NCBI GenBank assembly: GCA_035378845.1 | Contig: DAOSUP010000009.1 | Location: 546 to 64,545 of the forward strand | DNA length: 64,000 bases | Origin: Dictyoglomaceae bacterium | Lineage (GTDB): Bacteria > Dictyoglomota > Dictyoglomia > Dictyoglomales > Dictyoglomaceae | Direction: 5' to 3' | Part shown: positions 1-64,000 of the stretch, one piece after another | Numbering within the stretch: position 1 is the stretch's first letter | Layout: every line of letters begins with the position of its first letter | Program-made: the position numbers and the translations under genes | Notes under the pieces: generated by a model | What the model was told of the DNA's origin: nothing | The model's database searches: none | The model's input: the letters and a program-made list of their open reading frames with translations, nothing else

Positions 1-141
1 TTAACAGAGCTTCCTTCGTCATTAGATATATTAGGATCCATATTATATGATATAGAAAAATCCTTAGGAAATATATTGGGAGAAGAGGTATCCTTAGATA
101 TTGTAGATAAGATTTTTGCCAACTTTTGCATAGGGAAATAG
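1..141 (+). CDS. mnmE: tRNA modification GTPase MnmE, C-terminal end only (gene starts left of the window)
   Basis: Frame 1 is open from base 1 to TAG at 139-141. The tail ...LDIVDKIFANFCIGK carries the C-terminal FC(I/V)GK signature of MnmE/TrmE. It is absent from the ORF track because there is no start codon in the window. Confidence 0.6.
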   Translation, partial: LTELPSSLDILGSILYDIEKSLGNILGEEVSLDIVDKIFANFCIGK

Positions 142-160
142 CTTTCTTTGGAGGTGTGGC

Positions 161-1045
161 ATGAATATCTGGGTGATAATCTTGGGAGCTATTCAAGGGA
201 TAACTGAGTTTCTACCTATAAGCAGTACGGCACACCTTATACTTATACCCTATCTTGCAAAAATTCCTGATTTTGGTCTTACCTTCAATATAGGACTTCA
301 CTTAGGAACCCTACTTTCTGTCCTCATCTATTTTTTAAAAGACTGGATAGATCTTTTAATAGGACTTTTTAAAGGAGGAGAAAACAGAAGATTATTAGGA
401 CTAATTATATTAGCGTCCATTCCAGCAGGAGTCTTTGGAATTCTTCTTGATCCCCTTGTGGAAAAAATCTCAGAGCCTCAAACCTATCCTTTTGCCATAT
501 GGATTATCCTTTTAGGAGTCATTTCCTTTGGATTTGTATTTTTAATATTAGAAAAAACATCAAAGAAAAATCTTGAGATAAAAGATTTAAATGCAAAGAG
601 TGCTATCTCCATAGGACTTTGGCAGGTACTTTCTCTTTTCCCTGGAGTATCCAGATCTGGATCTACTATCTCAGGAGGAATGTTTGTGGGATTAAAAAGA
701 GAAGATGCTACAAAATTTTCATTTCTTCTCTCCCTACCTGTTATAGGTGGAGCAGTACTACTAAAATTTCTTCAACTTTTCCAAGGAGAAGGAAGCGGAG
801 ATATATCCCTCATCTTCTATGGAACTATTATATCTTTCATTGTGGGAATTATAAGTATTCATATACTTCTTAGCTATGTAAGAAGAGCTCCATTAAATAT
901 ATTTGCCTATTATAGATTTATTCTTGCCTTAGCAGTACTTTTAGCCTATTTTTATTTAAGAACTCTTGCTATTATAGTATTTAGTATTGCCATCATCTAC
1001 CTTATAGTGGGGATGGTGAGAAAGAATGAAAAAGCTATATCTTAA
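161..1045 (+). CDS. uppP: undecaprenyl-diphosphate phosphatase (UppP/BacA)
   Basis: 294-aa polytopic membrane protein with GITEFLPISSTAHL and PGVSRSGSTISGG motifs typical of UppP. GGAGGTG RBS lies upstream of the ATG. Confidence 0.9.
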   Translation: MNIWVIILGAIQGITEFLPISSTAHLILIPYLAKIPDFGLTFNIGLHLGTLLSVLIYFLKDWIDLLIGLFKGGENRRLLGLIILASIPAGVFGILLDPLVEKISEPQTYPFAIWIILLGVISFGFVFLILEKTSKKNLEIKDLNAKSAISIGLWQVLSLFPGVSRSGSTISGGMFVGLKREDATKFSFLLSLPVIGGAVLLKFLQLFQGEGSGDISLIFYGTIISFIVGIISIHILLSYVRRAPLNIFAYYRFILALAVLLAYFYLRTLAIIVFSIAIIYLIVGMVRKNEKAIS

Positions 1046-3083
1046 AGGTTTTAAACATTCAAGACTTATTATCATTCTCTCTCTGATCCTATTTATCTTA
1101 TCCATCTACCTTACATTAAATGTAAAGGTAAACTATGATATATATTCTTTCCTTCCCCAAGAACTTTCTTCTGTAAAAGCATTAGAAATTCTAAATGAAA
1201 ATTTCAAAATGGGAGAAGAAAGTTATATAATATTACCCTTCAAAGATCCTATAGAGATAGAAAGACTTAGGAATCAAATATTAAAAATAGAAGGGATAGC
1301 AAAAGTATCATGGATCTCTGATTTTCAAGATATATATTTACCTGACTACTTCTGGGGAAGTATAAAAGATCAATTTATAAAAGATAATTATACCTTTTTA
1401 ACAATTACTTTTTCAGAATCATCTCAAAGTCCTACTTCTGAAAAAGCAGTAAAAGAGATTCAAAAGATTCTACCTAAGGGGAGTTATTTTACAGGAACAG
1501 CTGTTATTGGTCAGGATCTAAAAAATATAAGTCAAGAGGAGACAATAAAATATCTATTAATAGGTAGTGCCTTTGTAATGATCTTCCTCTTCTTCATATT
1601 CCCATCTATGTATGTGCCTTTAATCATCTACTTCAATATGATTTTAGCAATTGTAATAAATACTGCTCTATCTACTTTATTAAATCAGGAGATAAGCTTC
1701 ATCTCAAGAATAATTGTGGGCATATTCCAGATGGGATCTACTATGGATTATGCCTTATTCCTTTATCATAGGTATGAAGAGGAATCAAAGAGAAAAGACA
1801 GGGCAGAAGCAGGATGGGAGGCAGTAAGAACCACAGCAAAAAGTATTATTGCCAGTGCAGCAACTACGGTTGCAGGATTTCTCGCCATAACTCAGATGAG
1901 ATTTGAATTAGGAAAAGATTTAGGATTCCTCTTAGCAAGAGGAGTTTTTACCTCCTTCATTCTCTCTTTAACCCTTCTTCCTGTACTTTTTTATCATTTC
2001 CACAATAAATGGGCATATTCAAAGAGATGGATCCTAAGAGTTTCTGGAGAAAGATTTTTTAATTTTATTCTTAAAGTAAGGCATATCATTCTTGTTATAT
2101 TCTTAATAGGAGCTGTAAGTTTATTCTTAATTCCAAAATTTCCTATGGATTACAATATCACTCGTGGCTTACCAGAAAATATTCCATCTATAATGGGACA
2201 AAGGAAGATGGAAGAGATTTTTGGTAGAAGCTCCTCACTATCTCTTGTAGGAAAAGAGACACCTGAAAACTGGCAGAAAGTAATAAAGATATTAAAAGAA
2301 AAGCCTCAAGTCTCAAATGTTCTTAGCTATTATAATATGGTAGATCCACTCATTCCAGAATATATGGTACCAAAATCAGTAAGGGATATCTTTTTTAAAG
2401 ATGGGTTTTCCTACGCCTCCTGTGACCTTAATGTGGATTACTCCAGTGAGGAAGCTTACAAATTGATAAAGGAGCTTAGAGAAGGTATAGAAGATCATTA
2501 CGATATCAAAATTACAGGGCTTCCTGTCCTAAATTTAGATTTAAAAGATCTTACAACTACAGAGTTAAATAAAGTAAATCTTATCTCTATTATAGCCATA
2601 TTTTTAATCATAGCCCTATCTTTTCTTTCCATTCCTATACCAGTACTTTTGGTACTTGTAATAGAATTAGCTATAACTTTAAACTTAGCTATAGACTATA
2701 TTACATATGGATTTATATTCTTCTCTTCTTATCTTTTCATTGGATGTATCCAGCTTGGTGCAACCATTGACTATGCAGTACTTCTTACATCAAGATACTT
2801 AGAGGCAAAACAAAAGGGATTAGATAAATTCTCATCTGCAAAATTCTCCTTTTCAGGAGGAATAAACAGTATTCTTACCAGTGCAGGTACCATGTTCTTT
2901 ACAGCCTTACCCTTAGGTATCTTCTCTAATATCTTTATGGCAAAGAACCTTGCCATGTTGGTAAGTAGAGGAGCAATCATAAGTGTCATCTCGGTATCTT
3001 TATTTGTGCTTCCTCTTCTTACCGTCTCTGATTCTTTTCTTTCAAAACTTGGATTTATAAGAAAGGAGGGAAAAAAGGAATGA
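1026..3083 (+). CDS. MMPL/RND-superfamily membrane exporter
   Basis: 685 aa with two multi-helix TM bundles, each followed by a duplicated motif (GSTMDYALFLYHRY and GATIDYAVLLTSRY), and soluble loops between them. The start overlaps the uppP end by 20 nt. Confidence 0.75.
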   Translation: MKKLYLKGFKHSRLIIILSLILFILSIYLTLNVKVNYDIYSFLPQELSSVKALEILNENFKMGEESYIILPFKDPIEIERLRNQILKIEGIAKVSWISDFQDIYLPDYFWGSIKDQFIKDNYTFLTITFSESSQSPTSEKAVKEIQKILPKGSYFTGTAVIGQDLKNISQEETIKYLLIGSAFVMIFLFFIFPSMYVPLIIYFNMILAIVINTALSTLLNQEISFISRIIVGIFQMGSTMDYALFLYHRYEEESKRKDRAEAGWEAVRTTAKSIIASAATTVAGFLAITQMRFELGKDLGFLLARGVFTSFILSLTLLPVLFYHFHNKWAYSKRWILRVSGERFFNFILKVRHIILVIFLIGAVSLFLIPKFPMDYNITRGLPENIPSIMGQRKMEEIFGRSSSLSLVGKETPENWQKVIKILKEKPQVSNVLSYYNMVDPLIPEYMVPKSVRDIFFKDGFSYASCDLNVDYSSEEAYKLIKELREGIEDHYDIKITGLPVLNLDLKDLTTTELNKVNLISIIAIFLIIALSFLSIPIPVLLVLVIELAITLNLAIDYITYGFIFFSSYLFIGCIQLGATIDYAVLLTSRYLEAKQKGLDKFSSAKFSFSGGINSILTSAGTMFFTALPLGIFSNIFMAKNLAMLVSRGAIISVISVSLFVLPLLTVSDSFLSKLGFIRKEGKKE

Positions 3084-4429
3084 AGAAGGGAATTATAATC
3101 ACTATCTTACTTTTACTTCTCATAAGTATATCTTTTCCCTCTTCTTTAAAAATAAAGAATGACGAGACCATATACGCACTATTAGACTATGATGGAAAGG
3201 TAAAAAGAGTAGATCTTGTAAACTGGATTGAGATAGAGGGAAGTGGTCACTTTAATATTACCAAGGATGCTAAATACTTGAAAAATATCAAGCTATTTAC
3301 GGAAGATGTAACATTAAGTATCTCATCTCAAAAAATAAATCTTTCAGGAAATTCTCAAGGGCATAAGAATATCTATCTCACTTCCGAAGTAAATAGAAAA
3401 CTTCCTATGCAATTTAAAATCTCATATAAATATAATGGGAAAACAGCAAAGCCTCAAGATTTTCTTGGAAAATCAGGAGATCTTGATATAGAATTTGAGA
3501 TTGAAACTCTTGAAGATATTCCCTTTGTGGTTGTAATCTCTGCTGAATTTTCCACAGATGATTTCATACTTAGAAATCCAGAGGATTGGATGGTAATGGT
3601 GCTTGGAAAAACCATAAGACTTTCTGGTTTTAGCTATCCTATCCCAAAAAGCAGCATTAAGCTCGCCATAAGAGGTAAAAATCTAAAAGTCCCTGACTTT
3701 ACTTTTAGTGCTCTTCCATCTATTCCTCCCGTTGATCTTTCTATAACATCTCAGTTAGGAAGCTTTACAGAAGGTTTAGATGGTCTTATCCTTCTAAACC
3801 AAGTTCATCAGAAGATATTAAAAGGTATCATTGAGAACTTTGAGAAACAGTCTTTTTCTATCCCTCCAGAGTTTTTAACTCTTCCATTTACGCTTAAGGC
3901 AAATCAGAACAAAGCATATGCTATCTCCAATTCTCTAAAAAAATATCCTGAAAGTTTTGAGAAACTATATACCTATATAAAGGAAGAAGCCGAAGGAAGT
4001 AATGATGAGAAATGGCAAAAAGCACTAAATATGGCAGAGGACGTGAAAAAAGAGATAGAAGGAAATTCCTTCTCAGAAGATGTTAAAAGTATAGGGGACT
4101 TTATTGGAGATATCGCCTTTTCCAGCCAAAAAGCCATGAACATGATATCTACCTCATTAGAAGGATTGCAAAAGGTAGAGGAACTTTTGAATATTGTGCT
4201 TAATGGAGGAGAGCTTGAAGGACAAAAAGTTCCAGGGCTTACCGATGTAGAGAAAAATCTAAAAGCCACATCTAAGACATTAAAAGAAAATATTTCAAAG
4301 GCTACCGAGGGCGAGAAAAAGATGGGAATATGGAAGAAAAATATTGCAAATTATAATTTCGCAGGAAAGGTTGAGGGAGCAAGCTCAACAGTAAGATTTT
4401 ACTTCAAATTAGAAGAGCTAAGAAAATAG
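3080..4429 (+). CDS. secreted or membrane-anchored protein of unknown function with an E/K-rich coiled-coil C-terminal half
   Basis: N-terminal hydrophobic signal (MKKGIIITILLLLLISISFPSS). ATGA start/stop overlap with the MMPL gene implies translational coupling. I recognise no family motif. Confidence 0.6.
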   Translation: MKKGIIITILLLLLISISFPSSLKIKNDETIYALLDYDGKVKRVDLVNWIEIEGSGHFNITKDAKYLKNIKLFTEDVTLSISSQKINLSGNSQGHKNIYLTSEVNRKLPMQFKISYKYNGKTAKPQDFLGKSGDLDIEFEIETLEDIPFVVVISAEFSTDDFILRNPEDWMVMVLGKTIRLSGFSYPIPKSSIKLAIRGKNLKVPDFTFSALPSIPPVDLSITSQLGSFTEGLDGLILLNQVHQKILKGIIENFEKQSFSIPPEFLTLPFTLKANQNKAYAISNSLKKYPESFEKLYTYIKEEAEGSNDEKWQKALNMAEDVKKEIEGNSFSEDVKSIGDFIGDIAFSSQKAMNMISTSLEGLQKVEELLNIVLNGGELEGQKVPGLTDVEKNLKATSKTLKENISKATEGEKKMGIWKKNIANYNFAGKVEGASSTVRFYFKLEELRK

Positions 4430-6181
4430 CTTCTTTAAAGGAAAAGGGATTCTATCTTTATTTCTTAAAAGAAATTCTCTATTCTTTTTATCTCTATACT
4501 GTACTAATGCCCTTTGAAGATGCCTCTCTTCATAGGTTCTTGCTACGTATATCTTCTCCTTTCTTGAAGGATGATATCCTGTATAGAAGGCACAAGATGC
4601 AGGAGTTAAAGGTAGAGGGGTATAATCTTGGATCTGCTCTAAATAGTGTCCAAGCCCCTTTACATACATAGCAAGATCCCAGGCATCTTCCAATGTAGCC
4701 CCTGGATGACCAGAAATAAAATAAGGAATGACATATATATCCTTATTCTGCTTTCTTTTTTCTCTTTCAAAAACCTCTTCAAACTTCTCATATACTTCAA
4801 AATTAGGTTTTTTCATAATTTCAAGCACATGATTTTTCACATGTTCAGGCGCAGAAGAAAGGTGTCCTCCTATATATCCTTCTTTAATAAGCTCTCCCAA
4901 ATATCCATTATCTTTTAGGGCAAGATCGTATCTTATTCCTGAGGCAATAAATAGATGCTTTACCTTTGGTATATTCTTTATTTCCCTTAATAATCTAAGT
5001 TGAGGAGAAAAATCTATAATAAGATTAGGACATATATCAGGAAATAGGCATTCTCTCACTTTACATGAACCAGGCACCTTATATATCTTGCATTTTAGTT
5101 TATACATATTTGCTGTAGGACCGCCCACATCAGATATGGTACCTCTAAAAAACTTTTGAGAAGTAAGGTTATATGCCTCACGCAAAATAGACTCCTCACT
5201 TCTTGATACCACCTGCCAGCCTTGGTGAAGATTAATAGAACAAAAAGTGCAGCTTCCAAAACATCCTCTATGAGAGACGATAGATGTCAATACCGTATCA
5301 AGAGCAGGAATTTTCTCTTTATAAGACGGATGTGGGAGTCTTTTAAAAGGAAGAGAGTATGTAAAGTCAAGATCTTTCTGGGAATAATTCATTGGTGGAT
5401 TCTGAATGATATACCTCTTTCCATCTCTCTGAACCAGTATCTTCTCATTTTTCATTCCTTCCATAAGAAGATTCTGAAAATCATAATATCCCTCCATATC
5501 CTGAGAAACCTCTTCAAAAGAAGGAAGCATCACATAATCTATATCATTAAAAAGCTCATTAAACTCCTTTTCACTAAGAGAATAAACAATACCTGGAATT
5601 TTATATATTTCATACCAAGACTTCCCTTGGGAAAGATATCTTGCAATCTCTACAATTTGCTTCTCCCCCATGCCAAAAACAATACACTTTGCCCTGGAAT
5701 CAAGAAGTATTGAGTGTCTAACCTTATCTTCCCAGAAATCATAATGAGAGAATCTTCTTAGACTTGCCTCAATCCCTCCAAGTACCAAAGGAATATCAGG
5801 ATAGATCTCATGTACAAAGTTTGAGTAGACAACAGTTGCTCTATCAGGTCTTCTTCCAGGAATTCCACCTGGAGTATACGCATCTTTCTTTCTTCTTATC
5901 TTATTAGGGGTATAATTAGCTACTAAAGAATCTACACTTCCTGCCGTTATACCAAAAAAGAGACTTGGCTTGCCCAAAACGGTAAAAGACTTCTTATCTT
6001 TCCAATCTGGCTGAGGCATAATCCCTACATGGAATCCAAAATGCTCTAAGGATCTACCAATCACTGAGGCTCCAAAAGAAGGGTGATCCACATAGGCATC
6101 TCCTGTAATAACTATTGCATCAAGCTCGTCCCATCCTAATCTCTTAGCTTCTTCCTTGGTAATAGGCAAAAAATCAACCAT
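4418..6181 (-). CDS. ygiQ: YgiQ-family radical SAM protein (UPF0313)
   Basis: 587 aa. The N-terminus (LPITKEEAKRLGWDELDAIVITGDAYVDHPSFG) is typical of YgiQ. Radical-SAM Cys motif is CFGSCTFCS. Confidence 0.85.
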   Translation of the reverse strand: MVDFLPITKEEAKRLGWDELDAIVITGDAYVDHPSFGASVIGRSLEHFGFHVGIMPQPDWKDKKSFTVLGKPSLFFGITAGSVDSLVANYTPNKIRRKKDAYTPGGIPGRRPDRATVVYSNFVHEIYPDIPLVLGGIEASLRRFSHYDFWEDKVRHSILLDSRAKCIVFGMGEKQIVEIARYLSQGKSWYEIYKIPGIVYSLSEKEFNELFNDIDYVMLPSFEEVSQDMEGYYDFQNLLMEGMKNEKILVQRDGKRYIIQNPPMNYSQKDLDFTYSLPFKRLPHPSYKEKIPALDTVLTSIVSHRGCFGSCTFCSINLHQGWQVVSRSEESILREAYNLTSQKFFRGTISDVGGPTANMYKLKCKIYKVPGSCKVRECLFPDICPNLIIDFSPQLRLLREIKNIPKVKHLFIASGIRYDLALKDNGYLGELIKEGYIGGHLSSAPEHVKNHVLEIMKKPNFEVYEKFEEVFEREKRKQNKDIYVIPYFISGHPGATLEDAWDLAMYVKGLGHYLEQIQDYTPLPLTPASCAFYTGYHPSRKEKIYVARTYEERHLQRALVQYRDKKNREFLLRNKDRIPFPLKKLFS

Positions 6182-7050
6182 TAATACTCACACTGACACT
6201 CCTTCTTTTCACCTTCCAGCTCTACTTCTAAGGTAGAATGATTAATACCAAAATTTTCCTCCAAAAGATTTTTTATTTGAGAGGTAATATTTTCTGCTGA
6301 AGATATCATCTGATTATCAAGTACTATATGAGCAGAAAGCAGATAATCCTTTGAGGAAATCTGCCAGACATGAACATGATGAACCCCTCTAACTCCTGGA
6401 ACCTTTAGGATGGCATCTTCAAGGGCTTCAATATCAATTCCTCTTGGTGTACCCTCCATAAGAATATGAAGAGTATCCTTTATAAGTCCAAAGGCACTAT
6501 AAAAGATAAATCCAGCAATTACAAGAGAAATAATTGTATCAGCAATATAGAGATTATACATAAGAATAAGGATAGCACCGATAATAACTCCCACTGAAGA
6601 GAATGCATCCGAGATCAGATGTAAAAAAGCTCCCTTTATATTAAGGTTATGATGGGAATCTTCATGGATAAGATAAGCACCTACTATATTACCTATTAAA
6701 CCAATAAAACCTATAATTATAGTCTGAACTCCATCTACCTTAGTTGGAACTTTAAAACGCTGTATAGCTTCTGAGATCAAAAAAACAAAAATGAGAAGAA
6801 GAAGAATTCCATTAAGGAGTGCAGAAAGTATCTCTACTCTCCTATATCCATAGGTATGAGTAGAGTTACTTTTCTTATTCTTAGAAATTACTTCTGCTAC
6901 ATAACTTATCACAAGGGAAAAAACATCATTCACATTATGAAGGGCATCACTAATAAGAGATAGACTTCCTGAAATAGCTCCTCCAATGAATTCTATAAGT
7001 GCCATAAGAAGATTTAGTAATATTGCTCCTAATAATCCTTTGACCTTCAC
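6181..7050 (-). CDS. cation diffusion facilitator (CDF) family metal efflux transporter
   Basis: 289 aa with six TM helices, HxxxD-type motifs (DALHNVNDV, HLISDAFSS), a C-terminal cytoplasmic domain and a Cys/His-rich tail. Its TAA overlaps the ygiQ ATG by 1 nt. Confidence 0.85.
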   Translation of the reverse strand: MKVKGLLGAILLNLLMALIEFIGGAISGSLSLISDALHNVNDVFSLVISYVAEVISKNKKSNSTHTYGYRRVEILSALLNGILLLLIFVFLISEAIQRFKVPTKVDGVQTIIIGFIGLIGNIVGAYLIHEDSHHNLNIKGAFLHLISDAFSSVGVIIGAILILMYNLYIADTIISLVIAGFIFYSAFGLIKDTLHILMEGTPRGIDIEALEDAILKVPGVRGVHHVHVWQISSKDYLLSAHIVLDNQMISSAENITSQIKNLLEENFGINHSTLEVELEGEKKECQCEY

Positions 7051-7411
7051 TTAAATCCTCCTTCTAAAAATTTTTCTTGTTAATTATATAATAAGTATTG
7101 GTAAAAAATATATGGAGAAAAGAGTTAGAAGATTAAATAACTTTGATATTAAAGAGAGAATTGTTGTTTATTTGACGAATAGGGGCTTAGAAATTAGAGA
7201 TAACTGAGGGTTTACCTTTTGAAATGGCTTATTGACCATATGTTAGTAAATGGAGTATACAAATAAGATGTGTCACTTATTTACTGATGGACATCATATA
7301 GCTACTGCAGCTATACTATATCATATCAGCAGATATATTACTTACTAATACAAAAATAGAAGATAGAAAGTTATTGAAAAATAATTCTCAATATTGAAAA
7401 GGAGTAAAAAT

Positions 7412-8353
7412 ATGATATATGAAAAAATAAAATTATATGAGGACAGAGCGGATGTGACTCTAACCACTTATGTTCATAGTGATTCACCTGAGTTGTTACA
7501 TGGAAAAAAGAGACCAGCTATCCTTGTTTGTCCAGGAGGGGCATATTTAACATGTTCTGATCGTGAGGGTGAGCCAGTAGCTTTACGCTTTGCTTCAATG
7601 GGGTATCATGCATTTGTATTGCGTTATTCCACTTATATGGGAGGGGGATTTAGCTATCCTGATCCTACAAAAGAAATACCTGTGAATCCAAAAAGCATTT
7701 ACCCCAATCCTATGAGAGATATAGCAAAAGCAATACTTTTTATTAGAGATCACAGTAACGAATGGTTGGTGAATACAGAAAAAATTATCCTGTGTGGTTT
7801 TTCAGCAGGAGCTCATAATTGTGCTATGTATTCTGTATATTGGAATGATCCAGATTTAAGTAGATATTTTAATGTTAAATCTGAGGAGTTAAGACCTGCT
7901 GCTGCAATATTGGGATATATGTTAAGTGATCTTATTTTTCAAAGGGATTTTGTATTTAAGCAAGAAAGTTTAACTGCCAAGCATTTATTTGAATCATTTA
8001 GTGTTGCATATACTGGAATGAGAGAACCAGACGATGAAACCCTTAGAAGGATAAGTCCTGTACTTTATGTTTCAGAGTTTACACCACCTATGTTTCTATG
8101 GACAACGGCTCAGGATGAGCTTGTATCGGTGGAACATACTATACTTATGGCAAAAGCACTTGCGGAGAAAAACATTCCCTTTGAAATGCATATATTTGAG
8201 GAAGGACAACATGGTCTAAGCTTAGCTCATCAAGCTACTGCAAGGCATAAAGATCAGATTAATCCTATAGTAGCAAAATGGATAGATCTTGCAGAACAGT
8301 GGCTATTAAGAAGATTTTCCTTGGATTTGCAGGAAAAAGAAAAAAAGCTTTAA
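7412..8353 (+). CDS. alpha/beta-hydrolase fold esterase (Aes-like acetyl esterase)
   Basis: GFSAGAH nucleophile elbow and a CPGGAY oxyanion-type motif. I place the start at ATG 7412 (MIYEKIKLYE), 8 nt after AAAGGAG, rather than at the track TTG 7394. Confidence 0.75.
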   Translation: MIYEKIKLYEDRADVTLTTYVHSDSPELLHGKKRPAILVCPGGAYLTCSDREGEPVALRFASMGYHAFVLRYSTYMGGGFSYPDPTKEIPVNPKSIYPNPMRDIAKAILFIRDHSNEWLVNTEKIILCGFSAGAHNCAMYSVYWNDPDLSRYFNVKSEELRPAAAILGYMLSDLIFQRDFVFKQESLTAKHLFESFSVAYTGMREPDDETLRRISPVLYVSEFTPPMFLWTTAQDELVSVEHTILMAKALAEKNIPFEMHIFEEGQHGLSLAHQATARHKDQINPIVAKWIDLAEQWLLRRFSLDLQEKEKKL

Positions 8354-8501
8354 AACAAAATAAGAAGGTAATGAAATACCTATTGACTTTGATAATAATT
8401 TGTCTATTATTAAATTATGAATGTCCAAGAAATGGGGACATGTTATAGAACAAAAGCTTAATTAAAAATTTTTACTTTATAAAAGAAAGAAGGAGAATTT
8501 T

Positions 8502-9923
8502 TTGAGAAAAAAGATTTTAAAAGTTATTTTTCCCCTTTTGTTTTTGGCACCCATCTTTACATTTGCCTATGGTGCCTCTCCCAAAATATATCAGGCTGAA
8601 GATGGAGTATTAAATGGAACCGTTGTAGCAAAAAATCTACCAGGATATCAGGGAAAGGGCTATGTAGATGGCTTTGATAAAGATGGAGATTCCTGCACAA
8701 TCACCGTAGAAGTAGACTCTGATGGGCTATATGAGATTATCGTAGGTTATGCAGCCCCTTTTGGATATAAAGAAAATAGTTTATATGTAAATGGCGTATT
8801 TCAATCAAATATAAAATTTAATCCTTCTCAAACCTTTACCACCGTATCTGCTGGACTTGTTCCTTTAAAAGCTGGGAAAAATACTATAAGTATAGTAAAA
8901 AGTTGGGGATGGTTCTATCTGGATTTCATAGAAATTAGAAGTTCAGAGACTCCCACTCTAAATGTGGAACCTAAATTGGTAAATCCTAATGCCTCTCCTG
9001 AAGCAAAAAAGCTAATGGATTACCTTGTAAGCATATATGGAAAAAATACTTTATCAGGACAGGCAGGTATCATGGATTGCTACTTTATTCAGGATACTAC
9101 AGGAAAATTCCCTGCCCTATGTGGTTTTGATATGATGGATTATTCTCCATCAAGAGTAGAGTATGGGACAAAACCTTATGAAGTAGAGAATGCTATAAAA
9201 TGGTGGAAAGAAGGGGGAATAGTACAATTCCAATGGCATTGGAATGCCCCTAAGGATTTGTATAATGTACCGGGGAAAGAATGGTGGAGAGGATTTTATA
9301 CAGAAGCCACAAGCTTTGATGTAGAATATGCCTTAAATCATCCTGAATCAGAGGATTATAAACTTATTATAAGAGATCTTGATGCCATAGCAGAACAATT
9401 GAAAAGGCTAAGAGATGCAGGAGTACCAGTACTTTGGAGACCTCTTCATGAAGCAGAAGGAAAATGGTTCTGGTGGGGAGCAAAAGGACCAGAAGCTTGT
9501 AAAAAACTCTATAAACTTATGTTTGACCGATTCACTAACTATCATAAATTAAACAATCTTATCTGGGTATGGACCACTACAGACTCTCCTGATGCCCTTA
9601 AATGGTATCCTGGAGATGAATATGTGGATATTGTAGGTGCAGATATATATCTTGATAATAGAAATTACTCTCCATCTGCAGGTACATTCTATAACTTGGT
9701 AAAAATTTTTGGCGGTAAAAAACTTGTAGCCTTAACAGAAAATGGAATTATTCCTGATCCAGATGCTATGATACAGCAAAAGGCTCACTGGGTATGGTTC
9801 ATGACTTGGAATGGCTTTGAAAATGATCCTTCTAAGAATGAAGTATCCCATTTAAAGAAGGTATTTAATCATTCTCTTATTATCACAAGAGATGAGCTTC
9901 CAAAATTCATAGAGGAAAAATAA
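8502..9923 (+). CDS. secreted GH26 endo-beta-1,4-mannanase with an N-terminal CBM35/CBM6-like module
   Basis: Signal peptide, then a YQAEDGVLNG...GYVDGF...NTISIVKSWGWFYLDFIEI carbohydrate-binding module, then a GH26-type catalytic region (WRPLHEAEGKWFWWG). TTG start lies 6 nt after GAAGGAG. Confidence 0.85.
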   Translation: MRKKILKVIFPLLFLAPIFTFAYGASPKIYQAEDGVLNGTVVAKNLPGYQGKGYVDGFDKDGDSCTITVEVDSDGLYEIIVGYAAPFGYKENSLYVNGVFQSNIKFNPSQTFTTVSAGLVPLKAGKNTISIVKSWGWFYLDFIEIRSSETPTLNVEPKLVNPNASPEAKKLMDYLVSIYGKNTLSGQAGIMDCYFIQDTTGKFPALCGFDMMDYSPSRVEYGTKPYEVENAIKWWKEGGIVQFQWHWNAPKDLYNVPGKEWWRGFYTEATSFDVEYALNHPESEDYKLIIRDLDAIAEQLKRLRDAGVPVLWRPLHEAEGKWFWWGAKGPEACKKLYKLMFDRFTNYHKLNNLIWVWTTTDSPDALKWYPGDEYVDIVGADIYLDNRNYSPSAGTFYNLVKIFGGKKLVALTENGIIPDPDAMIQQKAHWVWFMTWNGFENDPSKNEVSHLKKVFNHSLIITRDELPKFIEEK

Positions 9924-9933
9924 ATATTTTTAG

Positions 9934-9961
9934 TCTCCCCTTCCTTACTTGGAAGGGGAGA
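9934..9961. terminator. GC-rich hairpin between convergent genes
   Basis: Perfect 11-bp stem tctccccttcc / ggaaggggaga with a 6-nt loop, between the mannanase stop and the GH4 stop. Neither side has a clear downstream U-tract. Confidence 0.45.
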
Positions 9962-10016
9962 AACATTTAAAATTATCCCTAAAATAGAGAAAGAGACTAT
10001 TATAGTCCTCTAAAAT

Positions 10017-11309
10017 TCATGAGATTGAGAATCCTATCCAGTCTTTTTCTGCCTCAAATAGTTCATCTACCATTCTTTTTATATCCCTTGGTTCTAAGAT
10101 ACTGGAGGTTAGAGGATCTAATGCTACTGCCTGAAATGCCTTATGAGGATCCTTATCCAAAGCAGCCATAACTGCTAACTCCTGTAGATTTATATTTGTT
10201 CTATTCAAAGCAGCACACTGGGCTGGTAGGTCTCCAACAAAACATGGATGAATTCCAGTTTTATCTACAAGACATGGCACCTCCACACAGCAATCCTTAG
10301 GAAGATTAGTTATAAGTCCACTATTATTTACATTTCCATTTATGCGAGTAGGAATACCTGTCTCCATAGAATATATAATATCTGATGCATATTCACGTGA
10401 TCGTTCTATAACTATGGGCTTTTCACCGCTTATCTCTTTCTTTATCATTTCATAATGAGGCTGCCATCCATTTTTACATATCTCCAGATAATCCCATCTT
10501 TCTGGTATAAGCTCTTTTATCCTTTCTGGATTTCTTCTGAAGTACGATACATACTCAGACATATGGTGAGTGGATTCTGTAACAAAGTAGTCAAAATATT
10601 TCATTATCTCAAATCTAACAGCATCTTTCATATATATCTCAGGATCCTCCATCGCTTTCCAAAGCTTTGGATATAAGTCCTCTTTACCTAATTTAAATTC
10701 TAAAAACCAAGACATATGGTTTATCCCAGCTACCCAGTAAGAAACAGCAGATGGATCTACTCCCACATATGTTGCCAGTTGATAAGCAGTCCCCTGAACA
10801 CTATGGCACAGTCCAACATTTTTAATCTTAGTTGCTTTATTCATTGCCCAGCAATTTATAGCCATCGGATTACTATAATTTATAAATAAAGCATCTGGGC
10901 ATAATTCCTCCATATCCTTAGCTATATCCAATAGTACCGGAATAGTTCTTAGACCTCTAAAGACTCCTCCTGGTCCAATGGTATCTCCTACTGTCTGATC
11001 TATCCCATACTTCCTTGGTATCTCACAGTCTTTCTCAAACATCTCTAATCCACCAACCTGAATCATATTTATAACATAATCTGCAGAATCTAAAGCCTCC
11101 CTCCTATTTAAAGTAGCAGTAACTTTTGCTCCACAGTTTATCTTTTCAATTACTTTTTTAGCCAATGCATAAATAAGATCTAATCTCTCTTTGTTTATAT
11201 CCATAAGAGCTATCTCACTATCTCCAAGTTCTGGATAAGATAGTATATCCATTAGTAAATTCTTAGAAAAAACTACACTCCCAGCACCTATAAAAGTAAT
11301 CTTTGGCAT
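10017..11309 (-). CDS. GH4 family NAD-dependent alpha-galactosidase/alpha-glucosidase
   Basis: N-terminal Rossmann motif KITFIGAGSVVF plus the GH4 core (GLCHSVQGT). The ATG at 11309 has GGAGG 9 nt upstream, whereas the track TTG at 11315 is only 3 nt from the RBS. Confidence 0.85.
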   Translation of the reverse strand: MPKITFIGAGSVVFSKNLLMDILSYPELGDSEIALMDINKERLDLIYALAKKVIEKINCGAKVTATLNRREALDSADYVINMIQVGGLEMFEKDCEIPRKYGIDQTVGDTIGPGGVFRGLRTIPVLLDIAKDMEELCPDALFINYSNPMAINCWAMNKATKIKNVGLCHSVQGTAYQLATYVGVDPSAVSYWVAGINHMSWFLEFKLGKEDLYPKLWKAMEDPEIYMKDAVRFEIMKYFDYFVTESTHHMSEYVSYFRRNPERIKELIPERWDYLEICKNGWQPHYEMIKKEISGEKPIVIERSREYASDIIYSMETGIPTRINGNVNNSGLITNLPKDCCVEVPCLVDKTGIHPCFVGDLPAQCAALNRTNINLQELAVMAALDKDPHKAFQAVALDPLTSSILEPRDIKRMVDELFEAEKDWIGFSIS

Positions 11310-11487
11310 TTTCAAAAACCTCCTTATTATTCAGTACCTTTCTTAATCTCACTCACAAAACAAAAACTTTTATCTCTTCTTGAACATCACCTCTTTTTTA
11401 CTTTCTATAAAATTCTATATGAAATCACTTTATCTTACCAGTATAATTTACATTCCTATTCTTTCCATTTTGTAGGGCAATTTAAAC

Positions 11488-11517
11488 TTGAAAAATAAAT
11501 ATAAATATTGATATAAT
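11488..11517 (+). promoter_or_regulatory. candidate sigma70-type promoter of phoU (extended -10)
   Basis: TTGAAA (11488-11493), 18-nt spacer, TGaTATAAT (11509-11517), about 35 nt upstream of the phoU start. Confidence 0.4.
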
Positions 11518-11552
11518 CTTTTAATTTAATCAACTATTAAGGAGGATAAGAT

Positions 11553-12209
11553 TTGTTAAGACACAGTTTTGCAGAAGAATTGAAAAGCTTAGAAAATTCC
11601 CTTTTTGAAATGGGTGCTGTGGTAAAAGATATGTTAGAAAAGAGTAAAAATGCTCTTTTACAAAGAAATAAGAGTCTTGCAGAAGAAGTTATTGGTATGG
11701 ATGATACTGTAGACAAATACAATTGGGACATAGAGGACAAATGCTTAAAGCTTCTTGCCCTTCAACAACCTATGGCACACGATCTTAGAGTTATTGCTGC
11801 TGCCATGAAGATTATAAATGATATTGAAAGAATGGGAGATTACTGTGTAGATATAGCTAAATTTACTCTAGATTTTATAGATATGCCCTCTCTTCCTATA
11901 AACCAAAATCTCATAACTATGTTCCAGCTTGTAGAAAAGATCTTATGTGACTCCTTAGAAGCATTTATAAACAGAGATGTAAACTTCATAATGAGTGTGG
12001 TAGATCAAGATGATGCCATTGACAGAACCTATTATAAAATCTACGATGAGATTGTAGATGAAATTGAACATGCCCCACAAACTGCTCCTCAGCAGATAAA
12101 GCTTCTTATGATTGCAAGATTTTTAGAAAGAATCGCGGATCATGTAACTAATGTGGCAGAAAGAATTTACTACATGGAAACAGGAGAGTTAAAAGAGCTA
12201 CACGAATAA
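11553..12209 (+). CDS. phoU: phosphate signalling complex protein PhoU
   Basis: 218 aa with duplicated PhoU helical repeats carrying D/E-rich metal motifs (INDIERMGDY, LERIADHVTN). TTG start lies 6 nt after AAGGAGGA. Confidence 0.9.
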   Translation: MLRHSFAEELKSLENSLFEMGAVVKDMLEKSKNALLQRNKSLAEEVIGMDDTVDKYNWDIEDKCLKLLALQQPMAHDLRVIAAAMKIINDIERMGDYCVDIAKFTLDFIDMPSLPINQNLITMFQLVEKILCDSLEAFINRDVNFIMSVVDQDDAIDRTYYKIYDEIVDEIEHAPQTAPQQIKLLMIARFLERIADHVTNVAERIYYMETGELKELHE

Positions 12210-12968
12210 TTAGCCAAATTTCCCTGTAATGTAGTCTTCTGTAAGTTTCTTCTTAGGATTTGTAAACATCTCAGTGGTAGGACCAATCTCAATTACTTCC
12301 CCCATATACATAAATATGGTCTCATCAGATACTCTTGCTGCTTGCTGCATATTATGAGTTACTATGATAATAGTAAGTTCCTTTTTAAGTTCTTTTATAG
12401 TCTCCTCAATTCGGTAAGTAGATATGGGATCAAGGGCAGAGGTTGGCTCATCCATTAAAATTACTTCTGGCTCTACTGCAAGAGCTCTTGCTATACAAAC
12501 TCTCTGTTGCTGTCCTCCAGAGAGTGCAGAAGGATATTCTTTAAGCCTATTTTCAACTTCTTCCCATATTCCAGCAAGTTTTAAGCTCTTTTCTACAATC
12601 TTATCTTTTTCCTCTTTAGGAATCTTTTTGTTATTTAATATATATCCTGCAATCACATTATCATAAATAGTCATGTGGGAAAATAGATTTGGTCTTTGAA
12701 AAACCATTCCAATTCTTCTCCTGATGAGTACTGGGTCTACATTTTTATCATAGATATCAATATCGCCAAGAAAAATCCTCCCCTCAACCTTAGCACCTGG
12801 AGTTATCTCATGGAGCCTATTAAAACATCTAAGAAGAGTAGTCTTTCCGCATCCTGAAGGACCTATAATAGCAGATATATACTTCTCCTTTAAAGAGACA
12901 TTTATATCTTTCAAAACTTGCATAGTTCCAAACCAAGCATTCAAATTTTCTACTCTGATCTCAGCCAA
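12210..12968 (-). CDS. pstB: phosphate ABC transporter ATP-binding protein PstB
   Basis: Walker [10 protein letters not shown], signature LSGGQQQR, Walker B ILMDEP. It is the last gene of the pstSCAB order. TTG start lies 8 nt after GGAGGA. Confidence 0.95.
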
Positions 12969-12986
12969 TGCTAAATTCCTCCTTTT

Positions 12987-13823
12987 TCATCTTTTCTCTC
13001 TTTTACCTGTATAAATATGGGCAATAATATTAAGTATAAGTACAATAAATACTAAAATAAGAGCAGCTGCCCATGCCATATTTCTCCAATCTTCATAAGG
13101 AGATGTGGCATAGTTAAAGATTAACACAGTAAGGCTTCCTATAGGCTCATTAAGTTTATAACTCCAATAATTATTATTAAGAGAAGTGAAAAGAAGCGGT
13201 GCTGTCTCTCCCATAATTCTGGCAATAGACATCATAATTCCAGTCACAATACCACTTCCTGCAGAAGGTATTACAATTCTTAAGATAGTCCTCCATTTTG
13301 GTACACCTAAGGCATAAGACGCTTCCCTTACAGATACAGGTATCATCTTAATAGATTCTTCTGTGGATTTTGCAATAACAGGAAGCATAATGATTGAAAG
13401 GGCTATTCCTCCAGAAAGAGCAGAGAAAGTCTTCATAGGTACCACGATAAGTATATATATAAATATACCTATAATTATGGTAGGAAAACTGGACAGAATT
13501 TCTGTAAGGAATTTTGTCCACCAAGCAAGCTTCCCACTTCCATATTCCGTTACATAAACTCCTGCCATAATACCTATAGGAATAGCTATAATACTTGCTA
13601 AGATGGTTAAGATAAAGGTGCCAAGAATTGCATTACCAAAACCCCCTTCTGGTATACCAGGTGGTTTTGGTAGTTCCACAAAAAGCTTCCAGTTTATATA
13701 CTTTATACCCTTTAGAAAAACATCTCCAAGAATCCAAAATAGAAAGATAGCTCCTATAAAGAATGCAGCTATACAAATTCCAAGCATTATATAATTTGTA
13801 GTCTTCCTTCTTCTATAATTCAT
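12987..13823 (-). CDS. pstA: phosphate ABC transporter permease PstA
   Basis: 278-aa six-TM permease with an EAA-type loop (EASYALGVPKWRT). ATGA overlap with pstC. Confidence 0.9.
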   Translation of the reverse strand: MNYRRRKTTNYIMLGICIAAFFIGAIFLFWILGDVFLKGIKYINWKLFVELPKPPGIPEGGFGNAILGTFILTILASIIAIPIGIMAGVYVTEYGSGKLAWWTKFLTEILSSFPTIIIGIFIYILIVVPMKTFSALSGGIALSIIMLPVIAKSTEESIKMIPVSVREASYALGVPKWRTILRIVIPSAGSGIVTGIMMSIARIMGETAPLLFTSLNNNYWSYKLNEPIGSLTVLIFNYATSPYEDWRNMAWAAALILVFIVLILNIIAHIYTGKREKR

Positions 13824-14722
13824 TTATTCTCAATCCTTTTTAATATATAATACCTGGCAAATCCCATTACAAAAAAGGTAATTATAAATAGTATAAGAGC
13901 AAGTTCTATAAGGGCAGAAATCTTTAACCCTCCCACAGCTTCCACAAACTCATTAATGATCACACTGGTTATGGTTACCCCAGGAGAGAAAAGGGATACA
14001 GATATATTGTAGAAGTTTCCAATTACCATAGTTACTGCTACTGCCTCTCCTAAAGCCCTTCCAAGCCCTAAAATTCCTGCTGCAAAGATTCCTGACTTGG
14101 CATTCCCAAGAACTACCTTTCTAATTACCTCCCACTTGGTCATACCTAAGGCATATCCTGCCTCTCTTTGATCCATAGGAACAGCCATAAACACCTCACG
14201 GGAAAGGGAGGATATAGTGGGAATAATCATAATAGATAATACAACTCCTGCATTGAGATATCCTACTCCTGTGGGATATCCTTGGAAGAAAGGAAGAAAG
14301 CCCAAAATATTCTGTAAGAATGGACCTACTTTAAGTTGAATTAAAGGGGAAAGAGTAAAAAGTCCCCACATACCATATATGAGGCTTGGTACTGCTCCCA
14401 AAAGCTCAATAATAAAGGAAAGGGTTCTTCTAAAAAAGGGAGGAGAAAGTTCTGATAGAAAAATTGCAATACCTATACTTATAGGGAATGAGATTAAAAG
14501 AGAAATCAAAGAAGTCACTAAGGTACCATAAATAGCAGGAAGAGCTCCAAATTTCTCTGCTACAGGATCCCAAACTGTATCAATAATGAATTTAATGCCA
14601 AACTTTTTAATACTTGGAATAGAGGTAACAAGAAGTTCTATAAAAAGACCTATTACAAGCCCTACTATTATAAGGCTTGAAAATACAGCTAAAATTTTGA
14701 AGATTCTATCTCCTATCCTCAT
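13820..14722 (-). CDS. pstC: phosphate ABC transporter permease PstC
   Basis: 300-aa permease with an EAA loop (EAGYALGMTKWEV), positioned between pstS and pstA. Confidence 0.9.
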   Translation of the reverse strand: MRIGDRIFKILAVFSSLIIVGLVIGLFIELLVTSIPSIKKFGIKFIIDTVWDPVAEKFGALPAIYGTLVTSLISLLISFPISIGIAIFLSELSPPFFRRTLSFIIELLGAVPSLIYGMWGLFTLSPLIQLKVGPFLQNILGFLPFFQGYPTGVGYLNAGVVLSIMIIPTISSLSREVFMAVPMDQREAGYALGMTKWEVIRKVVLGNAKSGIFAAGILGLGRALGEAVAVTMVIGNFYNISVSLFSPGVTITSVIINEFVEAVGGLKISALIELALILFIITFFVMGFARYYILKRIENK

Positions 14723-14730
14723 AATTTTGA

Positions 14731-15744
14731 TTAATGAATAGGTTTACCTTGATAATTTAACTCTTTTAATCTTTCAAGAGCCATACTCTTCACCTTTTGA
14801 GGCAGAGGTACATAATAAAGATCTTTTGCAGTCTTATCTCCCTCTTTATAGATCCAGTTTACCAAGCTAATAAGAGCCTTTGCCTTCTCTAAATTCCCTT
14901 GATTTTTTCTTATAAGCAAGAATGTATATCCTGAAATAGGATAGCTATCCTTTCCCTTTGCATCTATAGGATAGACATAAAAATCCTTTTGCACAGGAAA
15001 GTTTTCAAGAGCAGCTTCTATATTAGGAATCTCTGGATATACAAAATTTCCTGCCTTATTCTTTACCATAGCATAGGGAAGATTATTTTGTACTGCATAG
15101 GTAAGCTCAAGATATCCTATGGTACCAACAATATTCTTTATATATCCTGCAACCCCCATATTTCCTCTTCCACCAATACCTGTAATCCAATTTACAGAGG
15201 TACCTGCACCAACTTTTTCTTTCCATTCAGGACTTACCAAGGATAGGAAATGGGTAAATATATCAGTAGTACCACTACCATCAGACCTTCTCACGACAGT
15301 TATGTTAATTTTTGGAATCTTCATATTGGGATTTAAAGAGGTAATTTTAGGATCATCCCATGTCTTTATCTTTCCTAAGAAAATATCTGCAATAACCTCA
15401 CGGGAAAGTTTCAGTCCTTTCCCAACTCCTGGGATATTGTAAACTATGGCAATCCCTCCAGCAACCGATGGAATCATTATAAGATTAGAAGCCTGCTGAT
15501 CTTTACCAGGGAGAGGAGAATCTGATGCTCCAAAGTCTACAGTTCCTGCCTGTATTTGCTGAATTCCTGCACCACTTCCTATAGGTTGATAATTTACCTT
15601 TATTCCTGAGATTTTTTCAAAATCATAAAACCAACGAGCATAAAGAGGATAAGGAAAGGTAGCACCAGCACCATTTAAAAGCATAGCAGCTTTTACATTC
15701 GTAACAAGAAGAAGGATCAAAACAAGTATTAAGATCCTCTTCAT
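14731..15744 (-). CDS. pstS: phosphate-binding protein PstS
   Basis: Signal peptide followed by NGAGATFPYPLY and SGAGI...GASD motifs typical of PstS. Confidence 0.9.
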   Translation of the reverse strand: MKRILILVLILLLVTNVKAAMLLNGAGATFPYPLYARWFYDFEKISGIKVNYQPIGSGAGIQQIQAGTVDFGASDSPLPGKDQQASNLIMIPSVAGGIAIVYNIPGVGKGLKLSREVIADIFLGKIKTWDDPKITSLNPNMKIPKINITVVRRSDGSGTTDIFTHFLSLVSPEWKEKVGAGTSVNWITGIGGRGNMGVAGYIKNIVGTIGYLELTYAVQNNLPYAMVKNKAGNFVYPEIPNIEAALENFPVQKDFYVYPIDAKGKDSYPISGYTFLLIRKNQGNLEKAKALISLVNWIYKEGDKTAKDLYYVPLPQKVKSMALERLKELNYQGKPIH

Positions 15745-15795
15745 ACTATCCTCCTCAAATATAAAACTAATATTCTTATTATAAGTTTAAAACGA

Positions 15796-17064
15796 TTATT
15801 TTAAAACATAGTTAAAAGAAGAGACATTTTGAAGAATGTCAAAAAAAACTTGCACACTTTCAGAAAGATTCTCTTTAGGAATTTTATCCCATGTATCAGT
15901 TTTCTGATGTAGATCAGGCATAGAATAATCTTTATTAGCTCTCATCATGAAAAATGTAGGAATCTCTTTAAGATGAAAGGCATACTGATCGGAATCATCT
16001 AAAAATACGTCTTTTACAAAACTTACATTTTTTATATTCATATTCTTTATCATATCCTCTGCATAAGTATTGTAGCTTACAAAAAGTTTTTCTCCTCTTC
16101 CTACACAATCTATATTTATATTGAGAAAGATATCTTCTATAGGTACCACAGGACTGCCCACAAAAAATTCTGCACCGAGAAGTCCTTTCTCTTCCCCATT
16201 AGTTATCAAGAAAAGTATGTTAAAGGGATAATTATTTCCTCTTTCCCAGATTTCTTTTGCAATCTCTATTAAAACTCCTACTCCAGAAGCATTATCATTA
16301 GCTCCTGGAAAGTATCCATCTATATCTTTTCCCAGATGATCCACATGAGCTGAAACTACAAGGGTTTCTTTCTCTTTACTCTTTGAGGGAATTAAAAAGA
16401 TAAGGTTCTTAGCATAAGATGAGTTTTTATCATATTCAATTCTATAATAAGCTCTAAGATTTTTAAATTTATCCATATAAGAGGCTATATCCGTATAAGT
16501 ATCAGAGGATATATAAATCGTAGGAATACTAACTTTATAAGGAATTACAGATTTCTGCAGAATCATTTCAGCTCCATTCTTTGGTACTTTCATAATTACC
16601 CCTTCTGCTCCCCACATTTTTGCATAAATAAAATTTTTTGAAAGATCCCCATCAATCAGTAAAAAAGAGTCCTTTAATCTCTCCCCTTCTTTTTTAATAT
16701 ATCCCTCTTTTTCCCAACTCCCTGAAAATTTATCCCTAAAATCTTTTCCATACATATAACTTTTCAGTTTGTTATTCCCTTCTTTTAAGATAAACTCTGG
16801 TGTATCTTTTAAAACAAAAACATCTACAGGAAATCTTTGATAGATAAACTTATTAAGCCCTATATTCCTAAGATCATCTTTAAGAAAGTAAATAGCTCTT
16901 AAATTATCTAATGTGCCTGCCTCTCTTCCTGCATACTTTTTATCTGAAAGCTCCCTAACTATCTGTAGGGCATAGTCTCCCCTTACCGAGGATTCTAAAG
17001 GAGAAAAAAGGATAAGAACAAATACAAGGATAGATACAAATTTTAAAAGCTTTGAGCCTTTCAT
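15796..17064 (-). CDS. M28-family secreted aminopeptidase
   Basis: Signal peptide; metal-ligand motifs SAHVDHLG, ANDNASGV and GEEKGLLGA are typical of peptidase M28. Confidence 0.75.
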   Translation of the reverse strand: MKGSKLLKFVSILVFVLILFSPLESSVRGDYALQIVRELSDKKYAGREAGTLDNLRAIYFLKDDLRNIGLNKFIYQRFPVDVFVLKDTPEFILKEGNNKLKSYMYGKDFRDKFSGSWEKEGYIKKEGERLKDSFLLIDGDLSKNFIYAKMWGAEGVIMKVPKNGAEMILQKSVIPYKVSIPTIYISSDTYTDIASYMDKFKNLRAYYRIEYDKNSSYAKNLIFLIPSKSKEKETLVVSAHVDHLGKDIDGYFPGANDNASGVGVLIEIAKEIWERGNNYPFNILFLITNGEEKGLLGAEFFVGSPVVPIEDIFLNINIDCVGRGEKLFVSYNTYAEDMIKNMNIKNVSFVKDVFLDDSDQYAFHLKEIPTFFMMRANKDYSMPDLHQKTDTWDKIPKENLSESVQVFFDILQNVSSFNYVLK

Positions 17065-17080
17065 TTTCCTTTATAAATTC

Positions 17081-18622
17081 CTATCCTAATTTATTTTCTA
17101 TCTCTTTAAGAAGGAGAAGAGCTGAATTTAAAAGAGAATATGTATCAAGGTCCTGAGGAAGAGACTTTGACTTTAATTTAAGAGTATATTCTTCTAACTC
17201 ATTTAGTAAAGATGAGACATCAATCTTAGGTGCTACCTTTTGGGATATAATCTCTTTTTTATCCAGATCTATAGTTTGAGAATAATTAGGAATAATAGTC
17301 TTCTTTCCATTAATCTGTAAAACTTGGCTTAAAACCTGAGAAGATTTAGGCTCACCATGGGTTATTATAAATATAGGATCTCCCTGAAAATTCTCAGCCC
17401 ATTTTAATAGGTCTTTTTGATCTGCATGGGCAGAAAAACCGTTTATAGTATGAATCTTTGCCTTTACATTGATCTCTTCTCCCATAATATAAACCATCTT
17501 TTCTCCATCTACAATCCTTCTTCCAGGGGTTCCTTGAGCTTGATATCCCACAAAAATTACATGAGTATTTTCCTTCCAGAGACTATGCTTTAAATGATGC
17601 AATATTCTTCCTCCTGTACACATACCACTTCCTGCTATAACAATAGCAGAATCTATACTATTTATGCTTTTAGATTCATCTACCGTAGATGCAAATTTCA
17701 AATTATTAAGAGAAAAGGGATCTACACCATCTAAAAGGAATCTCTGAATCTCACCAGAAAGAAGATTACTGTGCTTTTCATAGACCTCTGTTACCTTTTT
17801 ACCCATGGGACTATCAAAAAATACAGGTGTCTTTGAAAGAATAGGATTTTTAAAAGAAAGCAACATAATTTCATATATTACCCTTTGAGCCCTATCTACC
17901 ACAAATGAGGGAATAAGAATCTTACTTCCACTATTTATAGCTTCATTTATTATGCTTTCAAATTCTGCTCTTGTTTCCTCAAGGGTTTTATGTGCCCTAT
18001 CTCCATAAGTAGACTCTATAATCACATAATTTGCACTTTCAATATATGATGGAGCTCCTTCTATCACATTATCTTCCTGTCCTATATCTCCTGAAAAAAC
18101 AATCTTCAAGCCATCTCCCCATACCTCTAAAGATGATGCTCCAAGAATATGTCCAGCATCCCTAAACCTTACTTTTAGATCAGGAAGCTCTATGATCTCA
18201 TCATAGGGCACAGGCTCAAAAAGTTTCATGGCCATTTCCACTTCTTTTTCAGTATAAAGAGGTTCAGTAAGAGGTTTTCCAGATCTTAAATTCTTTCTAT
18301 TTACCCTTTCTACTTCTTCTTTCATAAGCTTTACCGTATCCATCCAGAGAATCTCACAAAGCTCAATGGTAGAAAAAGTAGCATATATCTTTCCTTTAAA
18401 ACCTTCCTTAACAAGCTTTGGAATCCTCCCCGAATGATCTAAATGAGCATGAGTAAGAATAACAGCCTCTATCTCATTAGGATTAAATAGAAATGGTGCC
18501 TCATTTTCCTTTTCAGACTTCCCTTGAAAAGAGCCACAATCTATCAGATATTTTTTCTCATTCTCCAGAAGATAACAAGAACCTGTAACCTCTTCTACAG
18601 CTCCATAAAAAGAAAGACGCAT
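17081..18622 (-). CDS. beta-CASP / metallo-beta-lactamase fold RNA-metabolising hydrolase
   Basis: HAHLDHSG (HxHxDH) motif, beta-CASP middle region and C-terminal GFSAHAD/ITHGE motifs, plus an extra coiled C-terminal tail of about 60 aa. Confidence 0.8.
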   Translation of the reverse strand: MRLSFYGAVEEVTGSCYLLENEKKYLIDCGSFQGKSEKENEAPFLFNPNEIEAVILTHAHLDHSGRIPKLVKEGFKGKIYATFSTIELCEILWMDTVKLMKEEVERVNRKNLRSGKPLTEPLYTEKEVEMAMKLFEPVPYDEIIELPDLKVRFRDAGHILGASSLEVWGDGLKIVFSGDIGQEDNVIEGAPSYIESANYVIIESTYGDRAHKTLEETRAEFESIINEAINSGSKILIPSFVVDRAQRVIYEIMLLSFKNPILSKTPVFFDSPMGKKVTEVYEKHSNLLSGEIQRFLLDGVDPFSLNNLKFASTVDESKSINSIDSAIVIAGSGMCTGGRILHHLKHSLWKENTHVIFVGYQAQGTPGRRIVDGEKMVYIMGEEINVKAKIHTINGFSAHADQKDLLKWAENFQGDPIFIITHGEPKSSQVLSQVLQINGKKTIIPNYSQTIDLDKKEIISQKVAPKIDVSSLLNELEEYTLKLKSKSLPQDLDTYSLLNSALLLLKEIENKLG

Positions 18623-18638
18623 TATACCACCTTCCCTT

Positions 18639-19415
18639 CTAATCTATTTTCCATCTCACTTTTCCACAAGAGAAACATTCATGGCATCTTATACAATGAG
18701 GTGAATTTGGATCTTTATAAACCTCTATATTCACAGGACAGTCTTTCTTACAAAGGCTGCACTCTGTACAATTAGGACTTACTTCTAAATGATAATAGGA
18801 AACTTTATTAAAGATGGAAAGAATTGTTCCCAAGGGACATATAAACCTACAAAAGGGTCTTGAAATCATAATACTTAACAAGATAAAAAGTATAAGAAGA
18901 GCAATTTTAATCCAAAATAGACTCCCAATAAGATTCCTTAGTGGAGGATTAAGTAAAACTTGAGGGATTCCAGCTTCCAAAGTACCTGCAGGACAGAGTT
19001 TACAGAACCATGGTTCAAGGGTTATATATGGAATAAATATTACCATAGATATCAAAACACCCCATCTTATTAAAGTTGCAAACCTATTTTCTATATGTAC
19101 CTTCCTTGTAGGAATCTTATAAAGAAGATCCTGAATAAAACCAAAAGGACAGAGCCATCCACAAAAATATCTCCCTAAGGAAAGCCCTGCTAACACCAAA
19201 ATCCCAATGGTTAAAAATGGAATTTGATGAAGCACAATAAAATGCTGCATAGTACCTATAGGACATGCAAAACTTGCTAATGGACAAGAATAGCAATTAA
19301 ATACAGGAATAGGAATATATTTACCTATGGGAGATAGGAAATAGGAATTTACAATAAAAAAACTTATGGTTTGCCAAGAGGTTCTAATCCTCCACAGGCT
19401 CTTTCTTCCTTTCAT
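18639..19415 (-). CDS. membrane-bound 4Fe-4S binding protein (NapH/MauN-like)
   Basis: Multiple TM helices carrying CxxCP-type motifs (CYSCPLASFACP, CKLCPAGT, CRFICPLG) plus a C-terminal ferredoxin motif CTECSLCKKDCP. Confidence 0.7.
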   Translation of the reverse strand: MKGRKSLWRIRTSWQTISFFIVNSYFLSPIGKYIPIPVFNCYSCPLASFACPIGTMQHFIVLHQIPFLTIGILVLAGLSLGRYFCGWLCPFGFIQDLLYKIPTRKVHIENRFATLIRWGVLISMVIFIPYITLEPWFCKLCPAGTLEAGIPQVLLNPPLRNLIGSLFWIKIALLILFILLSIMISRPFCRFICPLGTILSIFNKVSYYHLEVSPNCTECSLCKKDCPVNIEVYKDPNSPHCIRCHECFSCGKVRWKID

Positions 19416-19454
19416 AACCTACATTATATAACAAAAATGCTGCCTTTATTCTTC

Positions 19455-20564
19455 TTACTTTTTCACTTTGTATGAATATGTTATGTTATAAGTACTATTC
19501 TTACTAACCTTTACTATAAATCTTATGGTATCCTCATCTATCTTTTCATAAGGATGCGTAGAGCTTAAGATCTGAAAATCACCATAAATATTGTCTAAAA
19601 CTTCAATGGTAACATCTTCATCTTTCCTATTAGTAAGAGTTATCTGGGCAGTAATTGTTTCATAGGTATAATCTTTTATCTTTTCTACCTTCCTATCCAA
19701 GATCTTAGATTCTCCAAGAAGATCAAAATCTTTACCTTGTACTACCTCTATCTTTTCATTCTCAGGAATATCAGAAATATTAGATTCTCCTATGAATACC
19801 ACCTTACCATCATTAAGAGTAAACATCTTTAATGATCCTTGAGGAAGAGGTATGCCAAGCCCATTCTCCTTAGTATTTGCTATAATCCATTTTATAATTG
19901 CATTCTTACTTCCAGAATCCACATCATAGATATATTTTTTCTCTGCATTTTTCACCCAAGCATCTAAAAGAGGAACAATAGTTACACTTCCTTGGGAAAT
20001 ATTCCATTCCCCAGGAAGATTATATATTTTGTATCCTTCCACACTTTCAGGAACTGGCATCGCTAAGCTGAAAGCCTGCTCTGCCATTACTGCCTTACTC
20101 ATAAGAGGAAGCTCATTCCCAACATTCACCCCTCCTGCAAGTACTGATATCTTTGCACCTTGAAAACTCATCCCAGAACTATTCCTTATATTTATATTTG
20201 TATTAAATCTAACCTTTTCTCCGTCTATAAAGACCATATGTTGAGCAGCCCAGTTTATACTTGGTTGTACATAAAAGATCACAAGCTCCTCTTTCATATC
20301 TTCTGGAGATTCTATCATTATTCCTTTTGGTGGATAAAGAATTTCAACAATCTTTGCTTCTTTAAGAGGCAAAATAAAGAAGGAATCAGAGGCAATATTT
20401 TGAGGAATCTCATCAAGAGATACAAAATTTACGCCCTTTTTGAGAGATACCTCCTTAGTAAAAGAGATTACTGCAAAATTATTCTTATATACCACCATAG
20501 AACTCTGGGCAAAAGTCAAAGAAAAAAGAAAAACTAAAACTAAAAGGAAATAGGTAGTCTTCAT
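19455..20564 (-). CDS. secreted DUF4139-like protein, function unknown
   Basis: Signal peptide followed by a beta-rich 369-aa protein. Its overall pattern resembles the DUF4139 (mucoidy-inhibitor-A-like) family from memory; function is unknown. Confidence 0.5.
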   Translation of the reverse strand: MKTTYFLLVLVFLFSLTFAQSSMVVYKNNFAVISFTKEVSLKKGVNFVSLDEIPQNIASDSFFILPLKEAKIVEILYPPKGIMIESPEDMKEELVIFYVQPSINWAAQHMVFIDGEKVRFNTNINIRNSSGMSFQGAKISVLAGGVNVGNELPLMSKAVMAEQAFSLAMPVPESVEGYKIYNLPGEWNISQGSVTIVPLLDAWVKNAEKKYIYDVDSGSKNAIIKWIIANTKENGLGIPLPQGSLKMFTLNDGKVVFIGESNISDIPENEKIEVVQGKDFDLLGESKILDRKVEKIKDYTYETITAQITLTNRKDEDVTIEVLDNIYGDFQILSSTHPYEKIDEDTIRFIVKVSKNSTYNITYSYKVKK

Positions 20565-20669
20565 GTTTATTTCCTCCTCAATTTAATTCTTTATTCCCCT
20601 TCTTAAATTATAACACACTGCTATGTCGCCCACCTTACGGATATTTTTAATAGAAAGGAGGTGAGAAAA

Positions 20670-20891
20670 ATGGCATTACAATCTATACCTTTTAATTCCC
20701 GTCTCACACTTAAAGTACAGGTAGGTACCCAGCAGGGACGACCTGTATTAAGATCCAGAAGTTTTAACAACATAAAGCATACAGCCACAGATGAAGCTGT
20801 ACACTTGGTAGGTCAAACCTTAGGAAGTCTTCAGAAATATCCTTTAGTACAGATCTTAAGGGCTAACGACGAAGAACTACTGGAGATCTAA
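20670..20891 (+). CDS. DUF1659-family small protein
   Basis: 73 aa, MALQSIPFNSRLTLKVQVGTQQGRPVLRSRSFNNIKHTATDEAV..., which matches my memory of the DUF1659 pattern. ATG 20670 lies 9 nt after AAAGGAGG; the track begins at GTG 20661. Confidence 0.7.
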   Translation: MALQSIPFNSRLTLKVQVGTQQGRPVLRSRSFNNIKHTATDEAVHLVGQTLGSLQKYPLVQILRANDEELLEI

Positions 20892-20932
20892 AAACTTTCC
20901 CAAAAAATTTATAAGAAAGGAGGGATAAAAAT

Positions 20933-21163
20933 ATGGCAACCTACTCTTCAAGAAAATATATCCGAATGGTATTTCAGGATAGTGGAGGCGGAAGCTTTAC
21001 CTTAAGAGTCCCTGATCCAAAAGATGATGTAACAGAACAAGAGATACTAAATGCTATGGATACTATTATCGCTCAGAACATCTTCCAAGGAAGATCAGGA
21101 GACTTGGTAGCTAAAGTAGATGCAAGAGTTGTTGAGACCAATATAAGCGATTACTACGACTAA
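20933..21163 (+). CDS. DUF2922-family small protein
   Basis: 76 aa, ...RMVFQDSGGGSFTLRVPDPKDDVTEQEILNAMDTIIAQNIF..., a DUF2922-type pattern. AAGGAGGG RBS. Confidence 0.7.
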   Translation: MATYSSRKYIRMVFQDSGGGSFTLRVPDPKDDVTEQEILNAMDTIIAQNIFQGRSGDLVAKVDARVVETNISDYYD

Positions 21164-21212
21164 AAAATAGGGGGTGAAGAACTTCACCCCCTTAAAAAAG
21201 GAGGCAATTTAC

Positions 21213-21443
21213 ATGTTTGAAAAACTGGTCCAAAAGATACAATTTAAATTCAGCTTTTTATATCAAACTTTTCCTAATTATACATGTAAATTCTGCAGGG
21301 AAAAGAAGAATTTCATGTTCTTTATAGATGACAACCCCATATGTCCTGAATGTCTTCCTAAATTCTTTGAGAAGGAATTGATACCTCTCATCATATCCAA
21401 GGTAATTCTTAGTTTAGAAGATAAGGAGGGAAAAGATGCTTAA
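21213..21443 (+). CDS. small zinc-ribbon protein, unknown function
   Basis: 76 aa from ATG 21213, which lies after AAAAGGAGG. Two CxxC pairs (CKFC...CPEC). Confidence 0.6.
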   Translation: MFEKLVQKIQFKFSFLYQTFPNYTCKFCREKKNFMFFIDDNPICPECLPKFFEKELIPLIISKVILSLEDKEGKDA

Positions 21444-21771
21444 GACAAATGCCATAAAAATATCTAAAAATTTCTATCTTTCTGACTTCCAATGTAGATG
21501 TTGCCAAAGAGTAATGATCCATCCTGATCTTTTGGAAAAGATGGATCGGTTAAGTGAAGAGGTAAAGGAAAAAATTCAAATAACCAGTGGATACCGATGT
21601 GAAAAGCACAATAAAGAAGTGGGAGGTGTACCTAATTCAAAACATACAAAAGGACTCGCCTGTGATCTTACCTGCAAAAATCTAAAAGAGACATATGAGA
21701 TTGTAAAGAAACTTGGATTTTCCTTTACCAAGCTTGATGAAAGGAAAAAATATATCCATGTGGAGGTGTAA
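21436..21771 (+). CDS. peptidase M15A-like (D-Ala-D-Ala carboxypeptidase / endolysin-type) zinc hydrolase
   Basis: 111 aa with SGYRCEKHNKEVGGVPNSKHTKGLACDL and a terminal YIHVEV motif (H...D...H zinc ligands of the M15 fold). It has no signal peptide. It overlaps the previous gene by 8 nt. Confidence 0.75.
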   Translation: MLKTNAIKISKNFYLSDFQCRCCQRVMIHPDLLEKMDRLSEEVKEKIQITSGYRCEKHNKEVGGVPNSKHTKGLACDLTCKNLKETYEIVKKLGFSFTKLDERKKYIHVEV

Positions 21772-21773
21772 AT

Positions 21774-21926
21774 ATGGAGGAGTGGATAACATTAATAAGC
21801 AACTTAGGGTTTCCTATAGTAGTATCCCTTATACTTCTTGTAAGAATAGAGACTCGCCTTGAAAATCTTACAAAAGCTATAAATGAACTTTCCCAGGCAA
21901 TAGTCTCCTTTAAAACCACAAGATGA
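21774..21926 (+). CDS. YvrJ-family small membrane protein (50 aa, absent from the ORF track)
   Basis: ATG 21774 to TGA 21924-21926 gives MEEWITLISNLGFPIVVSLILLVRIETRLENLTKAINELSQAIVSFKTTR. It has one TM helix followed by an amphipathic tail, and the W..L..N.GFP motif is typical of YvrJ. It starts 2 nt after the M15 peptidase stop. Confidence 0.7.
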   Translation: MEEWITLISNLGFPIVVSLILLVRIETRLENLTKAINELSQAIVSFKTTR

Positions 21927-21937
21927 CATCTAAAAAA

Positions 21938-21969
21938 TCCGGCTTCAGAAGTTTATATCTGAAGCCGGA
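21938..21969. terminator. perfect 12-bp hairpin closing the small-protein operon
   Basis: tccggcttcaga / tctgaagccgga with an 8-nt loop. An A6 run lies on the left and there is no T-run on the right, so the canonical U-tract is on the minus-strand reading. Confidence 0.55.
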
Positions 21970-22021
21970 AAATATTTAGGAGAGTTCTATGATAAAATGG
22001 GAGGAGAAAGGAGGGATTGCC

Positions 22022-23311
22022 ATGGTAAAATATGCTTTCCCTGAGGGATTTTTCTGGGGTACTGCCACAGCTTCTCATCAGGTAGAAGGAGATAATAACA
22101 ATAATGATTGGTGGGAGTTTGAAACTCAAGGAAGAGTAAAAGATAAGCAGATTTCTGGAAAAGCCTGTGAACACTGGAATAGGTATGAAGAAGACTTTGA
22201 CCTCATAGAAAAGCTCCATAACAATGCCTATAGATTCTCCATAGAATGGAGCAGGATTGAAAGGGAAAAGGGTAAGTTTGATGAATCTGCAATTGAACAC
22301 TATAGGGATATGCTCCTTTCACTAAGAAGAAGGAATATAGAACCTTTTGTTACCCTTCATCATTTTACAAATCCTCTTTGGATTAGTAGAGAAGGAGGAT
22401 GGCTAAACGAAGATACTATTCTTTATTACTTAAGATACGTGGAGAAGGTAGTCTCCTCTCTTAAAGATTTAGTAACATACTGGACAACAATAAATGAGCC
22501 TAATGCTTATGCCTTTACAAGCTATCTTCTTGGCATGTTCCCTCCCCAAGGAAAAAGTCTCAAAAAGATGGTAAAAGTAATAAATTCTATGGCTAAAGCT
22601 CATGGAAAGGCATATAAAATCATTCATGATATAAATCCCAACTCACAGGTGAGCATTGCTTATAACGTAATGATTATGGATCCTGTAAATCCTAACTCTG
22701 TTATAGATAGGAAAATAGCAAACTTTGTAGATGGGATATATAATAGGCTTTTTATTGAGACACTAATTACAGGAAGATTCTCAGGACCATTTATAAAAGA
22801 AGATATCCCTTATGCAAAGGACACATTAGATTACTTAGGAATAAATTACTATACCAGAATATATTTAGGTCTTAAAACCTTATTCTTAGCCCTTCAAAAT
22901 AAGCTCTACGATTACCCTGAAGGTGTAGAAAGAAGTGATTTTAACTGGGAGATATATCCTGAAGGTTTTTATAGGGTAGTAAAAAGATTCTGGGAGATGG
23001 TTAAAAAACCCATTATCATTACTGAAAATGGTATCTCTGATGCAAAAGATACAAAAAGATCAAAATACCTTATATCTCATCTTATTCAGCTTCATAGAGC
23101 TATAGAAGAAGGGGTAGATATAAGAGGATATCTACACTGGTCTCTTATGGATAATTTTGAGTGGGCAGATGGATTCCAGCAAAAATTTGGGCTTTTTGAA
23201 GTGAATTTTCAAACTCAAGAGAGGAAATGGAGAGAAAGTGCCAGGATATATAGTGAGATAGCAAAAAATAATGGGATAAGCGAGGAATTAGAGAAAAAAT
23301 ATCTATCCTAA
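22022..23311 (+). CDS. GH1 beta-glucosidase/beta-glycosidase
   Basis: FPEGFFWGTATASHQVEG N-terminus, TINEP acid/base motif and ITENG nucleophile motif. ATG 22022 follows GGAGGAGAAAGGAGGG; the track start at 21989 is probably too far upstream. Confidence 0.9.
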   Translation: MVKYAFPEGFFWGTATASHQVEGDNNNNDWWEFETQGRVKDKQISGKACEHWNRYEEDFDLIEKLHNNAYRFSIEWSRIEREKGKFDESAIEHYRDMLLSLRRRNIEPFVTLHHFTNPLWISREGGWLNEDTILYYLRYVEKVVSSLKDLVTYWTTINEPNAYAFTSYLLGMFPPQGKSLKKMVKVINSMAKAHGKAYKIIHDINPNSQVSIAYNVMIMDPVNPNSVIDRKIANFVDGIYNRLFIETLITGRFSGPFIKEDIPYAKDTLDYLGINYYTRIYLGLKTLFLALQNKLYDYPEGVERSDFNWEIYPEGFYRVVKRFWEMVKKPIIITENGISDAKDTKRSKYLISHLIQLHRAIEEGVDIRGYLHWSLMDNFEWADGFQQKFGLFEVNFQTQERKWRESARIYSEIAKNNGISEELEKKYLS

Positions 23312-24001
23312 ACTTGTTATTACCTTTTCAGGATATAATTTCTTCCAAAAAGATGGAATCTTTGCTTTAAATTCCATATCTTCCTTCTTTACAGGATGAG
23401 GAAACTTTAAAGAGCAGCAGTGAAGGCATATAGCATCCTCTTCTATCCTTCTTCCACCATACTTTGTATCTCCAAGGATAGGATGCCCTCTGGCAGAAAG
23501 CTGTGCTCTTAATTGATGTTTCCTTCCTGTCTTTGGGAAAAGCCTCACTAATGAAATATTCTCATGTTCAAAAAGCACCTCATAATAAGTAATCGCCTCT
23601 TTACTTAGAGCACTACCTTTTACTATCTCTGCTTTTCCTTTGTCATCTCTCCAAGATATCTGATCTTTTAAAATTCCTTCTTTATCTTTAAATATCCCCT
23701 GACAAAGGGAAAGATATACCTTTTCTACCTTCCTCTCTCTAAACATCTGCGCAAGCCTTGATGCTGATTTAGAGTTCCTTCCAAAAACTATAACCCCTGA
23801 GACAGGTCTATCTAATCTATGCACAATAGCAAGGAATACATTCCCCTTCTTTCCATAACGTACTTTAATATAATCCTTTGCAACCTGAAGAAGGGAGATC
23901 CTATCGGTAGAATCTCCCTGTACCAATATTCCTGGAGGCTTATTTACCACAAGAAGATGATTATCCTCATATATCACATCAAGATTTAAAAAGTTTGCCA
24001 C
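23303..24001 (-). CDS. RluA-family pseudouridine synthase (no S4 domain)
   Basis: HRLDRPVSG catalytic motif and LLVVNKPPG. GTG start. It overlaps the nitroreductase stop by 16 nt and the convergent GH1 end by 9 nt. Confidence 0.85.
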   Translation of the reverse strand: MANFLNLDVIYEDNHLLVVNKPPGILVQGDSTDRISLLQVAKDYIKVRYGKKGNVFLAIVHRLDRPVSGVIVFGRNSKSASRLAQMFRERKVEKVYLSLCQGIFKDKEGILKDQISWRDDKGKAEIVKGSALSKEAITYYEVLFEHENISLVRLFPKTGRKHQLRAQLSARGHPILGDTKYGGRRIEEDAICLHCCSLKFPHPVKKEDMEFKAKIPSFWKKLYPEKVITSLG

Positions 24002-24486
24002 TTCAACACCTCTGAAAGCTCCTTCTTCTCAGGTCTTTGAGGGATCTCTGCAGGATATCCTACAGCAAGAATTGCCATAAGCTCCAGATTAGGAGGACAT
24101 TTTACAAGCTTTTTTACCGCCTCTGAATGTTCTGTCCTATAGGAATTTACCCAGCACGTCCCAAGCCCATAAGCTTGGGCAGCAATAATGATATTTTCAG
24201 CTGCTACACAAGCATCTTCCAAGCCAAGATCTGCATCCTTTTCACAGAAAATTAAAATTGCAGCCCCAGCTTCTCTTAAGAATTTTCCATAAGCACATAG
24301 ATCTGCAAGCTTACTTTTCAGATTTTTGTCTGTAACCACCAAAAAAGTCCATGGCTGCCTATTATTTCCTGAAGGAGCAAGCCTTCCACAATCTACAATA
24401 TCCTCAAGAATCTCTTTGGGAATCTCTTTATCCAAATATTTTCTCACACTAACTCTGGATTTTATAATATTTATAGTCTCAAGCAT
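23986..24486 (-). CDS. nitroreductase-family protein
   Basis: 166 aa with RVSVRKY...APSGNNRQPW, typical of the nitroreductase fold. Confidence 0.8.
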   Translation of the reverse strand: MLETINIIKSRVSVRKYLDKEIPKEILEDIVDCGRLAPSGNNRQPWTFLVVTDKNLKSKLADLCAYGKFLREAGAAILIFCEKDADLGLEDACVAAENIIIAAQAYGLGTCWVNSYRTEHSEAVKKLVKCPPNLELMAILAVGYPAEIPQRPEKKELSEVLKWQTF

Positions 24487-24697
24487 AAGAGCCCTCCTTT
24501 AAAGTTTTTAATTATTCCTTTTTAAGGGGATTATAAGAATATTATACTATTGAAATCCTTATAAAATAAAAATCCCATGGGCATATAAATATATTGCCTA
24601 AAAATAACATTTTTTTAACACATAAATATTTTTATTCTTTGAATAAGATTCAATAAAATTGAATATAACATTAAGCAACATACGTTTACTTTTTATT

Positions 24698-24726
24698 TTG
24701 ACAAAAAAAGGGTTCCATGCTAAAAT
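24698..24726 (+). promoter_or_regulatory. near-consensus sigma70-type promoter immediately upstream of the HD-GYP gene
   Basis: TTGACA (24698-24703), 17-nt spacer, TGcTAAAAT (extended -10 ending at 24726). The ATG at 24739 is only 12 nt downstream and has no SD. Confidence 0.5.
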
Positions 24727-24738
24727 TTTTCCTCAGTT

Positions 24739-25917
24739 ATGGAGAAGAAAGTGTCGCTTTTGGGATTTTTGATTGCTTTTTCGGAAAATTTGGATAGTCA
24801 GATACCTGGAAATAAAAAACATTCTTCCCGGGTGGGCTACACATCCCTTAATATAGCTAATGCTTTAGGACTCTCTGAAGAGCGAAAATATTCCCTCCTC
24901 ATATCTTCTCTTCTCCATGATGCAGGAGATGGCAAAATAATAAGTGGAAAAGATGTGACAATTCCAGAACATGCACTAAAGGGAAATATTTTTATTGAAG
25001 ACGTCCCTTTTCTTGAGAAACCTGCAGCAATTATAAAATACCATCATATCCCATGGGATTTTGGAAAGGGGAGCATATATGAGGAAGAGGAAATTCCAAT
25101 AGAAAGCCACATCTTACATCTTGCTGAATTTATAGATAATTATATAGACAAGGATAAATATATCTTAAAAGAGAAATCTAAAGTTATTAAAAAAATAAAG
25201 GAAGAAAAAGATGCAATTTTCAACCCTGATGTAGTAGATACCTTTTTAGACCTCTCCAGTAAAGAAGCTTTTTGGTTTGAAATAAACTATGATACCATTG
25301 ATCCTTCCTCATTTAAAAATGATCTTCAACTGGATCTTGATGAACTTCTACTTCTTTCTAAAGCAATAGCAAGAATTGTAGACTTTAGGAGCAAAATCCA
25401 AGTAAGACATTCAAAAAATGTTGCTGCTATCTCCTATTTTATAGGAGAAAACTTAAAACTTCCAAAGGAGAAGATAGAAGAACTAAGAATTGCAGGATAC
25501 CTTCATGATATAGGGAAGGTCGCTATCCCTCCCCAGATACTTACAAAAGAGAGCAAGCTTACTAAAAAAGAGAGTGAATATTTAAAAGTACATCCCTATA
25601 AAACTTATCTTACCCTAAAAAAATCAATACAATTTGAGGATATAATACTTTGGGCGTCCTTACACCATGAAAAACTAAATGGAAAGGGATATCCTTTCCA
25701 CCTTACAAAAGATGAGATTCCTTTTGAGGCAAGAATTGTCTCTATAGCAGATATATTTGCTGCCCTTTTAGAGGATAGGCCTTATAGAAAAGGGACATCT
25801 GTCAAGAGAGCAGTAGCAAATATGAAGGGCTTAGCAAAAAATGGATATATTGATAGTGATATCCTTGGTATCTTAATAGAAAATCTGGAAGAGATCTCAA
25901 ACCTTATCAAACTATAA
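24739..25917 (+). CDS. HD-GYP domain protein (likely c-di-GMP phosphodiesterase) with a degenerate N-terminal HD domain
   Basis: The C-terminal half has HSKNVA...GYLHDIGK...HHEKLNGKGYP (HD-GYP). The N-terminal half has HSSRVG...LLHDAGD but no GYP. Confidence 0.8.
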   Translation: MEKKVSLLGFLIAFSENLDSQIPGNKKHSSRVGYTSLNIANALGLSEERKYSLLISSLLHDAGDGKIISGKDVTIPEHALKGNIFIEDVPFLEKPAAIIKYHHIPWDFGKGSIYEEEEIPIESHILHLAEFIDNYIDKDKYILKEKSKVIKKIKEEKDAIFNPDVVDTFLDLSSKEAFWFEINYDTIDPSSFKNDLQLDLDELLLLSKAIARIVDFRSKIQVRHSKNVAAISYFIGENLKLPKEKIEELRIAGYLHDIGKVAIPPQILTKESKLTKKESEYLKVHPYKTYLTLKKSIQFEDIILWASLHHEKLNGKGYPFHLTKDEIPFEARIVSIADIFAALLEDRPYRKGTSVKRAVANMKGLAKNGYIDSDILGILIENLEEISNLIKL

Positions 25918-25951
25918 ATCAGATATAAACCTTTTAAAACAATTAACATCC

Positions 25952-27595
25952 CTATGGTGATAAGGAGTTCTTAGTGGCAGGAGTACAATAGTAGTTAAAA
26001 TCATACCTAAAGATAAGAAGCCACCTTTCAGTTATTGTTGTATTAAATGTTGTACTACTACCCCAATTTGTAGAATCTTGGGAAGCCTCTAATGCCTGCT
26101 TTCTCTCCAACGAATACCTATAACAAGAGGTTCTAATTAATCCCTCATCATTATCATATCCATATCCACCCCAGGAAGATGAATAATTTACCTCATCTAA
26201 AATGACATCATTATTGTCAGTTATTGTTACAGTACCTGAACTATCACTTAGCTCTGAACCTCCTGATCCAATACCAGATGAACTTGTCCTTATATAGGTG
26301 TAAGTACTCGGAAAACTATAATCATTATCCAAATCAGAACCACTTCCTCCAATTACTGCATATCCTCCTGGAGGAATATTCCATGACCCCCTAACTACAG
26401 TTGAAAGATTATTTCCATTAATTTTCCAATTTTGCAGTGATAAAATACTATCTGATGTATTAGATATCTCTACAAATTCATAATTGGCATCATCACTGAA
26501 AACTGAAACTCCTAAAGGTCTATACATAATTTCATTTATTACCACCACAGGTTTTAAACAATAAGCATAATAAGTAGAATTACTAACATTTTTCCCATAA
26601 TTTAAACATTGGCTACTTCTCCAGTTTGTAGCACTATTAGATGGCTGCAAAATAGATTTTCTCACCAAAGAATAATATCTATTACCTGAAGGATTTCCAC
26701 CCCAAGTATAAGAGTAGTTAACTTGATCTACAATCTTATTATTATCAGTATCTACTAAGGCAACAGTACCTGTATTACTCAGTGTACCATTCTGACCAAG
26801 GGAGTCCCCATTAACTTCAAGAATTTGATAAGATGCTGGGACATTATACATATTTGCAAAAAGAGTACTGAAATCTTTCTTTACCACTATTGCATAACTT
26901 GTGGGAGGAATAACTACATCCGATGGTGAACTTCCTGTTTTAGACTTATTTATTTTATTTCCATTAATAGTCCAGTTCTTAACAGGAACTTGATAGGAAT
27001 TAGCGTTATATAATACAACAAATTCCATTATATTTTCATTACGAGAAGTTCCACTTTTATCATAAGGTGCAGGATAGTACATTATCTCTGTAATAAATAT
27101 GCCTGAGATTGGCAAAGGTTCTTCAGTCCTCATAGCAACAGTAGTTACATATTTTTTATTATCACTCATAACCAAAGTGATAGATAAGGCTCTCACGGAA
27201 GAAGTTAATGTGGTATAGGTTAAATTTTTATCAAGTCCCACAAATCTTAATTCTTTTATAGGACCTGCCTGAATCTCTCCATCTACTGTAAAGTAGTATT
27301 TACCATTATATAGGGTATAAGCATATGACCGAGAATCTCCAGAAAAAAGGTTAATAGTAAGATGCCCAAGGGGCTCCGTAGAAGAGCTTATATCTATTAC
27401 ATTTTTCCCCTGTCTTATCTCCCTGGTAAGTCTATCTAAGATTATCTGCTTATTGTAAAAGACATCTTCCTCATCTATCTTTGAAGAGTAAAGAGTTAGA
27501 GCAGAGGGAAGAAGATTAGCAAGCAGAAGACCAGTCATCCCTAAGATGGCTATTGCTACAAGAATCTCTATTAGTGTAAGACCCTTTTTATTCAT
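25952..27595 (-). CDS. type IV pilin-like protein fused to two lamin-tail (LTD) domains
   Basis: Prepilin leader MNKKG|LTLIEILVAIAIL with Gly at -1 and Glu at +5. Two LTD-like repeats follow (ITEIMYYP...MEFVVLYN...NWTINGN...LSNTGTVALVD...VDQVNYS, and INEIMYRP...YEFVEISN...NWKINGN...LSDSSGTVTITD...LDEVNYS). Confidence 0.75.
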   Translation of the reverse strand: MNKKGLTLIEILVAIAILGMTGLLLANLLPSALTLYSSKIDEEDVFYNKQIILDRLTREIRQGKNVIDISSSTEPLGHLTINLFSGDSRSYAYTLYNGKYYFTVDGEIQAGPIKELRFVGLDKNLTYTTLTSSVRALSITLVMSDNKKYVTTVAMRTEEPLPISGIFITEIMYYPAPYDKSGTSRNENIMEFVVLYNANSYQVPVKNWTINGNKINKSKTGSSPSDVVIPPTSYAIVVKKDFSTLFANMYNVPASYQILEVNGDSLGQNGTLSNTGTVALVDTDNNKIVDQVNYSYTWGGNPSGNRYYSLVRKSILQPSNSATNWRSSQCLNYGKNVSNSTYYAYCLKPVVVINEIMYRPLGVSVFSDDANYEFVEISNTSDSILSLQNWKINGNNLSTVVRGSWNIPPGGYAVIGGSGSDLDNDYSFPSTYTYIRTSSSGIGSGGSELSDSSGTVTITDNNDVILDEVNYSSSWGGYGYDNDEGLIRTSCYRYSLERKQALEASQDSTNWGSSTTFNTTITERWLLIFRYDFNYYCTPATKNSLSP

Positions 27596-27770
27596 ATAAG
27601 TACCCTTATATTTATTATAAATAACTCTCTGTAAGATTACAAATTTATGATATAATTTAAAAACTAATAACTTTAAAGAGGAAAGGGTTAATGAATTAGC
27701 TGAAGCTCAAAAAAGAACCGAAGGGGAGCTGCATAGTCTCACCCTCGTAGTTAAAGATCTGCAAAGACAG

Positions 27771-28154
27771 GTGGGAGGAATCTCTCATTCTGTGAGATTT
27801 GATTTAGAAAATCAGGCTTATAAATCTCTTCCCAGACTTCTTGAGAGAGACTTTGGGATTCCGGTGAAAGAAAGATTAATAAGAAGATTTATAAAAAACA
27901 AGAAGGGAGAATCCTTAGAGATAAATATTATTGGAAAGGGAGAAAAAGACGGGAAAGAAATAAATATCATAGGAGAAGCAAAAACTAATCTATCCCTGAG
28001 ACATATAGAGGATTTCTTAGACAGATTAAAGGATATAAGAGAAGTCATAGATGGTGAGATATTACCTATTATGGTTACCCATATGACAGAGCCAGAGGTA
28101 GAGGAATATGCTCTGAAGAAGGGCATTAAAGTTTATTATTCCTACGAATTTTAA
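27771..28154 (+). CDS. DUF3782-like protein (PD-(D/E)XK-like core), apparently missing its N-terminal coiled coil
   Basis: VGGISHSV...LEINIIGKGEKDGKEINIIGEAKTNL...IMVTHM...ALKKGIKVYYSY matches my memory of the DUF3782 proteins common in thermophiles. The only start candidate is GTG 27771, yet homologous ELAEAQKRTE sequence continues in frame upstream with no start codon. Confidence 0.5.
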   Translation: MGGISHSVRFDLENQAYKSLPRLLERDFGIPVKERLIRRFIKNKKGESLEINIIGKGEKDGKEINIIGEAKTNLSLRHIEDFLDRLKDIREVIDGEILPIMVTHMTEPEVEEYALKKGIKVYYSYEF

Positions 28155-28221
28155 TCCTGAATATTTTTTTACTTTTCAAAATCTATATACAAACAAATAA
28201 ACTTAAAGGGGGAAAGAGAGA

Positions 28222-28998
28222 ATGTGCGAGCTATTAGGAATGTCTTTTAATTTACCAGTGACTCCAAAAATCTCCTTTAAGGGATTTCGGAAAAGAAGTG
28301 AACAAAATCCTGATGGTTGGGGCATAGCTTTCTATCCTGATGAGTCTGTTCAGGTTATTAAAGAACCACTGAAAGCTGCTGAAAGTCCCCTCTCAGAGTT
28401 CTTGCAAGATTATTCAGGATTAGAATCTAAAATTTTTATTGCTCATGTAAGATATTCAAGCAAAGGTCCAAAGAGTCATAAGAATACTCATCCTTTTTCC
28501 AGAGAACTGAATGGTAAGGAATATGTCTTTGCACATAATGGTACCATTGACTATAAGAGTTTAAAATTAGGAAGATTTAAACCTATTGGTGAGACTGATT
28601 CTGAATATGTATTTTGCTATTTATTAAGTTGTATTGAACAACGTAACATATCCGAGTGGGAAAAGGAAGACTTTGAATGGCTTACAGAAAAGCTTCAGGA
28701 AATAAATAGATATGGGAAGCTTAATTGTCTATTCTCCGATGGTGAACTTTTGTTTTCTTATCATAATCAAGATGGATATAAAGGACTTTACTTTCTCCAC
28801 CGAGAGCCTCCTTATGGCAAGGTTACCTTATTAGATGAGGATTGGGCGATAGATCTTGCAGAGGAAAAATCTACAAAGCAAACGGGCTACATTATTGCAA
28901 CAAATAAATTAACAGATGAGGAAGAATGGCAAAAATTTGAACCTGGTAAGCTCCGTGTATTTAAAGATGGAAAGATGATCTATCCTGATAAAATTTAG
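28222..28998 (+). CDS. class II (Ntn) glutamine amidotransferase, YafJ-type
   Basis: Begins MCELLG, with the catalytic Cys directly after Met. 258 aa, GATase_4-like. Confidence 0.8.
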   Translation: MCELLGMSFNLPVTPKISFKGFRKRSEQNPDGWGIAFYPDESVQVIKEPLKAAESPLSEFLQDYSGLESKIFIAHVRYSSKGPKSHKNTHPFSRELNGKEYVFAHNGTIDYKSLKLGRFKPIGETDSEYVFCYLLSCIEQRNISEWEKEDFEWLTEKLQEINRYGKLNCLFSDGELLFSYHNQDGYKGLYFLHREPPYGKVTLLDEDWAIDLAEEKSTKQTGYIIATNKLTDEEEWQKFEPGKLRVFKDGKMIYPDKI

Positions 28999-29024
28999 GA
29001 TAAAGATAAAATAGAATTTTTCTG

Positions 29025-29053
29025 TTTACATCTTCAAAAACTTTCCATATAAT
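29025..29053 (+). promoter_or_regulatory. candidate promoter of the glp operon
   Basis: TTTACA (29025-29030), 17-nt spacer, TATAAT (29048-29053), 109 nt upstream of the glpK ATG. Confidence 0.45.
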
Positions 29054-29093
29054 ATAAACAAAGTAAATATTTAGGCCGGGAGAAATTGGAGAA

Positions 29094-29137
29094 AAGGCCT
29101 TACTTATTTCCCTGAGAAGGGATAAGTAAGGCTTTTT
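29094..29137 (+). terminator. intrinsic-terminator-like hairpin inside the glpK leader (or the terminator of the upstream gene)
   Basis: aaggccttacttatttccc-tgag-aagggataagtaaggctt (stem of about 14 bp with one bulge) followed by TTTTTAATTTT. It ends 25 nt before the glpK ATG. Confidence 0.5.
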
Positions 29138-29161
29138 AATTTTATAGGGGAGGTGTTCTGA

Positions 29162-30652
<1,491 letters not shown>

Positions 30653-30694
30653 ATCTTTTTAAATTATTAAGAGTATAGCTCAGGGAGGGAGAAG

Positions 30695-32134
30695 ATGAAA
30701 GTAGTAATTATAGGTGGAGGTATAAGTGGCACATTCATTGCCAGGGAACTTTCTAAATATGACTTAGATATTACCCTAATAGAGAAAAACTTAGACATTG
30801 CTTGGGGAACCACAAAAGCAAACTCTGGTATTTTACATGCAGGATATGATGATTTTCCAGATACTCTAAGGGCAAAATTATGTGCTAAGGGTAATGCCCT
30901 TCACTTTAAACTTTCTGAGGAACTTGACTATGATGTAAAAAGGACAGGATCTTTGGTGGTTGCCTTTGATGAAGCAGGGTTAAAAACATTGGAAGAGCTT
31001 TTGAAAAGAGGAAAGAAAAACAATGTGCCAGGACTTGAAATATTAAAAGGAGAAGAGATCTTTGAAAAAGAGCCTCATTTAAATAGAGAAGTGAAATATG
31101 CCTTATGGGCACCCACAGGTGGAATTATTGAATCCTGGGGAGCAGCCATAGCAGCTGTAGAAAATGCAATAGCAAATGGATTAAAACTTATCTTAGGGGA
31201 AAAGGTCATAGATTTTGAGAGAAAAAATGGAAGGATATCTAAGGTAATAACTGATAAAAATACATATGAAGTAGATTTAGTTATCAATGCAGCAGGATTA
31301 TATGGAGATGAGATAGCAAAAATTGCAGGAGCAGAATTTATACCTATATATCCCAGAAGAGGAGAGTATATCCTCTTGGATAAAAAAATAGGCGGAATTG
31401 TAAATTCAGTTATATTTCCTACACCCACAGAAAAGTCCAAAGGAATTTTAGTGCTCCCTACTATTGATGGAGGAATCCTTCTTGGTCCCACAGCAGAAGA
31501 CCTTTCTGAAGATCAGAAGGAAAATACGGCTACATCCAGTTATGGGTTAAAAAGGATTATAGAGGAAACAAAAAGATTAGTGCCATCCTTGGATATATCC
31601 TATGCAATCAAAACTTTTGCAGGCATTCGTGCTGAAAATCCCAATAAAGATTTCTTTATAAAAGAAAGTGAGAAAATACCTAATTTTATCAATGTGATAG
31701 GGATCAGATCTCCTGGGCTTACTGCAGCACCTGCCATAGCCACATATGTGGTAGAGGAGATTATACAGGATAGATTAAAGATTAATCTTGAAAAGAAAAA
31801 AACATTTATCTCAAAAAGAGAAAGGATTAAAAGATATTCGGAACTTCCTTTGGAAGAATGGAATGAGGAGATTAAAAAAGATCCATTATCAGGAAAGATT
31901 ATATGTTACTGCAATATGGTAACGGAAAGAGAGATCCTTGAAGCCATAAGAAGAGGAGCCCGCAGCTTAGATGGGGTGAAATTTAGAACACGAGCTTCTT
32001 TTGGAAGATGTCAGGGAAACTTCTGCGGACCAAGAATATTAGAGATCTTAGCAAGAGAGTTAAATAAAGATCTCTCAGAGATTACAGCTGGTTCAGAAAA
32101 AGCTTGGATTCTAAATGGGAGAGTAAGACCATGA
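30695..32134 (+). CDS. FAD-dependent glycerol-3-phosphate dehydrogenase/oxidase-like subunit with a BFD-like [2Fe-2S] domain
   Basis: VVIIGGGISG dinucleotide fold; C-terminal CYCNMVTEREI...CQGNFC motif. It sits directly downstream of glpK. Confidence 0.75.
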   Translation: MKVVIIGGGISGTFIARELSKYDLDITLIEKNLDIAWGTTKANSGILHAGYDDFPDTLRAKLCAKGNALHFKLSEELDYDVKRTGSLVVAFDEAGLKTLEELLKRGKKNNVPGLEILKGEEIFEKEPHLNREVKYALWAPTGGIIESWGAAIAAVENAIANGLKLILGEKVIDFERKNGRISKVITDKNTYEVDLVINAAGLYGDEIAKIAGAEFIPIYPRRGEYILLDKKIGGIVNSVIFPTPTEKSKGILVLPTIDGGILLGPTAEDLSEDQKENTATSSYGLKRIIEETKRLVPSLDISYAIKTFAGIRAENPNKDFFIKESEKIPNFINVIGIRSPGLTAAPAIATYVVEEIIQDRLKINLEKKKTFISKRERIKRYSELPLEEWNEEIKKDPLSGKIICYCNMVTEREILEAIRRGARSLDGVKFRTRASFGRCQGNFCGPRILEILARELNKDLSEITAGSEKAWILNGRVRP

Positions 32135-33345
32135 AGACTGATGTTGTAGTAATAGGAGGAGGAGCTGCAGGTCTTGGAGCTGCCCTTTCTGCTTATAAAG
32201 AAGGTGTAGATGTGATTCTTATAGAGCAAGAGGAAAGGATCGGTGGTATTTTAAATCAATGTATTCATAATGGTTTTGGTCTGCAATACTTTAAACAGGA
32301 GTTAACAGGTCCTGAATATGCAGAGATGTTCATGGAGAAGATCAAAGATACACCTATAAAAATTCTTTCAAACTCCTTTTTACATTCCATAGATGAGAAA
32401 AATAAAAAAATATATCTTATTACTCCTTATGGCATTCAGACTATAGAAACAAAAGCTATCGTTATGGCTACAGGAGCAAGAGAAAGACCCTTTGGAAGCC
32501 TACTAATTCCTGGTAAGAGACCATCGGGGATATTTACAGCAGGAGTTGCCCAAAAATATATGAACATTCAAAATATTCTCCCTGGAAAAAGAGCTTTAAT
32601 TTTAGGATCTGGAGATATAGGTCTTATTATGGCAAGAAGACTTACCTTAGAAGGGGTAGAAGTGGTAGGAGTAATAGAGAGGCTTCCCTATGCTGGAGGA
32701 CTTTTAAGAAATGTGGTGCAATGTCTTGAAGACTACAATATTCCCCTATATCTATCATCTACAGTGGTAGAAGTGAGAGGAGATGGAAGATTAGAGGAGG
32801 TTATTGTATCAAAATTAGATGAAACCTTTAATCCTATCCCTGGTACTGAGGAATCCTTTAATGTAGATACATTAATTCTTTCTGTGGGACTTATTCCTAA
32901 TACAGAACTCCTTAATGATCTGGTAGAGATAGATGGGACCAGTAGAGGATTTTCTGCCTCTAACTTAGGACAGACCTCTTTAGATTTTGTATTTGCAGCT
33001 GGAAACTGTACTATCATCTATGACTTAGTAGATTATGTTACCTTAGAAGGAGAGAAGGCAGGAAAATATGCCGCTTACTATGTAAAAGGAGAGAAATTTA
33101 CTGGTAAAGTCCCTATAAAAAAGGGTAAAAATATAGGGATACTTTTCCCAAATTATTACACATCAAGAGACGATTTAATCTTATACCTTAGGGTGAGAAG
33201 ACCTATGGAAAAGGGACGTTTAAAAGTAGGAAGCCTTGAGAGAGAGTATAAAGACTTAGTACCCAGTGAGATCTTAAGAGTAAAAGTACCAGAAAAATAT
33301 ATTGAAAACTATTCAGAGATAGAAGTCTCCATGGAGGAGGCATAA
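32131..33345 (+). CDS. pyridine nucleotide-disulfide-family FAD/NAD(P) oxidoreductase (second subunit of the glp dehydrogenase set)
   Basis: MKTDVVVIGGGAAGLGAA plus a second Rossmann motif LILGSGDIGL. ATGA overlap with the preceding gene; the track TTG at 32104 is less likely. Confidence 0.7.
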   Translation: MKTDVVVIGGGAAGLGAALSAYKEGVDVILIEQEERIGGILNQCIHNGFGLQYFKQELTGPEYAEMFMEKIKDTPIKILSNSFLHSIDEKNKKIYLITPYGIQTIETKAIVMATGARERPFGSLLIPGKRPSGIFTAGVAQKYMNIQNILPGKRALILGSGDIGLIMARRLTLEGVEVVGVIERLPYAGGLLRNVVQCLEDYNIPLYLSSTVVEVRGDGRLEEVIVSKLDETFNPIPGTEESFNVDTLILSVGLIPNTELLNDLVEIDGTSRGFSASNLGQTSLDFVFAAGNCTIIYDLVDYVTLEGEKAGKYAAYYVKGEKFTGKVPIKKGKNIGILFPNYYTSRDDLILYLRVRRPMEKGRLKVGSLEREYKDLVPSEILRVKVPEKYIENYSEIEVSMEEA

Positions 33346-33350
33346 AAAAT

Positions 33351-33713
33351 ATGATTAAGAGATTTGTCTGTGTACAATGCCCTATAGGTTGCAAGCTTAC
33401 AGTAGAGATAAAAGATGCTGATAATTCCATCATTAAAATAGAAGGGAATAGATGCCAAAGGGGAATAGCTTATGCAGAAGATGAAATAAAAGATCCAAAA
33501 AGAATCATAACCACAAGTGTAAAGGTTATTGGGGGAGAACTTCCCTTGGTATCTGTAAAAACTGATAAACCAATTCCAAAAAAATATATAAAAGATGTTA
33601 TGGATATCGTAAAAAGCAAAGAGGTTAAGGCACCTGTAAAAAGAGGGGATATAATCATTGAAAATATCCTTGGCACCAATGTAAACATTGTAGCCACAAG
33701 AAGCGTGGAATAA
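33351..33713 (+). CDS. DUF1667 domain protein (third member of the glp dehydrogenase set)
   Basis: 120 aa with CVQCPIGCKL...GNRCQRG Cys motifs typical of DUF1667. Confidence 0.7.
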   Translation: MIKRFVCVQCPIGCKLTVEIKDADNSIIKIEGNRCQRGIAYAEDEIKDPKRIITTSVKVIGGELPLVSVKTDKPIPKKYIKDVMDIVKSKEVKAPVKRGDIIIENILGTNVNIVATRSVE

Positions 33714-33715
33714 AA

Positions 33716-33750
33716 AGCCTCCCCCTGAGATTTTACCACAGGGGGAGGCT
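33716..33750. terminator. bidirectional hairpin between convergent genes
   Basis: agcctccccctg / cagggggaggct, a 12-bp perfect stem with an 11-nt loop. The U-tract (ttttatt) is on the minus-strand reading, so it is canonical for the hydrolase gene. Confidence 0.65.
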
Positions 33751-33757
33751 CGTTAAC

Positions 33758-35536
33758 CTAAAAAGGAAAATGAACTGCAGTTCCAGCCACTATTATCCAG
33801 GTTATCAATAAACTATTCATAAAAGCTCCTGTGTATATATGACCTGTAGCTCTGAAGAAGAAAGTACTAACTGCTGCTGCAATAGAAAGTATAGGTAAGA
33901 ATTGAATACCAATTATAACCCACAATGGATCAGGTGTTAATAAAGTCCCTCCTCTAAAAAGTGGAATATATTGTAAAACTAAATATATAAAGAATCCTAA
34001 TATAGCAAGTACTATATTTATTAAAATTTCCTTTGAAAGAGATACTTCTTTCCCTTCTTTGCTTCTTACCCTTAGCTGTCCATGCATAACTAAGGAGTAT
34101 ATAAAGAAAAATATTAAGAAAAATATTAGATATTGTAAGAATATTCTGAACTTTAGAGGGGTAAATAATTTTACTGCAAATATCCATATCCTATAATCAG
34201 TCTTAAATAAGAAATCACTTAATGCAAGACTCAGATATGCTATAAAAGTTACTGCTATGGCAAGAAGAGCTGATTTCCCAATCTTTCTCCAAGACAAGCC
34301 TTCCCTTTCCCATGTTAGCCCAAAATTTACCCCATTTCCACCAGAGTTCTTATCAAGTACATATCTCCATAGTAAGAAAAGCAAGAGTGCTATTATACCA
34401 TTTCCAACTGCCCAGCCCATTATTCCATTATTTATCTCCTGTGGAAAGAAAGCTGTCACCTTAGGTATTATTTTAGTTAGTGTAAGATTCTTTAACCAAA
34501 AATAAGTAAGAGGTCCAACAGCAGTAAAGATTACTGCAGATATCCACCAAGTAGCACCAGTAGCAGATTTTATTGTAGGAGTCTTCTCCTCCAACTCCTT
34601 AAAGAAATTGCTCTTTAAGAGTAACCCTCCAGAGGCTAAAACCAAAATTATCATACCTATTAATGCCAGTAAATTACCTATTTCTTTCCAATACCATACC
34701 TGATTAGAAGATGGGATAGCCTTACCACCATTTAAGGTTTGAGAGAACCAATCTATAGCATAACCTATGGCTTTAATGGAAAAGTGATCCCAAGGATGGG
34801 TGCATGCTGGTTGATAAAGTACTCTTGCTGTCCCATCATCTATGCTTCCATATATCTTACCTTCAACAATATCTTCATTAGTACCAAAAAGTTTCTTCAT
34901 CTTTTCAGTTTTTCCTACCTCTTGAGCTGTGGTAGATCCCCACATAAGCTCTGAAAATTCATCATATTTTGAAAAGACAACACAAACATTCTTAGGAAAA
35001 CTTTCATTGCCCTCTGGTGCCCCCATGGTACCTGTAGAAGAACCTTCCAAAACCATTGCTTTATAACCATCCGGAATAATTGCTGCTGCAATAACTACAG
35101 ACCATCCTCCCATGGAATGTCCTTCTAACCCTATATTATCTAAATCTACAAAATCAAGAGATCTAAGGTATGAAAGTCCATCAGGTCCCCCAAAACCATT
35201 TGCATAAGCAGGAGGATCAGAAAATCCATGTCCTGTTTGATCTAAAGCAAGGACCACATAACCTCTTCTTGCAAGTTCAATAGCAAAGCCATCTTGGGTT
35301 TCTCTAGAGTTAATATAACCATGGATTGCTAATACAGCTGGCTTTTTATTTTCCCTTGAAGCATCTTTTGGTATATAAAGTAGTCCACTCATCTGGATCT
35401 TATTAGATCCCATAAATCTAACATCTTTTATAACAACTCCCCCAAAATCTGTCTGGACAAGAAAAGCAAGAAAATTACCTCCAAGAATTAAGAGTAAAGA
35501 TATGATGAGAAGCACATACAAATACCTCTTAGACAT
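33758..35536 (-). CDS. alpha/beta-hydrolase domain fused to a C-terminal polytopic membrane domain
   Basis: N-terminal TM helix, then a hydrolase core with the GHSMGG nucleophile elbow (residues about 40-270), then about nine hydrophobic helices (residues about 280-592). Confidence 0.7.
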   Translation of the reverse strand: MSKRYLYVLLIISLLLILGGNFLAFLVQTDFGGVVIKDVRFMGSNKIQMSGLLYIPKDASRENKKPAVLAIHGYINSRETQDGFAIELARRGYVVLALDQTGHGFSDPPAYANGFGGPDGLSYLRSLDFVDLDNIGLEGHSMGGWSVVIAAAIIPDGYKAMVLEGSSTGTMGAPEGNESFPKNVCVVFSKYDEFSELMWGSTTAQEVGKTEKMKKLFGTNEDIVEGKIYGSIDDGTARVLYQPACTHPWDHFSIKAIGYAIDWFSQTLNGGKAIPSSNQVWYWKEIGNLLALIGMIILVLASGGLLLKSNFFKELEEKTPTIKSATGATWWISAVIFTAVGPLTYFWLKNLTLTKIIPKVTAFFPQEINNGIMGWAVGNGIIALLLFLLWRYVLDKNSGGNGVNFGLTWEREGLSWRKIGKSALLAIAVTFIAYLSLALSDFLFKTDYRIWIFAVKLFTPLKFRIFLQYLIFFLIFFFIYSLVMHGQLRVRSKEGKEVSLSKEILINIVLAILGFFIYLVLQYIPLFRGGTLLTPDPLWVIIGIQFLPILSIAAAVSTFFFRATGHIYTGAFMNSLLITWIIVAGTAVHFPF

Positions 35537-35599
35537 TTACCTAACACCCCCAGTTTTAAAAATTTTTTGGTTACAACAGAAGCCATTTTTAAAATTCAT
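35537..35599 (-). CDS. candidate 20-aa upstream ORF (MNFKNGFCCNQKIFKTGGVR) abutting the hydrolase gene
   Basis: The ATG lies 5 nt after GGGGAGGTGAT, and its TAA stop is immediately followed by the hydrolase ATG (TAAATG). It is short, so the coding status is unproven. Confidence 0.3.
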   Translation of the reverse strand: MNFKNGFCCNQKIFKTGGVR

Positions 35600-35621
35600 A
35601 TCACCTCCCCTATACAAATAA

Positions 35622-35662
35622 AAAAGGAGAAACCACCCTATGAAAGAGCAGTTTCTCCTTTT
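35622..35662 (-). terminator. terminator-like hairpin in the 5' leader of the hydrolase gene
   Basis: On the minus strand, aaaaggagaaac-(17 nt)-gtttctcctttt is followed by TTTTTTATTTG. It lies between a consensus promoter and the uORF/gene. Confidence 0.5.
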
Positions 35663-35683
35663 TCTCCTTGCCCTTTTAACACA

Positions 35684-35712
35684 ATTTTAACTTTTTATAA
35701 TTACCTTGTCAA
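35684..35712 (-). promoter_or_regulatory. near-consensus promoter for the hydrolase leader
   Basis: Minus strand: TTGACA (35712-35707), 17-nt spacer, TAAAAT (35689-35684). Confidence 0.5.
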
Positions 35713-35856
35713 TTAATTTTATAAGATGGATTTTAAAGCCCCTACTAAAATTTACCTCTATATATTTAAATTTTTTAAAAATAAGTGATATAGATCACAT
35801 ATTTTAATAAAAATTAGTATGATACTATAAATAGATAAAACAAGGGAGGTGTCAAA

Positions 35857-37161
35857 ATGCGTAGATTCATAAAGATTCTCTTAGTAGGGACCTTAAGTAT
35901 CTTGTTCCTTTTCTCAGTGGCATTTGCACAACAAATTGAAAGACCTGAGCCTGGAGAAAAATATCCTATCAATCTTTTTAGCTTCATTCCTTGGATGAGC
36001 GGTGGAAGTGCCAGGTTTATTGGTATGGGAGGTGTAGGAGTAGCATTAGCCAATGATGCTTCCTCTGTAGAGTATAATCCTGCAGGGCTTGCCTACGTTA
36101 AAAATATTAATCTAAGTGCATTAACCTTAGGAGAAATAAATAAAGAGGTTGTTAGTTTAAATGATGATGGAACACCTATATATGAATATAAATTCAACTT
36201 TGTACCACTATATGCTGCATTTGCAATTTCCAATCTTGGAGCAGCATATAAAAAGCCTTTTATACCATCTGTAGTGGTAGGGAGAGCTGATGGTGGATAT
36301 TGGACAAGCTATGCACCCGATGCCTATCCTATGAATTTTGATTGGTACTCTGATGTAACAGATGTATCAAAACTTAATACCTTCTCTGTAGGATTAGGGA
36401 AAAAATTTGGACCTTTAGCTCTTGGCGCCAATGTAAGTTATATTAAAGGAGACATCTCAAGAAAAGTTGATGGAATATGGTTTGGAGGCGACTATTTTAA
36501 TGGCGTAAGTGAAGACTTTACTAATCCTCCTCCTGGAGCAAATTCTCAATTCCATTCTTTTGACACTGCAAGTATTGATGGATTTACCTTAGATGTGGGA
36601 GGAATATTGGATTTAGCCATCGTAAAAATTGGTGCCGTATTTAAAAATGCCTATAGTAGTGTGAATTATACACGAGACTATATGTGGCATGATGACTTTG
36701 TAACAGGACACTCTGGATATTGGTGGACTTACGATCCAGCTGCCGAGCAGTACTCTAATCTTCAGCTTCCAAGCTTCTTCAACATAGGTGCTGGTGTAGA
36801 TTTAGGGGCTATAAAATTAGCACTGGATTTAGAGAATTTTGATGTCACTTACAATTTTAGTGGAGAAAATTGGAATCAACCTCAACTATGGAAATATGGA
36901 ACATTACATGGAGGAGTTGAATTTTGGGTTCTTCCTATCCTTGCTATAAGGGCAGGAATGTATGGAAACCTCAGATTAGAAGAGCTTGATCCTAATCAGG
37001 CAGCTCAATTAGCAGTGAAAGGATTAACATTCTCTGTTGGAGCAGGAGTAAATCTTCTTGGTTTCTCAGTAGATGTGGCAGTTCTTGGAGACCAGATTCA
37101 AAATTTATCTCCCGATCTATCTCATCTAAAGTTTATTGCATCTGGCGCTGCAAAATTTTAA
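35857..37161 (+). CDS. outer-membrane beta-barrel protein (porin-like)
   Basis: Signal peptide (...FSVAFAQQ), alternating aromatic/Gly-rich beta-strand pattern, and a C-terminal ...SGAAKF with terminal Phe typical of OMPs. Confidence 0.65.
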   Translation: MRRFIKILLVGTLSILFLFSVAFAQQIERPEPGEKYPINLFSFIPWMSGGSARFIGMGGVGVALANDASSVEYNPAGLAYVKNINLSALTLGEINKEVVSLNDDGTPIYEYKFNFVPLYAAFAISNLGAAYKKPFIPSVVVGRADGGYWTSYAPDAYPMNFDWYSDVTDVSKLNTFSVGLGKKFGPLALGANVSYIKGDISRKVDGIWFGGDYFNGVSEDFTNPPPGANSQFHSFDTASIDGFTLDVGGILDLAIVKIGAVFKNAYSSVNYTRDYMWHDDFVTGHSGYWWTYDPAAEQYSNLQLPSFFNIGAGVDLGAIKLALDLENFDVTYNFSGENWNQPQLWKYGTLHGGVEFWVLPILAIRAGMYGNLRLEELDPNQAAQLAVKGLTFSVGAGVNLLGFSVDVAVLGDQIQNLSPDLSHLKFIASGAAKF

Positions 37162-37190
37162 AAGATAGCTCTTACCCCCTTTTCTTTCTA

Positions 37191-37216
37191 AGCCTGGGGG
37201 CACCAAGCCCCAGGCT
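37191..37216 (+). terminator. intrinsic terminator after the OMP gene
   Basis: agcctgggg / ccccaggct stem followed by TTCTATTTATTTT. Confidence 0.6.
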
Positions 37217-37222
37217 TTCTAT

Positions 37223-37600
37223 TTATTTTATAAATATCCCATAGATTATCAGAAGGATTATTAATACCCATATTAGGACGATAAGAATACTTGCAATTTT
37301 TGCTTCTGGAATATCCCCTAAGTAAAATTCGTTAGCCTCTTTTCTGCATTCTTCTAAGATATTCTTAGGTATCAGTTTAATAGAAAGATATATGAGTAGA
37401 GGAAGAATTATTAAATCATCTAAATAGCCAAGTATAGGTATAAAATCAGGGATAATATCTATAGGGCTTAGGGCATAGCCTACTGTTAATCCTACAAAAA
37501 TCTTAGCAATAATAGGTGTATCCCTTCTTTTATATGCCAAGTATAGAGCAGATAAATAGTTCTTTAGCTCTTTTACTTTTTTAGATAGCATTGTCCCCAT
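37223..37600 (-). CDS. YkvA/DUF1232-family small membrane protein
   Basis: 125 aa with the LSPIDIIPDFIPILGYLDD motif characteristic of DUF1232. Confidence 0.75.
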   Translation of the reverse strand: MGTMLSKKVKELKNYLSALYLAYKRRDTPIIAKIFVGLTVGYALSPIDIIPDFIPILGYLDDLIILPLLIYLSIKLIPKNILEECRKEANEFYLGDIPEAKIASILIVLIWVLIILLIIYGIFIK

Positions 37601-37714
37601 TTTTTTTAAGATTTAAAATTTGAGAGTATTATAACATGCAAAGACTTTACCATTACTATAAAATTAGGTATTATCTAAAATTAGAAATGCTCTCATATAA
37701 GGAGGTTTAAAAAA

Positions 37715-38215
37715 ATGCCCAAGGTGCTTGTGCTTTATGATAGTGTTACAGGAAATACAAAACAAATGGCATATGAAGTGGCAGAAGGAGTAAAAATGGT
37801 AGATGGCGTAGAAGTCGTAATAAAACATGTAGATGAAGCAAAGCCAGAAGATTTATTGGAATGTGATGGCATTATTGTAGGATCCCCTACCTATTGTGGC
37901 ACATTAACCTGGAAACTTAAAAAGTTTTTTGACGAAAGTATAGATGTGGCATGGGGAAAGGTGAAAGGTAAGATTGGAGCTGCCTTTTCCACATCGGGTG
38001 GACTTGGGGGAGGAAATGAGGCAACTCTATATTCCATACTGACCATACTTCTAAACTATGGATATCTTGTGTTTGGACTTCCTGATTACTCTGCACCAGG
38101 GGTTACTGCTCATTATGGCACAGTCTCTATAGGTGCCCCAAAGGAAGCAGAAAAAAAGGCTGCAAGGCTTCTTGGAATACATATGGGAGAATATGTAAAG
38201 AAGATGTGTAGATGA
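37715..38215 (+). CDS. flavodoxin-like FMN protein (WrbA/NAD(P)H-quinone oxidoreductase-like)
   Basis: MPKVLVLYDSVTGNTKQMA flavodoxin-type N-terminus. 166 aa. Confidence 0.75.
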   Translation: MPKVLVLYDSVTGNTKQMAYEVAEGVKMVDGVEVVIKHVDEAKPEDLLECDGIIVGSPTYCGTLTWKLKKFFDESIDVAWGKVKGKIGAAFSTSGGLGGGNEATLYSILTILLNYGYLVFGLPDYSAPGVTAHYGTVSIGAPKEAEKKAARLLGIHMGEYVKKMCR

Positions 38216-38227
38216 GAAAGGAGAAAG

Positions 38228-39343
38228 ATGAAAATAGCATTTTTATCAAGTCCCATAGCCTATAATATTAATGAAAAGATAGAAGAAGCTAAAAACTTCT
38301 TAAGGAGATATTTAAACTTAGAAGAGAGCGAAGATCCTGATGCTATAGTCCTTCTCACAGGAGGAACAGAAGCATCATCTTTAAAATATTTAAAAGATGG
38401 ACTCTATATCATTCCCTTTGGAAAAGCCAATGGACTTGCAGCAAGCCTTGAGATACAAGGTTATGCAAGAGAAAAAGGAATAAAAACCATCTTAATTCCA
38501 AATATTACTGAAGATATAATCAAAACATTAAAGGTTATTGATGAATTGAAAAACCAAAAGATAGGGATTATTGGAAAGCCCAGTGATTGGCTCATAAAAA
38601 GCGGAAGCTATGATATCTTGAAAGAACTTCATTTAATCCCTATAGAAATACCTCTTTCTGAAGTAGAAAAATATTTAGAGGAAGATAATTCACTTACAGA
38701 AAAAATATGGGGACTTGCAAAAGAGAAAAAGACATCAAAAGAAGAGCTCCTTAATGCTACAAAAATCTACACCTCTTTAAAAAGAATTATAGAAAAATAT
38801 AATATTTCAGCTCTTACCATACGATGCTTTGATCTTGCAATAAACTTAAAAATTACTGGATGCCTTGCCTTATCCCTTTTAAATTCCGAAGGAATTATAT
38901 CCTCTTGTGAAGGAGATATAGAAGCTCTTGCTACCATGCTTTTAGAGAAAAAACTTACAGGGAAAACGCCTTTTATGGCAAATTTAGCAAAAATTGAGGA
39001 GGATAGATATACCTTTGCCCATTGTACCATGGCTATAGATATGCCAGAATATTTTAATCTTAATAGCCATTTTGAGACCTTAAGCAGTGTGGGGATTGAA
39101 GGATATATAAAGACTGATAAGATAACATTATGTAGATTAGGAAAGGGAAAGAAAATTATGGTAAGATCTGGGGAATTTATAGAGAAACCATTTGAAGATC
39201 ATATGTGTAGAACCCAAATTGCAGCCAGGATAAAAGATTCTTCATTTCTTAAAAATCCCATAGGAAACCATTTCATACTATTTTTAGGGGATGAGGAGGA
39301 TTCCATTAAAAACTTAACAAAAGTAGGGTGGGAGATTGTTTAA
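38228..39343 (+). CDS. sugar-isomerase-like protein (L-fucose/L-arabinose isomerase superfamily); function tentative
   Basis: 371-aa soluble protein. Its overall pattern (LTGGTE...IIGKPSDWLI...RCFDL...GC.ALS.LN..GI..SCEGD...FMAN...AHC) resembles FucI-like proteins from memory only. Confidence 0.4.
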   Translation: MKIAFLSSPIAYNINEKIEEAKNFLRRYLNLEESEDPDAIVLLTGGTEASSLKYLKDGLYIIPFGKANGLAASLEIQGYAREKGIKTILIPNITEDIIKTLKVIDELKNQKIGIIGKPSDWLIKSGSYDILKELHLIPIEIPLSEVEKYLEEDNSLTEKIWGLAKEKKTSKEELLNATKIYTSLKRIIEKYNISALTIRCFDLAINLKITGCLALSLLNSEGIISSCEGDIEALATMLLEKKLTGKTPFMANLAKIEEDRYTFAHCTMAIDMPEYFNLNSHFETLSSVGIEGYIKTDKITLCRLGKGKKIMVRSGEFIEKPFEDHMCRTQIAARIKDSSFLKNPIGNHFILFLGDEEDSIKNLTKVGWEIV

Positions 39344-39990
39344 CTTTCCACCACCTCTATATTTTTCACATTTTCCAGTTCCGAAAGTTTTGTGATGAGT
39401 TCTCTTTCTTTTAACTTAGCAGGAAGTCTTAAAACTATTCTAAGGGTTGCATCATCTTCATCAAGAGGAGAGACACCTATCTCTTTTATATCCACATCCA
39501 ATTCACCTAAAAGAGTACCTAATTTTCCAATAGATCCTGGTCTATCTTCTATAATACATTTAAGAACAACAAATTTATGCGTTTGTATAATTGCTACTTC
39601 AAACTTTGCAACAAAAAATAATATTAAAAAAATTAGAAAAGCAGTAAATGTTGCAGGAATATAAAGACCTGCTCCCACTGCAAGCCCTACCCCTGCCATA
39701 GTCCATATACTTGCTGCTGTGGTAAGCCCTTTGACTCCTACTCCCGTTCTTAAAATTGTCCCAGCACCTATAAAACCTATACCTGTGACAACCTGAGCAG
39801 CTATTCTTGTAGGATCCGCATTGGGAAAAGTATAAGCAGATACAATCATAAGAAGTGTAGAGCCAAGACATACAATTATATGAGTACGAAGACCAGCAGG
39901 TTTTTCTTCTTTTTCTCTCTCCCAGCCTACAATTCCCCCCAGTATAACAGAAAGAATAAGTCTGTAAAAAATTTCCGTATTGCTTATCAT
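39340..39990 (-). CDS. MgtC/SapB-family membrane protein with a C-terminal ACT-like domain
   Basis: N-terminal MgtC membrane domain (GGIVGWEREKEEKPAGLRTH...) plus a soluble C-terminal regulatory-type domain. Confidence 0.8.
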   Translation of the reverse strand: MISNTEIFYRLILSVILGGIVGWEREKEEKPAGLRTHIIVCLGSTLLMIVSAYTFPNADPTRIAAQVVTGIGFIGAGTILRTGVGVKGLTTAASIWTMAGVGLAVGAGLYIPATFTAFLIFLILFFVAKFEVAIIQTHKFVVLKCIIEDRPGSIGKLGTLLGELDVDIKEIGVSPLDEDDATLRIVLRLPAKLKERELITKLSELENVKNIEVVES

Positions 39991-40112
39991 AGTATGATAT
40001 TATACCATCAAAATCTTTATAAAAACGCTTTCCTGGTAAAACCTTTCTTTATTAGAAATAAAATTCTAAATATCAATAAAACTCTTAGCTAATACGTGTT
40101 ATATATAGACAC

Positions 40113-40141
40113 TTGATAAAATTAATATACTATTGTATACT
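40113..40141 (+). promoter_or_regulatory. candidate promoter of a short non-coding transcript next to the DnaA-box array
   Basis: TTGATA (40113-40118), 17-nt spacer, TATACT (40136-40141). Confidence 0.35.
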
Positions 40142-40210
40142 CAAAAAAATTTAAAAGATTTTTTAGTGTAGAGAAAAAAATCCATCCCAGTCAGAATTTC
40201 TTTTCTCAAA

Positions 40211-40240
40211 AGATGCCCCTTTAAGGGGCATCTTTTTTTA
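40211..40240 (+). terminator. intrinsic terminator (10-bp stem, T7 tail)
   Basis: agatgcccct-tta-aggggcatct followed by TTTTTTT. No plus-strand CDS lies upstream; the mgtC-like gene is on the other strand. Confidence 0.6.
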
Positions 40241-40260
40241 ATAGGAAAGCTTTTTTTAAA

Positions 40261-40507
40261 TTATCCACATTTTACTATTAATACTACAAAAGAGAATAAT
40301 AAGAATAAAATACTAGTAGTAGTAGTAAGTGTTGTGGATACTGTGGATAATCTTCCGAAAGATAGCAAATAGAAGTGATTTAATTGTGGATAAGTTTTCC
40401 TAACTTATTCACAATATCCACAATTTATAGCTTAAGGACAAAGTTATCCACAATTTATTAAAGTTATCCACAGACTTATCCACAAGCTATCCACATTTTT
40501 ATCCACA
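40261..40507. other. DnaA-box cluster: candidate chromosomal replication origin (oriC) or another high-density DnaA-binding locus
   Basis: Perfect TTATCCACA at 40261, 40444, 40464, 40476 and 40499. Perfect TGTGGATAA (reverse orientation) at 40342 and 40385. One-mismatch boxes at 40333 (TGTGGATAC), 40405 (TTATTCACA), 40414 (ATATCCACA) and 40487 (CTATCCACA). Confidence 0.8.
40314..40328. repeat. DnaA-trio-like trinucleotide run (TAG x4, TAA x1)
   Basis: tagtagtagtagtaa, separated by gtgt from two abutting DnaA boxes (40333-40350). A 44-bp tract (40270-40313) with about 84% A+T by my count lies on the other side. Confidence 0.6.
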
Positions 40508-40685
40508 ACTTAGGATATAGCTAAATAGAGGAAAGGTTAAAAATGATAGTAAAATATTAGGTTTTGAGAGGTTTTTTTAAGATGATACTACTCTATCATT
40601 GGAGAATAGGGTTTTTCCTATAATAGAATATATTTTTCATGGTCTCAATAATAGTTATATATATTAACAAAAAGCTTAATTTTTA

Positions 40686-41702
40686 TTATAGAAATTCCCT
40701 TATCCTATTTAAGAGATCCTTCATGGGATAGGTATCAAACCACTCTTTTCCTGTGAGTTCATTGGCATAAGCTTTGTAGATCATAGATACAAGATCCTTT
40801 AATTCCCTGGGAAGTTTTGGGGGATTTCCTACATAATCTTTCCAATGAAATCTATCTTTCTTTTTTGCTTCCTCAATCTCTTTATACCATTCGGTCTTTC
40901 TGTAAAATATTCGGGCAATCTCTTTACTTATAGGAATAGAGTTATACGTAAATCTACATTCATCAAGAGTACCTACAGCATCCACAAGAATGAAATTTCT
41001 TTCTAAGTCAAAGGCAAATTCTACCTTTCCATCTTCATTTATAAGTTCAATTTTTTCTCCTTCTTTTGTAATCATATCATCAATAAATAAAGTGCTATCT
41101 ATAAGATTACGAAACTCTTCCTCTGAAAGTCCACTGATCTCTCTTGCCTCATCTTTTGATAGATATCTATCATTGATCTCTAATTTTGTAGAGAAATCAA
41201 CTATAGGCTTTTCTAATTTCTCTCCAGGAGATGGAATCTTGGAAAGTCCAAGATTTTCTATCTTTAAGTTTCCCTCTTTTAATCTTCTAAACACAGAAGA
41301 CCCTTCAGGTAGAGAGTTTCTATAGATCACCTCTAAGGGTATTAAAAAGTTTAACTTCTCTTTTTTAAATATGGAATAATCATATACTCCATTACTTAGA
41401 TCAGGTTTTAGGACTCTTACCATTTTAAATTCCATGATATTTGATGGAGATTTCAATTCCGATAGACTTTTTACCTTATCATCTTCTACAATTCCTATAT
41501 AATGGGTTTTTATACCCATATTCTCCAATCTTTCAAAGAAATAAGAGGTAGCAATACATATAGCCTTTCCTTTATCCTCTATATGGTCTGGCATCTCTCC
41601 AAAGTCAAAGACTGAGTATCGGTCTGAGAATACAAATCTACCTCTTCCGAGAGAATGTTCTTTTGGATTTTCCAGTATGATAAGATCCTTTACGCTACCC
41701 AT
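40686..41702 (-). CDS. purC: phosphoribosylaminoimidazole-succinocarboxamide (SAICAR) synthase
   Basis: MGSVKDLI...GRGRFVFSDRYSVFDFG N-terminus typical of the long-form PurC. It overlaps purE by 8 nt. Confidence 0.85.
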   Translation of the reverse strand: MGSVKDLIILENPKEHSLGRGRFVFSDRYSVFDFGEMPDHIEDKGKAICIATSYFFERLENMGIKTHYIGIVEDDKVKSLSELKSPSNIMEFKMVRVLKPDLSNGVYDYSIFKKEKLNFLIPLEVIYRNSLPEGSSVFRRLKEGNLKIENLGLSKIPSPGEKLEKPIVDFSTKLEINDRYLSKDEAREISGLSEEEFRNLIDSTLFIDDMITKEGEKIELINEDGKVEFAFDLERNFILVDAVGTLDECRFTYNSIPISKEIARIFYRKTEWYKEIEEAKKKDRFHWKDYVGNPPKLPRELKDLVSMIYKAYANELTGKEWFDTYPMKDLLNRIREFL

Positions 41703-42168
41703 GAGACCTCACTTCTTCATCAGCTTTTTCTATCTCGGCTCTTTTCTCCTCTTGATACCTTTTTATTTTTTCACTGAGCTCTGGATATTTGAGAGATAAT
41801 ATCTTTATCGCAGAAAGTGCTGCCTCTTCAGGCTCTAATACCGTTAGAGGTGCAACACCTGAGGGCATTCTCAATGTGGAGAATACATCTACTCCTGAAA
41901 ACTTATCACTATATGGTGGGCATGCAATTACAGGTTTTGTGGTGTTTGCATCTGTAAATCCTGAAAGGGCATTGCTTCTTCCTGCAACTGTGATGAATAC
42001 TACATCTTCCTTTTCATAGTCTTTTATAATATCAAGCACTTTTAAAGGTACTTTGTGGGCTGATGCAACTCTCATTGTGTATGGCACTTCAAAAAATTCC
42101 AGAGTATTTGCAATTCTTTTACACCACTCCAGATCTCCCTTTGAACCCATGATAATTACTACTTTCAT
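41695..42168 (-). CDS. purE: PurE (N5-CAIR mutase / AIR carboxylase)
   Basis: MKVVIIMGSKGD...ASAHK...AGRSNALSG motifs. ATG 42168 follows GGAGGA; the track start at 42192 is probably too long. Confidence 0.85.
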   Translation of the reverse strand: MKVVIIMGSKGDLEWCKRIANTLEFFEVPYTMRVASAHKVPLKVLDIIKDYEKEDVVFITVAGRSNALSGFTDANTTKPVIACPPYSDKFSGVDVFSTLRMPSGVAPLTVLEPEEAALSAIKILSLKYPELSEKIKRYQEEKRAEIEKADEEVRSHG

Positions 42169-42241
42169 ATGAGATCCTCCTTGTAGGAGCATTTTGAGTT
42201 TTTAAAATTATACTTGAAAAACCTTATTAAGAAAAGATTTT

Positions 42242-43315
42242 TTAGGAGTATGCTACAAAATAGATAGTATTGAAAAGTAAGCGATGAATATATTTATTAG
42301 GAAGTTTTAAATTAGTGCCTGGGATCTGGGAAAGTTCTGGATGAAAAGAAAAAAGTACCACATTACCATCTCCAAGTTTTGAGTGTGTGAGGGCTCCACC
42401 ATCTTTTATTACCGAGTTTACAAAATCTTCTTTGAAGTTTCCTCCAAATATAAATGCTTCTTTATCTATATGGGAATATACCGCAATTTTTTTAAAGGGA
42501 GGATTTACTTTATCCTCTTTGTTTTCTTCTATGATAGGTCCATTCCAATATAAAACAGATATCTCTTCTTCAAATCCAAAGGTTATAGGATTTTTCTCTT
42601 TTATCTTAATGTTTGCAACCCCCATTCCTAAATGCCATGGATTCTGATTTTTAGCTATTCCTTTTACAAAGGAGATCTGTGAGGTGATAGAATTTGTCCC
42701 TTTTAATGGAACATAGGCACCTGCACAGATTCCAATATATCCTCCACCATCTTTTATAAATGAGACTAACTTATCTCCGCCACTTTTTCCAAGAGATTTT
42801 TCAATATTATAGGCAACTCCAGGAGGGAAAATGATAAGATCATACTTTTCATTCTTTAAAGCTCCTTTTTTTAACGATTCTGGAGAGATTTTTGTAAAGC
42901 TAAATCCCAGTTCCTTTAAAGTGCTATGGAGAGGAAGGTTTTCACCTGTATCAAGGACTGCAATATGTGGTGGAGATGGTATATATGTTTTTATAGCTGT
43001 AATCTCTTTATAGGGGAATTTTCTTTTGGAAAGCTCATTTTTAATAGCAGTTAGCTCTTCCTTAGGGCCTGAGATCTTTAGAGAGCCTGGAGGGATACCT
43101 TTTATATCATCATATATGATTTGTAGTTTCATTTTTCCCGAATAATATCTTTTATTTAAGAAGGATAAGATTTCAACTGTCTCGTTCTCTCTGCCCTTAG
43201 GTGTTTTTAGAGGAAGAGGCACAATCAAATATGTGTCCTTACTCTGAGAAGGAGTACTATATGCAAAAAGGGCTATAGATATTAAAATTAAAAAAAGACT
43301 TAGAAATACTTTCAT
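42242..43315 (-). CDS. secreted protein with a class-I glutamine-amidotransferase-like (DJ-1/BPL_N-type) domain, function unknown
   Basis: Signal peptide; the central DLIIFPPG...GGGYIGICAGAY motif resembles the GATase1-like fold. Confidence 0.45.
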   Translation of the reverse strand: MKVFLSLFLILISIALFAYSTPSQSKDTYLIVPLPLKTPKGRENETVEILSFLNKRYYSGKMKLQIIYDDIKGIPPGSLKISGPKEELTAIKNELSKRKFPYKEITAIKTYIPSPPHIAVLDTGENLPLHSTLKELGFSFTKISPESLKKGALKNEKYDLIIFPPGVAYNIEKSLGKSGGDKLVSFIKDGGGYIGICAGAYVPLKGTNSITSQISFVKGIAKNQNPWHLGMGVANIKIKEKNPITFGFEEEISVLYWNGPIIEENKEDKVNPPFKKIAVYSHIDKEAFIFGGNFKEDFVNSVIKDGGALTHSKLGDGNVVLFSFHPELSQIPGTNLKLPNKYIHRLLFNTIYFVAYS

Positions 43316-43345
43316 TTTTCTCTTATAAAAGTATATAATAAAATC

Positions 43346-44191
43346 ATGAGGATTTTAATTACAGGTGCAAAAGGATTTATAGGTCAGTATTTTTTGAAGG
43401 AGCTTGAGAATTTTGATACCATCAAACTTTCTCATAGCGATTTAAATTTAGAGGATAAAACTACTATTGAAAGGATCCTATCTTTAAAACCTGATATGGT
43501 AATTCATCCTGCTGCTATTCGCTCCCCAGATGTTTGTGAGGAGAATCCTCATAAAGCTTTTCAGGTTAATGCTCTTGGGGCAAAGCATATAGCAATTGCC
43601 TGTGCTATTCTTGATATACCTATGGTTTATATAAGTACTGATTATGTCTTCTCAGGTGAGAAAAATGATCCTTATACAGAATTTGATACTCCTAAGCCTT
43701 TAAATGTATATGGAAGGACAAAACTTTGGGGAGAGATTTTTACTAAGGAATTTTGTAAAAGACATTTTATCATTCGCACCTCCTATGTTTTTGGGGAGTA
43801 TGGAGATAATACCTTGAATCAAATATATGGTGCATTGAAAGAAGGTAAAGAATTAAGATTAAGCAATTTCCATTTTGCATCGGCAACCTATGCAGGAGAC
43901 TTAGCAAGAAAGGTAAGGGAGCTTATAGGGACAAAACTTTATGGGGTTTATCATGTGGTAAATAAAGGGATTGTTACTCGTTATGATTTTGCCTGCAAGG
44001 TAGCAGAGACATCTGGTTTTTCTAAGGATAAAATTATACCCTTAACTCCTGAAAATTTTAATAATCCTGCTCCAAGACCTCTTTACTCAGTATTAGAGAA
44101 TTATGTGCTTAAACTTTATGGGATGGATGATCTCTCTTCTTATGAAGAGCGTCTTAAAAAATGCACTGAACTCTTAAAATCTCATATATAA
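43346..44191 (+). CDS. rfbD: dTDP-4-dehydrorhamnose reductase
   Basis: MRILITGAKGFIG Rossmann N-terminus and STDYVF, YGRTK motifs typical of RmlD. Confidence 0.85.
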   Translation: MRILITGAKGFIGQYFLKELENFDTIKLSHSDLNLEDKTTIERILSLKPDMVIHPAAIRSPDVCEENPHKAFQVNALGAKHIAIACAILDIPMVYISTDYVFSGEKNDPYTEFDTPKPLNVYGRTKLWGEIFTKEFCKRHFIIRTSYVFGEYGDNTLNQIYGALKEGKELRLSNFHFASATYAGDLARKVRELIGTKLYGVYHVVNKGIVTRYDFACKVAETSGFSKDKIIPLTPENFNNPAPRPLYSVLENYVLKLYGMDDLSSYEERLKKCTELLKSHI

Positions 44192-44224
44192 TAAATGAGA
44201 AACTTATTTATAGGAGGTATGTAA

Positions 44225-45202
44225 ATGTTTTTTGATCTTCCTCTCTCAGAACTTTATAAATATCTTCCTGAAAGGGAGGAGCCTAAGGATTTTGATGAAT
44301 TCTGGGAAAAAACATTAGAGGAGTCATCACAGTATCCTTTGGATCCTGTTTTTGATAAGGTAAAATTTGGACTGGATCTTGTGGAGACTTACGATGTGAC
44401 TTTTTCTGGATATAAAGGGCAGAGGGTTAAAGGTTGGCTTATTGTCCCTAAGGAAAGGAAGGATAAAATTCCAGGTATTGTGGAATATATAGGATATGGT
44501 GGTGGAAGAAGTCTTCCTTATGACTTTCTACTTTGGGCAAATGTGGGTTTTGCTCATCTTGTAATGGATACAAGAGGGCAAGGAAGTTCCTGGAGTCCGG
44601 GAGATACTCCTGATTATGATGATACTCCTTTTGATTCTGAATATCCTGGATTTATGACCAGAGGTATCTTAGCGCCTAAAAAATATTATTATCGTAGAGT
44701 TTTTACTGATGCTGTAAGGGCTGTAGAAACTATTATGGCATTTCCTGATGTGGATAAGAATAAGATAGGAATTACGGGTGGAAGTCAAGGTGGAGGAATT
44801 ACCTTAGCTGTAGCAGGTCTTTCTCCTCATGTAAAACTTGCAATGCCTGATGTACCTTTCCTTTGCCATTATAGGAGAGCTATAGAAATAACTGATGGTT
44901 ATCCATATCAAGAGATTGTGCAATATCTAAAAACTCATAGGGATCATGTAGATAAAGTCTTTAAGACATTATCCTATTTTGATGGAGTAAATTTTGCAGC
45001 ACGTGCTAAGGCTCCTGTTCTTTTTTCGGTGGGACTTATGGATATGATATGTCCTCCTTCTACGGTTTTTGCAGCCTATAACCATTACAAAGGTGGGAAG
45101 GAGATAAAAATATATCCCTTTAATGGTCATGAAGGGGGGGGGACATTTCATACCTTGGAGAAGGTAAAATTTGCAAGTAGGATTTTAAAAGGTTTCTTCT
45201 AA
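44225..45202 (+). CDS. CE7 acetylxylan esterase / cephalosporin-C deacetylase
   Basis: [13 protein letters not shown]...DFDEFW N-terminus, GGSQGG nucleophile motif and RGQG motif typical of CE7. Confidence 0.9.
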
Positions 45203-46000
45203 GAGTTTCTTTATCATATTTATATTATAAAGATCTGCCATAGGAGAATCTTTGGGAGTCTCAAGAATAAGAGGGATTTTATGGAGCTCTTCTATCTTAA
45301 ATAGATTTTGAAATCCTCTTATTCCAATGGCTCCTTTTCCTATATGAGCGTGTTGATCTCTCCTTGATCCTAAAGGAAAATGAGAGTCATTTATATGGAG
45401 AAGAGAAAGCTTCTGTAAAGGTATCTTCTCTAAAAAAGAGTAGAAGAATGCTTTACACTTTCTCTCATTTTTCAGATTATATCCTGCAGCAAAAAGGTGA
45501 CACGTATCAAGGCAGAAATATATATCAGGAAATTCTTTATATACATCATAAAGATTCTCTATGGTAGAGCCCCATCCATCTCCTTCTCCTGCACTATTTT
45601 CCATAATAAGTTTTGTTTTTATTCCATTATTATCAAAGATTTTTTCTAAGGAGTTTAAGAAGTTTTCTTCTGCCACTTCTTTTCCCATTTTTTTGCTACT
45701 TCCAGGATGTATAACTACTCCTTCCCATCCTAAACGTTCTGCAAGCTTTAGCTCTTCTATAACTTTTTTTATGGATAGATTACATATTCTCTCATCAGGA
45801 GATGCAAGATTTACTACGTAAGGTGCATGGATAAAGATAGGAGTAAAAGGGAAAATAGGGAGTTTTTCCGATGAAGGTCTATAACTTCTTGGATTTCCTG
45901 AAAAAAGCTGAGCAGTATTTATACCAAGGAGTCTTATATCTTCAAAAATCTCTCGGGAACCTCTGAAAAGATGTATACCTATCTTATATAGTGTTTTCAT
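45185..46000 (-). CDS. nfo: endonuclease IV (AP endonuclease family 2)
   Basis: [30 protein letters not shown] and HAHIGKG metal-ligand motifs. It overlaps the convergent CE7 gene by 18 nt. Confidence 0.85.
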
Positions 46001-46045
46001 AAGAGGATGAAGCTCTCCTCCTTTAAAGAAGGAGAGCTTATGCCT

Positions 46046-46981
46046 TTACTTATTTGTCGCTTCCTCCATCCTCATTAATCTATCTAGTTCATCCTGAACA
46101 TCTTTCTTGAATGCTTCTAAAATATTAGCATTCTCAGGTTTGAGAAGATGGGAGAATCTTCCCTGAACTTTGAGGAATTCCTCTACTGGTTTGAAACCTT
46201 TAGCAGGTTTGTAATTTATCTTATATTTTCCATCTTCTACCTCATAAAGAGGCCATACTCCAGTTTCCACAGCAAGTTTTGCTATACTTATGGCAGAGTT
46301 ATCAGGAGTCCTCCATCCTCTTGGGCAAGTGGAATATATATTTAAAAATGCAGGTCCATCGGTAGCTACTGCCTTTTTTACCTTTTCCATAAGGTCTCTC
46401 CAATGGCTTGGAGAAGCCTGAGCCACATATTTTGCTCCATTTGCTACCATCATTTCAGTTAGATTCTTTCTCCTTTGAGGTTTTCCTGGAATCACATCTC
46501 CCACAGGAGAAGTGGTAGTGAATGCTCCTCTTGGTGTTGCTCCAGACCTTTGAATTCCTGTATTCATATATGCTTCATTATTATAGCAGATATATACTGC
46601 TCTATGACCTCTTTCAATAGCTCCAGAAAGAGATTGGATTCCTATGTCATAGGTGCCGCCATCTCCAGAAAAGCTTACAAATCTTATATCTCTATCAACC
46701 TCTCCTTTTCTCTTTAGAGCTCTGTAAGCTGCTTCTACACCTGATATAGTTGCTGCAGCATTTTCAAAGGCACTATGGATCCATGGTACATTCCATGCTG
46801 TAAATGGAAAAATTGTAGTTGCTACTTCAAGACATCCTGTAGCATTAGCTACCACAACAGGTTCATCTATGGCATTAAGCACCATTCTTACAATTATACT
46901 GGCACCACAGCCAGCACATAATCTATGTCCACTTACTAATCGCTCCTCTTTTAATGCGATTTCTTTTAAGTTTATTGGCAT
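46046..46981 (-). CDS. porB: pyruvate:ferredoxin oxidoreductase beta subunit (TPP-binding)
   Basis: GCGA Cys motif and GDGGTYDIG TPP motif. It is the last gene in the gamma-delta-alpha-beta order. Confidence 0.9.
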   Translation of the reverse strand: MPINLKEIALKEERLVSGHRLCAGCGASIIVRMVLNAIDEPVVVANATGCLEVATTIFPFTAWNVPWIHSAFENAAATISGVEAAYRALKRKGEVDRDIRFVSFSGDGGTYDIGIQSLSGAIERGHRAVYICYNNEAYMNTGIQRSGATPRGAFTTTSPVGDVIPGKPQRRKNLTEMMVANGAKYVAQASPSHWRDLMEKVKKAVATDGPAFLNIYSTCPRGWRTPDNSAISIAKLAVETGVWPLYEVEDGKYKINYKPAKGFKPVEEFLKVQGRFSHLLKPENANILEAFKKDVQDELDRLMRMEEATNK

Positions 46982-46994
46982 TATCGTCCACCTC

Positions 46995-48182
46995 CTATTC
47001 TCTTACTCCGATGTAGGTGAGAGGATTTGTTTTTCCTTTCTTACCTATATCTACAAGTTCTTCAAATACTTTCTCAATATGATCCATGGTTATGTCTCTT
47101 CCTCCAAGTCCATACACATAAGATTGTACAATAGGTCTTTTGTCAAAGTGATAAAGACCTGAAGTGATCTCATGGTATAGAGGTCCTCCAAAGGATCCAG
47201 GAACCATGCTTCTATCTAATACTCCTACCACCTTAATGTCCTTAAGAGCATTAGTGATATCTTCTAATGGGAATGGTCTGAATACTCTTATCTTGAGAAG
47301 ACCTACAGGAAGTCCTTTTTCTCTTAGTCTATCTACCACTTCTCTTGCAGTACCGATAGTAGAGCTCATGGCAACGATCACATATTCTGCTCCATCTATC
47401 TTGTATTTTTCTATGGTATCGTAATATCTTCCCGTAAGATCTCCATATTCTTTTCCTACTTTCTTTATGATAGGTAGAGAGTGGTCAATAGCATAAGCCT
47501 GAGCCACTTTAAATTCAAAATAGGAGTCAGTAAGAGCAAGGGGTCCCATGGTAATAGGACTATCTACATCAAGAAGATTATATTTGGGCTTATACTTCCC
47601 TATAAAATTCTTTACTATATCATCATCAAGAAGTTCAATCATCTCTTCTGAATGACTTGTGATAAATCCATCATATCCTACCATAACAGGAAGTCTTACA
47701 TCAGGATTCTCTGCAATTTTTACTGCTTGGAATACATTGTCATATATTTCCTGCACATTTTCAGAGAATATCTGGATCCATCCAGAGTCTCTTGCTCCCA
47801 TAGCATCACTATGATCCCCATGGATATTTATAGGGGCAGAAAGGGCTCTATTGGAAACAGTCATAACGATAGGGAGTCTCATAGAAGCGGCTATATACAG
47901 CATTTCCCACATAAGGGCAAGTCCCTGAGATGCTGTAGAAGTGATAACTCTTGCTCCTGCTGCAGCAGCGCCAATACAAGCACTCATAGCACTATGTTCA
48001 CTTTCTACAGGGACAAATTCTGTATCTACCTCACCATTTGCCACATACTCAGAGAACTTTTGCACCACTTCTGTGGATGGTGTTATAGGATAAGCAGCTA
48101 CCACATCAGGATTTACCTGTTTAAAAGCTAATGCAGCTGCCTCATTTCCCTCAATAGCAATTCTTTTTATCTGAGTTTTCAT
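46995..48182 (-). CDS. porA: pyruvate:ferredoxin oxidoreductase alpha subunit
   Basis: 395 aa with a GNEAAALA...YPITPSTE N-terminus typical of PorA/VorA. Confidence 0.9.
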   Translation of the reverse strand: MKTQIKRIAIEGNEAAALAFKQVNPDVVAAYPITPSTEVVQKFSEYVANGEVDTEFVPVESEHSAMSACIGAAAAGARVITSTASQGLALMWEMLYIAASMRLPIVMTVSNRALSAPINIHGDHSDAMGARDSGWIQIFSENVQEIYDNVFQAVKIAENPDVRLPVMVGYDGFITSHSEEMIELLDDDIVKNFIGKYKPKYNLLDVDSPITMGPLALTDSYFEFKVAQAYAIDHSLPIIKKVGKEYGDLTGRYYDTIEKYKIDGAEYVIVAMSSTIGTAREVVDRLREKGLPVGLLKIRVFRPFPLEDITNALKDIKVVGVLDRSMVPGSFGGPLYHEITSGLYHFDKRPIVQSYVYGLGGRDITMDHIEKVFEELVDIGKKGKTNPLTYIGVRE

Positions 48183-48195
48183 TATCTTCCCTCCT

Positions 48196-48465
48196 TTATT
48201 TCATGGTTATGGCTTTTATAGCACATTCTGCTGCACAGATTCCGCATCCTTTGCAGTAGTCATAATCTATATGTACTTTTTCACCATCAAATTTTATTGC
48301 AGAATCAGGGCAAAATAGCCAGCATAACATACATGTGGTACACTTTTCATAATCAATCTCTGGACGAAAGGTCCTCCAATCCCCAGTTTTATATTCTTTT
48401 GATGTGGCTGGCTTTGGAATAATAGGACCAGTCTCTACTAATTCTTTCCATCCTGGTAGTTTCAT
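48196..48465 (-). CDS. porD: pyruvate:ferredoxin oxidoreductase delta subunit (2x[4Fe-4S])
   Basis: CTTCMLCWLFCP and CKGCGICAAEC ferredoxin motifs. 89 aa. ATGA-type overlap with porG. Confidence 0.9.
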   Translation of the reverse strand: MKLPGWKELVETGPIIPKPATSKEYKTGDWRTFRPEIDYEKCTTCMLCWLFCPDSAIKFDGEKVHIDYDYCKGCGICAAECAIKAITMK

Positions 48466-49034
48466 TCTCCCTTTACCTCCTCGTAAGCTCTTTTTATCGC
48501 CTGAAGGTTGCCCTCAACAACTTCGGGCTTGAATTTTACTTCAAATTTCTTTCTGGACTGAGCTAAAACCTCATCTAAGGAAATTATTGGTAGTACTCTG
48601 ATCAGAGCACCAAGCATTGGAGTATTAGGAATTGGTCTTCCTATAGTAGCAAGAGCAATTCCTGTGGCATCTACAGTATAGATTTTTCTGTCTGAGATGC
48701 CCAGTTCCTGTCTTAGTGTTTTCGGATCATCAGTAGTATTTACAAGGATGATTCCATCAGAAGGAAGTCCTTCTATGATATCAACCTTTCCTATGAGAGT
48801 TTTATCAAGCACCACTACAGCATCAGGATTATACACCTGACTATGGATTCTTATAGGTTTAGTGCTTATCCGAGTATATGCTTTCATAGGGGCTCCAGTT
48901 CTTTCTGGACCATATTCTGGAAAAGCTTGGATAAATTTTCCAGCCTCCATGGCTGTTTCAGCAAGGAGATAAGAAGCTGTCTTTGCTCCTTGCCCTGCTC
49001 GTGCATGCCAGCGTATTTCTAAAAGCTCCTTCAT
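48462..49034 (-). CDS. porG: pyruvate:ferredoxin oxidoreductase gamma subunit
   Basis: 190 aa with the RWHARAGQGAKTAS motif typical of the gamma subunit. Confidence 0.9.
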   Translation of the reverse strand: MKELLEIRWHARAGQGAKTASYLLAETAMEAGKFIQAFPEYGPERTGAPMKAYTRISTKPIRIHSQVYNPDAVVVLDKTLIGKVDIIEGLPSDGIILVNTTDDPKTLRQELGISDRKIYTVDATGIALATIGRPIPNTPMLGALIRVLPIISLDEVLAQSRKKFEVKFKPEVVEGNLQAIKRAYEEVKGE

Positions 49035-49046
49035 ACAGTTACCTCC

Positions 49047-49658
49047 TTAATCTTTTGGAATTTTTAGGTCTTGCCTTCCATCTAAAGCATGAGCTAATGT
49101 TAGCTCATCAGCGAAGTCAAGCTCAGTGCCCACAGGAAGTCCATGGGCAAGTCTTGTTACTTTGACATTATATTCAGAAAGGATCTTCCCAATATACATA
49201 GCAGTTGCTTCTCCTTCAGGAGTAGAATCGGTAGCAAGGATTACTTCCTTGATACCTCCTTTTTCAACCCTATCTTTTAATTCAAAGATTCTTAAATCTT
49301 CAGGGAATACTCCATCAAGAGGTGAGATAAGTCCTCCCAATACATGATAGAGTCCATTATATTGAGATGTTCTTTCTATAGCCCATACATCTTTTGGTTC
49401 TGATACCACACAAATGGTACTATGATCTCTTTTAATGTCAGAACATATTTCACATGGATCTTTTTCGGTAAGATTGAAACAGATAGAACAATATTTTATG
49501 TTATTTTTAACCTTTAATATGGTATGAGCGAGTTTCTCCACATTTTCATGAGGCTGTTTTATAAGGTAAAAAGCTATTCTCTGGGCAGATTTAGGACCTA
49601 TCCCAGGTATCTTTGTTAGCTCATCTACGAGCTGATCAAAAAGACTTCTTTCTGCCAT
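49047..49658 (-). CDS. recR: recombination protein RecR
   Basis: HhH motif (IPGIGPKSAQRIAFYL), C4 zinc finger (CSICFNLTEKDPCEIC) and Toprim domain. Confidence 0.95.
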   Translation of the reverse strand: MAERSLFDQLVDELTKIPGIGPKSAQRIAFYLIKQPHENVEKLAHTILKVKNNIKYCSICFNLTEKDPCEICSDIKRDHSTICVVSEPKDVWAIERTSQYNGLYHVLGGLISPLDGVFPEDLRIFELKDRVEKGGIKEVILATDSTPEGEATAMYIGKILSEYNVKVTRLAHGLPVGTELDFADELTLAHALDGRQDLKIPKD

Positions 49659-49661
49659 TAC

Positions 49662-49979
49662 TTAGAAAAGTCCGGGTGGTAAAGAGAGTCCGTCAGTGAG
49701 TCCTCCCATCTTTTCAGCTGTCTTTTCTTTGGCTTTAGTTAAAGCATCCCTTAATGCAGCTGCCACAAGATCCTCCAGGACATCTACCTCCTCTTTATTT
49801 ACTACTTCAGGATCAATTTTTACCTCTTTTACATCTTCCTTTGCCGTCATAGTTATCTTGATTACACCACCACCTGCAGTACCCTCCACTAAGGTTTGTT
49901 CTAATTCTTCGTCAATCTTTGCCATCTTTTCTTGTATCTTTTTCAGTTGTTTCATGGCTTCAAAAGGATTACCCTTCAC
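49662..49979 (-). CDS. ybaB: YbaB/EbfC-family nucleoid-associated protein
   Basis: 105 aa with MKQLKKIQEKM...GTAGGGVIKITM, in the conserved position between dnaX and recR. Confidence 0.9.
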   Translation of the reverse strand: MKGNPFEAMKQLKKIQEKMAKIDEELEQTLVEGTAGGGVIKITMTAKEDVKEVKIDPEVVNKEEVDVLEDLVAAALRDALTKAKEKTAEKMGGLTDGLSLPPGLF

Positions 49980-49990
49980 GTTATTCCCTC

Positions 49991-51535
49991 CTAATCTATT
50001 ATTTTGCCTTTGAAAATATTCTTTACGTCTTCTGGAGACGCCTTTTTATCCTCTTTCTTAGGCTCCTCCTCTGATTTAGGATTATCAAAAAGAGAAGGAT
50101 TTTCATCTATCGTGGTAAATTTTATAGGAATTTGTGTACCGTAGACTTTTTTAATCTCCTCCTCTATAAAAGCTCTATTGGGTCTCTCTTCTAATCTTTC
50201 TTTTAAGAAGGATAAATTACTTGGAATACCAAGGACCAATCTCCCTTCGGAATCTATCTCTATAATTTTTGCCTCTCTAAGCATAGCTTCTAAGGATATC
50301 CTTCTCTTTTTTACTTTCTCAAGTACCTCTCCCCATCTATCTTTTATAGCATCTATATCCGATGCACTTTCTATAGGTTTTTTCTCTTCTTTTACCTCTG
50401 CTACCTTCTCTATATTTACCTCATTTACCTTAACCTGGGGAAGCTCAGCATCTTCTTTTAGAAATAGAGGAATAAGAGTCATCTCCATGAGAAGGGGTGC
50501 ATTGGTAAGATCTCTTAATCTATTTTCTAAGATGAGAATTTGGTCTATAATGTCCTGCAATCTTTTTATAGTAAATAGGTTTGTCTGATCCATAAGCTCT
50601 TGATATTCATCTTCTGTAAGGGAGAGAAGATTAGAAAGTCTTGGCTCAGCTTTTAAAAGAAGAAGATTTCTAAAATGTTGTAAAAGTTCTCTTACAAATT
50701 GCTGAGGATTCTTCCCCATCTGGAATATCTGTTGAAGAAGACTCCATCCTTCAGCAAGATTATATTCTCCCATTGCTTTTACAAAGGCATAAGTAAATTC
50801 ATAAGTGGGAAGTCCCAATAGATTTCTTGCAAGATCTTCTGTGATTTCCTGATCCGAATATATAAAAAGTTGCTCCAGAAGACTTATGGCATCTCTCAAA
50901 GAACCTTGAGATTGAAGGGATATAATCTTTAATGCCTCTTGAGATATTTTTACCCCTTCATTCTCAGAGATCTTAGAAAGTTGTTTTGCAATCTCATCTC
51001 TTGTTAATCTTCTAAAATCAAATCTCTGGCATCTGGAAAGTACAGTCAGTGGTACCTTTTGCGGCTCTGTAGTTGCCATAATAAAGACCACATGCTCAGG
51101 TGGCTCCTCTAAAATCTTAAGAAGTGCATTAAAAGCTTCATTAGTTAACATATGGACTTCATCAATGATATAGACCTTATATCGATCTCTTACAGGGAGA
51201 AGCCTTGCCTTTTCTCTTATATCTCTTATCTCATCTATGCCACGATTTGAAGCAGCATCAATCTCAATGACATCTATACTTCTTCCCTCTGCAGTTTCTA
51301 TACAAGAGTTACATTTTAAGCAGGGGGTTGGTGTAGGTCCCTTTTCACAATTTAAAGATTTAGCAAGTATTCTTGCAAGGGTAGTTTTTCCTGTGCCTCT
51401 TGGACCTGCAAAAAGATATGCATGGGCAATACGATTATACTTTAAACCATTCTGCAAAGTGACTACGATATGCTCTTGTCCTACAACTTCTTCAAAGGTT
51501 TGTGGTCGCCATTTTCTGTATAATGCTAAAGGCAT
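49991..51535 (-). CDS. dnaX: DNA polymerase III subunit gamma/tau
   Basis: Walker A GPRGTGKTT, zinc module CLKCNSC, SRC motif (LSRCQRF). Its ATG directly abuts the metG stop. Confidence 0.95.
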   Translation of the reverse strand: MPLALYRKWRPQTFEEVVGQEHIVVTLQNGLKYNRIAHAYLFAGPRGTGKTTLARILAKSLNCEKGPTPTPCLKCNSCIETAEGRSIDVIEIDAASNRGIDEIRDIREKARLLPVRDRYKVYIIDEVHMLTNEAFNALLKILEEPPEHVVFIMATTEPQKVPLTVLSRCQRFDFRRLTRDEIAKQLSKISENEGVKISQEALKIISLQSQGSLRDAISLLEQLFIYSDQEITEDLARNLLGLPTYEFTYAFVKAMGEYNLAEGWSLLQQIFQMGKNPQQFVRELLQHFRNLLLLKAEPRLSNLLSLTEDEYQELMDQTNLFTIKRLQDIIDQILILENRLRDLTNAPLLMEMTLIPLFLKEDAELPQVKVNEVNIEKVAEVKEEKKPIESASDIDAIKDRWGEVLEKVKKRRISLEAMLREAKIIEIDSEGRLVLGIPSNLSFLKERLEERPNRAFIEEEIKKVYGTQIPIKFTTIDENPSLFDNPKSEEEPKKEDKKASPEDVKNIFKGKIID

Positions 51536-53428
51536 TTAACTCACCCTCGATCCTGGATCAACCTCTTTTTCAGGAGTTAATATGGCAAGTCTGCCTTTAC
51601 TATCTTTTGCAGCAAGAAGCATACCTTGGGACTCATAGCCTCTTATTTTTGCAGGCTGAAGGTTATAGACCACAATAATTTCTCTTCCAATGATATCTTC
51701 AGGTTTATAATATTCTGCTATTCCTGCTACGATCTGTCTTTTTTCTCCTCCGATATCTATCTCAAGAAGAAGAAGTTTATCACTATTTTCTACCTTTCTT
51801 GCAGAAAGGACTTTTGCAACTCTGAGCTCTATATTCTTAAATTCATCAATGGTTATCGTTTTTACTTCTTCCTTCTTCTCCTCTTTTTTAATCTCCTCTT
51901 CTTTCTTTTCTATCCTTGGAAATAGGATCTTACCTTTATTTACCTTCTGTCCTGATGGGATTTTAACATCAAAGATAAGGTCCCATGCAAATTGTTTATC
52001 GGTATATCCAAGCTGCTCTTGGATCTTCTCAGCAGTCTCAGGGATAAAGGCATAAAGAAGGATTGATATCCTTCTTAAAGTCTCTAAAAGGGTATATATC
52101 CCTGTATTAAGACGTTCTTTATCTCCAGATGATGCCAAATTCCATGGCGAAAGTTTATCTATATATCTATTAGCATCTTGTATTAACTCCCAAATATTTG
52201 TAAGGGCACCTGATAGATTAAAATCTGCCATAGCATCTTCTACCTTTTTTGCAGTCTCTTCAGATTTATCAAGTAATGCTTCATCTTCATCTTCAAATGT
52301 GGAAGGTTCAGGCACACGTCCTTCGGTATATTTTTCTGCTACAGTGAGTACTCTATTTAAGAGATTACCAAGGTCATTGGCAAGATCCGAATGATATCTT
52401 TTATGGAAAGATTCATCGCTGTACTCTCCATCAAGCCCTAAAGGTACCTCACGAAGGAGAAAGTATCTTAGGGCATCTACGCCATAAATATTTATCAATT
52501 CCTGAGGATCAATTCTATTTCCCTTTGATTTAGAGATCTTTCCTCCCTTTATAGTCCAGAACCCATGGGCAAGGACTGTTTTAGGAAGAGGAAGTTTTAA
52601 TGCCATAAGTATAGCAGGCCATATAATAGCATGAAATCTTAAGATATCTTTTCCAATGAGATGTACTTCGGCAGGCCAGTATCTTTCAAATTTTGTTTGG
52701 TCATCACTTAAATATCCTAAGGCACTTATATAATTTACAAGGGCATCAAACCAAACATATACCGTATGTTTTGGATCAAAAGGGACAGGGATTCCCCATT
52801 TCACCGTGGTTCTTGTGGCACTAATATCCTTTAAGCCACTTTTTATAAAGCTGATAACTTCGTTTCTCCTGCTTGTAGGATATACAAAGTTAGGATGCTC
52901 ATCAATATATTTAAGAAGTGGTTCTCCAAACTCTGAAAGTTTAAAGTAGTAAGTTTCTTCTTCAAGAAATTCCACAGGTCTTCCACAATTAGGGCAGTTT
53001 CCTTCTACTAACTCATCTTTATTGTAGAATGTCTCACAAGGAGTGCAGTACCATCCTGCATATGTGCCTTTATATAGATAGCCTTCATCATATAATTTTT
53101 GAAAGATTTTCTGGACTACCTCCTCATGCCTTTTCTGGGTAGTCCTTATAAAATCATCATTAGTGATGCCAATCGTTTTCCATGTATCCAAAAATTTTTG
53201 TGCCATCATATCTACAAAAGCTTGAGGTGTATAACCTTTTTCTTCGGCAGTCTTTGCTAATTTTTGTCCATGCTCGTCAAGTCCTGTAAGGAAGAATACA
53301 TCATAATCCTTGAGGCGATAAAATCTTGCGAAGGTGTCGGCAACAATTGTAGTATAGACAGTACCTATATGGGGTTCTGAATTTGAATAATATATAGGGG
53401 TTGTTATGTAGAATTTGTCTCTTCTCAA
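51536..53428 (-). CDS. metG: methionine--tRNA ligase with a C-terminal tRNA-binding (EMAP/Trbp111-like) domain
   Basis: PHIGTVY (HIGH-type) and KISKSKGN (KMSKS) motifs, CPNCG zinc knuckle and a C-terminal VAKVLSARKVENSDKLLLLEIDIGG domain. TTG start lies 9 nt after AAAGGAG. Confidence 0.9.
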   Translation of the reverse strand: MRRDKFYITTPIYYSNSEPHIGTVYTTIVADTFARFYRLKDYDVFFLTGLDEHGQKLAKTAEEKGYTPQAFVDMMAQKFLDTWKTIGITNDDFIRTTQKRHEEVVQKIFQKLYDEGYLYKGTYAGWYCTPCETFYNKDELVEGNCPNCGRPVEFLEEETYYFKLSEFGEPLLKYIDEHPNFVYPTSRRNEVISFIKSGLKDISATRTTVKWGIPVPFDPKHTVYVWFDALVNYISALGYLSDDQTKFERYWPAEVHLIGKDILRFHAIIWPAILMALKLPLPKTVLAHGFWTIKGGKISKSKGNRIDPQELINIYGVDALRYFLLREVPLGLDGEYSDESFHKRYHSDLANDLGNLLNRVLTVAEKYTEGRVPEPSTFEDEDEALLDKSEETAKKVEDAMADFNLSGALTNIWELIQDANRYIDKLSPWNLASSGDKERLNTGIYTLLETLRRISILLYAFIPETAEKIQEQLGYTDKQFAWDLIFDVKIPSGQKVNKGKILFPRIEKKEEEIKKEEKKEEVKTITIDEFKNIELRVAKVLSARKVENSDKLLLLEIDIGGEKRQIVAGIAEYYKPEDIIGREIIVVYNLQPAKIRGYESQGMLLAAKDSKGRLAILTPEKEVDPGSRVS

Positions 53429-53467
53429 GCCACTTCGCTCCTTTCATAACTTTAAAATTCCTTGATA

Positions 53468-53496
53468 ATAATACTACTTACAAAAATCTATGTCAA
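53468..53496 (-). promoter_or_regulatory. candidate promoter of metG-dnaX-ybaB-recR
   Basis: Minus strand: TTGACA (53496-53491), 17-nt spacer, TATTAT (53473-53468). Confidence 0.45.
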
Positions 53497-53507
53497 ATAG
53501 GCACAGC

Positions 53508-55919
53508 TTACCAGTTTAATGAAAGATTACCACCTATTTGATATATGGAAAGGATACTTTCATTTAAAAAGCTATATATGTATTTTACAAAAATTTTACT
53601 ATTTTGTGAAATTTTTGTCTGATAGAAGGTGAGGCTAAGGATATATCTCTCTGCATTATTACTATAATTTTCATGGGTGAGTGAAAACTCTCCTTTACCA
53701 TTTAGGATATCTCTAAGGATTGATATGTCTTGTGCTCCATTCTTGTAATAACTCATAGAATAAGAGGCTTCCTTCCATATTCTTGTTATTTTTCCAGAGA
53801 GTTCATAAGATGAAAGCCTTAATTTTCCTTCAGAACTTGCAGATAGGCTTTTTAAAAATATACTATAGTAGTTATTCTCATAATAATCCAGAGATAGAGA
53901 GAGGTCCCATGCTTTTTGTTTAAGTATTAAATTTCCCTTAGAACTTAAAGTACGGATATTTTCTTCCTCATTAAGGAAATATCCAAAATAGAAAGAAGAA
54001 GGATTAAAGTAATAAGTAGAGTTTATAGACAGAGTATTTTTCTTCTCTTCAAGCTGTGTACTTCCAGATATATTTAGCCAAAAGTTTGAAAATATCATTC
54101 CATAAGAGCTTATGGAGAAGGCATTTATAGGATTTGCATCTTTATCAATCCTCTGCCAAGAGATATTTGTGATGACTTGAGGAAGTTTTAACTTTATCCC
54201 AAGGGTATCAGTCTTTGTATAGCTTAAAGCAGGAATAATAGCTTTATACACAAAAGTTATGGTAAGTCCTGAAGGTGGAGGATTTTTCCCCTCTTCATTC
54301 TCAAAAAATACACCTACAGAATTTTCCTCTATAAAATATTCCACAGTATAGGTTTCATAGGTACTATCAGGAAGATATAGGGTAAAAGTGCCATTATTTT
54401 CCACATATACACCATTTATATATAAATAAACTTCTATAGGGGTGTACTCCAATTTAAAAGAGAAGGTCCATCCATCAGTGATAAAATTCTGAGTTATCTC
54501 TGATGCTGTATTATAGTTTAGATTTTTCTTCTCATAATAATCTTCTCCTAAGAGAAATTCGTATTTATCTCCTAAGATATTGATATTTGCTCCTCTCTGC
54601 TCTTCCTCTAAGAGTAGATTTTGAGATGAAGTCTGTTTTTCATTATTGTATATAGAGGCTTTAAGACTTTTATTTTGAGGTGAGAAGTTATAACTTTTTA
54701 TATTTATAGTAGAAGACTCAGTATTTACCGTTTGAAAAGAGGCATTTAAGAAGGCAGGAGTATAAGAGAAGCTTACCCCTTCGGTGATTTTACTATTTTC
54801 TTTTTTAAAATTTAGGGCGAGATTTGTAGAGAATAAACTTAATGATAACTTATGATTCTGAACTTCTTTGCTGCTTGAATTTTCTTCATTTAAAAGATCC
54901 AAGCTATAATTTAAGAAGGAAAATGGGGTAAGATCTAAATTCAAAGAGAGTCTTTTAGCTCCCGGTGTTAGGTTAAAATTTCCAAGGATCTCAGATATAT
55001 AGGGATAGTCTTTTTCAGAACTTAAGAATTCAAAAGAGCCCTTTCCAAAGGAAGATTTGAAAGAAAGCCTCATATATCCTGCACTCCCTGAGAAGTCATT
55101 ATCAAGAAAGGAAAAAGCATATCTCCCCTCAGCATAGTTATTACTATCTTTATTAATATTAAAGCTAAATTCTAAAAATTCCCTTTCCGTAGGATTAGCA
55201 AAATTTTGCAAGGTTAAATAGGAGACTCCTAATGCCTTGTAGCTTAATGAGAGCCCATAGAGGTTATATACTTCTTGAGCTCCTGAAACTTCATATTCTA
55301 TGATAATCTCATCTTGGGAGGAGATTATAAAATTGAAGTAAAGAATTCCATAGGTATAATCAATGATGTAATCCATATCCCTTTCTAAAGTTTTTCCATT
55401 TAAAAATACCCTCTCCTTATATGGAATTAAGAAAAAATCACCTATAATGAAGGGTCCTTGAGTATCATTTCCATAGAATTTTTTGATCTTTTTCCTTCCC
55501 TCTATACTTGTGAAAATAAATTGTCCTTTAAAATCCTTATAAGCATAAGTACCTAAGATTCCATTAAGGTTCTTATTAAAAAGGGAGAGAGGGGATAAAG
55601 AAGTATTTAAATTGTTCCCTATATTTAAAGAGAAATTTTCTCCCTTTGCTATAAGAGTTATATTTTCTGGCTGTGATATATAGTTAAAGTTTAAAGATAA
55701 GTATGGGAGAAGATAGGAAAGAAAGAAACGAGAGTTTTGTTGGAAATATAGCCCCCTTTGAATATCTGAAGAGAGGTATTCCAGAGAGGAATCCCCACTA
55801 AAATATGCATAATAAGTGTTTAAATTTGTGGACCCATTTAGATTTACCGTTTGAGATAATGAGACTGAAATTAGCCTGATAAACAAAAAAAATATGAGCA
55901 GACATTTCTTTTTCATCAA
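53508..55919 (-). CDS. large secreted, beta-rich protein; likely outer-membrane/envelope protein of unknown family
   Basis: Signal peptide (MMKKKCLLIFFLFIRLISVSLSQ). 803 aa, rich in S/N/Y/F/L, with an alternating beta-strand-like pattern and a C-terminal aromatic residue (...GGNLSLNW). Confidence 0.5.
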   Translation of the reverse strand: MMKKKCLLIFFLFIRLISVSLSQTVNLNGSTNLNTYYAYFSGDSSLEYLSSDIQRGLYFQQNSRFFLSYLLPYLSLNFNYISQPENITLIAKGENFSLNIGNNLNTSLSPLSLFNKNLNGILGTYAYKDFKGQFIFTSIEGRKKIKKFYGNDTQGPFIIGDFFLIPYKERVFLNGKTLERDMDYIIDYTYGILYFNFIISSQDEIIIEYEVSGAQEVYNLYGLSLSYKALGVSYLTLQNFANPTEREFLEFSFNINKDSNNYAEGRYAFSFLDNDFSGSAGYMRLSFKSSFGKGSFEFLSSEKDYPYISEILGNFNLTPGAKRLSLNLDLTPFSFLNYSLDLLNEENSSSKEVQNHKLSLSLFSTNLALNFKKENSKITEGVSFSYTPAFLNASFQTVNTESSTINIKSYNFSPQNKSLKASIYNNEKQTSSQNLLLEEEQRGANINILGDKYEFLLGEDYYEKKNLNYNTASEITQNFITDGWTFSFKLEYTPIEVYLYINGVYVENNGTFTLYLPDSTYETYTVEYFIEENSVGVFFENEEGKNPPPSGLTITFVYKAIIPALSYTKTDTLGIKLKLPQVITNISWQRIDKDANPINAFSISSYGMIFSNFWLNISGSTQLEEKKNTLSINSTYYFNPSSFYFGYFLNEEENIRTLSSKGNLILKQKAWDLSLSLDYYENNYYSIFLKSLSASSEGKLRLSSYELSGKITRIWKEASYSMSYYKNGAQDISILRDILNGKGEFSLTHENYSNNAERYILSLTFYQTKISQNSKIFVKYIYSFLNESILSIYQIGGNLSLNW

Positions 55920-56003
55920 GAAATCCTTCTCTAAATGAATTTTTACTATTATACCCTATAGTTTAAGAAGTAAAGATTTTCTTAGATGAGTTTTCCCCTG
56001 CTA

Positions 56004-57797
56004 TTAGCTTACAAACTCTTCTTCTTTATTTCCCCAATACTTGAATTGGGATACAAACATATTATAATAAATGCCCTTCTTTTCCATAAGCTCCTCATGA
56101 GTGCCCATCTCCCAAATTTTTCCACCTTCAATTACCATAATTCTATCCACATTCTGTATAGTAGAAAGCCTATGGGCAATGATAAATGAAGTTCTTCCTT
56201 TAAGAAGCTCCTCAATTCCCTTTTGGAGGAGTCTCTCTGTTTGGGTGTCCACACTTGCAGTTGCCTCATCTAAGATTAAAATCTTAGGATCTGCAATTAA
56301 AGTCCTTGCTAAGGAAATGAGTTGTCTCTGTCCTGTAGAAAGTCTTAATCCTCTCTCTCTTATATCAGTTTTATATGTATTTTCTAAGGTTTCAATAAAA
56401 TCATGGGCATTAACTGATTTTGCTATCTCTATGACCTCTTCATCGGTTGTCTCTAATTTACCATATCTTATATTGTCTAAGATACTTCCCGAGAAGAGAA
56501 AAGTATCTTGAAGCATCACACCTATCTGTCTCCTTAAACTTTCCAGTTTTATATTCTTAATATTTACACCATCAATGAGGATTTCTCCTTCCTGAGGGTC
56601 ATAAAATCTACAAAGCAGATTAATAATTGTGGTTTTTCCTGCTCCAGTATGTCCTACCAATGCAATTTTTTCTCCTGGCTTTACTTTAAAACTTATATTC
56701 TCTAAAACCTTCCTGTTTCCATCATAAGAGAAGGAAACATTCCTAAACTCTACCTCTCCTTTTATCTCAAAATCTATGGCATCTTTTTTTTCAATAACTT
56801 CTGGATTTATATCCATAACCTCAAATATTCTTTCTGCACTTGCCATACTCGTTATTAAATTATTGAGAAGATTACTAAGATCTGTAATAGGTCTCCAGAA
56901 CATTGATAGATACGAGGACATGGCTACAAGAAGCCCCACGGTGATATTTCCAGAACTTATCATCTTTACACCAAAATAATAGATTACAATACCACCTATT
57001 CCCCAAGAGAATTCTACCATAGGCCAAAAGAGATCATTAATCCTTACAGCTCTTACAAAGGCATTTCTTACTTCCCATGTTAAGTTATCAAATATTCTGT
57101 TAGTATAGTTTTCTGCAGTAAAAGCTTTCACTACCCTTATCCCAGAAAAATTTTCATGGATAAAGGCATTCAAATTTGAGTTTTTCTTTCTCACAAGCTG
57201 CCATCTTTTTCTTGATATGATTTGGATTGAAAATAAAACAATGATCAGAAAAGGTAGGGTGAAAAGACCAGCTATAGCAAGCTTAGGATTAAGAGAAAAC
57301 ATAATAACCGATGTGGCAATTATCATGGCAATATCAGGAATAAGATTTGTAATGAGCATAGTGAAGAGATTATTCAATGAATTTACATCTCCAATTATTC
57401 TTGCCAAGATCTTACCTACAGGTCTTTCATCAAAAAAAGAAAGGGATAATTCTTGAACATGATTAAAAAGATCCTGTCTTATATTAAGAAGAGCTCTATT
57501 GGTTACACTGGACATCTTTATGGTTCTCATACGAGATGCAAAGGCTCCTGTTAAATTAAGAACTATGACAAAAATGCCTACCCAGAATAGTCCTCTTAAA
57601 TTCTTATTCTTAATATAATTATCAATAGCTATTTTAAGGAAATAAGGATTTAGAAGGTCTACAACCATACCGATACCAATAAGAAATAACACTAAGAGGA
57701 CTTCTTTTTTGTAAGGAAGAAGGTACTTTAGTAATCTCCTTATAATCTCAGTACTAATCTTCTCTTCTAATTTTTCATCTTCTTTGTAAGATGGCAT
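56004..57797 (-). CDS. ABC exporter, fused permease/ATPase (MdlB/heterodimeric type)
   Basis: Six-TM domain, Walker A GHTGAGKTT, signature LSTGQRQ, Walker B ILILDEA. Confidence 0.9.
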   Translation of the reverse strand: MPSYKEDEKLEEKISTEIIRRLLKYLLPYKKEVLLVLFLIGIGMVVDLLNPYFLKIAIDNYIKNKNLRGLFWVGIFVIVLNLTGAFASRMRTIKMSSVTNRALLNIRQDLFNHVQELSLSFFDERPVGKILARIIGDVNSLNNLFTMLITNLIPDIAMIIATSVIMFSLNPKLAIAGLFTLPFLIIVLFSIQIISRKRWQLVRKKNSNLNAFIHENFSGIRVVKAFTAENYTNRIFDNLTWEVRNAFVRAVRINDLFWPMVEFSWGIGGIVIYYFGVKMISSGNITVGLLVAMSSYLSMFWRPITDLSNLLNNLITSMASAERIFEVMDINPEVIEKKDAIDFEIKGEVEFRNVSFSYDGNRKVLENISFKVKPGEKIALVGHTGAGKTTIINLLCRFYDPQEGEILIDGVNIKNIKLESLRRQIGVMLQDTFLFSGSILDNIRYGKLETTDEEVIEIAKSVNAHDFIETLENTYKTDIRERGLRLSTGQRQLISLARTLIADPKILILDEATASVDTQTERLLQKGIEELLKGRTSFIIAHRLSTIQNVDRIMVIEGGKIWEMGTHEELMEKKGIYYNMFVSQFKYWGNKEEEFVS

Positions 57798-57799
57798 GA

Positions 57800-59533
57800 C
57801 TAAACTGGCTCCTCTTCAATATCCAAGATATATTTACCATATTGCTCTTGGAAGATATCATAATATCTCCCCTGAAGGGCTAAAAGTTCATCATGAGTCC
57901 CTCTTTCCACAATCCTTCCCTTTTCAAGAACTATTATCTCGTCAGCCTTTTTGGCTGCAGAGACCCTATGGGTGATAATAATTTTTGTAATATCTTTGTA
58001 CTCCTCAATAGCTTTCTGAATATAGTATTCAGTCTCCATATCCAAAGAAGAAGTAATATCATCAAGAATTAAAATTTTTGCATCTCTAAGTAAAGCTCTG
58101 GCAATGGAAATTCTCTGTTTCTGACCTCCTGAAAGTCCAATTCCCCTTTCTCCCACAACAGTATTTATCCCCTCGGGAAGATTCATGGTAAAGTTATATG
58201 CCCTTGAAGTCTTTAAAGCTCTTATAATTTCCTCTTCTGTTGCTTCCATTCCAAGTTTCAGATTCTCCAAAACTGTATCGGAAAAGAGAAAAACATCTTG
58301 AGGTATATATGCTAAAGCTTTTCTTAAGGTTTCAATATCTATACTCCTTATATCTATGTCATCAATTAATATGTCTCCCTCCCAGTTTTCATAAAATCTT
58401 CCTAAGAGATTCACAAGGGTAGTTTTCCCTGATCCAGTAACTCCCATAATAGCTAAGGTCTTTCCGCTATCCAAATTAAAGCTTATATCTTGCAGAACAT
58501 ATTCGTGCTGGTATTTAAAAGAGACATTTTTAAATGTAACTTTCCCACTAATCTCTTTTACTTCTACAGGAGTAGATAGAACTCTTTTCTCAGGTTTTTC
58601 CCTGAAGAGCCTGTCAATCTTATGGATAGATGCCCTACATTGAGAAAGCATATTAATAAGCCATCCAGCTGACCTCATAGGCCAGACTAACATGGAAACA
58701 TACCAGTTAAAAGCTACAAGAGTACCTATGGACATATTACCTTTAATCACAAAAAATCCACCCATAATTATTGACAAAGCTCCAGAGATATTAGTTAAGA
58801 AGTCCATCCAAGGCACATAATCAGAAAGTATTTTTGCTTGTTTAACATTCAACTTATAATGTTTATAATTTTCTTTGAAGAATCTCTCAATCTCATATTT
58901 CTCTCTTCCAAAAACCTTAACAATTCTAATACCTGCTAAATCTTCTTGAGCTGTGGTATTCATTCTTACTCTTTGATCAGAGATCTCCTCATAAACCTCA
59001 TCAGCCCTTTTTTCTAAATTGTATGCAAGGAGTCCTATTATAGGCATAAGTAGGATAATTAGTGAGGTTAGCTCCCAATTTATGTTAAACAAGATAATAG
59101 TTACGATTAGGATATAGGAGAATTGCTCTATAAAAAACATGATTCCAAATCCAAAAGTAAACCAGATATTATCAATATCTTCTTTTATCCTTGCCATTAA
59201 TTCTCCTGTATTTGTCCGATCAAAAAAGGAGATAGGAAGAGTTTGAAGATGCTTGAATAGATCTATCCTAACTTGACTTGCTAATCTGGATCCCCCAAGA
59301 TCCATAAAATATCCCTTAGAATAACTTAGTATTACACGGGATACAGTTATTACCCCTAAGAATATTAGATATTTAGATAGTTCTTCAATCTTTCCTCCAA
59401 TAATAACCCTATCTATTATCTCTTGAGTTATCTTAGGATTGAACAAATCAAGAGATAGAGCAATAATGGAGGATGCTATAGAGATAATAAAATACGTAAG
59501 ATTTTTTCTTACAGCTTTTTTAAGACTTTGCAA
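57800..59533 (-). CDS. ABC exporter, fused permease/ATPase (partner subunit)
   Basis: Six-TM domain, Walker A GVTGSGKTT, signature LSGGQKQR, Walker B ILILDD. TTG start lies 6 nt after GGTGAT. A 2-nt gap separates it from the next ABC gene. Confidence 0.85.
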   Translation of the reverse strand: MQSLKKAVRKNLTYFIISIASSIIALSLDLFNPKITQEIIDRVIIGGKIEELSKYLIFLGVITVSRVILSYSKGYFMDLGGSRLASQVRIDLFKHLQTLPISFFDRTNTGELMARIKEDIDNIWFTFGFGIMFFIEQFSYILIVTIILFNINWELTSLIILLMPIIGLLAYNLEKRADEVYEEISDQRVRMNTTAQEDLAGIRIVKVFGREKYEIERFFKENYKHYKLNVKQAKILSDYVPWMDFLTNISGALSIIMGGFFVIKGNMSIGTLVAFNWYVSMLVWPMRSAGWLINMLSQCRASIHKIDRLFREKPEKRVLSTPVEVKEISGKVTFKNVSFKYQHEYVLQDISFNLDSGKTLAIMGVTGSGKTTLVNLLGRFYENWEGDILIDDIDIRSIDIETLRKALAYIPQDVFLFSDTVLENLKLGMEATEEEIIRALKTSRAYNFTMNLPEGINTVVGERGIGLSGGQKQRISIARALLRDAKILILDDITSSLDMETEYYIQKAIEEYKDITKIIITHRVSAAKKADEIIVLEKGRIVERGTHDELLALQGRYYDIFQEQYGKYILDIEEEPV

Positions 59534-59711
59534 GGAAGTATCACCATATTATTTTATTAAATTATCAAAACAAAAAGATTATATAGATTTATTTTTGTAA
59601 AGTCAATTAATATATTCCTTTTTAACAAGATTATTTTTGAGGAAGATTGCCCTCTTTACAAAAGTTTAAAAATAATTAAAATAAGAATAAAATCTAAAAT
59701 GGGAGGGAAAA

Positions 59712-60149
59712 ATGATACCATCAAGTGTTACAATTGGTCTTACTATGGGGAGTCTTGTGGCATTCTTGTTCTTGATTGCTAATCTTTACAACCTTCTTAA
59801 TCTATTCAACAAGATTTTTTCTCCAGGTAAACAGTGGGACTTCCTCAAAAAGATGAGAAATAGGTGGCATTATATTCACTATTTTGGAAACGTTGGAGCA
59901 TTTATTGCCCTTATTGTTCATGCAGTTCTTCTTGGAAGTTTTGCATCTTTTCTACACTGGATTGTACTGGTATTTATGGGTGTAATGGCTATTTCTGGTT
60001 TTACAATGAGATTTTTAAAAGTCTCACCTCAAACTAAACAGAAACTTTTTGGATTTCATGCACACTGGTATATGTTCCTTATCTTACTTATTTTAATTAT
60101 TATTGCCCACCTCATTTCCCTACCAGGATTTCCTTATCCATTAGGTTAA
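59712..60149 (+). CDS. four-TM, His-rich small membrane protein (possible b-type haem / DUF4405-like)
   Basis: 145 aa with conserved-looking His residues inside or near TM helices (WHYIHYF, VHAVL, LHWIV, FHAHWY, IAHLI). GGGAGGG RBS. Confidence 0.5.
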   Translation: MIPSSVTIGLTMGSLVAFLFLIANLYNLLNLFNKIFSPGKQWDFLKKMRNRWHYIHYFGNVGAFIALIVHAVLLGSFASFLHWIVLVFMGVMAISGFTMRFLKVSPQTKQKLFGFHAHWYMFLILLILIIIAHLISLPGFPYPLG

Positions 60150-60168
60150 ATCAGTATAAGGAGAGCTT

Positions 60169-62118
60169 ATGAAGGAGGGAATAGGGTTTAAAAGGTTATT
60201 TGAGCCTATTAGTATTCGTGGGGTGGATATAAGAAATAGAGTTGTTTTCCTTCCACATCTCACGCTTTATGCAAGTGCAAGCCATTCTCCTACCGAGAGA
60301 GATGTTTATTATTATAGAGAAAGGGCAAAAGGTGGTGTTGGTCTTATAGTTGTACCAAGTATGGCAGTTCATCCCAGTGGTTCATATCTCAATATGATCC
60401 ATGCATTTGACACGAGTAACATTGGAGGCTTGAAGAAGATTGTTGATGCTGTTCATGACAATGGTGCAAAGATCTTTGGGCAACTCACACATATGGGAAA
60501 TCAGACAAGGAGTGTTGAAACATTTGGACCTTTATGGGCACCTTCTGATATACCTGATTTAACAGTAGGGGAAATTCCAAAACCTATGAGTATTGAGGAA
60601 ATACATACGCTTATTGAATCATTTGCAAATTCTGCTATGAACCTTATTTATGCAGGTTTTGATGGTGTTGAAATAAAAGTTGCTCATGATGGTATCCTTG
60701 GACAGTTTCTTTCTCCTATAAAAAATGTTAGAAGAGATGAGTATGGTGGCTCTCTTGAAAATAGATGCAGAATTATTATAGAGATTTTGCAGGCTATAAG
60801 AAATAAGATTGGTAATAGACCTCTTGGAGTGAGGCTTGGTATAAATAGGTTTATTCCTGGAGATTATGGTATTAATGAGGCTATTGAATATGCAAAAATG
60901 ATTGCTACTGTTGCAGATTATATTAGTACAGATTCTGGCACCTGGGAGAGCATTGATAAACTTACTGCGCCTATGACTGTCCCCCAAGGATTTCTGCTTG
61001 AAGACATTGCAAAATTAAAGAAAGAAGTGAATATTATTGTAATAGGTCATGGAAGAATTGTATGGCCACAAATGGCCGAAGATGCTCTTGAAAAAGGTTA
61101 CTGCGATATGATTGGACTTGCAAGAGCACTCATTGCAGATCCATACTGGGCAAAGAAGGCTCAGGAAAATAGGTTTGATGAAATTCGTGGTTGTATTGGC
61201 TGTAACCAGAAGTGTATGGGTAGACTTCTCCAGAACTTACCTATTAGTTGTGTTCAAAATCCAACATCAGGACATGAACAGGAATATGGAGAGGATATCC
61301 TTTATAAGAAGACTTTAGCACCTAAGAAAGTAGTAATCGTTGGTGGTGGTCCTGCAGGAATGAAAGCAGCAGATGTTCTTGCAAGAAAGGGTCATAAAGT
61401 AGTCCTTTTTGAAAAAGAAAAGATGCTTGGTGGTAGAGTAAACTGGGAAAGTAGGCTTCCAGGAAGAAGAGAGGTTACTGGGGTTAGCAGATTCCTTATG
61501 AAAGAGATGGAAGTACAGAAAGTAGATGTAAGAATGGAAGTTGAGGCGACAGAAGAAATAGTAAAAAATGAAAGACCAGATATTGTTATCATTGCAACTG
61601 GCGCAAAAATTGCTACTTTTGAAATTCCTGGAATTGGAAAAGAGAAAATATTCCAAACCTTAGATGTACTTGATGGGAAAGTAACAGGTGAAAATGTCCT
61701 TGTGGTGGATAATGATTCTACAACAGAAGGAATTGGAGTTGTGAATACACTGCTCAAACAGGGAAAGAAGGTTCACTGGGTAACTCCATCATTTTTTAAT
61801 GCTCAGAATGTAACTCCACCAACAGTAATGCCACTCTATCAGATGATTGATAGCAAGAGTGTGGAGCTTCACCCTATGAGTATTCTTTTGAATTTTGAGG
61901 GGAATGTTGCAACCCTTCTCAATCCATACTATGGAAGGCAAGAAAAGGTTGAAGATATTGATGCAGTTGTTGTCGTGGGTATAAAGATCCCACAGAAGGA
62001 CCTTTTTGAAAAACTCAAAGGGAGTATCCCTGAGGTTTATGTTATAGGAGATGCTGCAGCTCCAAGGGATATTGCAGCATCTCTTGAAGATGCAGTTGGC
62101 CTATGTATTAAATTATAA
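60169..62118 (+). CDS. OYE-like NADH:flavin oxidoreductase fused to an FAD/NAD(P) domain (2,4-dienoyl-CoA reductase / NADH oxidase family)
   Basis: FMN TIM-barrel N-terminal half, [4Fe-4S]-type CIGCNQKCMG motif, then VVIVGGGPAGMKAA and a second dinucleotide fold. Confidence 0.85.
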   Translation: MKEGIGFKRLFEPISIRGVDIRNRVVFLPHLTLYASASHSPTERDVYYYRERAKGGVGLIVVPSMAVHPSGSYLNMIHAFDTSNIGGLKKIVDAVHDNGAKIFGQLTHMGNQTRSVETFGPLWAPSDIPDLTVGEIPKPMSIEEIHTLIESFANSAMNLIYAGFDGVEIKVAHDGILGQFLSPIKNVRRDEYGGSLENRCRIIIEILQAIRNKIGNRPLGVRLGINRFIPGDYGINEAIEYAKMIATVADYISTDSGTWESIDKLTAPMTVPQGFLLEDIAKLKKEVNIIVIGHGRIVWPQMAEDALEKGYCDMIGLARALIADPYWAKKAQENRFDEIRGCIGCNQKCMGRLLQNLPISCVQNPTSGHEQEYGEDILYKKTLAPKKVVIVGGGPAGMKAADVLARKGHKVVLFEKEKMLGGRVNWESRLPGRREVTGVSRFLMKEMEVQKVDVRMEVEATEEIVKNERPDIVIIATGAKIATFEIPGIGKEKIFQTLDVLDGKVTGENVLVVDNDSTTEGIGVVNTLLKQGKKVHWVTPSFFNAQNVTPPTVMPLYQMIDSKSVELHPMSILLNFEGNVATLLNPYYGRQEKVEDIDAVVVVGIKIPQKDLFEKLKGSIPEVYVIGDAAAPRDIAASLEDAVGLCIKL

Positions 62119-62130
62119 GGGGGGAATAAT

Positions 62131-62307
62131 ATGAACGAAAAATTAAAGAAGTATAAATGTAGTGTTTGTGGATTTGTATACGATCCAAAGAATGGCGATC
62201 CTTCCCAAGGGATAAAGCCTGGGACAGCATTTGAGGATCTACCAGATGATTGGGTATGTCCAGTTTGTGGTTCTCCAAAGGATAAATTTGAGCCATATGA
62301 GGGATAA
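62131..62307 (+). CDS. rubredoxin (58 aa, absent from the ORF track)
   Basis: [58 protein letters not shown], with canonical CxxCG...DDWxCPxCG rubredoxin motifs. GGGGGG RBS lies 6 nt upstream, and the gene starts 12 nt after the OYE gene stop. Confidence 0.9.
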
Positions 62308-62386
62308 TTATTAATATAAAGCATTCATAGGAGATTTTACTTTTACACTATTTGCCTTACGAATAATTTTATTACTAACATAATGA

Positions 62387-62415
62387 GGGGGCTTTAGGAT
62401 AATCCCAAAGCCCCC
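62387..62415. terminator. hairpin between convergent rubredoxin and propeller genes
   Basis: gggggctttagg-ataat-cccaaagccccc (12-bp stem with one mismatch). T-tracts are weak on both sides. Confidence 0.45.
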
Positions 62416-62448
62416 TTAACTTAAATTCTATTTATATCAATTTGGATG

Positions 62449-64000
62449 TTATCTCTTTTTAAGAGGAGATGGTAGGAATTCATCTCTTAAAGAGAAATTA
62501 GTAGATGGTGAGAGTTGAAATTTTGAAATGGTAGGATAAGGTCCTGTATTTCCACTTGCATCAAGCTTTAATACATATGCATCATAATAACCAGCGCCAA
62601 AGGAAGCTGTTAGTCCTGCTGCAATATATCCACCATCATTTGTCTGTTGTATAGAATATACATAATCATAATCACTTCCTCCATATATTTTTTGCCATAC
62701 TAAATTTCCATTAGCATCAAGCTTTAATATATATACATCAGTATAACCAGCGCCAAAGGAATCTGTATAACCAGCAACAATATATCCACCTTCAATAGTT
62801 TGCTGTATGGAACTTGCTCTATCATAACCACTTTCACCAAAAGTTTTTTGCCATAGTAAATCTCCATTTGTATTAAGCTTTAATACATATACATCATCGT
62901 AACCAGTGCCAAAGGAAGCTGTATAACCAGCGACAATATATCCACCATCTGATACTTGTTGTATAGAATATGCATAATCATCAGAACTTCCACCAAAAGT
63001 TTTTTGCCATTCTAACTCTCCATTTTCATCAAGCTTTAATACATATACATCATAACAACCAGCGCCAGAGGAACCTGTCCAACCAGCGACAATATACCCA
63101 CCATCAGTAGTTTGCTGTATGGAACTTGCCCAGTCGTTATCACTTCCTCCATAACTTTTATACCATTCTAACTCTCCATCTGAATCAAGCTTTAATATAT
63201 ATGCATCAATATTACCGCTACCATAGGGATATGTCCAACCTGCAACAATATATCCACCATCATTTGTCTGTTGTATAGAATATGCCCAGTCACTGTAAGT
63301 TCCCCCATAAGTTTTTTCCCATAGTAACTTTCCATCTGAATCAAGCTTTAATACATATACATCGTCATAACCATTTTCAATGGAAACTGTATAACCAGCG
63401 ACAATATATCCACCATCAGTAGTTTGTTGTACAGAATATGCCCAGTCATCGTTAATTCCCCCAAAAGTTTTTTGCCACAGTACATTTCCATTTTCATCAA
63501 GCTTTAATACATATACATCAGTACTACCAGCCCTAAAAGAATTTGTTGTACCAGCGGCGATATATCCACCATCATTTGTTTTCTGTATGGAATATACCTC
63601 ATCATAATTACTTCCTCCATAGGTTTTCTGCCAAGTTATTGCTTCTGAATTGTTTACATATACTGTTATAGTAGCAGAATCAGAATTTCCAGCATTATCA
63701 TAAGCTTTTACTTTTATTGTGTGACCTCCATTTGATACTTGAGTGGTATTCCAGCTATATACATAAGGAGATTGTGTAGCTTCTCCAACTTTAGTTCCAT
63801 CAACATAGAACTCAACTTTTGAAATTCCACTTGGAGCTTTCTCTACTTTTTTGTTCTTTGCTGATGGAATCTTATCTACTACTTGAGCTTCTATAGAGAC
63901 TATTCCAGAGACAGTATCTCCATTATTAGGATTTGTAATAGTAACTTGAGGTGCTTGTGGATCTCCTATAGTTACTGTTACTATCTGACTTTCTCCTGTA
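62449..64000 (-). CDS. surface protein: Ig-like domain followed by a seven-repeat beta-propeller-like domain (5' end outside the window)
   Basis: The minus-strand frame is open from the window edge to TAA at 62451-62449. It has no Met codon, so it is absent from the ORF track. Translation: ...VSGIVSIEAQVVD...KVEFYVDGTKVGEATQSPYVYSWNT...GHTIKVKAYDNAGNSDSATITVYV (Ig-like), then 7 x 52 aa of WQKT(F/Y)GGSxxDxAYSIQQTxDGGYIVAGYTxSFGxGxxDVYVLKLDxxGxLx. Confidence 0.8.
   Translation of the reverse strand, partial: TGESQIVTVTIGDPQAPQVTITNPNNGDTVSGIVSIEAQVVDKIPSAKNKKVEKAPSGISKVEFYVDGTKVGEATQSPYVYSWNTTQVSNGGHTIKVKAYDNAGNSDSATITVYVNNSEAITWQKTYGGSNYDEVYSIQKTNDGGYIAAGTTNSFRAGSTDVYVLKLDENGNVLWQKTFGGINDDWAYSVQQTTDGGYIVAGYTVSIENGYDDVYVLKLDSDGKLLWEKTYGGTYSDWAYSIQQTNDGGYIVAGWTYPYGSGNIDAYILKLDSDGELEWYKSYGGSDNDWASSIQQTTDGGYIVAGWTGSSGAGCYDVYVLKLDENGELEWQKTFGGSSDDYAYSIQQVSDGGYIVAGYTASFGTGYDDVYVLKLNTNGDLLWQKTFGESGYDRASSIQQTIEGGYIVAGYTDSFGAGYTDVYILKLDANGNLVWQKIYGGSDYDYVYSIQQTNDGGYIAAGLTASFGAGYYDAYVLKLDASGNTGPYPTISKFQLSPSTNFSLRDEFLPSPLKKR
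62545..63640 (-). repeat. seven tandem in-frame 156-bp coding repeats
   Basis: The landmark AAGCTT in ...catcaagctttaata... recurs at 62563, 62719, 62875, 63031, 63187, 63343 and 63499, exactly 156 bp apart each time. Confidence 0.9.

Follow-up and report, generated by a model that had tools for sequence, protein, structure and literature searches.

What a cell-wall peptidase, a small membrane protein and three further very small proteins do together is the question raised by five genes that follow one another on one strand of the chromosome of a Dictyoglomaceae bacterium. The stretch of DNA analysed here (the window) comprises 64,000 nucleotides. Three of the products belong to DUF1659, DUF2922 and YvrJ, widespread families of small proteins for which the functional literature is almost nil. 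In the preliminary description the genes were regarded as one operon and as a conserved peptidoglycan-directed module in an organism outside the Firmicutes; the assignment to the Dictyoglomaceae agrees with the last point. We report a cassette that is common to several bacterial phyla and was previously undescribed. We give an even chance to the reading that this cassette descends from a phage lysis module, that the locus is the form it takes in Dictyoglomota, and that it would serve a domesticated, holin/endolysin-type opening of the envelope.

All five open reading frames are intact between 20670 and 21926, with the gaps of 41, 49, -8 and 2 nt given before (Table 1). A divergent gene of 369 aa ends at 20564, which leaves the 105 bp of shared intergenic DNA already noted. 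GGAGG-type Shine-Dalgarno sequences had been ascribed to the first three frames only, but all five carry one. That of O4 (AAGGAGGG) sits within O3 and that of O5 (GGAGGTG) within O4. The frames of O3 and O4 overlap by 8 nt, which is consistent with translational coupling, and O5 begins 2 nt past the M15 gene. The longest open reading frame of O3 begins at a GTG at 21174.

Table 1 Features of the five-gene locus (positions in the window)
Feature	Position	Strand	Description
Putative upstream control region	20565..20669	+	footprint conserved across Dictyoglomota
O1, DUF1659 protein	20670-20891	+	73 aa, pI 9.5, basic
O2, DUF2922 protein	20933-21163	+	76 aa, pI 4.55, acidic
Internal G+C-rich hairpin	21169-21192	+	10-bp stem, after O2 stop
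O3, CxxC...CxxC zinc-ribbon orphan	21213-21443	+	76 aa counted from ATG
O4, predicted M15A/Peptidase_M15_3 zinc peptidase, endolysin type	21436-21771	+	111 aa
O5, YvrJ-family protein	21774-21926	+	50 aa
Closing hairpin	21938-21969	+	12-bp stem, loop of 8

The same five genes in the same order were found in five diverged Dictyoglomota lineages. Where dS could be estimated, pairwise dN/dS was 0.04-0.24 for the five genes (O1 0.06-0.22, O2 0.04-0.13), many distant pairs being saturated at synonymous sites. The genes are evidently real and under selection. On one side the cassette is flanked by a DUF4139-like gene, Fer4_5, a beta-CASP gene and M28, on the other side by GH1 and RluA-type genes. The upstream synteny is identical in another species; the cassette is chromosomal and its site syntenic. 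No other phage genes (structural, terminase, integrase) were found around it. It could be supposed that the locus is a decaying lysis remnant of a prophage with no present function, as the M15 and YvrJ proteins have phage affinities and the Atribacterota relatives adjoin a DnaD-like gene that recalls replication initiators. This explanation was already disfavoured and is highly improbable: five intact frames persist in the five lineages under the dN/dS values given above, translational coupling and hairpins are conserved within the Dictyoglomota, the neighbours are housekeeping genes, the G+C content is host-like and equal to that of the surroundings, and the M15 proteins are monophyletic in each phylum.

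The assignments to DUF1659, DUF2922, M15 and YvrJ were all confirmed above the Pfam gathering thresholds. O1 matched DUF1659 (PF07872) with 78.5 bits (threshold 24.1, 3.5e-22) over residues 5-71 of 73, and O2 matched DUF2922 (PF11148) with 86.0 bits (threshold 25.5, 1.6e-24) and additionally PHROG 21372 (8e-14). Both lack signal peptides, O1 has no transmembrane segment, and their charges are complementary (pI 9.5 versus 4.55). No relative in the PDB was found for either family. The former statement that DUF1659, DUF2922 and YvrJ have no assigned function is outdated, since SroA and SroB belong to the first two families, yvrJ is part of the SigO-RsoA regulon and phage YvrJ proteins are annotated as holins. 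In Staphylococcus aureus, the ECF sigma factor SigS induces SroA and SroB 1000-fold; a two-hybrid assay shows that the two proteins interact, and they affect how stable sigS mRNA is (bioRxiv 10.1101/2022.10.19.512975). The tandem of DUF1659 followed by DUF2922 with strong Shine-Dalgarno sites is the same there, with the genes being direct targets of the ECF-type sigma factor; as described, sroAB is a bicistron without peptidase or YvrJ (bioRxiv 10.1101/2022.10.19.512975). O2 belongs to the family of SroB. O1 reached only 12.7 bits with the SroA equivalog model for the sigS mRNA-stabilising protein (NCBIfam NF049869, cutoff 80), and no sigma gene was found in the window. By these profiles, O1 is a member of the Pfam family of S. 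aureus SroA and not an SroA orthologue.

O4 was assigned to Peptidase_M15_3 (61.1 bits versus 23.2, 1.3e-16), a type frequent among phage endolysins. Its strongest profile match was PHROG 894 'endolysin' (2.9e-28), and the D-Ala-D-Ala carboxypeptidase 1LBU was the best solved relative (1.1e-8). The zinc ligands, H-x6-D with a C-terminal His, are retained: in 40 homologues H70 is invariant, conservation of D77 and H108 reaches 90% or more, and C20, C22, C23, C55 and H58 are likewise conserved. The residue after H-x is Glu (HVE) in Dictyoglomota, in contrast to Asp in most homologues. The AF2 model (pLDDT 94.5) has the LAS fold. Foldseek returned 1LBU (TMq 0.68), hedgehog N-domains, LysECD7, Ply500, ChiX and also VanXY enzymes, and a phage M15 protein of BFVD matched with 2e-11 (TM 0.86). 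Neither a signal peptide nor a transmembrane or hydrophobic segment was detected in O4. Judged by sequence and model, O4 is an endolysin-type M15A zinc peptidase, for which cleavage of peptidoglycan is predicted.

O5 matched YvrJ (PF12841) with 66.6 bits (threshold 29.5, 1.4e-18), carries the invariant motif NLGFP...LL.RIE and is similar to PHROG 4898 'holin' (8e-8). One transmembrane helix (residues 5-23, KD19 hydropathy 2.35) is followed by a short amphipathic helix; these C-terminal 27 residues include about 4 basic and 3 acidic ones, whereas the tail of classical holins is longer and more highly charged. A role as membrane gate, considered in the preliminary description, fits O5, the sole membrane protein among the five products, which takes the slot of a phage holin. 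In phi29-like Bacillus podoviruses, e.g. Claudivirus QCM11, a YvrJ homologue lies between two endolysin genes. A wall hydrolase directly follows YvrJ in 10 of 11 podovirus contigs of IMG/VR (GH25 with LysM four times, Amidase_3 with SPOR three times, NlpC/P60 or CHAP three times), and no sigma factor gene is located near the phage pairs. The label 'holin' of these homologues is an annotation by position. O5 is thus named here as a candidate holin-like or holin-accessory protein. Like the Dictyoglomus locus, the phi29-like phages combine a single-pass protein of the YvrJ family with a signal-less hydrolase in frames that often overlap or nearly abut. Unlike them, the Dictyoglomus cassette is chromosomal without other phage genes, has an M15 enzyme instead of GH25, Amidase_3 or NlpC/CHAP, and has DUF1659 and DUF2922 in front. 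The latter two were not found in isolated phage genomes.

For O3, the CxxC...CxxC pattern of a zinc ribbon stood, but not a family match: Zn_ribbon_8 (FmdB) reached 13 bits in Pfam (threshold 34.4) and TIGR02605 12.8 bits (threshold 31.3), with only this pattern in common. Its homologues number seven, all of them from Dictyoglomaceae, and the four Cys are invariant in 7/7 orthologues. A search of the O3 profile against 1.84 billion representative proteins returned its own cluster only. The AF2 model (pLDDT 67) consists of beta hairpins (18-43) and a helix (45-69) without significant fold match. Hence, O3 does not belong to the conserved set in which it had been placed: it is an orphan confined to the Dictyoglomaceae and occupies a variable slot, X, which is filled by an LL-H-type holin in Atribacterota and by other small proteins elsewhere.

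A census of metagenomes anchored on this M15 subfamily yielded 79 loci, assigned to Atribacterota, Synergistota and some unassigned lineages. YvrJ was located at most 400 nt from M15 in 64 of them, with M15 before YvrJ in 59 and the reverse order in 5; among the 15 loci without this pairing, 8 are truncated contigs. The pairing was seen again in five independent look-ups. In most loci of sufficient length, the upstream DNA carries DUF1659-DUF2922 together with a gene for a dedicated sigma factor, which is often divided between two frames. The order in Atribacterota is sigma (often split), DUF1659, DUF2922, LL-H-type holin (PHROG 6918, 4.7e-6), M15 and YvrJ, the last being a protein of 89 aa with a long coiled coil. 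In Synergistota the order is DUF1659, DUF2922, YvrJ, M15, sigma. The Dictyoglomus locus follows with DUF1659, DUF2922, (X, M15) and YvrJ on one strand. Among M15_3 loci of viral contigs, which were used as control, YvrJ, DUF1659 and DUF2922 were absent in 77 of 80. The cassette-linked M15 proteins including O4 form one clade (100% bootstrap) apart from those of viral contigs, each phylum being monophyletic inside.

The idea of a conserved module had been made to depend beforehand on a recurrent linkage of the M15 gene with YvrJ, DUF1659 and DUF2922, and this linkage was found in Atribacterota, Synergistota and unassigned lineages. For the Firmicutes, the co-occurrence of DUF1659, DUF2922 and YvrJ was recovered in that order in 64 of 80 genome loci anchored on YvrJ. 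Their form is reduced to sigma-DUF1659-DUF2922-YvrJ without peptidase; M15 was present in 3 of the 80 loci, all three from Dictyoglomota. By gene content, the trio is therefore not always directed to peptidoglycan. As the Firmicutes DUF1659-DUF2922-YvrJ loci have no linked hydrolase, YvrJ has a role independent of the M15 peptidase. Furthermore, YvrJ may be an accessory rather than the pore, because the Atribacterota also have a separate LL-H-type holin.

The census also bears on the possibility that O4 is a cytoplasmic, VanX/VanY-like enzyme editing D-Ala-D-Ala or UDP-MurNAc-peptide precursors, with the adjacency of YvrJ being mechanistically meaningless. The missing signal peptide would suit such an enzyme, as would 1LBU as best solved relative, the VanXY enzymes among the fold matches and the name 'D-Ala-D-Ala carboxypeptidase family metallohydrolase' given to O4 orthologues by NCBI. 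We regard it as very unlikely, considering that M15 and YvrJ are adjacent in 64/79 loci in both gene orders and in several phyla, that phage endolysins are the strongest profile match, that the M15-YvrJ unit of the Atribacterota includes the LL-H-type holin and that no resistance-type or ligase genes are located nearby.

The supposed five-gene operon has two parts. A conserved hairpin, which was not mentioned in the preliminary description and recurs in other species and phyla, follows DUF2922 directly and sets the regulator pair apart from a lysis-type unit of O3, M15 and YvrJ. Its stem is formed by AGGGGGTGAAG...CTTCACCCCCT; it begins 6 nt past the O2 stop and ends 20 nt ahead of the O3 ATG. 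Because only these 20 nt lie between the hairpin and the start of O3, there is no room for a separate promoter of O3-O5. A hairpin of other sequence was detected at the same position in 5/5 Dictyoglomota species. Most trio loci of the Firmicutes also have a hairpin after DUF2922, which often carries a T-run, and so do 6/6 Synergistota loci with a called DUF2922 and the loci L107 and L109. In the window genome it has no U-tract. The hairpin is a candidate attenuator, leaky terminator or mRNA-stabilising element, its part in termination or attenuation being conjecture. The perfect hairpin described at the end of the gene set is real, with 12 pairs (7 of them G-C) and a loop of 8; its T-run lies on the minus strand and the plus strand has no U-tract. 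A hairpin after YvrJ was likewise present in 5/5 Dictyoglomota species.

Upstream of O1, an alignment of five Dictyoglomota species revealed a footprint consisting of TGTCGCCCACC (20624-20634), a spacer of about 16-17 nt and TATTTTTAATAGAA (20642-20655). Next comes the O1 Shine-Dalgarno sequence AAGGAGGTG at 20655-20663. The 11-mer TGTCGCCCACC is present exactly once in the window. A sigma-70 consensus scan called no promoter at 20565..20669. The geometry of the footprint is promoter-like, with a -35 element that is unusual and G+C-rich, and it may act as a promoter. In relatives, a sigma gene immediately precedes the DUF1659-DUF2922 pair. This dedicated sigma factor was not foreseen in the preliminary description. 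An adjacent gene of sigma-70/ECF type, the defining partner elsewhere, was not found in the Dictyoglomus window: an HMM built solely on the Firmicutes cassette sigma factors gave no match in the 64 kb, even at E<=10. Nor did it hit, at E<=1e-3, any of the loci L001, L002, L012, L015, L017 and L018 of Dictyoglomota.

Another reading is envelope-stress signalling instead of an effector role. YvrJ would then serve the sigma factor of the cassette as membrane sensor or anti-sigma-like element, DUF1659 and DUF2922 would feed back on the sigma mRNA as they do in S. aureus, and M15 would make or destroy the signal by processing peptidoglycan fragments or stem peptides. A sigma gene accompanies the cassette in cis at 36 of 60 Firmicutes loci and at 23 of 36 metagenome loci with room for it, yvrJ of Bacillus subtilis belongs to the SigO-RsoA regulon and adjoins the sigma genes, SroA and SroB are SigS targets with feedback on SigS, and a hydrolase is wholly missing from the Firmicutes form. 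Nevertheless, we consider signalling unlikely. The YvrJ homologues of phages adjoin endolysins with no sigma gene nearby, the Atribacterota cassettes include a genuine holin of phage type, the M15 subfamily belongs to the endolysin type and the Dictyoglomota cassette lacks sigma in cis.

For the reading as a domesticated holin/endolysin-type system, we infer the steps up to the YvrJ-aided access of the peptidase from the anatomy of the locus and the comparative linkage. Transcription would begin upstream of O1, driven in relatives by the sigma factor of the cassette and here by a factor encoded elsewhere. The first products would be the basic DUF1659 and the acidic DUF2922 protein, an interacting pair of SroA/SroB type acting as timer or regulator. 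The hairpin after DUF2922 would limit or condition read-through into O3-M15-YvrJ. The signal-less M15A-type peptidase would build up in the cytoplasm until single-pass YvrJ, as holin or holin accessory, lets it reach the peptidoglycan, where stem peptides or cross-links would be cut. O3, coupled to the peptidase, would most likely be a stoichiometric partner (chaperone, inhibitor) or a local regulator. The result would be a controlled opening of the wall, with autolysis of a subpopulation or release of contents, vesicles or cargo. Dictyoglomota possess an outer envelope. Full phage-style lysis is disfavoured, because no spanin-like gene is present in the cassette despite this envelope. A point against the proposed mechanism is that S. 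aureus SroA and SroB act in the control of sigma mRNA stability and not in lysis.

Type 10 secretion of Serratia marcescens (ChiW/ChiX; PMC4259817, PMC5778951) and Yersinia entomophaga (PMC10847048) offers a comparison, as a domesticated lysis pair is used there by a diderm host without full prophage. By gene content, putative holin and peptidoglycan hydrolase genes lie together outside a prophage here as well. A holin-like protein is combined with a small zinc endopeptidase of LAS fold in both, and ChiX is a structural neighbour of O4. In contrast to type 10 systems, the Dictyoglomus cassette has no evident cargo gene (chitinase, toxin), DUF1659 and DUF2922 being mere cargo candidates, and no spanin-like ChiY/ChiZ. 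The holin family differs, and the DUF1659/DUF2922 pair and, in relatives, the dedicated sigma factor are additional. In the pathogenicity locus of Clostridioides difficile (PaLoc), which controls the release of signal-less proteins, an alternative sigma factor (TcdR) is likewise joined to a holin-like protein (TcdE) and to a gene of endolysin origin (TcdL) (PMC12485765, PMC10516005). There, the cargo is large toxins, TcdE belongs to another holin family and TcdL is a fragment, whereas O4 retains all catalytic residues.

Non-lytic secretion of type 10 kind could thus be considered, with YvrJ (plus the LL-H-type holin in lineages that have it) and M15 as a local gate through membrane and wall, and DUF1659 and DUF2922 not as regulators but as exported cargo, for example a two-component toxin, signal or bacteriocin-like pair. 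ChiW/ChiX with the fold shared by ChiX and O4 (PMC4259817, PMC5778951) and the clostridial gene order TcdR-TcdE-TcdL, which recalls the order of sigma, small products, holin and endolysin-like gene (PMC12485765), are in line with this. DUF1659 and DUF2922 are signal-less and always come first, ahead of the attenuating hairpin, and would therefore be abundant products; the lack of a spanin gene also agrees. Export of this pair is nonetheless improbable in our view, since the S. aureus proteins work intracellularly on sigS mRNA from a bicistron without lysis genes, the sequences have no toxin or bacteriocin character and neither family has a relative in the PDB.

Returning to the domesticated holin/endolysin-type reading, DUF1659, DUF2922 and YvrJ are linked, physically and in evolution, with a single clade of endolysin-type M15 peptidases in three phyla outside the Firmicutes, and with a dedicated sigma factor that is split in some cases. 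If the reading is true, a regulated holin/peptidase system of poorly studied thermophilic and subsurface lineages joins the domesticated phage lysis modules known from type 10 secretion and from the release of vesicles or toxins by explosive lysis. The SigS-SroAB virulence circuit of S. aureus and the place of yvrJ in the SigO regulon of B. subtilis would then gain a mechanistic context, and further natural two-subunit sigma factors would be added.

A bolder reading, which we hold to be rather unlikely, regards SigS-SroAB, SigO-RsoA-YvrJ and the Dictyoglomus locus as fragments of one ancient, programmed, sigma-driven envelope-opening system. An SroA/SroB-type pair would control read-through of the attenuator hairpin and so fire the YvrJ gate and M15; the complete form, in some cases with a sigma factor of two subunits, would be kept in the diderm anaerobe phyla Atribacterota, Synergistota and Dictyoglomota. 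This would mean a new regulated lysis or secretion system and first molecular roles for three families of 'unknown function'. In B. subtilis, YvrJ is associated with SigO-RsoA, a small sigma factor of unusual kind, and in the Atribacterota, too, sigma-2 and sigma-4 are encoded by separate frames. Sigma-2 comes first in the Atribacterota, and the likeness of the split sigma to SigO/RsoA was seen at the level of the sigma-70 superfamily. According to a review, the SigO-RsoA regulon consists of oxdC-yvrL, yvrJ and the sigma operon only, and thus differs by having neither peptidase nor DUF1659/DUF2922.

The three-part logic of LL-H-type holin, M15 and YvrJ in Atribacterota finds a counterpart in the lysis unit xhlA-xhlB-xlyA of the defective prophage PBSX of B. 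subtilis, a likeness of layout. XhlA, a small coiled-coil protein associated with the membrane, aids holin and endolysin there, and Xpf is a sigma-like activator of phage origin. Unlike the cassette, PBSX is a full particle-producing element.

The five genes (O1 to O5) lie closely packed on the plus strand, with the gaps of 41, 49, -8 and 2 nt described before, and the divergent gene of 369 amino acids was again found at a distance of 105 bp. Four family assignments of the preliminary description were recovered well above the Pfam gathering scores, namely DUF1659 (78.5 bits), DUF2922 (86.0), Peptidase_M15_3 (61.1) and YvrJ (66.6). The zinc ribbon assigned to O3 stayed below the threshold. GGAGG-type ribosome-binding sites, formerly ascribed to the first three ORFs only, precede all five.

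Features of the cassette and its surroundings (positions in the window)
Feature	Position	Strand	Description
O1	20670-20891	+	73 aa, DUF1659
O2	20933-21163	+	76 aa, DUF2922
O3	21213-21443	+	76 aa, orphan
O4	21436-21771	+	111 aa, Peptidase_M15_3
O4 Cys/His cluster	21493-21504 and 21598-21609	+	C20, C22, C23, C55, H58
O5	21774-21926	+	50 aa, YvrJ
Post-DUF2922 hairpin	21169-21192		G+C-rich
Closing hairpin	21938-21969		12-bp stem
beta-CASP/RMMBL gene	17081-18622	-	metallo-beta-lactamase fold, RNase J/CPSF type

By its exact and near matches, the window belongs to a Dictyoglomaceae MAG. The identical five-gene order was found in all Dictyoglomota loci retrieved (L001-L013, L015, L017, L018). Synteny is kept upstream of the cassette; the genes downstream differ. 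For five diverged lineages, pairwise dN/dS was 0.04-0.24 for all five genes where dS was estimable, many distant pairs having saturated synonymous sites. Hence, the five genes are functional and under purifying selection. A prophage remnant was ruled out by the flanking genes, none of which is a phage gene, by synteny, by the G+C content of the cassette, which equals that of its flanks, and by dN/dS. A known anti-phage defence system was rejected, as none of the cassette proteins matched a PADLOC model.

The distribution of the gene set was examined from two sides. In a YvrJ-anchored census of species genomes (best 80 of 260 loci), the order DUF1659, DUF2922, YvrJ occurred in 64 of the 80 loci, chiefly from Clostridia and Tissierellia. 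Of the 60 loci in this sample with room for one, 36 have, at most 400 nt upstream, a gene for a sigma-70 factor of about 187 aa with regions 2 and 4 (ECF superfamily). The Firmicutes form of the cassette was without peptidase, and M15 and zinc ribbon were restricted to three Dictyoglomota loci among these 80. From this census alone the M15 gene would be a Dictyoglomota-specific insertion, an explanation overturned by the look-ups and the metagenome scan that start from M15, described below; the YvrJ pattern used, NLGFPI[VA][IV]S, left out the Atribacterota and Synergistota variants. The recurrent Firmicutes neighbours metK, recD2/yrrC, comFC, flgM, flgN and others were dismissed as housekeeping synteny. 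A protein of about 200 aa is encoded directly 3' of YvrJ and before recD2/yrrC in most Clostridia and Tissierellia cassettes (37-40 Firmicutes loci, e.g. L066:6326-6919). It has no Pfam or NCBIfam match and no homologue within the 64-kb window, and may be a further cassette member. In eight Clostridium loci among the best 80 of 260 (L023, L042, L044, L046, L057 and others; C. tertium and C. sartagoforme group), a 199-aa DUF1836 protein precedes YvrJ and DUF1659/DUF2922 are absent.

Among the nearest M15 homologues from outside Dictyoglomus, P0022 (48% identity) is encoded on a T7-like phage contig. The homologues P0024, P0052, P0028, P0034 and P0023 each adjoin YvrJ and/or DUF2922, in two gene orders. 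Linkage of the M15 gene with the DUF1659-DUF2922-YvrJ trio, as expected in the preliminary description for a conserved module, indeed recurs across phyla. Metagenomes were scanned with an alignment of cassette-type M15 proteins, and among the best 80 of at least 570 loci, 64 of 79 have YvrJ at a distance of at most 400 nt from M15. M15 precedes YvrJ in 59 of these linked loci and follows it in 5; 8 of the 15 loci without nearby YvrJ are truncated contigs. Where the upstream sequence of this sample sufficed, DUF2922 was present in 34 of 49 loci, DUF1659 in 29 of 42 and a sigma factor in 23 of 36. According to the names on cluster members, the low-G+C loci belong to Candidatus Atribacteria and the high-G+C loci to Synergistales/Cloacibacillus. 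The Atribacterota order begins with an OmpR-type winged-helix protein, a DnaD-like HTH protein, sigma-2 (about 108 aa) and sigma-4 (about 67 aa), followed by DUF1659, DUF2922, an LL-H-type holin, M15 and a YvrJ of about 89 aa with a long coiled coil. For Synergistota the order is DUF1659, DUF2922, YvrJ, M15 and an unsplit sigma factor of about 160 aa. Some Atribacterota-type contigs (L162, L165, L166; 833-3889) carry M15-YvrJ without the DUF pair after a 1018-aa DEAD-box helicase, whose C-terminus holds a Trans_reg_C domain and an LL-H-type-holin-like segment (PHROG 6918, 3e-4).

Viral contigs served as control. No cassette partner was found for 77 of the 80 best M15_3 loci. The remaining three are L195, where a contig labelled viral bears a Synergistota-type cassette; L224, where just a sigma-like ORF is present, encoded on the opposite strand; and one in which no M15 ORF was called. 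In a neighbour-joining tree all cassette-linked M15 proteins group together to the exclusion of the viral ones (100% bootstrap), and this clade contains a monophyletic group for each of Dictyoglomota (100%), Atribacterota (99%) and Synergistota (75%). Thus, the association of M15 with the cassette is old and largely vertical, and does not reflect repeated recent captures from phages.

O5 is the sole membrane protein of the cassette (KD19 hydropathy 2.35, residues 5-23) and matches a PHROG 'holin' family (8e-8). With tblastn, YvrJ homologues were found in 33 records of phi29-like Bacillus phages, many annotated as holin; in phage QCM11 the YvrJ gene is flanked by two endolysin genes. Eleven podovirus-type IMG/VR contigs contain a YvrJ homologue, with Gp16 encapsidation genes in the three checked. 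For 10 of these 11 contigs, YvrJ is directly followed by the gene of a wall hydrolase: GH25 with LysM (4), Amidase_3 with SPOR (3), and NlpC/P60 or CHAP (3). From these viral neighbours and the M15 linkage it follows that YvrJ has hydrolase partners from no fewer than four unrelated families, M15 included. Such varied partners would be expected of a holin-type gate and not of an enzyme-specific subunit. YvrJ may be the pore or an accessory to it; the Atribacterota cassettes also hold an LL-H-type holin.

For O4, the zinc ligands of the LAS/M15 peptidases are kept (H70, D77, H108). A profile search matched the zinc D-Ala-D-Ala carboxypeptidase of Streptomyces albus (1LBU). Among PHROG families, O4 matches PHROG 894 'endolysin' (2.9e-28). 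The AF2 model (pLDDT 94.5) resembles 1LBU, hedgehog N-domains, the endolysins LysECD7, Ply500 and LysB4, and Serratia ChiX. Its best BFVD match is with phage M15 peptidases (2e-11, TM 0.86). O4 has no hydrophobic segment. Besides the catalytic ligands, the M15_3 subfamily has an invariant or near-invariant Cys/His cluster (FxCxCC ... GYRCxxHN), which points to a second metal site of structural kind.

What is encoded between DUF2922 and M15 varies. In Dictyoglomota this slot holds the zinc-ribbon orphan O3, whose four cysteines are invariant across all orthologues; its seven homologues are all from Dictyoglomaceae, and 1.84 billion representative proteins searched by profile gave no family beyond its own cluster. 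The fold was not informative about function either: for the low-confidence AF2 model (pLDDT 67) Foldseek returned generic zinc fingers, none significant (E>1). In Atribacterota the slot is taken by a protein of 126 aa whose N-terminal part has a transmembrane segment (L181:3471-3851, L156:3512-3973, and 47 of the 65 metagenome loci with room among the best 80 of at least 570). It is LL-H-type holin-like (PHROG 6918, 4.7e-6; Pfam Phage_holin_6_1, 3.8e-4, below threshold). Two further loci, L108 and L109, have an unrelated helical protein of 58 aa.

O1 (basic, pI 9.5) and O2 (acidic, pI 4.55) belong to the families of SroA and SroB of S. aureus, respectively. There, the ECF sigma factor SigS raises SroA/SroB about 1000-fold, and both proteins interact in the two-hybrid assay and have opposite effects on sigS mRNA (bioRxiv 10.1101/2022.10.19.512975). 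RNase inhibition has been proposed as mode of action of SroA. O1 is below the NCBIfam cutoff of the SroA equivalog and is not an SroA orthologue. Lying outside a prophage, PADLOC-negative and without an SroA equivalog, the cassette belongs to no described system; among the eight papers that a full-text literature search gave for DUF1659, DUF2922 or YvrJ, none has an account of this gene set. Paralogy of the two DUF families was rejected (hhalign probability 0.2%). No solved structural relative was found for either of them, and DUF2922 had no tblastn match in isolated phage genomes. A beta-CASP/RMMBL gene is located near the cassette in Dictyoglomota and also in the unassigned lineage L109 (3337-4911). 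This proximity may be tied to the RNase inhibition proposed for SroA, or may be coincidental.

The perfect hairpin reported to close the gene set is present, with its T-run on the opposite (minus) strand. A second hairpin directly after the DUF2922 stop codon had been overlooked. On the plus strand an A-run lies 5' of each hairpin, and both therefore score as intrinsic terminators for the minus strand only, where no gene would use them. Every Dictyoglomota species has a perfect G+C-rich stem of 8-10 bp at most about 12 nt from the stop codon of DUF2922. As the stem sequences vary between species, the structure and not the sequence is conserved. Most Firmicutes trio loci also have the hairpin, frequently with a T-run behind it. 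It was likewise found in L107, L109, each of the six Synergistota loci where DUF2922 was called, and some of the Atribacterota loci; of 46 loci in total, 25 reached z <= -2.5. Since in the window only 20 nt separate the hairpin from the O3 start codon, O3-O5 would be transcribed solely by read-through. The 'operon' thus probably has two parts, a regulator pair and, behind it, a peptidase unit whose expression is weak or conditional. In Synergistota a hydrophobic, Arg-rich micro-ORF of about 27 aa (e.g. MQKIRKILRAALGALAFAARLLGGRRR) with its own Shine-Dalgarno site lies between this hairpin and YvrJ (L124, about 3650-3770; L118, L110, L136); the G+C-rich stretch could alternatively be an RNA structure.

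In its mode of action the cassette would come closest to domesticated phage lysis pairs or to type 10 secretion systems, e.g. ChiW/ChiX of Serratia (PMC4259817, PMC5778951). YvrJ would give the signal-less peptidase its access to the wall, with lysis or release as the outcome, and O3 might be a peptidase partner or a local regulator. From the reported effect of SroA on mRNA stability, the DUF1659/DUF2922 pair could be a timer or gate of expression, possibly acting at the hairpin. This pair may be a regulator or, alternatively, cargo; no cargo or spanin genes were identified at the cassette. The regulatory themes of SigS-SroAB and SigO-YvrJ appear here combined with a lysis-type pair.

An HMM of the Firmicutes cassette sigma factors gave no homologue anywhere in the 64-kb window. 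The Atribacterota sigma factor is split into two overlapping or abutting ORFs (L156:2012-2344 and 2341-2541; L181:1945-2271 and 2309-2512; some 20 other loci in the set L111-L190), which recalls SigO-RsoA of B. subtilis, whose regulon includes yvrJ. Of the 36 loci that reach far enough upstream (best 80 of at least 570), 20 have this split form.

The footprint 5' of O1, TGTCGCCCACC and TATTTAATAG with a spacer of about 16-17 nt, is kept in all five Dictyoglomota species. By its geometry it is a putative promoter for a non-housekeeping sigma factor. The sigma-70 scan called no promoter at this site, and the upstream 11-mer has no second copy in the window that would mark a regulon, its own site being the sole match. 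RNAalifold gave no consensus structure between the conserved GCCCACC motif and the O1 ribosome-binding site, the Shine-Dalgarno alignment being poor. Neither leader nor hairpins reached Rfam gathering scores for a known RNA element. Tissierellia and Atribacterota have conserved upstream motifs of their own, each differing from the Dictyoglomota footprint. In Atribacterota (L111-L190, e.g. L156, L160, L190) a strongly conserved leader, TTACTCATTACCCCTCAC..ATTACGC, is located about 60 nt upstream of DUF1659. Next comes the perfect palindrome AATTAACCnGCnGGTTAATT, for which compensatory variants exist, e.g. CTAATTGGC...GCCAATTAG; it lies directly 5' of the Shine-Dalgarno site and may serve as an operator or form a hairpin in the 5'-UTR. 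In Tissierellia (L022, L024, L034, L048, L050 and others) the 40-nt gap from the sigma stop to the DUF1659 start contains AATAGTAAAATA, about 13 nt, TCTATATAAG and then TAGAAGGAGG, a candidate sigma-dependent promoter or leader.

Follow-up and report, generated by a model that had tools for sequence, protein, structure and literature searches.

Whether a dense group of DnaA boxes marks the origin of chromosome replication when neither dnaA nor dnaN lies beside it is the question raised by an intergenic gap in the genome of an uncultured Dictyoglomaceae bacterium. That an origin may be situated apart from dnaA is well established, and the rarity that an earlier note on this DNA had implied for such an arrangement did not hold; the copy in the sister genus is already recorded in DoriC. 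We analysed the gap within the whole stretch of 64 kb in which it lies (hereafter the window) and compared it with homologous loci in relatives. The gap, which separates an mgtC-like gene from purC, is very probably a single-part, DnaA-dependent chromosomal oriC that does not adjoin dnaA. The earlier note had put it forward as a candidate of this kind, and the proposal is now supported by an unwinding module, a switch of strand composition, the conservation of the layout and the match with the origin of Dictyoglomus turgidum in DoriC.

The DnaA box cluster

Within 247 bp the gap holds seven perfect TTATCCACA boxes and four boxes with one mismatch, and all eleven boxes listed in the earlier note were recovered in the sequence. 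The perfect boxes start at 40261, 40444, 40464, 40476 and 40499 on the + strand and at 40342 and 40385 on the - strand; those with one mismatch start at 40405, 40414 and 40487 on the + strand and at 40333 on the - strand. Such a density is beyond chance, as had been claimed before. In dinucleotide-preserving shuffles of the 64 kb, perfect boxes were expected 0.64 times on both strands compared to eight observed, and none of the 100 shuffles reached eight. A cluster of several boxes close to TTATCCACA, one of the features sought in an oriC, is therefore present in the mgtC-purC gap.

The boxes are arranged in an orderly way. The leftmost one (40261-40269, +) is perfect, forms the left border of the presumed unwinding region and is invariant in four lineages. 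It is followed by a tandem pair on the - strand (40333-40350) that belongs to the unwinding module and consists of a perfect box at 40342-40350 and a box with one mismatch at 40333-40341 (GTATCCACA). A further perfect box on the - strand (40385-40393, TGTGGATAAGTTTTCC) is invariant in four lineages. Two abutting boxes with one mismatch each (TTATTCACA and ATATCCACA; 40405-40422, +) are box-like in the relatives too. The right end is a head-to-tail array of five boxes (40444-40507, +), again invariant in four lineages, of which all but the box at 40487 are perfect. The last four boxes of the array, from 40464 to 40499, are 12, 11 and 12 bp apart, which is about one helical turn and agrees with the 11-12 bp given before for 40464-40507; the direct abutment of the pairs 40333/40342 and 40405/40414 was also confirmed. 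The description of a left subset opposite in orientation to the right one was correct in part. The boxes at 40333, 40342 and 40385 are indeed reversed relative to the seven forward boxes across 40405-40507, but the leftmost box at 40261 is forward like the latter. Judging from its spacing and uniform orientation, the array at 40444-40507 is probably a platform for DnaA oligomerisation.

The eighth perfect box, absent from the earlier note, is at 44749-44757 on the - strand, 4 kb from the putative origin and inside an acetyl-xylan-esterase-like gene (44225-45202). The box is also present in L001 (1382-1390), L007 (5359-5367) and L011 (5401-5409), and in the Dictyoglomus loci it again falls within this gene. 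This conservation may be a mere reflection of the conserved peptide.

A putative unwinding module

Next to the tandem pair we found a run of five DnaA-trios that had been overlooked in the earlier note. It occupies 40314-40328 on the + strand and reads 5'-TAG TAG TAG TAG TAA-3', or 3'-AAT GAT GAT GAT GAT-5' (TAGTAGTAGTAGTAA), the consensus trio being 3'-GAT-5' (PMC8287927). Within the 64-kb window TAGTAGTAGTAR is unique to this run (expected number, 0.01). A spacer of 4 bp, GTGT (40329-40332), separates the trios from the boxes, and its place is taken by GGAC, GGGG or GGGC in the relatives. Written in 3' to 5' notation the core is AATAGGTGT CATAGGTGT TGTG AATGATGATGATGAT, which starts with a perfect box, continues with a weaker box downstream and a gap of 4 bp, and ends with the five trios.

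This arrangement can be compared with the rules that Pelliciari et al. (2021, PMC8287927) worked out for basal unwinding systems, under which a single or tandem box must be separated by no more than 16 bp from a run of three or more NAN trios. In the same study a distance of 13 bp between box and trios was the most common one, and the gap between trios and box averaged 4 bp. The window conforms to the rules throughout, with a perfect and a one-mismatch box, a 4-bp gap, five canonical trios and a 13-bp spacer, the latter measured from the perfect box at 40342-40350 to the first trio.

On the far side of the trios there is an AT-rich stretch of 44 bp (40270-40313, 84% AT), which is bordered at its other end by the box at 40261. 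Its 30-mers are among the least stable 1% of the window, and the rest of the gap is partly as AT-rich. We assign the stretch as a candidate DNA unwinding element mainly from its position beside the trios.

Gene neighbourhood

Profile matches confirmed both flanks of the gap as the earlier note had named them. On the left, the mgtC/SapB-family gene (39340-39990, -) is transcribed away from the putative origin and matches NCBIfam PRK09977 MgtC/SapB with E=1e-42; the Pfam MgtC family was found in the related locus L001. On the right, purC (40686-41702, -; TIGR00081 purC, E=5e-61) has its 3' end towards the gap and is backed by purE. The genes dnaX-ybaB-recR, placed about 10 kb away in the earlier note, were found at 49047-51535, that is, 8.5-11 kb to the right. 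DnaA and DnaN domains are absent from all ORFs of the window, in agreement with the earlier statement that both genes are missing from it. Adjacency to dnaA or dnaN, which is a common but not a defining trait of an oriC, was therefore not found within the 64 kb. An mnmE gene said to lie 40 kb away could not be verified. What had been taken for it is probably the ORF at 3080-4429, which encodes 449 aa without a Pfam match, and no other ORF of the window is mnmE-like. A scan for tRNA and tmRNA genes returned none in the window. Three ORFs matched no Pfam family at E<=1e-5: the one at 3080-4429 (+, 449 aa) just mentioned, one at 19455-20564 (-, 369 aa) and one at 53508-55919 (-, 803 aa).

To the right of the putative origin, 14 of the 18 genes between 40686 and 59533 are on the - strand, which is head-on to the outgoing forks. 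Among these genes are purEC, recR-ybaB-dnaX, metG and those for pyruvate:ferredoxin oxidoreductase. The same layout is found on the purC side in two Dictyoglomus loci (L007 and L011), and it runs counter to the co-orientation that is usually seen.

The exact PurC protein of the window occurs in metagenome assemblies. Four independent metagenome contigs with an identical purC (L002, L003, L005 and L006) all end at about 40195-40250, within a conserved block and hairpin described below. These shared ends suggest that, on the mgtC side, strains differ or the assembly forks.

Strand asymmetry

Because the raw GC skew across the window tracks gene orientation, we used the GC and AT skews at third codon positions (GC3 and AT3) and regressed them on gene orientation together with a term for the side of a change-point. 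The regression covered 53 ORFs of the window, with gene orientation as covariate and 1000 permutations of gene order. For GC3 skew the best change-point fell at 40000-41000, where the residual sum of squares dropped from 767 to 457 with a side coefficient of +0.139. The best change-point for AT3 skew was at 39000-39500, and the mgtC-purC gap came within 2% of this best fit, with a coefficient of -0.085. In neither case did any of the 1000 permutations do as well. The + strand is C- and A-rich to the left of the gap, over 40 kb, and G- and T-rich to the right, over 22 kb. The switch at the mgtC-purC gap has the polarity of an origin, the reverse of that of a terminus.

The same analysis was extended to two Dictyoglomus loci, and in both of them the purC-mgtC gap contained the best GC3 change-point, with a drop in residual sum of squares from 451 to 81 for L007 and from 498 to 184 for L011. 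A switch of strand composition with origin polarity, another feature sought in an oriC, is thus present at the gap in the window, L007 and L011, as local evidence that spans 64 kb in the window and 21 kb in the relatives.

Conservation in Dictyoglomaceae

The order purE-purC, gap and mgtC, with the box cluster in the gap, was found in D. turgidum-like loci (L007-L010 and L067), in a second Dictyoglomus lineage (L011 and L012), in an uncultured Dictyoglomota genome (L033 and L068) and in further metagenome lineages (L069/L070 and L071/L072). At least five Dictyoglomaceae lineages besides that of the window thus share the layout down to the individual boxes, at a PurC identity of about 75% and an MgtC identity of 60% between the window and D. 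turgidum. The alignments show little or no change in the perfect boxes, tandem pair, trio run or box spacing, whereas the DNA between the boxes is variable. Some relatives have two or three canonical trios only, with adjoining TTG repeats, so the trio element is less strictly kept than the boxes. Dictyoglomus has two further boxes, whose counterparts near 40432 and 40509 of the window have decayed.

In other lineages of the family, the neighbourhoods of purC (L013 and L015) or of mgtC (L016, L017 and L018) contain no adjacent intergenic gap or box cluster. Their PurC is 78% and their MgtC 65-66% identical. It follows that the gene neighbourhood of the origin has been rearranged within the family.

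We also scanned a genome collection with a three-box pattern of 32 nt at helical-turn spacing and obtained 48 loci. A single one belongs to Dictyoglomota (L033) and the remainder to unrelated bacteria, and we therefore regard the pattern as a generic origin-style array. Eighteen of the loci are from Candidatus Poribacteria, with two on OZ242036.1 (L021 and L026), and Thermaceae and several Bacillota genomes contain the pattern as well.

A conserved unit beside the box cluster

Between mgtC and the first DnaA box there is a unit that appears in every origin copy fetched, i.e. the window, L007, L011, L033 and L067-L072, and that is composed of a promoter, a block CCCAGTCAGAATTTCYTTTCTCAAA and a GC-rich hairpin with a T-run. 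The promoter is sigma-70-like and points towards the box cluster (TTGATA-17-TATACT; 40113-40141, +; 10 of 12 positions matching). At about the same place the relatives have TTGCAA or TTGCAT-17-TATAAT. Judged by its sequence it is the putative start of a short transcript. The block, CCCAGTCAGAATTTCTTTTCTCAAA, is 25 nt long (40186-40210, +) and, apart from a single Y position, does not vary among the Dictyoglomaceae origin copies fetched. It is followed by a hairpin that resembles an intrinsic terminator, GATGCCCC-TTTAA-GGGGCATC with seven T (40212-40239, +); 21 bp separate its end from the first DnaA box.

The window version of the hairpin folds with -25.2 kcal/mol (z=-4.0). RNAalifold on the MAFFT alignment of the unit reported no covariation, with the terminator mis-aligned as its loop lengths differ, and for this reason the stem was compared by eye. 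Read in this way, the stem is retained despite two both-sided changes between the window and Dictyoglomus, U-A/A-U versus A-U/G-C, and the loop differs in nearly every lineage. A terminator scan of the window did not call the hairpin at 40212-40239, presumably because A/T pairs absorb the T-run.

Neither known RNA families nor an encoded peptide accounted for the unit in our searches. Rfam 15 gave no match at gathering score in the whole window. Within the gap nothing credible appeared at E<=10, where the best sub-threshold match scored 30 bits compared to a threshold of 47 and the matches centred on the terminator hairpin. Upstream of the block, all three + strand frames lack a start codon, and the unit contains no ORF. 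The 22-nt core of the block had no match in the scan of the genome collection. From these features the unit (40113-40239) looks like an undescribed RNA gene of 70-100 nt transcribed towards the origin. It may be new. One can imagine that it is an origin-coupled small RNA or short transcript with a part in the control of initiation, e.g. through supercoiling, an R-loop at the unwinding element or an action of the RNA on replication factors, but we consider this coupling unlikely; alternatively, the unit is simply a neighbouring sRNA gene.

Comparison with known origins

The closest counterpart is the predicted oriC of D. turgidum DSM 6724 (NC_011661; DoriC ORI92730237), for which supplementary file 3 of PMC8287927 gives the string AATAGGTGTTACAGGTGTCAGGGATGATGAT at 277077-277108. 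This string matches exactly in L007-L010 and L067, where it aligns with 40314-40350 of the window. The predicted origin near 277 kb is the orthologous locus, with purE-purC, the gap and mgtC, and it shares with the window the order and orientation of the boxes, the module of trios, spacer and tandem boxes and the remoteness from dnaA. Consequently, the origin proposed for the window is the ortholog of a known prediction, the origin of D. turgidum being itself a computational one. The two differ in the number of canonical trios (five in the window compared to three) and in the spacer (GTGT compared to GGAC), and the genes to the left of mgtC in the window are unlike those of D. turgidum. In the genome paper of this species, DnaA is Dtur_0001, RecR is Dtur_0259 and endonuclease IV is Dtur_0264, and the order of the locus tags agrees with the gene order in L007. 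If the locus tags follow the chromosome order, dnaA of D. turgidum is about 277 kb, or 15% of the chromosome, away from the origin site.

Both of the classical model systems resemble the window in some respects and depart from it in others. The compact, single-part oriC of E. coli, situated between mnmG/gidA and mioC, is flanked by transcription units like that of the window. It has boxes of mixed high and low affinity, IHF and Fis sites, 13-mer repeats and control by GATC and SeqA, and none of these E. coli-type features is evident in the window. The B. subtilis origin has two parts that flank dnaA, and it needs DnaD and DnaB. In contrast, the origin in the window would occupy about 250 bp in one compact piece, apart from dnaA, with an extra box beyond the AT-rich stretch. 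The basal unwinding system of B. subtilis oriC (boxes 6/7 and trios; PMC6669920, PMC8287927) is nevertheless built as in the window: the better box of a tandem pair is the distal one, about 4 bp separate the pair from repeated 3'-GAT-5' trios, AT-rich DNA comes next, and the spacing is the modal 13 bp. The E. coli origin, like that of the window, is separated from dnaA, and its score for the unwinding module is reported to be weak (PMC8287927), whereas the module takes its textbook form in the window.

Alternative explanations

A large group of DnaA boxes could also serve to titrate or recycle DnaA, like datA and DARS in E. coli or the DnaA-box clusters of B. subtilis, with the true origin situated beside dnaA. 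This would be in line with the lack of dnaA and dnaN in the window and with a gene orientation around the site that is not as expected around an origin. A non-origin cluster would be expected away from a strand switch and without an unwinding module, whereas here both the switch and the module of trios and AT-rich DNA are at the site. To our knowledge, titration sites do not combine DnaA-trios and an AT-rich stretch at the canonical spacing, nor do they show a skew switch. The polarity of the skew changes exactly at the gap in three genomes, the trios and the AT-rich stretch are present at the canonical distance of 13 bp, and DoriC puts the D. turgidum origin at the homologous site. We therefore consider titration or recycling without an origin very unlikely. 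DnaA also acts as a transcription factor, and the conserved promoter-terminator unit adjoins the box cluster, so the gap might instead let DnaA regulate mgtC, purEC or the short transcript and have no role in initiation. Eleven boxes, however, far exceed the needs of an operator, and their position suits one poorly: they are on the 3' side of purC, are separated from the short transcript by its terminator and precede the mgtC promoter candidates by more than 240 bp. The skew switch and the trios would be left unexplained as well. A purely regulatory role is extremely improbable in our view, and the operator reading was rejected on the position and number of the boxes.

The skew flip might instead have arisen at an inversion or rearrangement breakpoint, or at a terminus, and coincide with the box cluster by accident. 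In favour of a breakpoint, several metagenome contigs end at about 40195-40250, and the synteny of purC and mgtC differs in other Dictyoglomaceae. But the + strand turns G- and T-rich rightward, as it would at an origin, and on this ground the terminus was rejected. The flip also recurs at the same gap in both Dictyoglomus loci (L007 and L011), and in the window it extends over 40 kb leftward and 22 kb rightward. An accidental coincidence of this kind has next to no probability.

Proposed initiation and significance

From the sequence we infer DnaA binding, unwinding and firing at the mgtC-purC gap, the mechanism proposed here being drawn from the anatomy of the site and from the published system of B. 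subtilis. DnaA would occupy the seven perfect boxes, and the same-orientation array at 40444-40507, with its spacing of about one helical turn, would support a DnaA oligomer. The oppositely oriented tandem pair 40342/40333 would steer ATP-DnaA onto the trios of the + strand at 40314-40328. A DnaA filament on the trios may then stretch this strand and melt the AT-rich DNA at 40270-40313, with the box at 40261 as the far border, and the replicative helicase would be loaded after melting.

The general understanding of origins is unchanged by these results, as dnaA-remote origins and the box-plus-trio module are already established. What is new is the local strand asymmetry, the conservation across lineages and the trio/box module in a second lineage, and these strengthen the database prediction for Dictyoglomus. 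The unit of promoter, block and terminator at the edge of the origin is the sole element that could lead to something new. For this uncultured thermophilic lineage of Dictyoglomaceae, the placement of a very probable origin would provide a reference position with which genome bins could be oriented and closed, and growth rates estimated by means of read depth.

What the first reader, a model, noticed from the sequence alone, without database searches (positions are those of the whole stretch)
40270..40350. DnaA-trio-like (TAG)4TAA run, tandem boxes and an AT-rich tract form a textbook unwinding module
The + strand reads tac TAG TAG TAG TAG TAA gtgt TGTGGATAC TGTGGATAA. That is five consecutive TA(G/A) trinucleotides (40314-40328), a 4-nt spacer, then two abutting DnaA boxes. 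On the complementary strand this is box-box-spacer followed by CTA repeats, so the strand read 3'-to-5' shows GAT repeats. From memory, that matches the DnaA-trio element (3'-[G/A]AT-5' repeats next to tandem boxes) defined at the Bacillus subtilis origin, where DnaA loads onto single-stranded DNA. Distal to the trios lies a 44-bp stretch (40270-40313) with about 84% A+T by my count, capped by another perfect box at 40261. This tract is a plausible DNA-unwinding element. The arrangement argues for a functional origin rather than a mere DnaA-titration site.
Basis: partly seen in the sequence, partly recalled or inferred. Interest (0 to 1): 0.75.

Follow-up and report, generated by a model that had tools for sequence, protein, structure and literature searches.

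The report
Replication-origin unwinding module of a Dictyoglomota bacterium
The TAG repeat, twin DnaA boxes and AT-rich stretch are real and form the standard DNA-opening module of this bacterium's chromosome replication origin, a kind of element already predicted in most bacteria, including a close relative, so it is a sound but ordinary find.

Summary
TAGTAGTAGTAGTAA lies at 40314-40328, followed by a 4-nt spacer, TGTGGATAC and TGTGGATAA. A perfect box sits at 40261, and the tract between is 84.1% A+T. The run is the only (TAR)>=4 on either strand of the 64 kb window (0.03 expected).

Polarity, the 4-nt gap and the 13-bp spacer match the published basal unwinding system (BUS) and the T. maritima origin. 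In a trio-blind sample of 92 origins with the same box geometry, all 20 with >=3 TA[G/A] trios have a 4-nt gap.

The site is the chromosomal origin. It holds 11 DnaA boxes in 250 bp, and third-codon GC skew, controlled for gene strand, switches exactly at this intergenic region (0/2000 permutations). No dnaA lies within 64 kb.

The organism is an uncultured Dictyoglomota bacterium. The orthologous module of Dictyoglomus turgidum is already listed as a predicted BUS (Pelliciari 2021 supplement).

One twist: across four lineages the tract keeps its phase, length and its T and G, but not the "critical" central A. D. thermophilum has TTG TTG TTG TGG TAA and fails the BUS rule. The verdict is a new member of a known kind, of low interest. 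Unwinding itself is untested.

The parts
40261..40269 (+). Left DnaA box, perfect TTATCCACA. It is inverted relative to the tandem pair and caps the far end of the AT tract.
   Evidence: It is present in all six aligned Dictyoglomota origins (TTATCTACA in L038) at 63-66 nt from the tandem pair.
40270..40313 (.). AT-rich tract (84.1% A+T), the presumed DNA-unwinding element distal to the trios.
   Evidence: Mean pairwise identity to relatives is 0.63, the same as inter-box spacers. It is assigned by position only; it is not the least stable duplex in the intergenic region.
40311..40328 (+). DnaA-trio run, 5'-TAC TAG TAG TAG TAG TAA-3' (= 3'-AAT GAT GAT GAT GAT CAT-5'). This is the strand predicted to be bound as single-stranded DNA by the DnaA oligomer.
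   Evidence: There are 7 consecutive NAN trios, 5 of them canonical. The run is identical in 6 independent assemblies of the species. Its phase is conserved in relatives.
40329..40332 (.). 4-nt gap (GTGT) between the first trio and the proximal box.
   Evidence: All 20 blind-sample origins with >=3 TAR trios have a 4-nt gap, mostly GGGC. Relatives have GGGG, GGGC or GGAC.
40333..40341 (-). Proximal DnaA box of the tandem pair (GTATCCACA on the - strand, 1 mismatch).
40342..40350 (-). Distal DnaA box of the tandem pair, perfect TTATCCACA on the - strand, 13 bp from the first trio.
   Evidence: It is invariant in relatives.
40385..40393 (-). Third co-oriented perfect DnaA box, 34 nt from the pair, followed by a conserved GTTTTCC.
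   Evidence: The 34-nt distance holds in all lineages, with 33 nt in one of the two D. thermophilum copies (L139). The same pair-plus-third-box geometry occurs in dnaA-dnaN origins of unrelated bacteria.
40405..40507 (+). Array of seven DnaA boxes in the opposite orientation, starting at 40405, 40414, 40444, 40464, 40476, 40487 and 40499. The last four are 11-12 bp apart. This is the presumed DnaA-oligomerisation region.
   Evidence: The boxes are almost invariant in relatives: 89/99 box columns over all 11 boxes of the origin.
40261..40507 (.). The chromosomal replication origin (oriC) as a whole, lying between mgtC (39340-39990, -) and purC (40686-41702, -).
   Evidence: Box cluster. GC3-skew switch at this intergenic region. 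Synteny and conservation in L001, L038, L143, D. thermophilum and D. turgidum. Orthologue of DoriC ORI92730237.

Best explanation
This is the unwinding end of the chromosomal replication origin of an uncultured Dictyoglomota bacterium, built as a basal unwinding system (BUS).

Inferred mechanism, by analogy with B. subtilis:

1. DnaA-ATP binds the two co-oriented boxes at 40333-40350.
2. Its AAA+ domains then polymerise in the 3'-to-5' direction along the + strand. One protomer engages each 5'-TA(G/A)-3' trio across the 4-nt gap.
3. This stretches the strand and captures its bases, so the duplex opens into the adjacent AT-rich tract (40270-40313), where the helicase is loaded.
4. The seven oppositely oriented boxes at 40405-40507, and the inverted box at 40261, supply or stabilise the DnaA oligomer.

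Shown here: the sequence anatomy, its non-random nature, its polarity and spacing, its conservation in phase, and the coincidence with a leading/lagging strand switch. Inferred, not shown: DnaA binding, filament formation and melting at this site.
For: **Anatomy and rarity.**
- The anatomy is exact.
- The (TAR)5 run is unique in the window, with 0.03 expected.

**Fit to the published BUS.**
- An emulation of the published BUS rule ranks this module first: 0-mismatch box, spacer 13, 7 NAN trios (rule from PMC8287927).
- The polarity equals that of T. maritima, 5'-TTATT-(TAG)3-TAAATAATA-GGGG-...-GGTGGTAGGTTT (PMC10316083), and the rows of the BUS table.
- In 92 distinct origins selected only on box geometry, all 20 with >=3 TAR trios have a 4-nt gap, as here. 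Sampled ones lie between dnaA and dnaN.

**Origin status.**
- The best GC3-skew split of all gene boundaries is 39990|40686, with t = 6.1 and 0/2000 permutations.
- Same-strand genes differ left versus right, at p = 1e-4 and p = 0.01.
- There are 11 boxes in 250 bp.

**Conservation.**
- The mgtC-oriC-purC synteny and the box array are conserved in four lineages.
- Trio T positions are 5/5 invariant and G positions 3-4/5.
- Tract length is constant at 63-66 nt.
- There is no copy-number variation in 6 assemblies.
- The D. turgidum orthologue is already a predicted BUS.
Against: - No biochemical evidence is available.
- The central adenine is experimentally critical in trios 1-3 of B. subtilis. 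Here it is the least conserved position of the tract across Dictyoglomota: 0/5 invariant, pairwise identity 0.50-0.55.
- D. thermophilum (TTG TTG TTG TGG TAA) and L001/L038 (TTG TTG TAG TAG TTA) fail the >=3-NAN rule at the homologous site.
- The gap is GTGT, not GC-rich.
- The AT tract is no more conserved than neutral-looking spacers and is not the thermodynamic minimum of the intergenic region.
- dnaA is not nearby.
- 13 of 16 genes to the right are head-on to the inferred fork.
Confidence: 0.8

Rival explanations
1. The origin is the same, but the delivery route differs: single-stranded-DUE recruitment as in T. maritima and E. coli. The TAG repeats, once unwound, are bound by a DnaA oligomer assembled on the distant array of closely spaced boxes (40464-40507, 11-12 bp apart), brought over by DNA bending. 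They are not bound by a continuous filament growing from the adjacent tandem pair.
For: - In T. maritima, three TAG repeats are essential for unwinding. They are bound by DnaA assembled on boxes 3-5, while the box-proximal 'trios' are dispensable (PMC10316083).
- The window has four boxes at helical-turn spacing.
- Relatives tolerate non-canonical box-proximal trios: TTA in L001/L038, TGG in D. thermophilum.
Against: - The right-hand array has the opposite orientation to the tandem pair. In T. maritima, boxes 1, 3, 4 and 5 share one orientation (oligonucleotides).
- The exact 4-nt gap and 13-bp spacer shared with BUS origins are what direct loading requires.
- The two routes are not mutually exclusive.
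Confidence: 0.12
2. The perfect (TAG)4TAA run is a lineage-specific, essentially neutral trinucleotide tract. The boxes and general AT-richness do the work, and the resemblance to DnaA-trios in this genome is incidental.
For: - The central A is not conserved.
- The two distal trios are TTG in every other lineage, so the run of five is recent.
- D. thermophilum retains one canonical trio.
Against: - The phase, the 4-nt gap, the tract length and the T and G positions are as conserved as the DnaA boxes.
- No length variation appears among 6 assemblies or between lineages, which is unlike a slipping microsatellite.
- It is the only such run in 128 kb of strand, and it sits at exactly the canonical distance and polarity.
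- L143 swaps TAG and TAA but keeps all five TAR.
Confidence: 0.06
3. The box cluster is a DnaA-titration or regulatory locus (datA/DARS-like, or a DnaA-controlled promoter region for mgtC or purC), and the real origin lies elsewhere, for example next to dnaA.
For: - There is no dnaA or dnaN within 64 kb.
- Gene orientation to the right is mostly head-on.
Against: - The strand-controlled GC3 skew switches sign exactly here with origin polarity.
- The orthologous site is the DoriC origin of D. turgidum at about 277 kb.
- Full BUS anatomy is present.
Confidence: 0.02

Closest known systems
Predicted BUS of Dictyoglomus turgidum DSM 6724 oriC (DoriC ORI92730237; Pelliciari et al. 2021, supplementary table)
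   Same: It is the orthologous locus, lying between purC and mgtC. It has the same tandem pair, 4-nt gap, 13-bp spacer and polarity, and the same surrounding box array. The published string AATAGGTGT TACAGGTGT CAGG GATGATGAT equals the L140 sequence.
   Different: The window has five TAR trios (seven NAN) against three, a gap of GTGT against GGAC, and a proximal box with 1 mismatch against 2. The flanks are about 35-40% diverged.
Bacillus subtilis incC basal unwinding system (DnaA-box 6/7, GC-rich gap, DnaA-trios, AT-rich 27-mer; Richardson 2016/2019, Pelliciari 2023)
   Same: It has two co-oriented boxes, a short gap, 3'-GAT-5' repeats on the strand whose 3' end faces the boxes, and then AT-rich DNA. 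Blind-sample dnaA-dnaN origins show identical geometry.
   Different: The window's origin is not between dnaA and dnaN and is not bipartite in the window. The gap is not GC-rich. The relatives of this genome tolerate T or G at the central position, which is critical in B. subtilis.
Thermotoga maritima oriC DUE (TTATT + (TAG)3 'eTrio' + TAAATAATA + GGGG + tmaDnaA box 1; Lu et al., JBC 2023)
   Same: It is a thermophile origin far from dnaA. It has a run of TAG repeats on the same strand and with the same polarity relative to the nearest box, and TAG repeats are experimentally essential there.
   Different: - T. maritima uses a divergent 12-mer box.
- Its TAG run is separated from the box by 9 nt of weaker trios plus GGGGACGCA.
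- It has a single proximal box.
- It carries a TTATT motif on the TAG strand, which is absent from the + strand of 40270-40313 (sequence printed).
Escherichia coli oriC (DUE 13-mers, R1, left and right DnaA-oligomerisation regions)
   Same: It has a box next to an AT-rich DUE and two sub-arrays of boxes in opposite orientations. It is also not adjacent to dnaA (background and established knowledge).
   Different: E. coli relies on IHF and TT[A/G]T(T) motifs, with a single R1 box and weak trios. The window has a canonical tandem pair and a TAG run.

Membership tests
Basal unwinding system (BUS) as defined by Pelliciari et al. 2021 | A DnaA box with <=2 mismatches to TTATCCACA | tested here: met
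   40342-40350 is a perfect box on the - strand.
Basal unwinding system (BUS) as defined by Pelliciari et al. 2021 | An optional second, co-oriented tandem box with <=4 mismatches | tested here: met
   40333-40341 is GTATCCACA with 1 mismatch, abutting the first box.
Basal unwinding system (BUS) as defined by Pelliciari et al. 2021 | A spacer of <=16 bp from the best box to the first trio (mode 13; about 4 bp after the second box) | tested here: met
   The spacer is 13 bp from the best box and 4 bp from the proximal box. All 20 trio-bearing origins of the blind sample have 4 bp.
Basal unwinding system (BUS) as defined by Pelliciari et al. 2021 | At least 3 consecutive 3'-NAN-5' trios, consensus 3'-GAT-5' | tested here: met
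   There are seven NAN trios, five of them 3'-[G/A]AT-5'. The run is unique in the window.
Basal unwinding system (BUS) as defined by Pelliciari et al. 2021 | Polarity: the trio strand is the 5' tail of the box duplex, and the box reads TGTGGATAA on the trio strand | tested here: met
   Compared with the '5'-tail encoding DnaA-trios' statement, the T. maritima oligonucleotides and the table rows for D. turgidum, Listeria and T. maritima.
Basal unwinding system (BUS) as defined by Pelliciari et al. 2021 | A GC-rich gap between the boxes and the trios | tested here: inconclusive
   The length is right (4 nt), but the sequence is GTGT (50% G+C). The blind sample has GGGC in 13 of 20, and relatives have GGGG, GGGC or GGAC.
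Basal unwinding system (BUS) as defined by Pelliciari et al. 2021 | An AT-rich region beyond the trios | tested here: met
   The tract is 84.1% A+T over 44 nt. However, 4.9% of intergenic 44-mers reach this, and it is not the least stable segment.
Basal unwinding system (BUS) as defined by Pelliciari et al. 2021 | Trios conserved in related origins | tested here: inconclusive
   Phase, length and the T/G positions are conserved, but the central A is not. D. turgidum and L143 pass the rule, while D. thermophilum and L001/L038 fail it at the homologous site.
Basal unwinding system (BUS) as defined by Pelliciari et al. 2021 | DnaA-dependent strand separation that requires both the boxes and the trios | not testable with these tools
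   This needs purified cognate DnaA and scaffold or plasmid assays.
Bacterial chromosomal origin (oriC) | A cluster of DnaA boxes in an intergenic region | tested here: met
   There are 11 boxes (<=1 mismatch) in 40261-40507. The window total of 41 compares with 21.7 expected, and 0/100 shuffles reach it.
Bacterial chromosomal origin (oriC) | A switch of replication-associated strand asymmetry with origin polarity | tested here: met
   A GC3-skew regression controlling for gene strand puts the best split at 39990|40686, with 0/2000 permutations. Same-strand comparisons give p = 1e-4 and p = 0.01. Only 64 kb was available, so this is local evidence.
Bacterial chromosomal origin (oriC) | Linkage to dnaA/dnaN (common but not universal) | tested here: not met
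   There is no DnaA or beta-clamp domain among the ORFs scanned across the window; dnaX is at 49991-51535. The T. maritima, E. coli and D. turgidum (about 277 kb) origins also lack this linkage.
Bacterial chromosomal origin (oriC) | Autonomous replication or initiation mapped in vivo | not testable with these tools
   This needs marker-frequency analysis or a minichromosome assay.
T. maritima-type modular DUE (TTATT + eTrio + trio) | At least 3 tandem TAG repeats on the strand whose 3' end faces the box | tested here: met
   There are four TAG repeats plus TAA (reference).
T. maritima-type modular DUE (TTATT + eTrio + trio) | A TTATT motif on the TAG strand, distal to the repeats | tested here: not met
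   There is no TTATT on the + strand of 40270-40313 (sequence printed).

The most novel reading that the evidence does not exclude
In Dictyoglomota the single-strand element next to the box pair is constrained as a period-3 T-N-G tract, not as the canonical N-A-N trio. T is invariant at 5/5 positions, G at 3-4/5, and the 'critical' central A at 0/5. D. thermophilum carries TTG TTG TTG TGG TAA.

If these origins all fire from this site, then Dictyoglomus DnaA reads its single-strand motif differently from B. subtilis DnaA, relying on the G and T contacts and not on adenine capture. Alternatively, it needs only one canonical trio.

A related possibility is that the inverted left box (40261), with + strand TTA CTA TTA ATA CTA after it, forms a mirrored trio set on the opposite strand, for symmetric opening.
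Probability: 0.15. Interest if true: 0.55.

Novelty: new member of a known kind. Interest (0 to 1): 0.22.

Why it matters
It pins the replication origin of an uncultured, digester-dwelling Dictyoglomota lineage to a 250-bp site far from dnaA. That is useful for genome orientation, for growth-rate estimates from coverage, and for annotation. It also adds one more deep-branching thermophile to the list of origins with canonical BUS geometry.

The only point of wider interest is comparative. Within this phylum, the trio position that experiments in B. subtilis identify as critical is the one that drifts. This offers a natural test set (TAG versus TTG versus TGG) for how strict DnaA's single-strand recognition really is.

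Tried and rejected
- **Raw GC skew.** The 2-kb skew simply follows gene strand and was uninformative. I replaced it with strand-controlled GC3 analyses.
- **Terminator and promoter scan.** It found no terminator, although a clear hairpin plus T-run lies at 40213-40246. The likely reason is that the scanner's stem extension swallows the T-run.
- **Rfam.** At gathering thresholds and at permissive thresholds it gave no credible family. All hits were far below gathering and driven by the terminator hairpin.
- **purC-based genome scan.** It gave only one syntenic origin (L001). L002-L010 have no box cluster next to purC.
- **MgtC homologues.** P0002, P0003, P0004, P0010 and P0011 sit in other neighbourhoods with no origin, so the sample could not grow beyond four lineages.
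- **Duplex stability.** It does not single out the tract next to the trios. I therefore dropped 'exceptional AT-richness' as evidence.
- **Microsatellite copy-number variation.** I looked for it as an explanation for contigs ending in the TAG run. All six overlapping assemblies are identical, so I rejected it.
- **RNAalifold on the adjacent sRNA-like unit.** The result was spoiled by misalignment of the hairpins, so I did not use it as evidence.
- **Cognate DnaA.** I could not retrieve the protein to inspect its single-strand-binding residues.

Full report
**Observation.** The + strand at 40311-40350 reads TAC TAG TAG TAG TAG TAA GTGT TGTGGATAC TGTGGATAA, exactly as reported. A perfect TTATCCACA lies at 40261-40269, and the 44 nt between it and the run (40270-40313) are 84.1% A+T. 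The pattern TARTARTARTARTAR occurs once on both strands of the 64 kb window, against 0.03 expected, and no other (TAR)>=4 run exists. DnaA-box matches with at most 1 mismatch number 41 against 21.7 expected, with 0/100 shuffles reaching that, and 11 of them lie in 40261-40507. The weaker part is the AT tract. In this 34% G+C genome, 4.9% of intergenic 44-mers are at least as AT-rich, and the least stable 30-mers of the intergenic region lie elsewhere.

**Context.** The cluster fills the 695-bp gap between an MgtC-family gene (39340-39990, - strand) and purC-purE (40686-42192, - strand). No dnaA or dnaN is present among the ORFs scanned across the window; dnaX is at 49991-51535. purC and MgtC homologues identify the organism as an uncultured Dictyoglomota bacterium. 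Its purC is 80% identical to a Dictyoglomota MAG, and its MgtC is 59-66% identical to those of D. thermophilum and D. turgidum. Identical copies occur in several digester and other metagenome assemblies.

**Is it the origin?** Raw GC skew follows gene strand and says nothing. I regressed third-codon-position GC skew (expressed on the + strand) on gene strand and on side. This gives a side effect of +0.149 (t = 6.1) for a split at 40.3 kb. Among all gene boundaries, the best split is exactly 39990|40686, and 0 of 2000 permutations do as well.

A simpler comparison agrees:

| Genes | Left, mean coding-sense GC3 skew | Right | p |
|---|---|---|---|
| Minus strand | 0.33 | 0.05 | 1e-4 |
| Plus strand | 0.04 | 0.35 | 0.01 |

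The + strand becomes G- and T-rich to the right, which is origin polarity, not terminus polarity. With the box cluster and the orthology below, I take this to be the chromosomal oriC. The caveat is that only 64 kb could be examined.

**Polarity and geometry against the literature.** The BUS is defined by these features (PMC8287927):
- a DnaA box, often a tandem pair;
- a spacer of at most 16 bp, most often 13, of which about 4 bp follow the second box;
- at least three 3'-NAN-5' trios, consensus 3'-GAT-5';
- the trio strand forming the 5' tail of the box duplex.

T. maritima oriC reads 5'-TTATT-TAGTAGTAG-TAAATAATA-GGGG-ACGCA-GGTGGTAGGTTT-3', and its three TAG repeats are essential for unwinding and for single-strand binding (PMC10316083). 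The window's + strand, 5'-AT tract-(TAG)4TAA-GTGT-TGTGGATAC-TGTGGATAA-3', has the same polarity. My emulation of the published rule on both strands of the intergenic region ranks this module first, with a 0-mismatch box, spacer 13, and seven NAN trios of which five are canonical.

**A trio-blind control.** I scanned the metagenome collection with a pattern made only of the three co-oriented boxes (TGTGGATANTGTGGATAA, then 30-38 nt, then TGTGGATAA). This returned 119+ stretches from many habitats. Among 92 distinct upstream sequences, 20 carry at least 3 TA[G/A] trios. In all 20 the gap to the proximal box is exactly 4 nt, mostly GGGC. Six sampled loci show ORF layouts of the recF-dnaN-[module]-dnaA type. 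Pfam confirmed dnaA and dnaN in the two loci scanned, L024 and L049, which is the classical B. subtilis layout. The window's module therefore has the standard geometry, here placed between mgtC and purC. Only the gap sequence (GTGT) is atypical.

**Relatives.** The purC-oriC-mgtC synteny and the box array are kept in L143 (95% MgtC identity), in the L001/L038/L119 lineage, and in D. thermophilum (L138, L139) and D. turgidum (L140). Other Dictyoglomaceae have purC or mgtC in other neighbourhoods without boxes.

Read 5' to 3' up to the gap, the tract is:

| Genome | Tract | Gap |
|---|---|---|
| Window | TAG TAG TAG TAG TAA | GTGT |
| L143 | TAG TAG TAG TAA TAG | GTGT |
| D. turgidum | TTG TTG TAG TAG TAG | GGAC |
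| L001 / L038 | TTG TTG TAG TAG TTA | GGGG |
| D. thermophilum | TTG TTG TTG TGG TAA | GGGC |

Conservation by element class:

| Element | Invariant columns | Mean pairwise identity |
|---|---|---|
| DnaA boxes | 89/99 | 0.96 |
| Trio position 1 (T) | 5/5 | 1.00 |
| Trio position 3 (G/A) | 3-4/5 | 0.83-0.90 |
| Trio position 2 (the A) | 0/5 | 0.50-0.55 |
| AT tract | 16/44 | 0.63 |
| Inter-box spacers | 35/85 | 0.65 |

The distance from the left box to the pair is 63-66 nt in all lineages. The distance from the pair to the third box is 34 nt, with 33 in one D. thermophilum copy. Six independent assemblies of the window's species have an identical run. The tract is therefore not a slipping microsatellite; it is held in phase and length.

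The canonical central adenine is not conserved, however. By the published rule, the homologous site passes in the window, L143 and D. turgidum, and fails in D. thermophilum and L001/L038. This matters because in B. subtilis the central A of trios 1-3 is critical. A-to-T or A-to-G changes lower strand separation and initiation. Cryo-EM shows G and A captured in a dinucleotide pocket, with T contacted outside it. The likely ancestral state is TTG TTG TAG TAG TA(G/A), so the window lineage extended the canonical run from three trios to five.

**Already known?** The supplementary table of Pelliciari et al. 2021 lists Dictyoglomus turgidum DSM 6724, DoriC ORI92730237, with the BUS AATAGGTGT TACAGGTGT CAGG GATGATGAT (written 3' to 5') at 277077-277108, spacer 13, three trios. 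That string is the L140 module. The same paper predicts a BUS in 85% of 2070 origins. The kind of element, and its orthologue in this phylum, are thus already computationally described. No paper dealing experimentally with a Dictyoglomus origin was found.

**Mechanism.** The best-supported model has these steps:
1. DnaA-ATP is anchored on the tandem pair.
2. It polymerises onto the TA(G/A) trios of the + strand across the 4-nt gap.
3. This opens the duplex into the AT tract.
4. The seven oppositely oriented boxes (the last four at 11-12-bp spacing) and the inverted left box feed or stabilise the oligomer.

The main rival is T. maritima-style recruitment of the unwound TAG strand by an oligomer on the distant array. 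It is favoured by the tolerance of non-canonical proximal trios in relatives. It is disfavoured by the orientation of that array and by the exact BUS spacing. Neutral-repeat and titration-site readings are poorly supported. No step of DnaA binding or melting is shown here.

**Verdict.** It is a new member of a known kind, of low general interest. One comparative oddity is worth a test: T and G are conserved while the central A drifts.

Noticed in passing
window 40113-40246 (+); also L143, L001, L038, L138, L140 at the homologous position: A conserved small transcription unit lies immediately left of the origin and points towards the unwinding tract.
- It has a sigma-70-like promoter: TTGATA-17-TATACT here, and TTGCAA/TTGCAT-17-TATAAT in relatives.
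- A nearly invariant 26-mer, CCCAGTCAGAATTTCYTTTCTCAAAG, is predicted to be unpaired.
- A GC-rich hairpin follows whose sequence changes but whose stem is kept, and then a T-run (weak in D. turgidum).
- It contains no ORF, has no credible Rfam family, and the 15-mer CCCAGTCAGAATTTC at its start is unique in the window.

This is a candidate sRNA, or origin-proximal transcription.
   Followed up: partly
window 40261-40286: The inverted left box TTATCCACA is followed, after 2 nt, by + strand TTA CTA TTA ATA CTA. On the bottom strand this reads 3'-AAT GAT AAT TAT GAT-5'. It is a mirrored BUS-like set on the opposite strand, aimed into the same AT tract. L143 has the same and L038 has three such trios. 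L001, D. thermophilum and D. turgidum keep only two. The box, a CTA and a TACAA are invariant. It may be chance in AT-rich DNA.
   Followed up: partly
window ~40195-40324; L011-L018: Metagenome contigs from several independent assemblies end in or next to the origin. The mgtC-side contigs stop at 40324, inside the TAG run. The purC-side contigs stop at 40124-40270. The overlapping sequence is identical in all of them, so the breaks are not due to TAG copy-number differences. A possible cause is graph branching where co-occurring strains share the conserved origin but differ in the flanks.
   Followed up: partly
window 40686-59533: 13 of the 16 larger genes to the right of the inferred origin, including purC, purE, dnaX, metG and two ABC transporters, are on the - strand. 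They are therefore head-on to the rightward fork. To the left, the strands are evenly used (15 + and 16 -). This is unusual for origin-proximal DNA.
   Followed up: no
L138/L139 (D. thermophilum) 2190-2215, reverse strand; L001 7283-7310, reverse strand: At the site homologous to the window's trios, D. thermophilum has TTG TTG TTG TGG TAA and L001/L038 have TTG TTG TAG TAG TTA. These fail the published rule of at least 3 NAN trios, although the tandem boxes, the gap length and the phase are intact.
   Followed up: yes
L019-L137 (metagenome scan): The geometry 'tandem box pair, about 34 nt, third co-oriented box' is shared by origins from many unrelated habitats, including the human gut. Where (TAG)n is present, it is always 4 nt from the pair. 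In the two loci checked by Pfam (L024, L049) the module lies between dnaA and dnaN. Many other loci with the same boxes have further boxes, not trios, upstream.
   Followed up: partly
window 44749-44955: A minor group of three DnaA-box-like 9-mers (one perfect, two with 1 mismatch) lies inside the acetyl-xylan-esterase gene (44225-45202). This is probably chance.
   Followed up: no
L002, L003, L141, L145-L150: Several Dictyoglomaceae lineages have purC or the MgtC homologue in other neighbourhoods with no box cluster. The origin's flanking genes are therefore not fixed across the family.
   Followed up: partly
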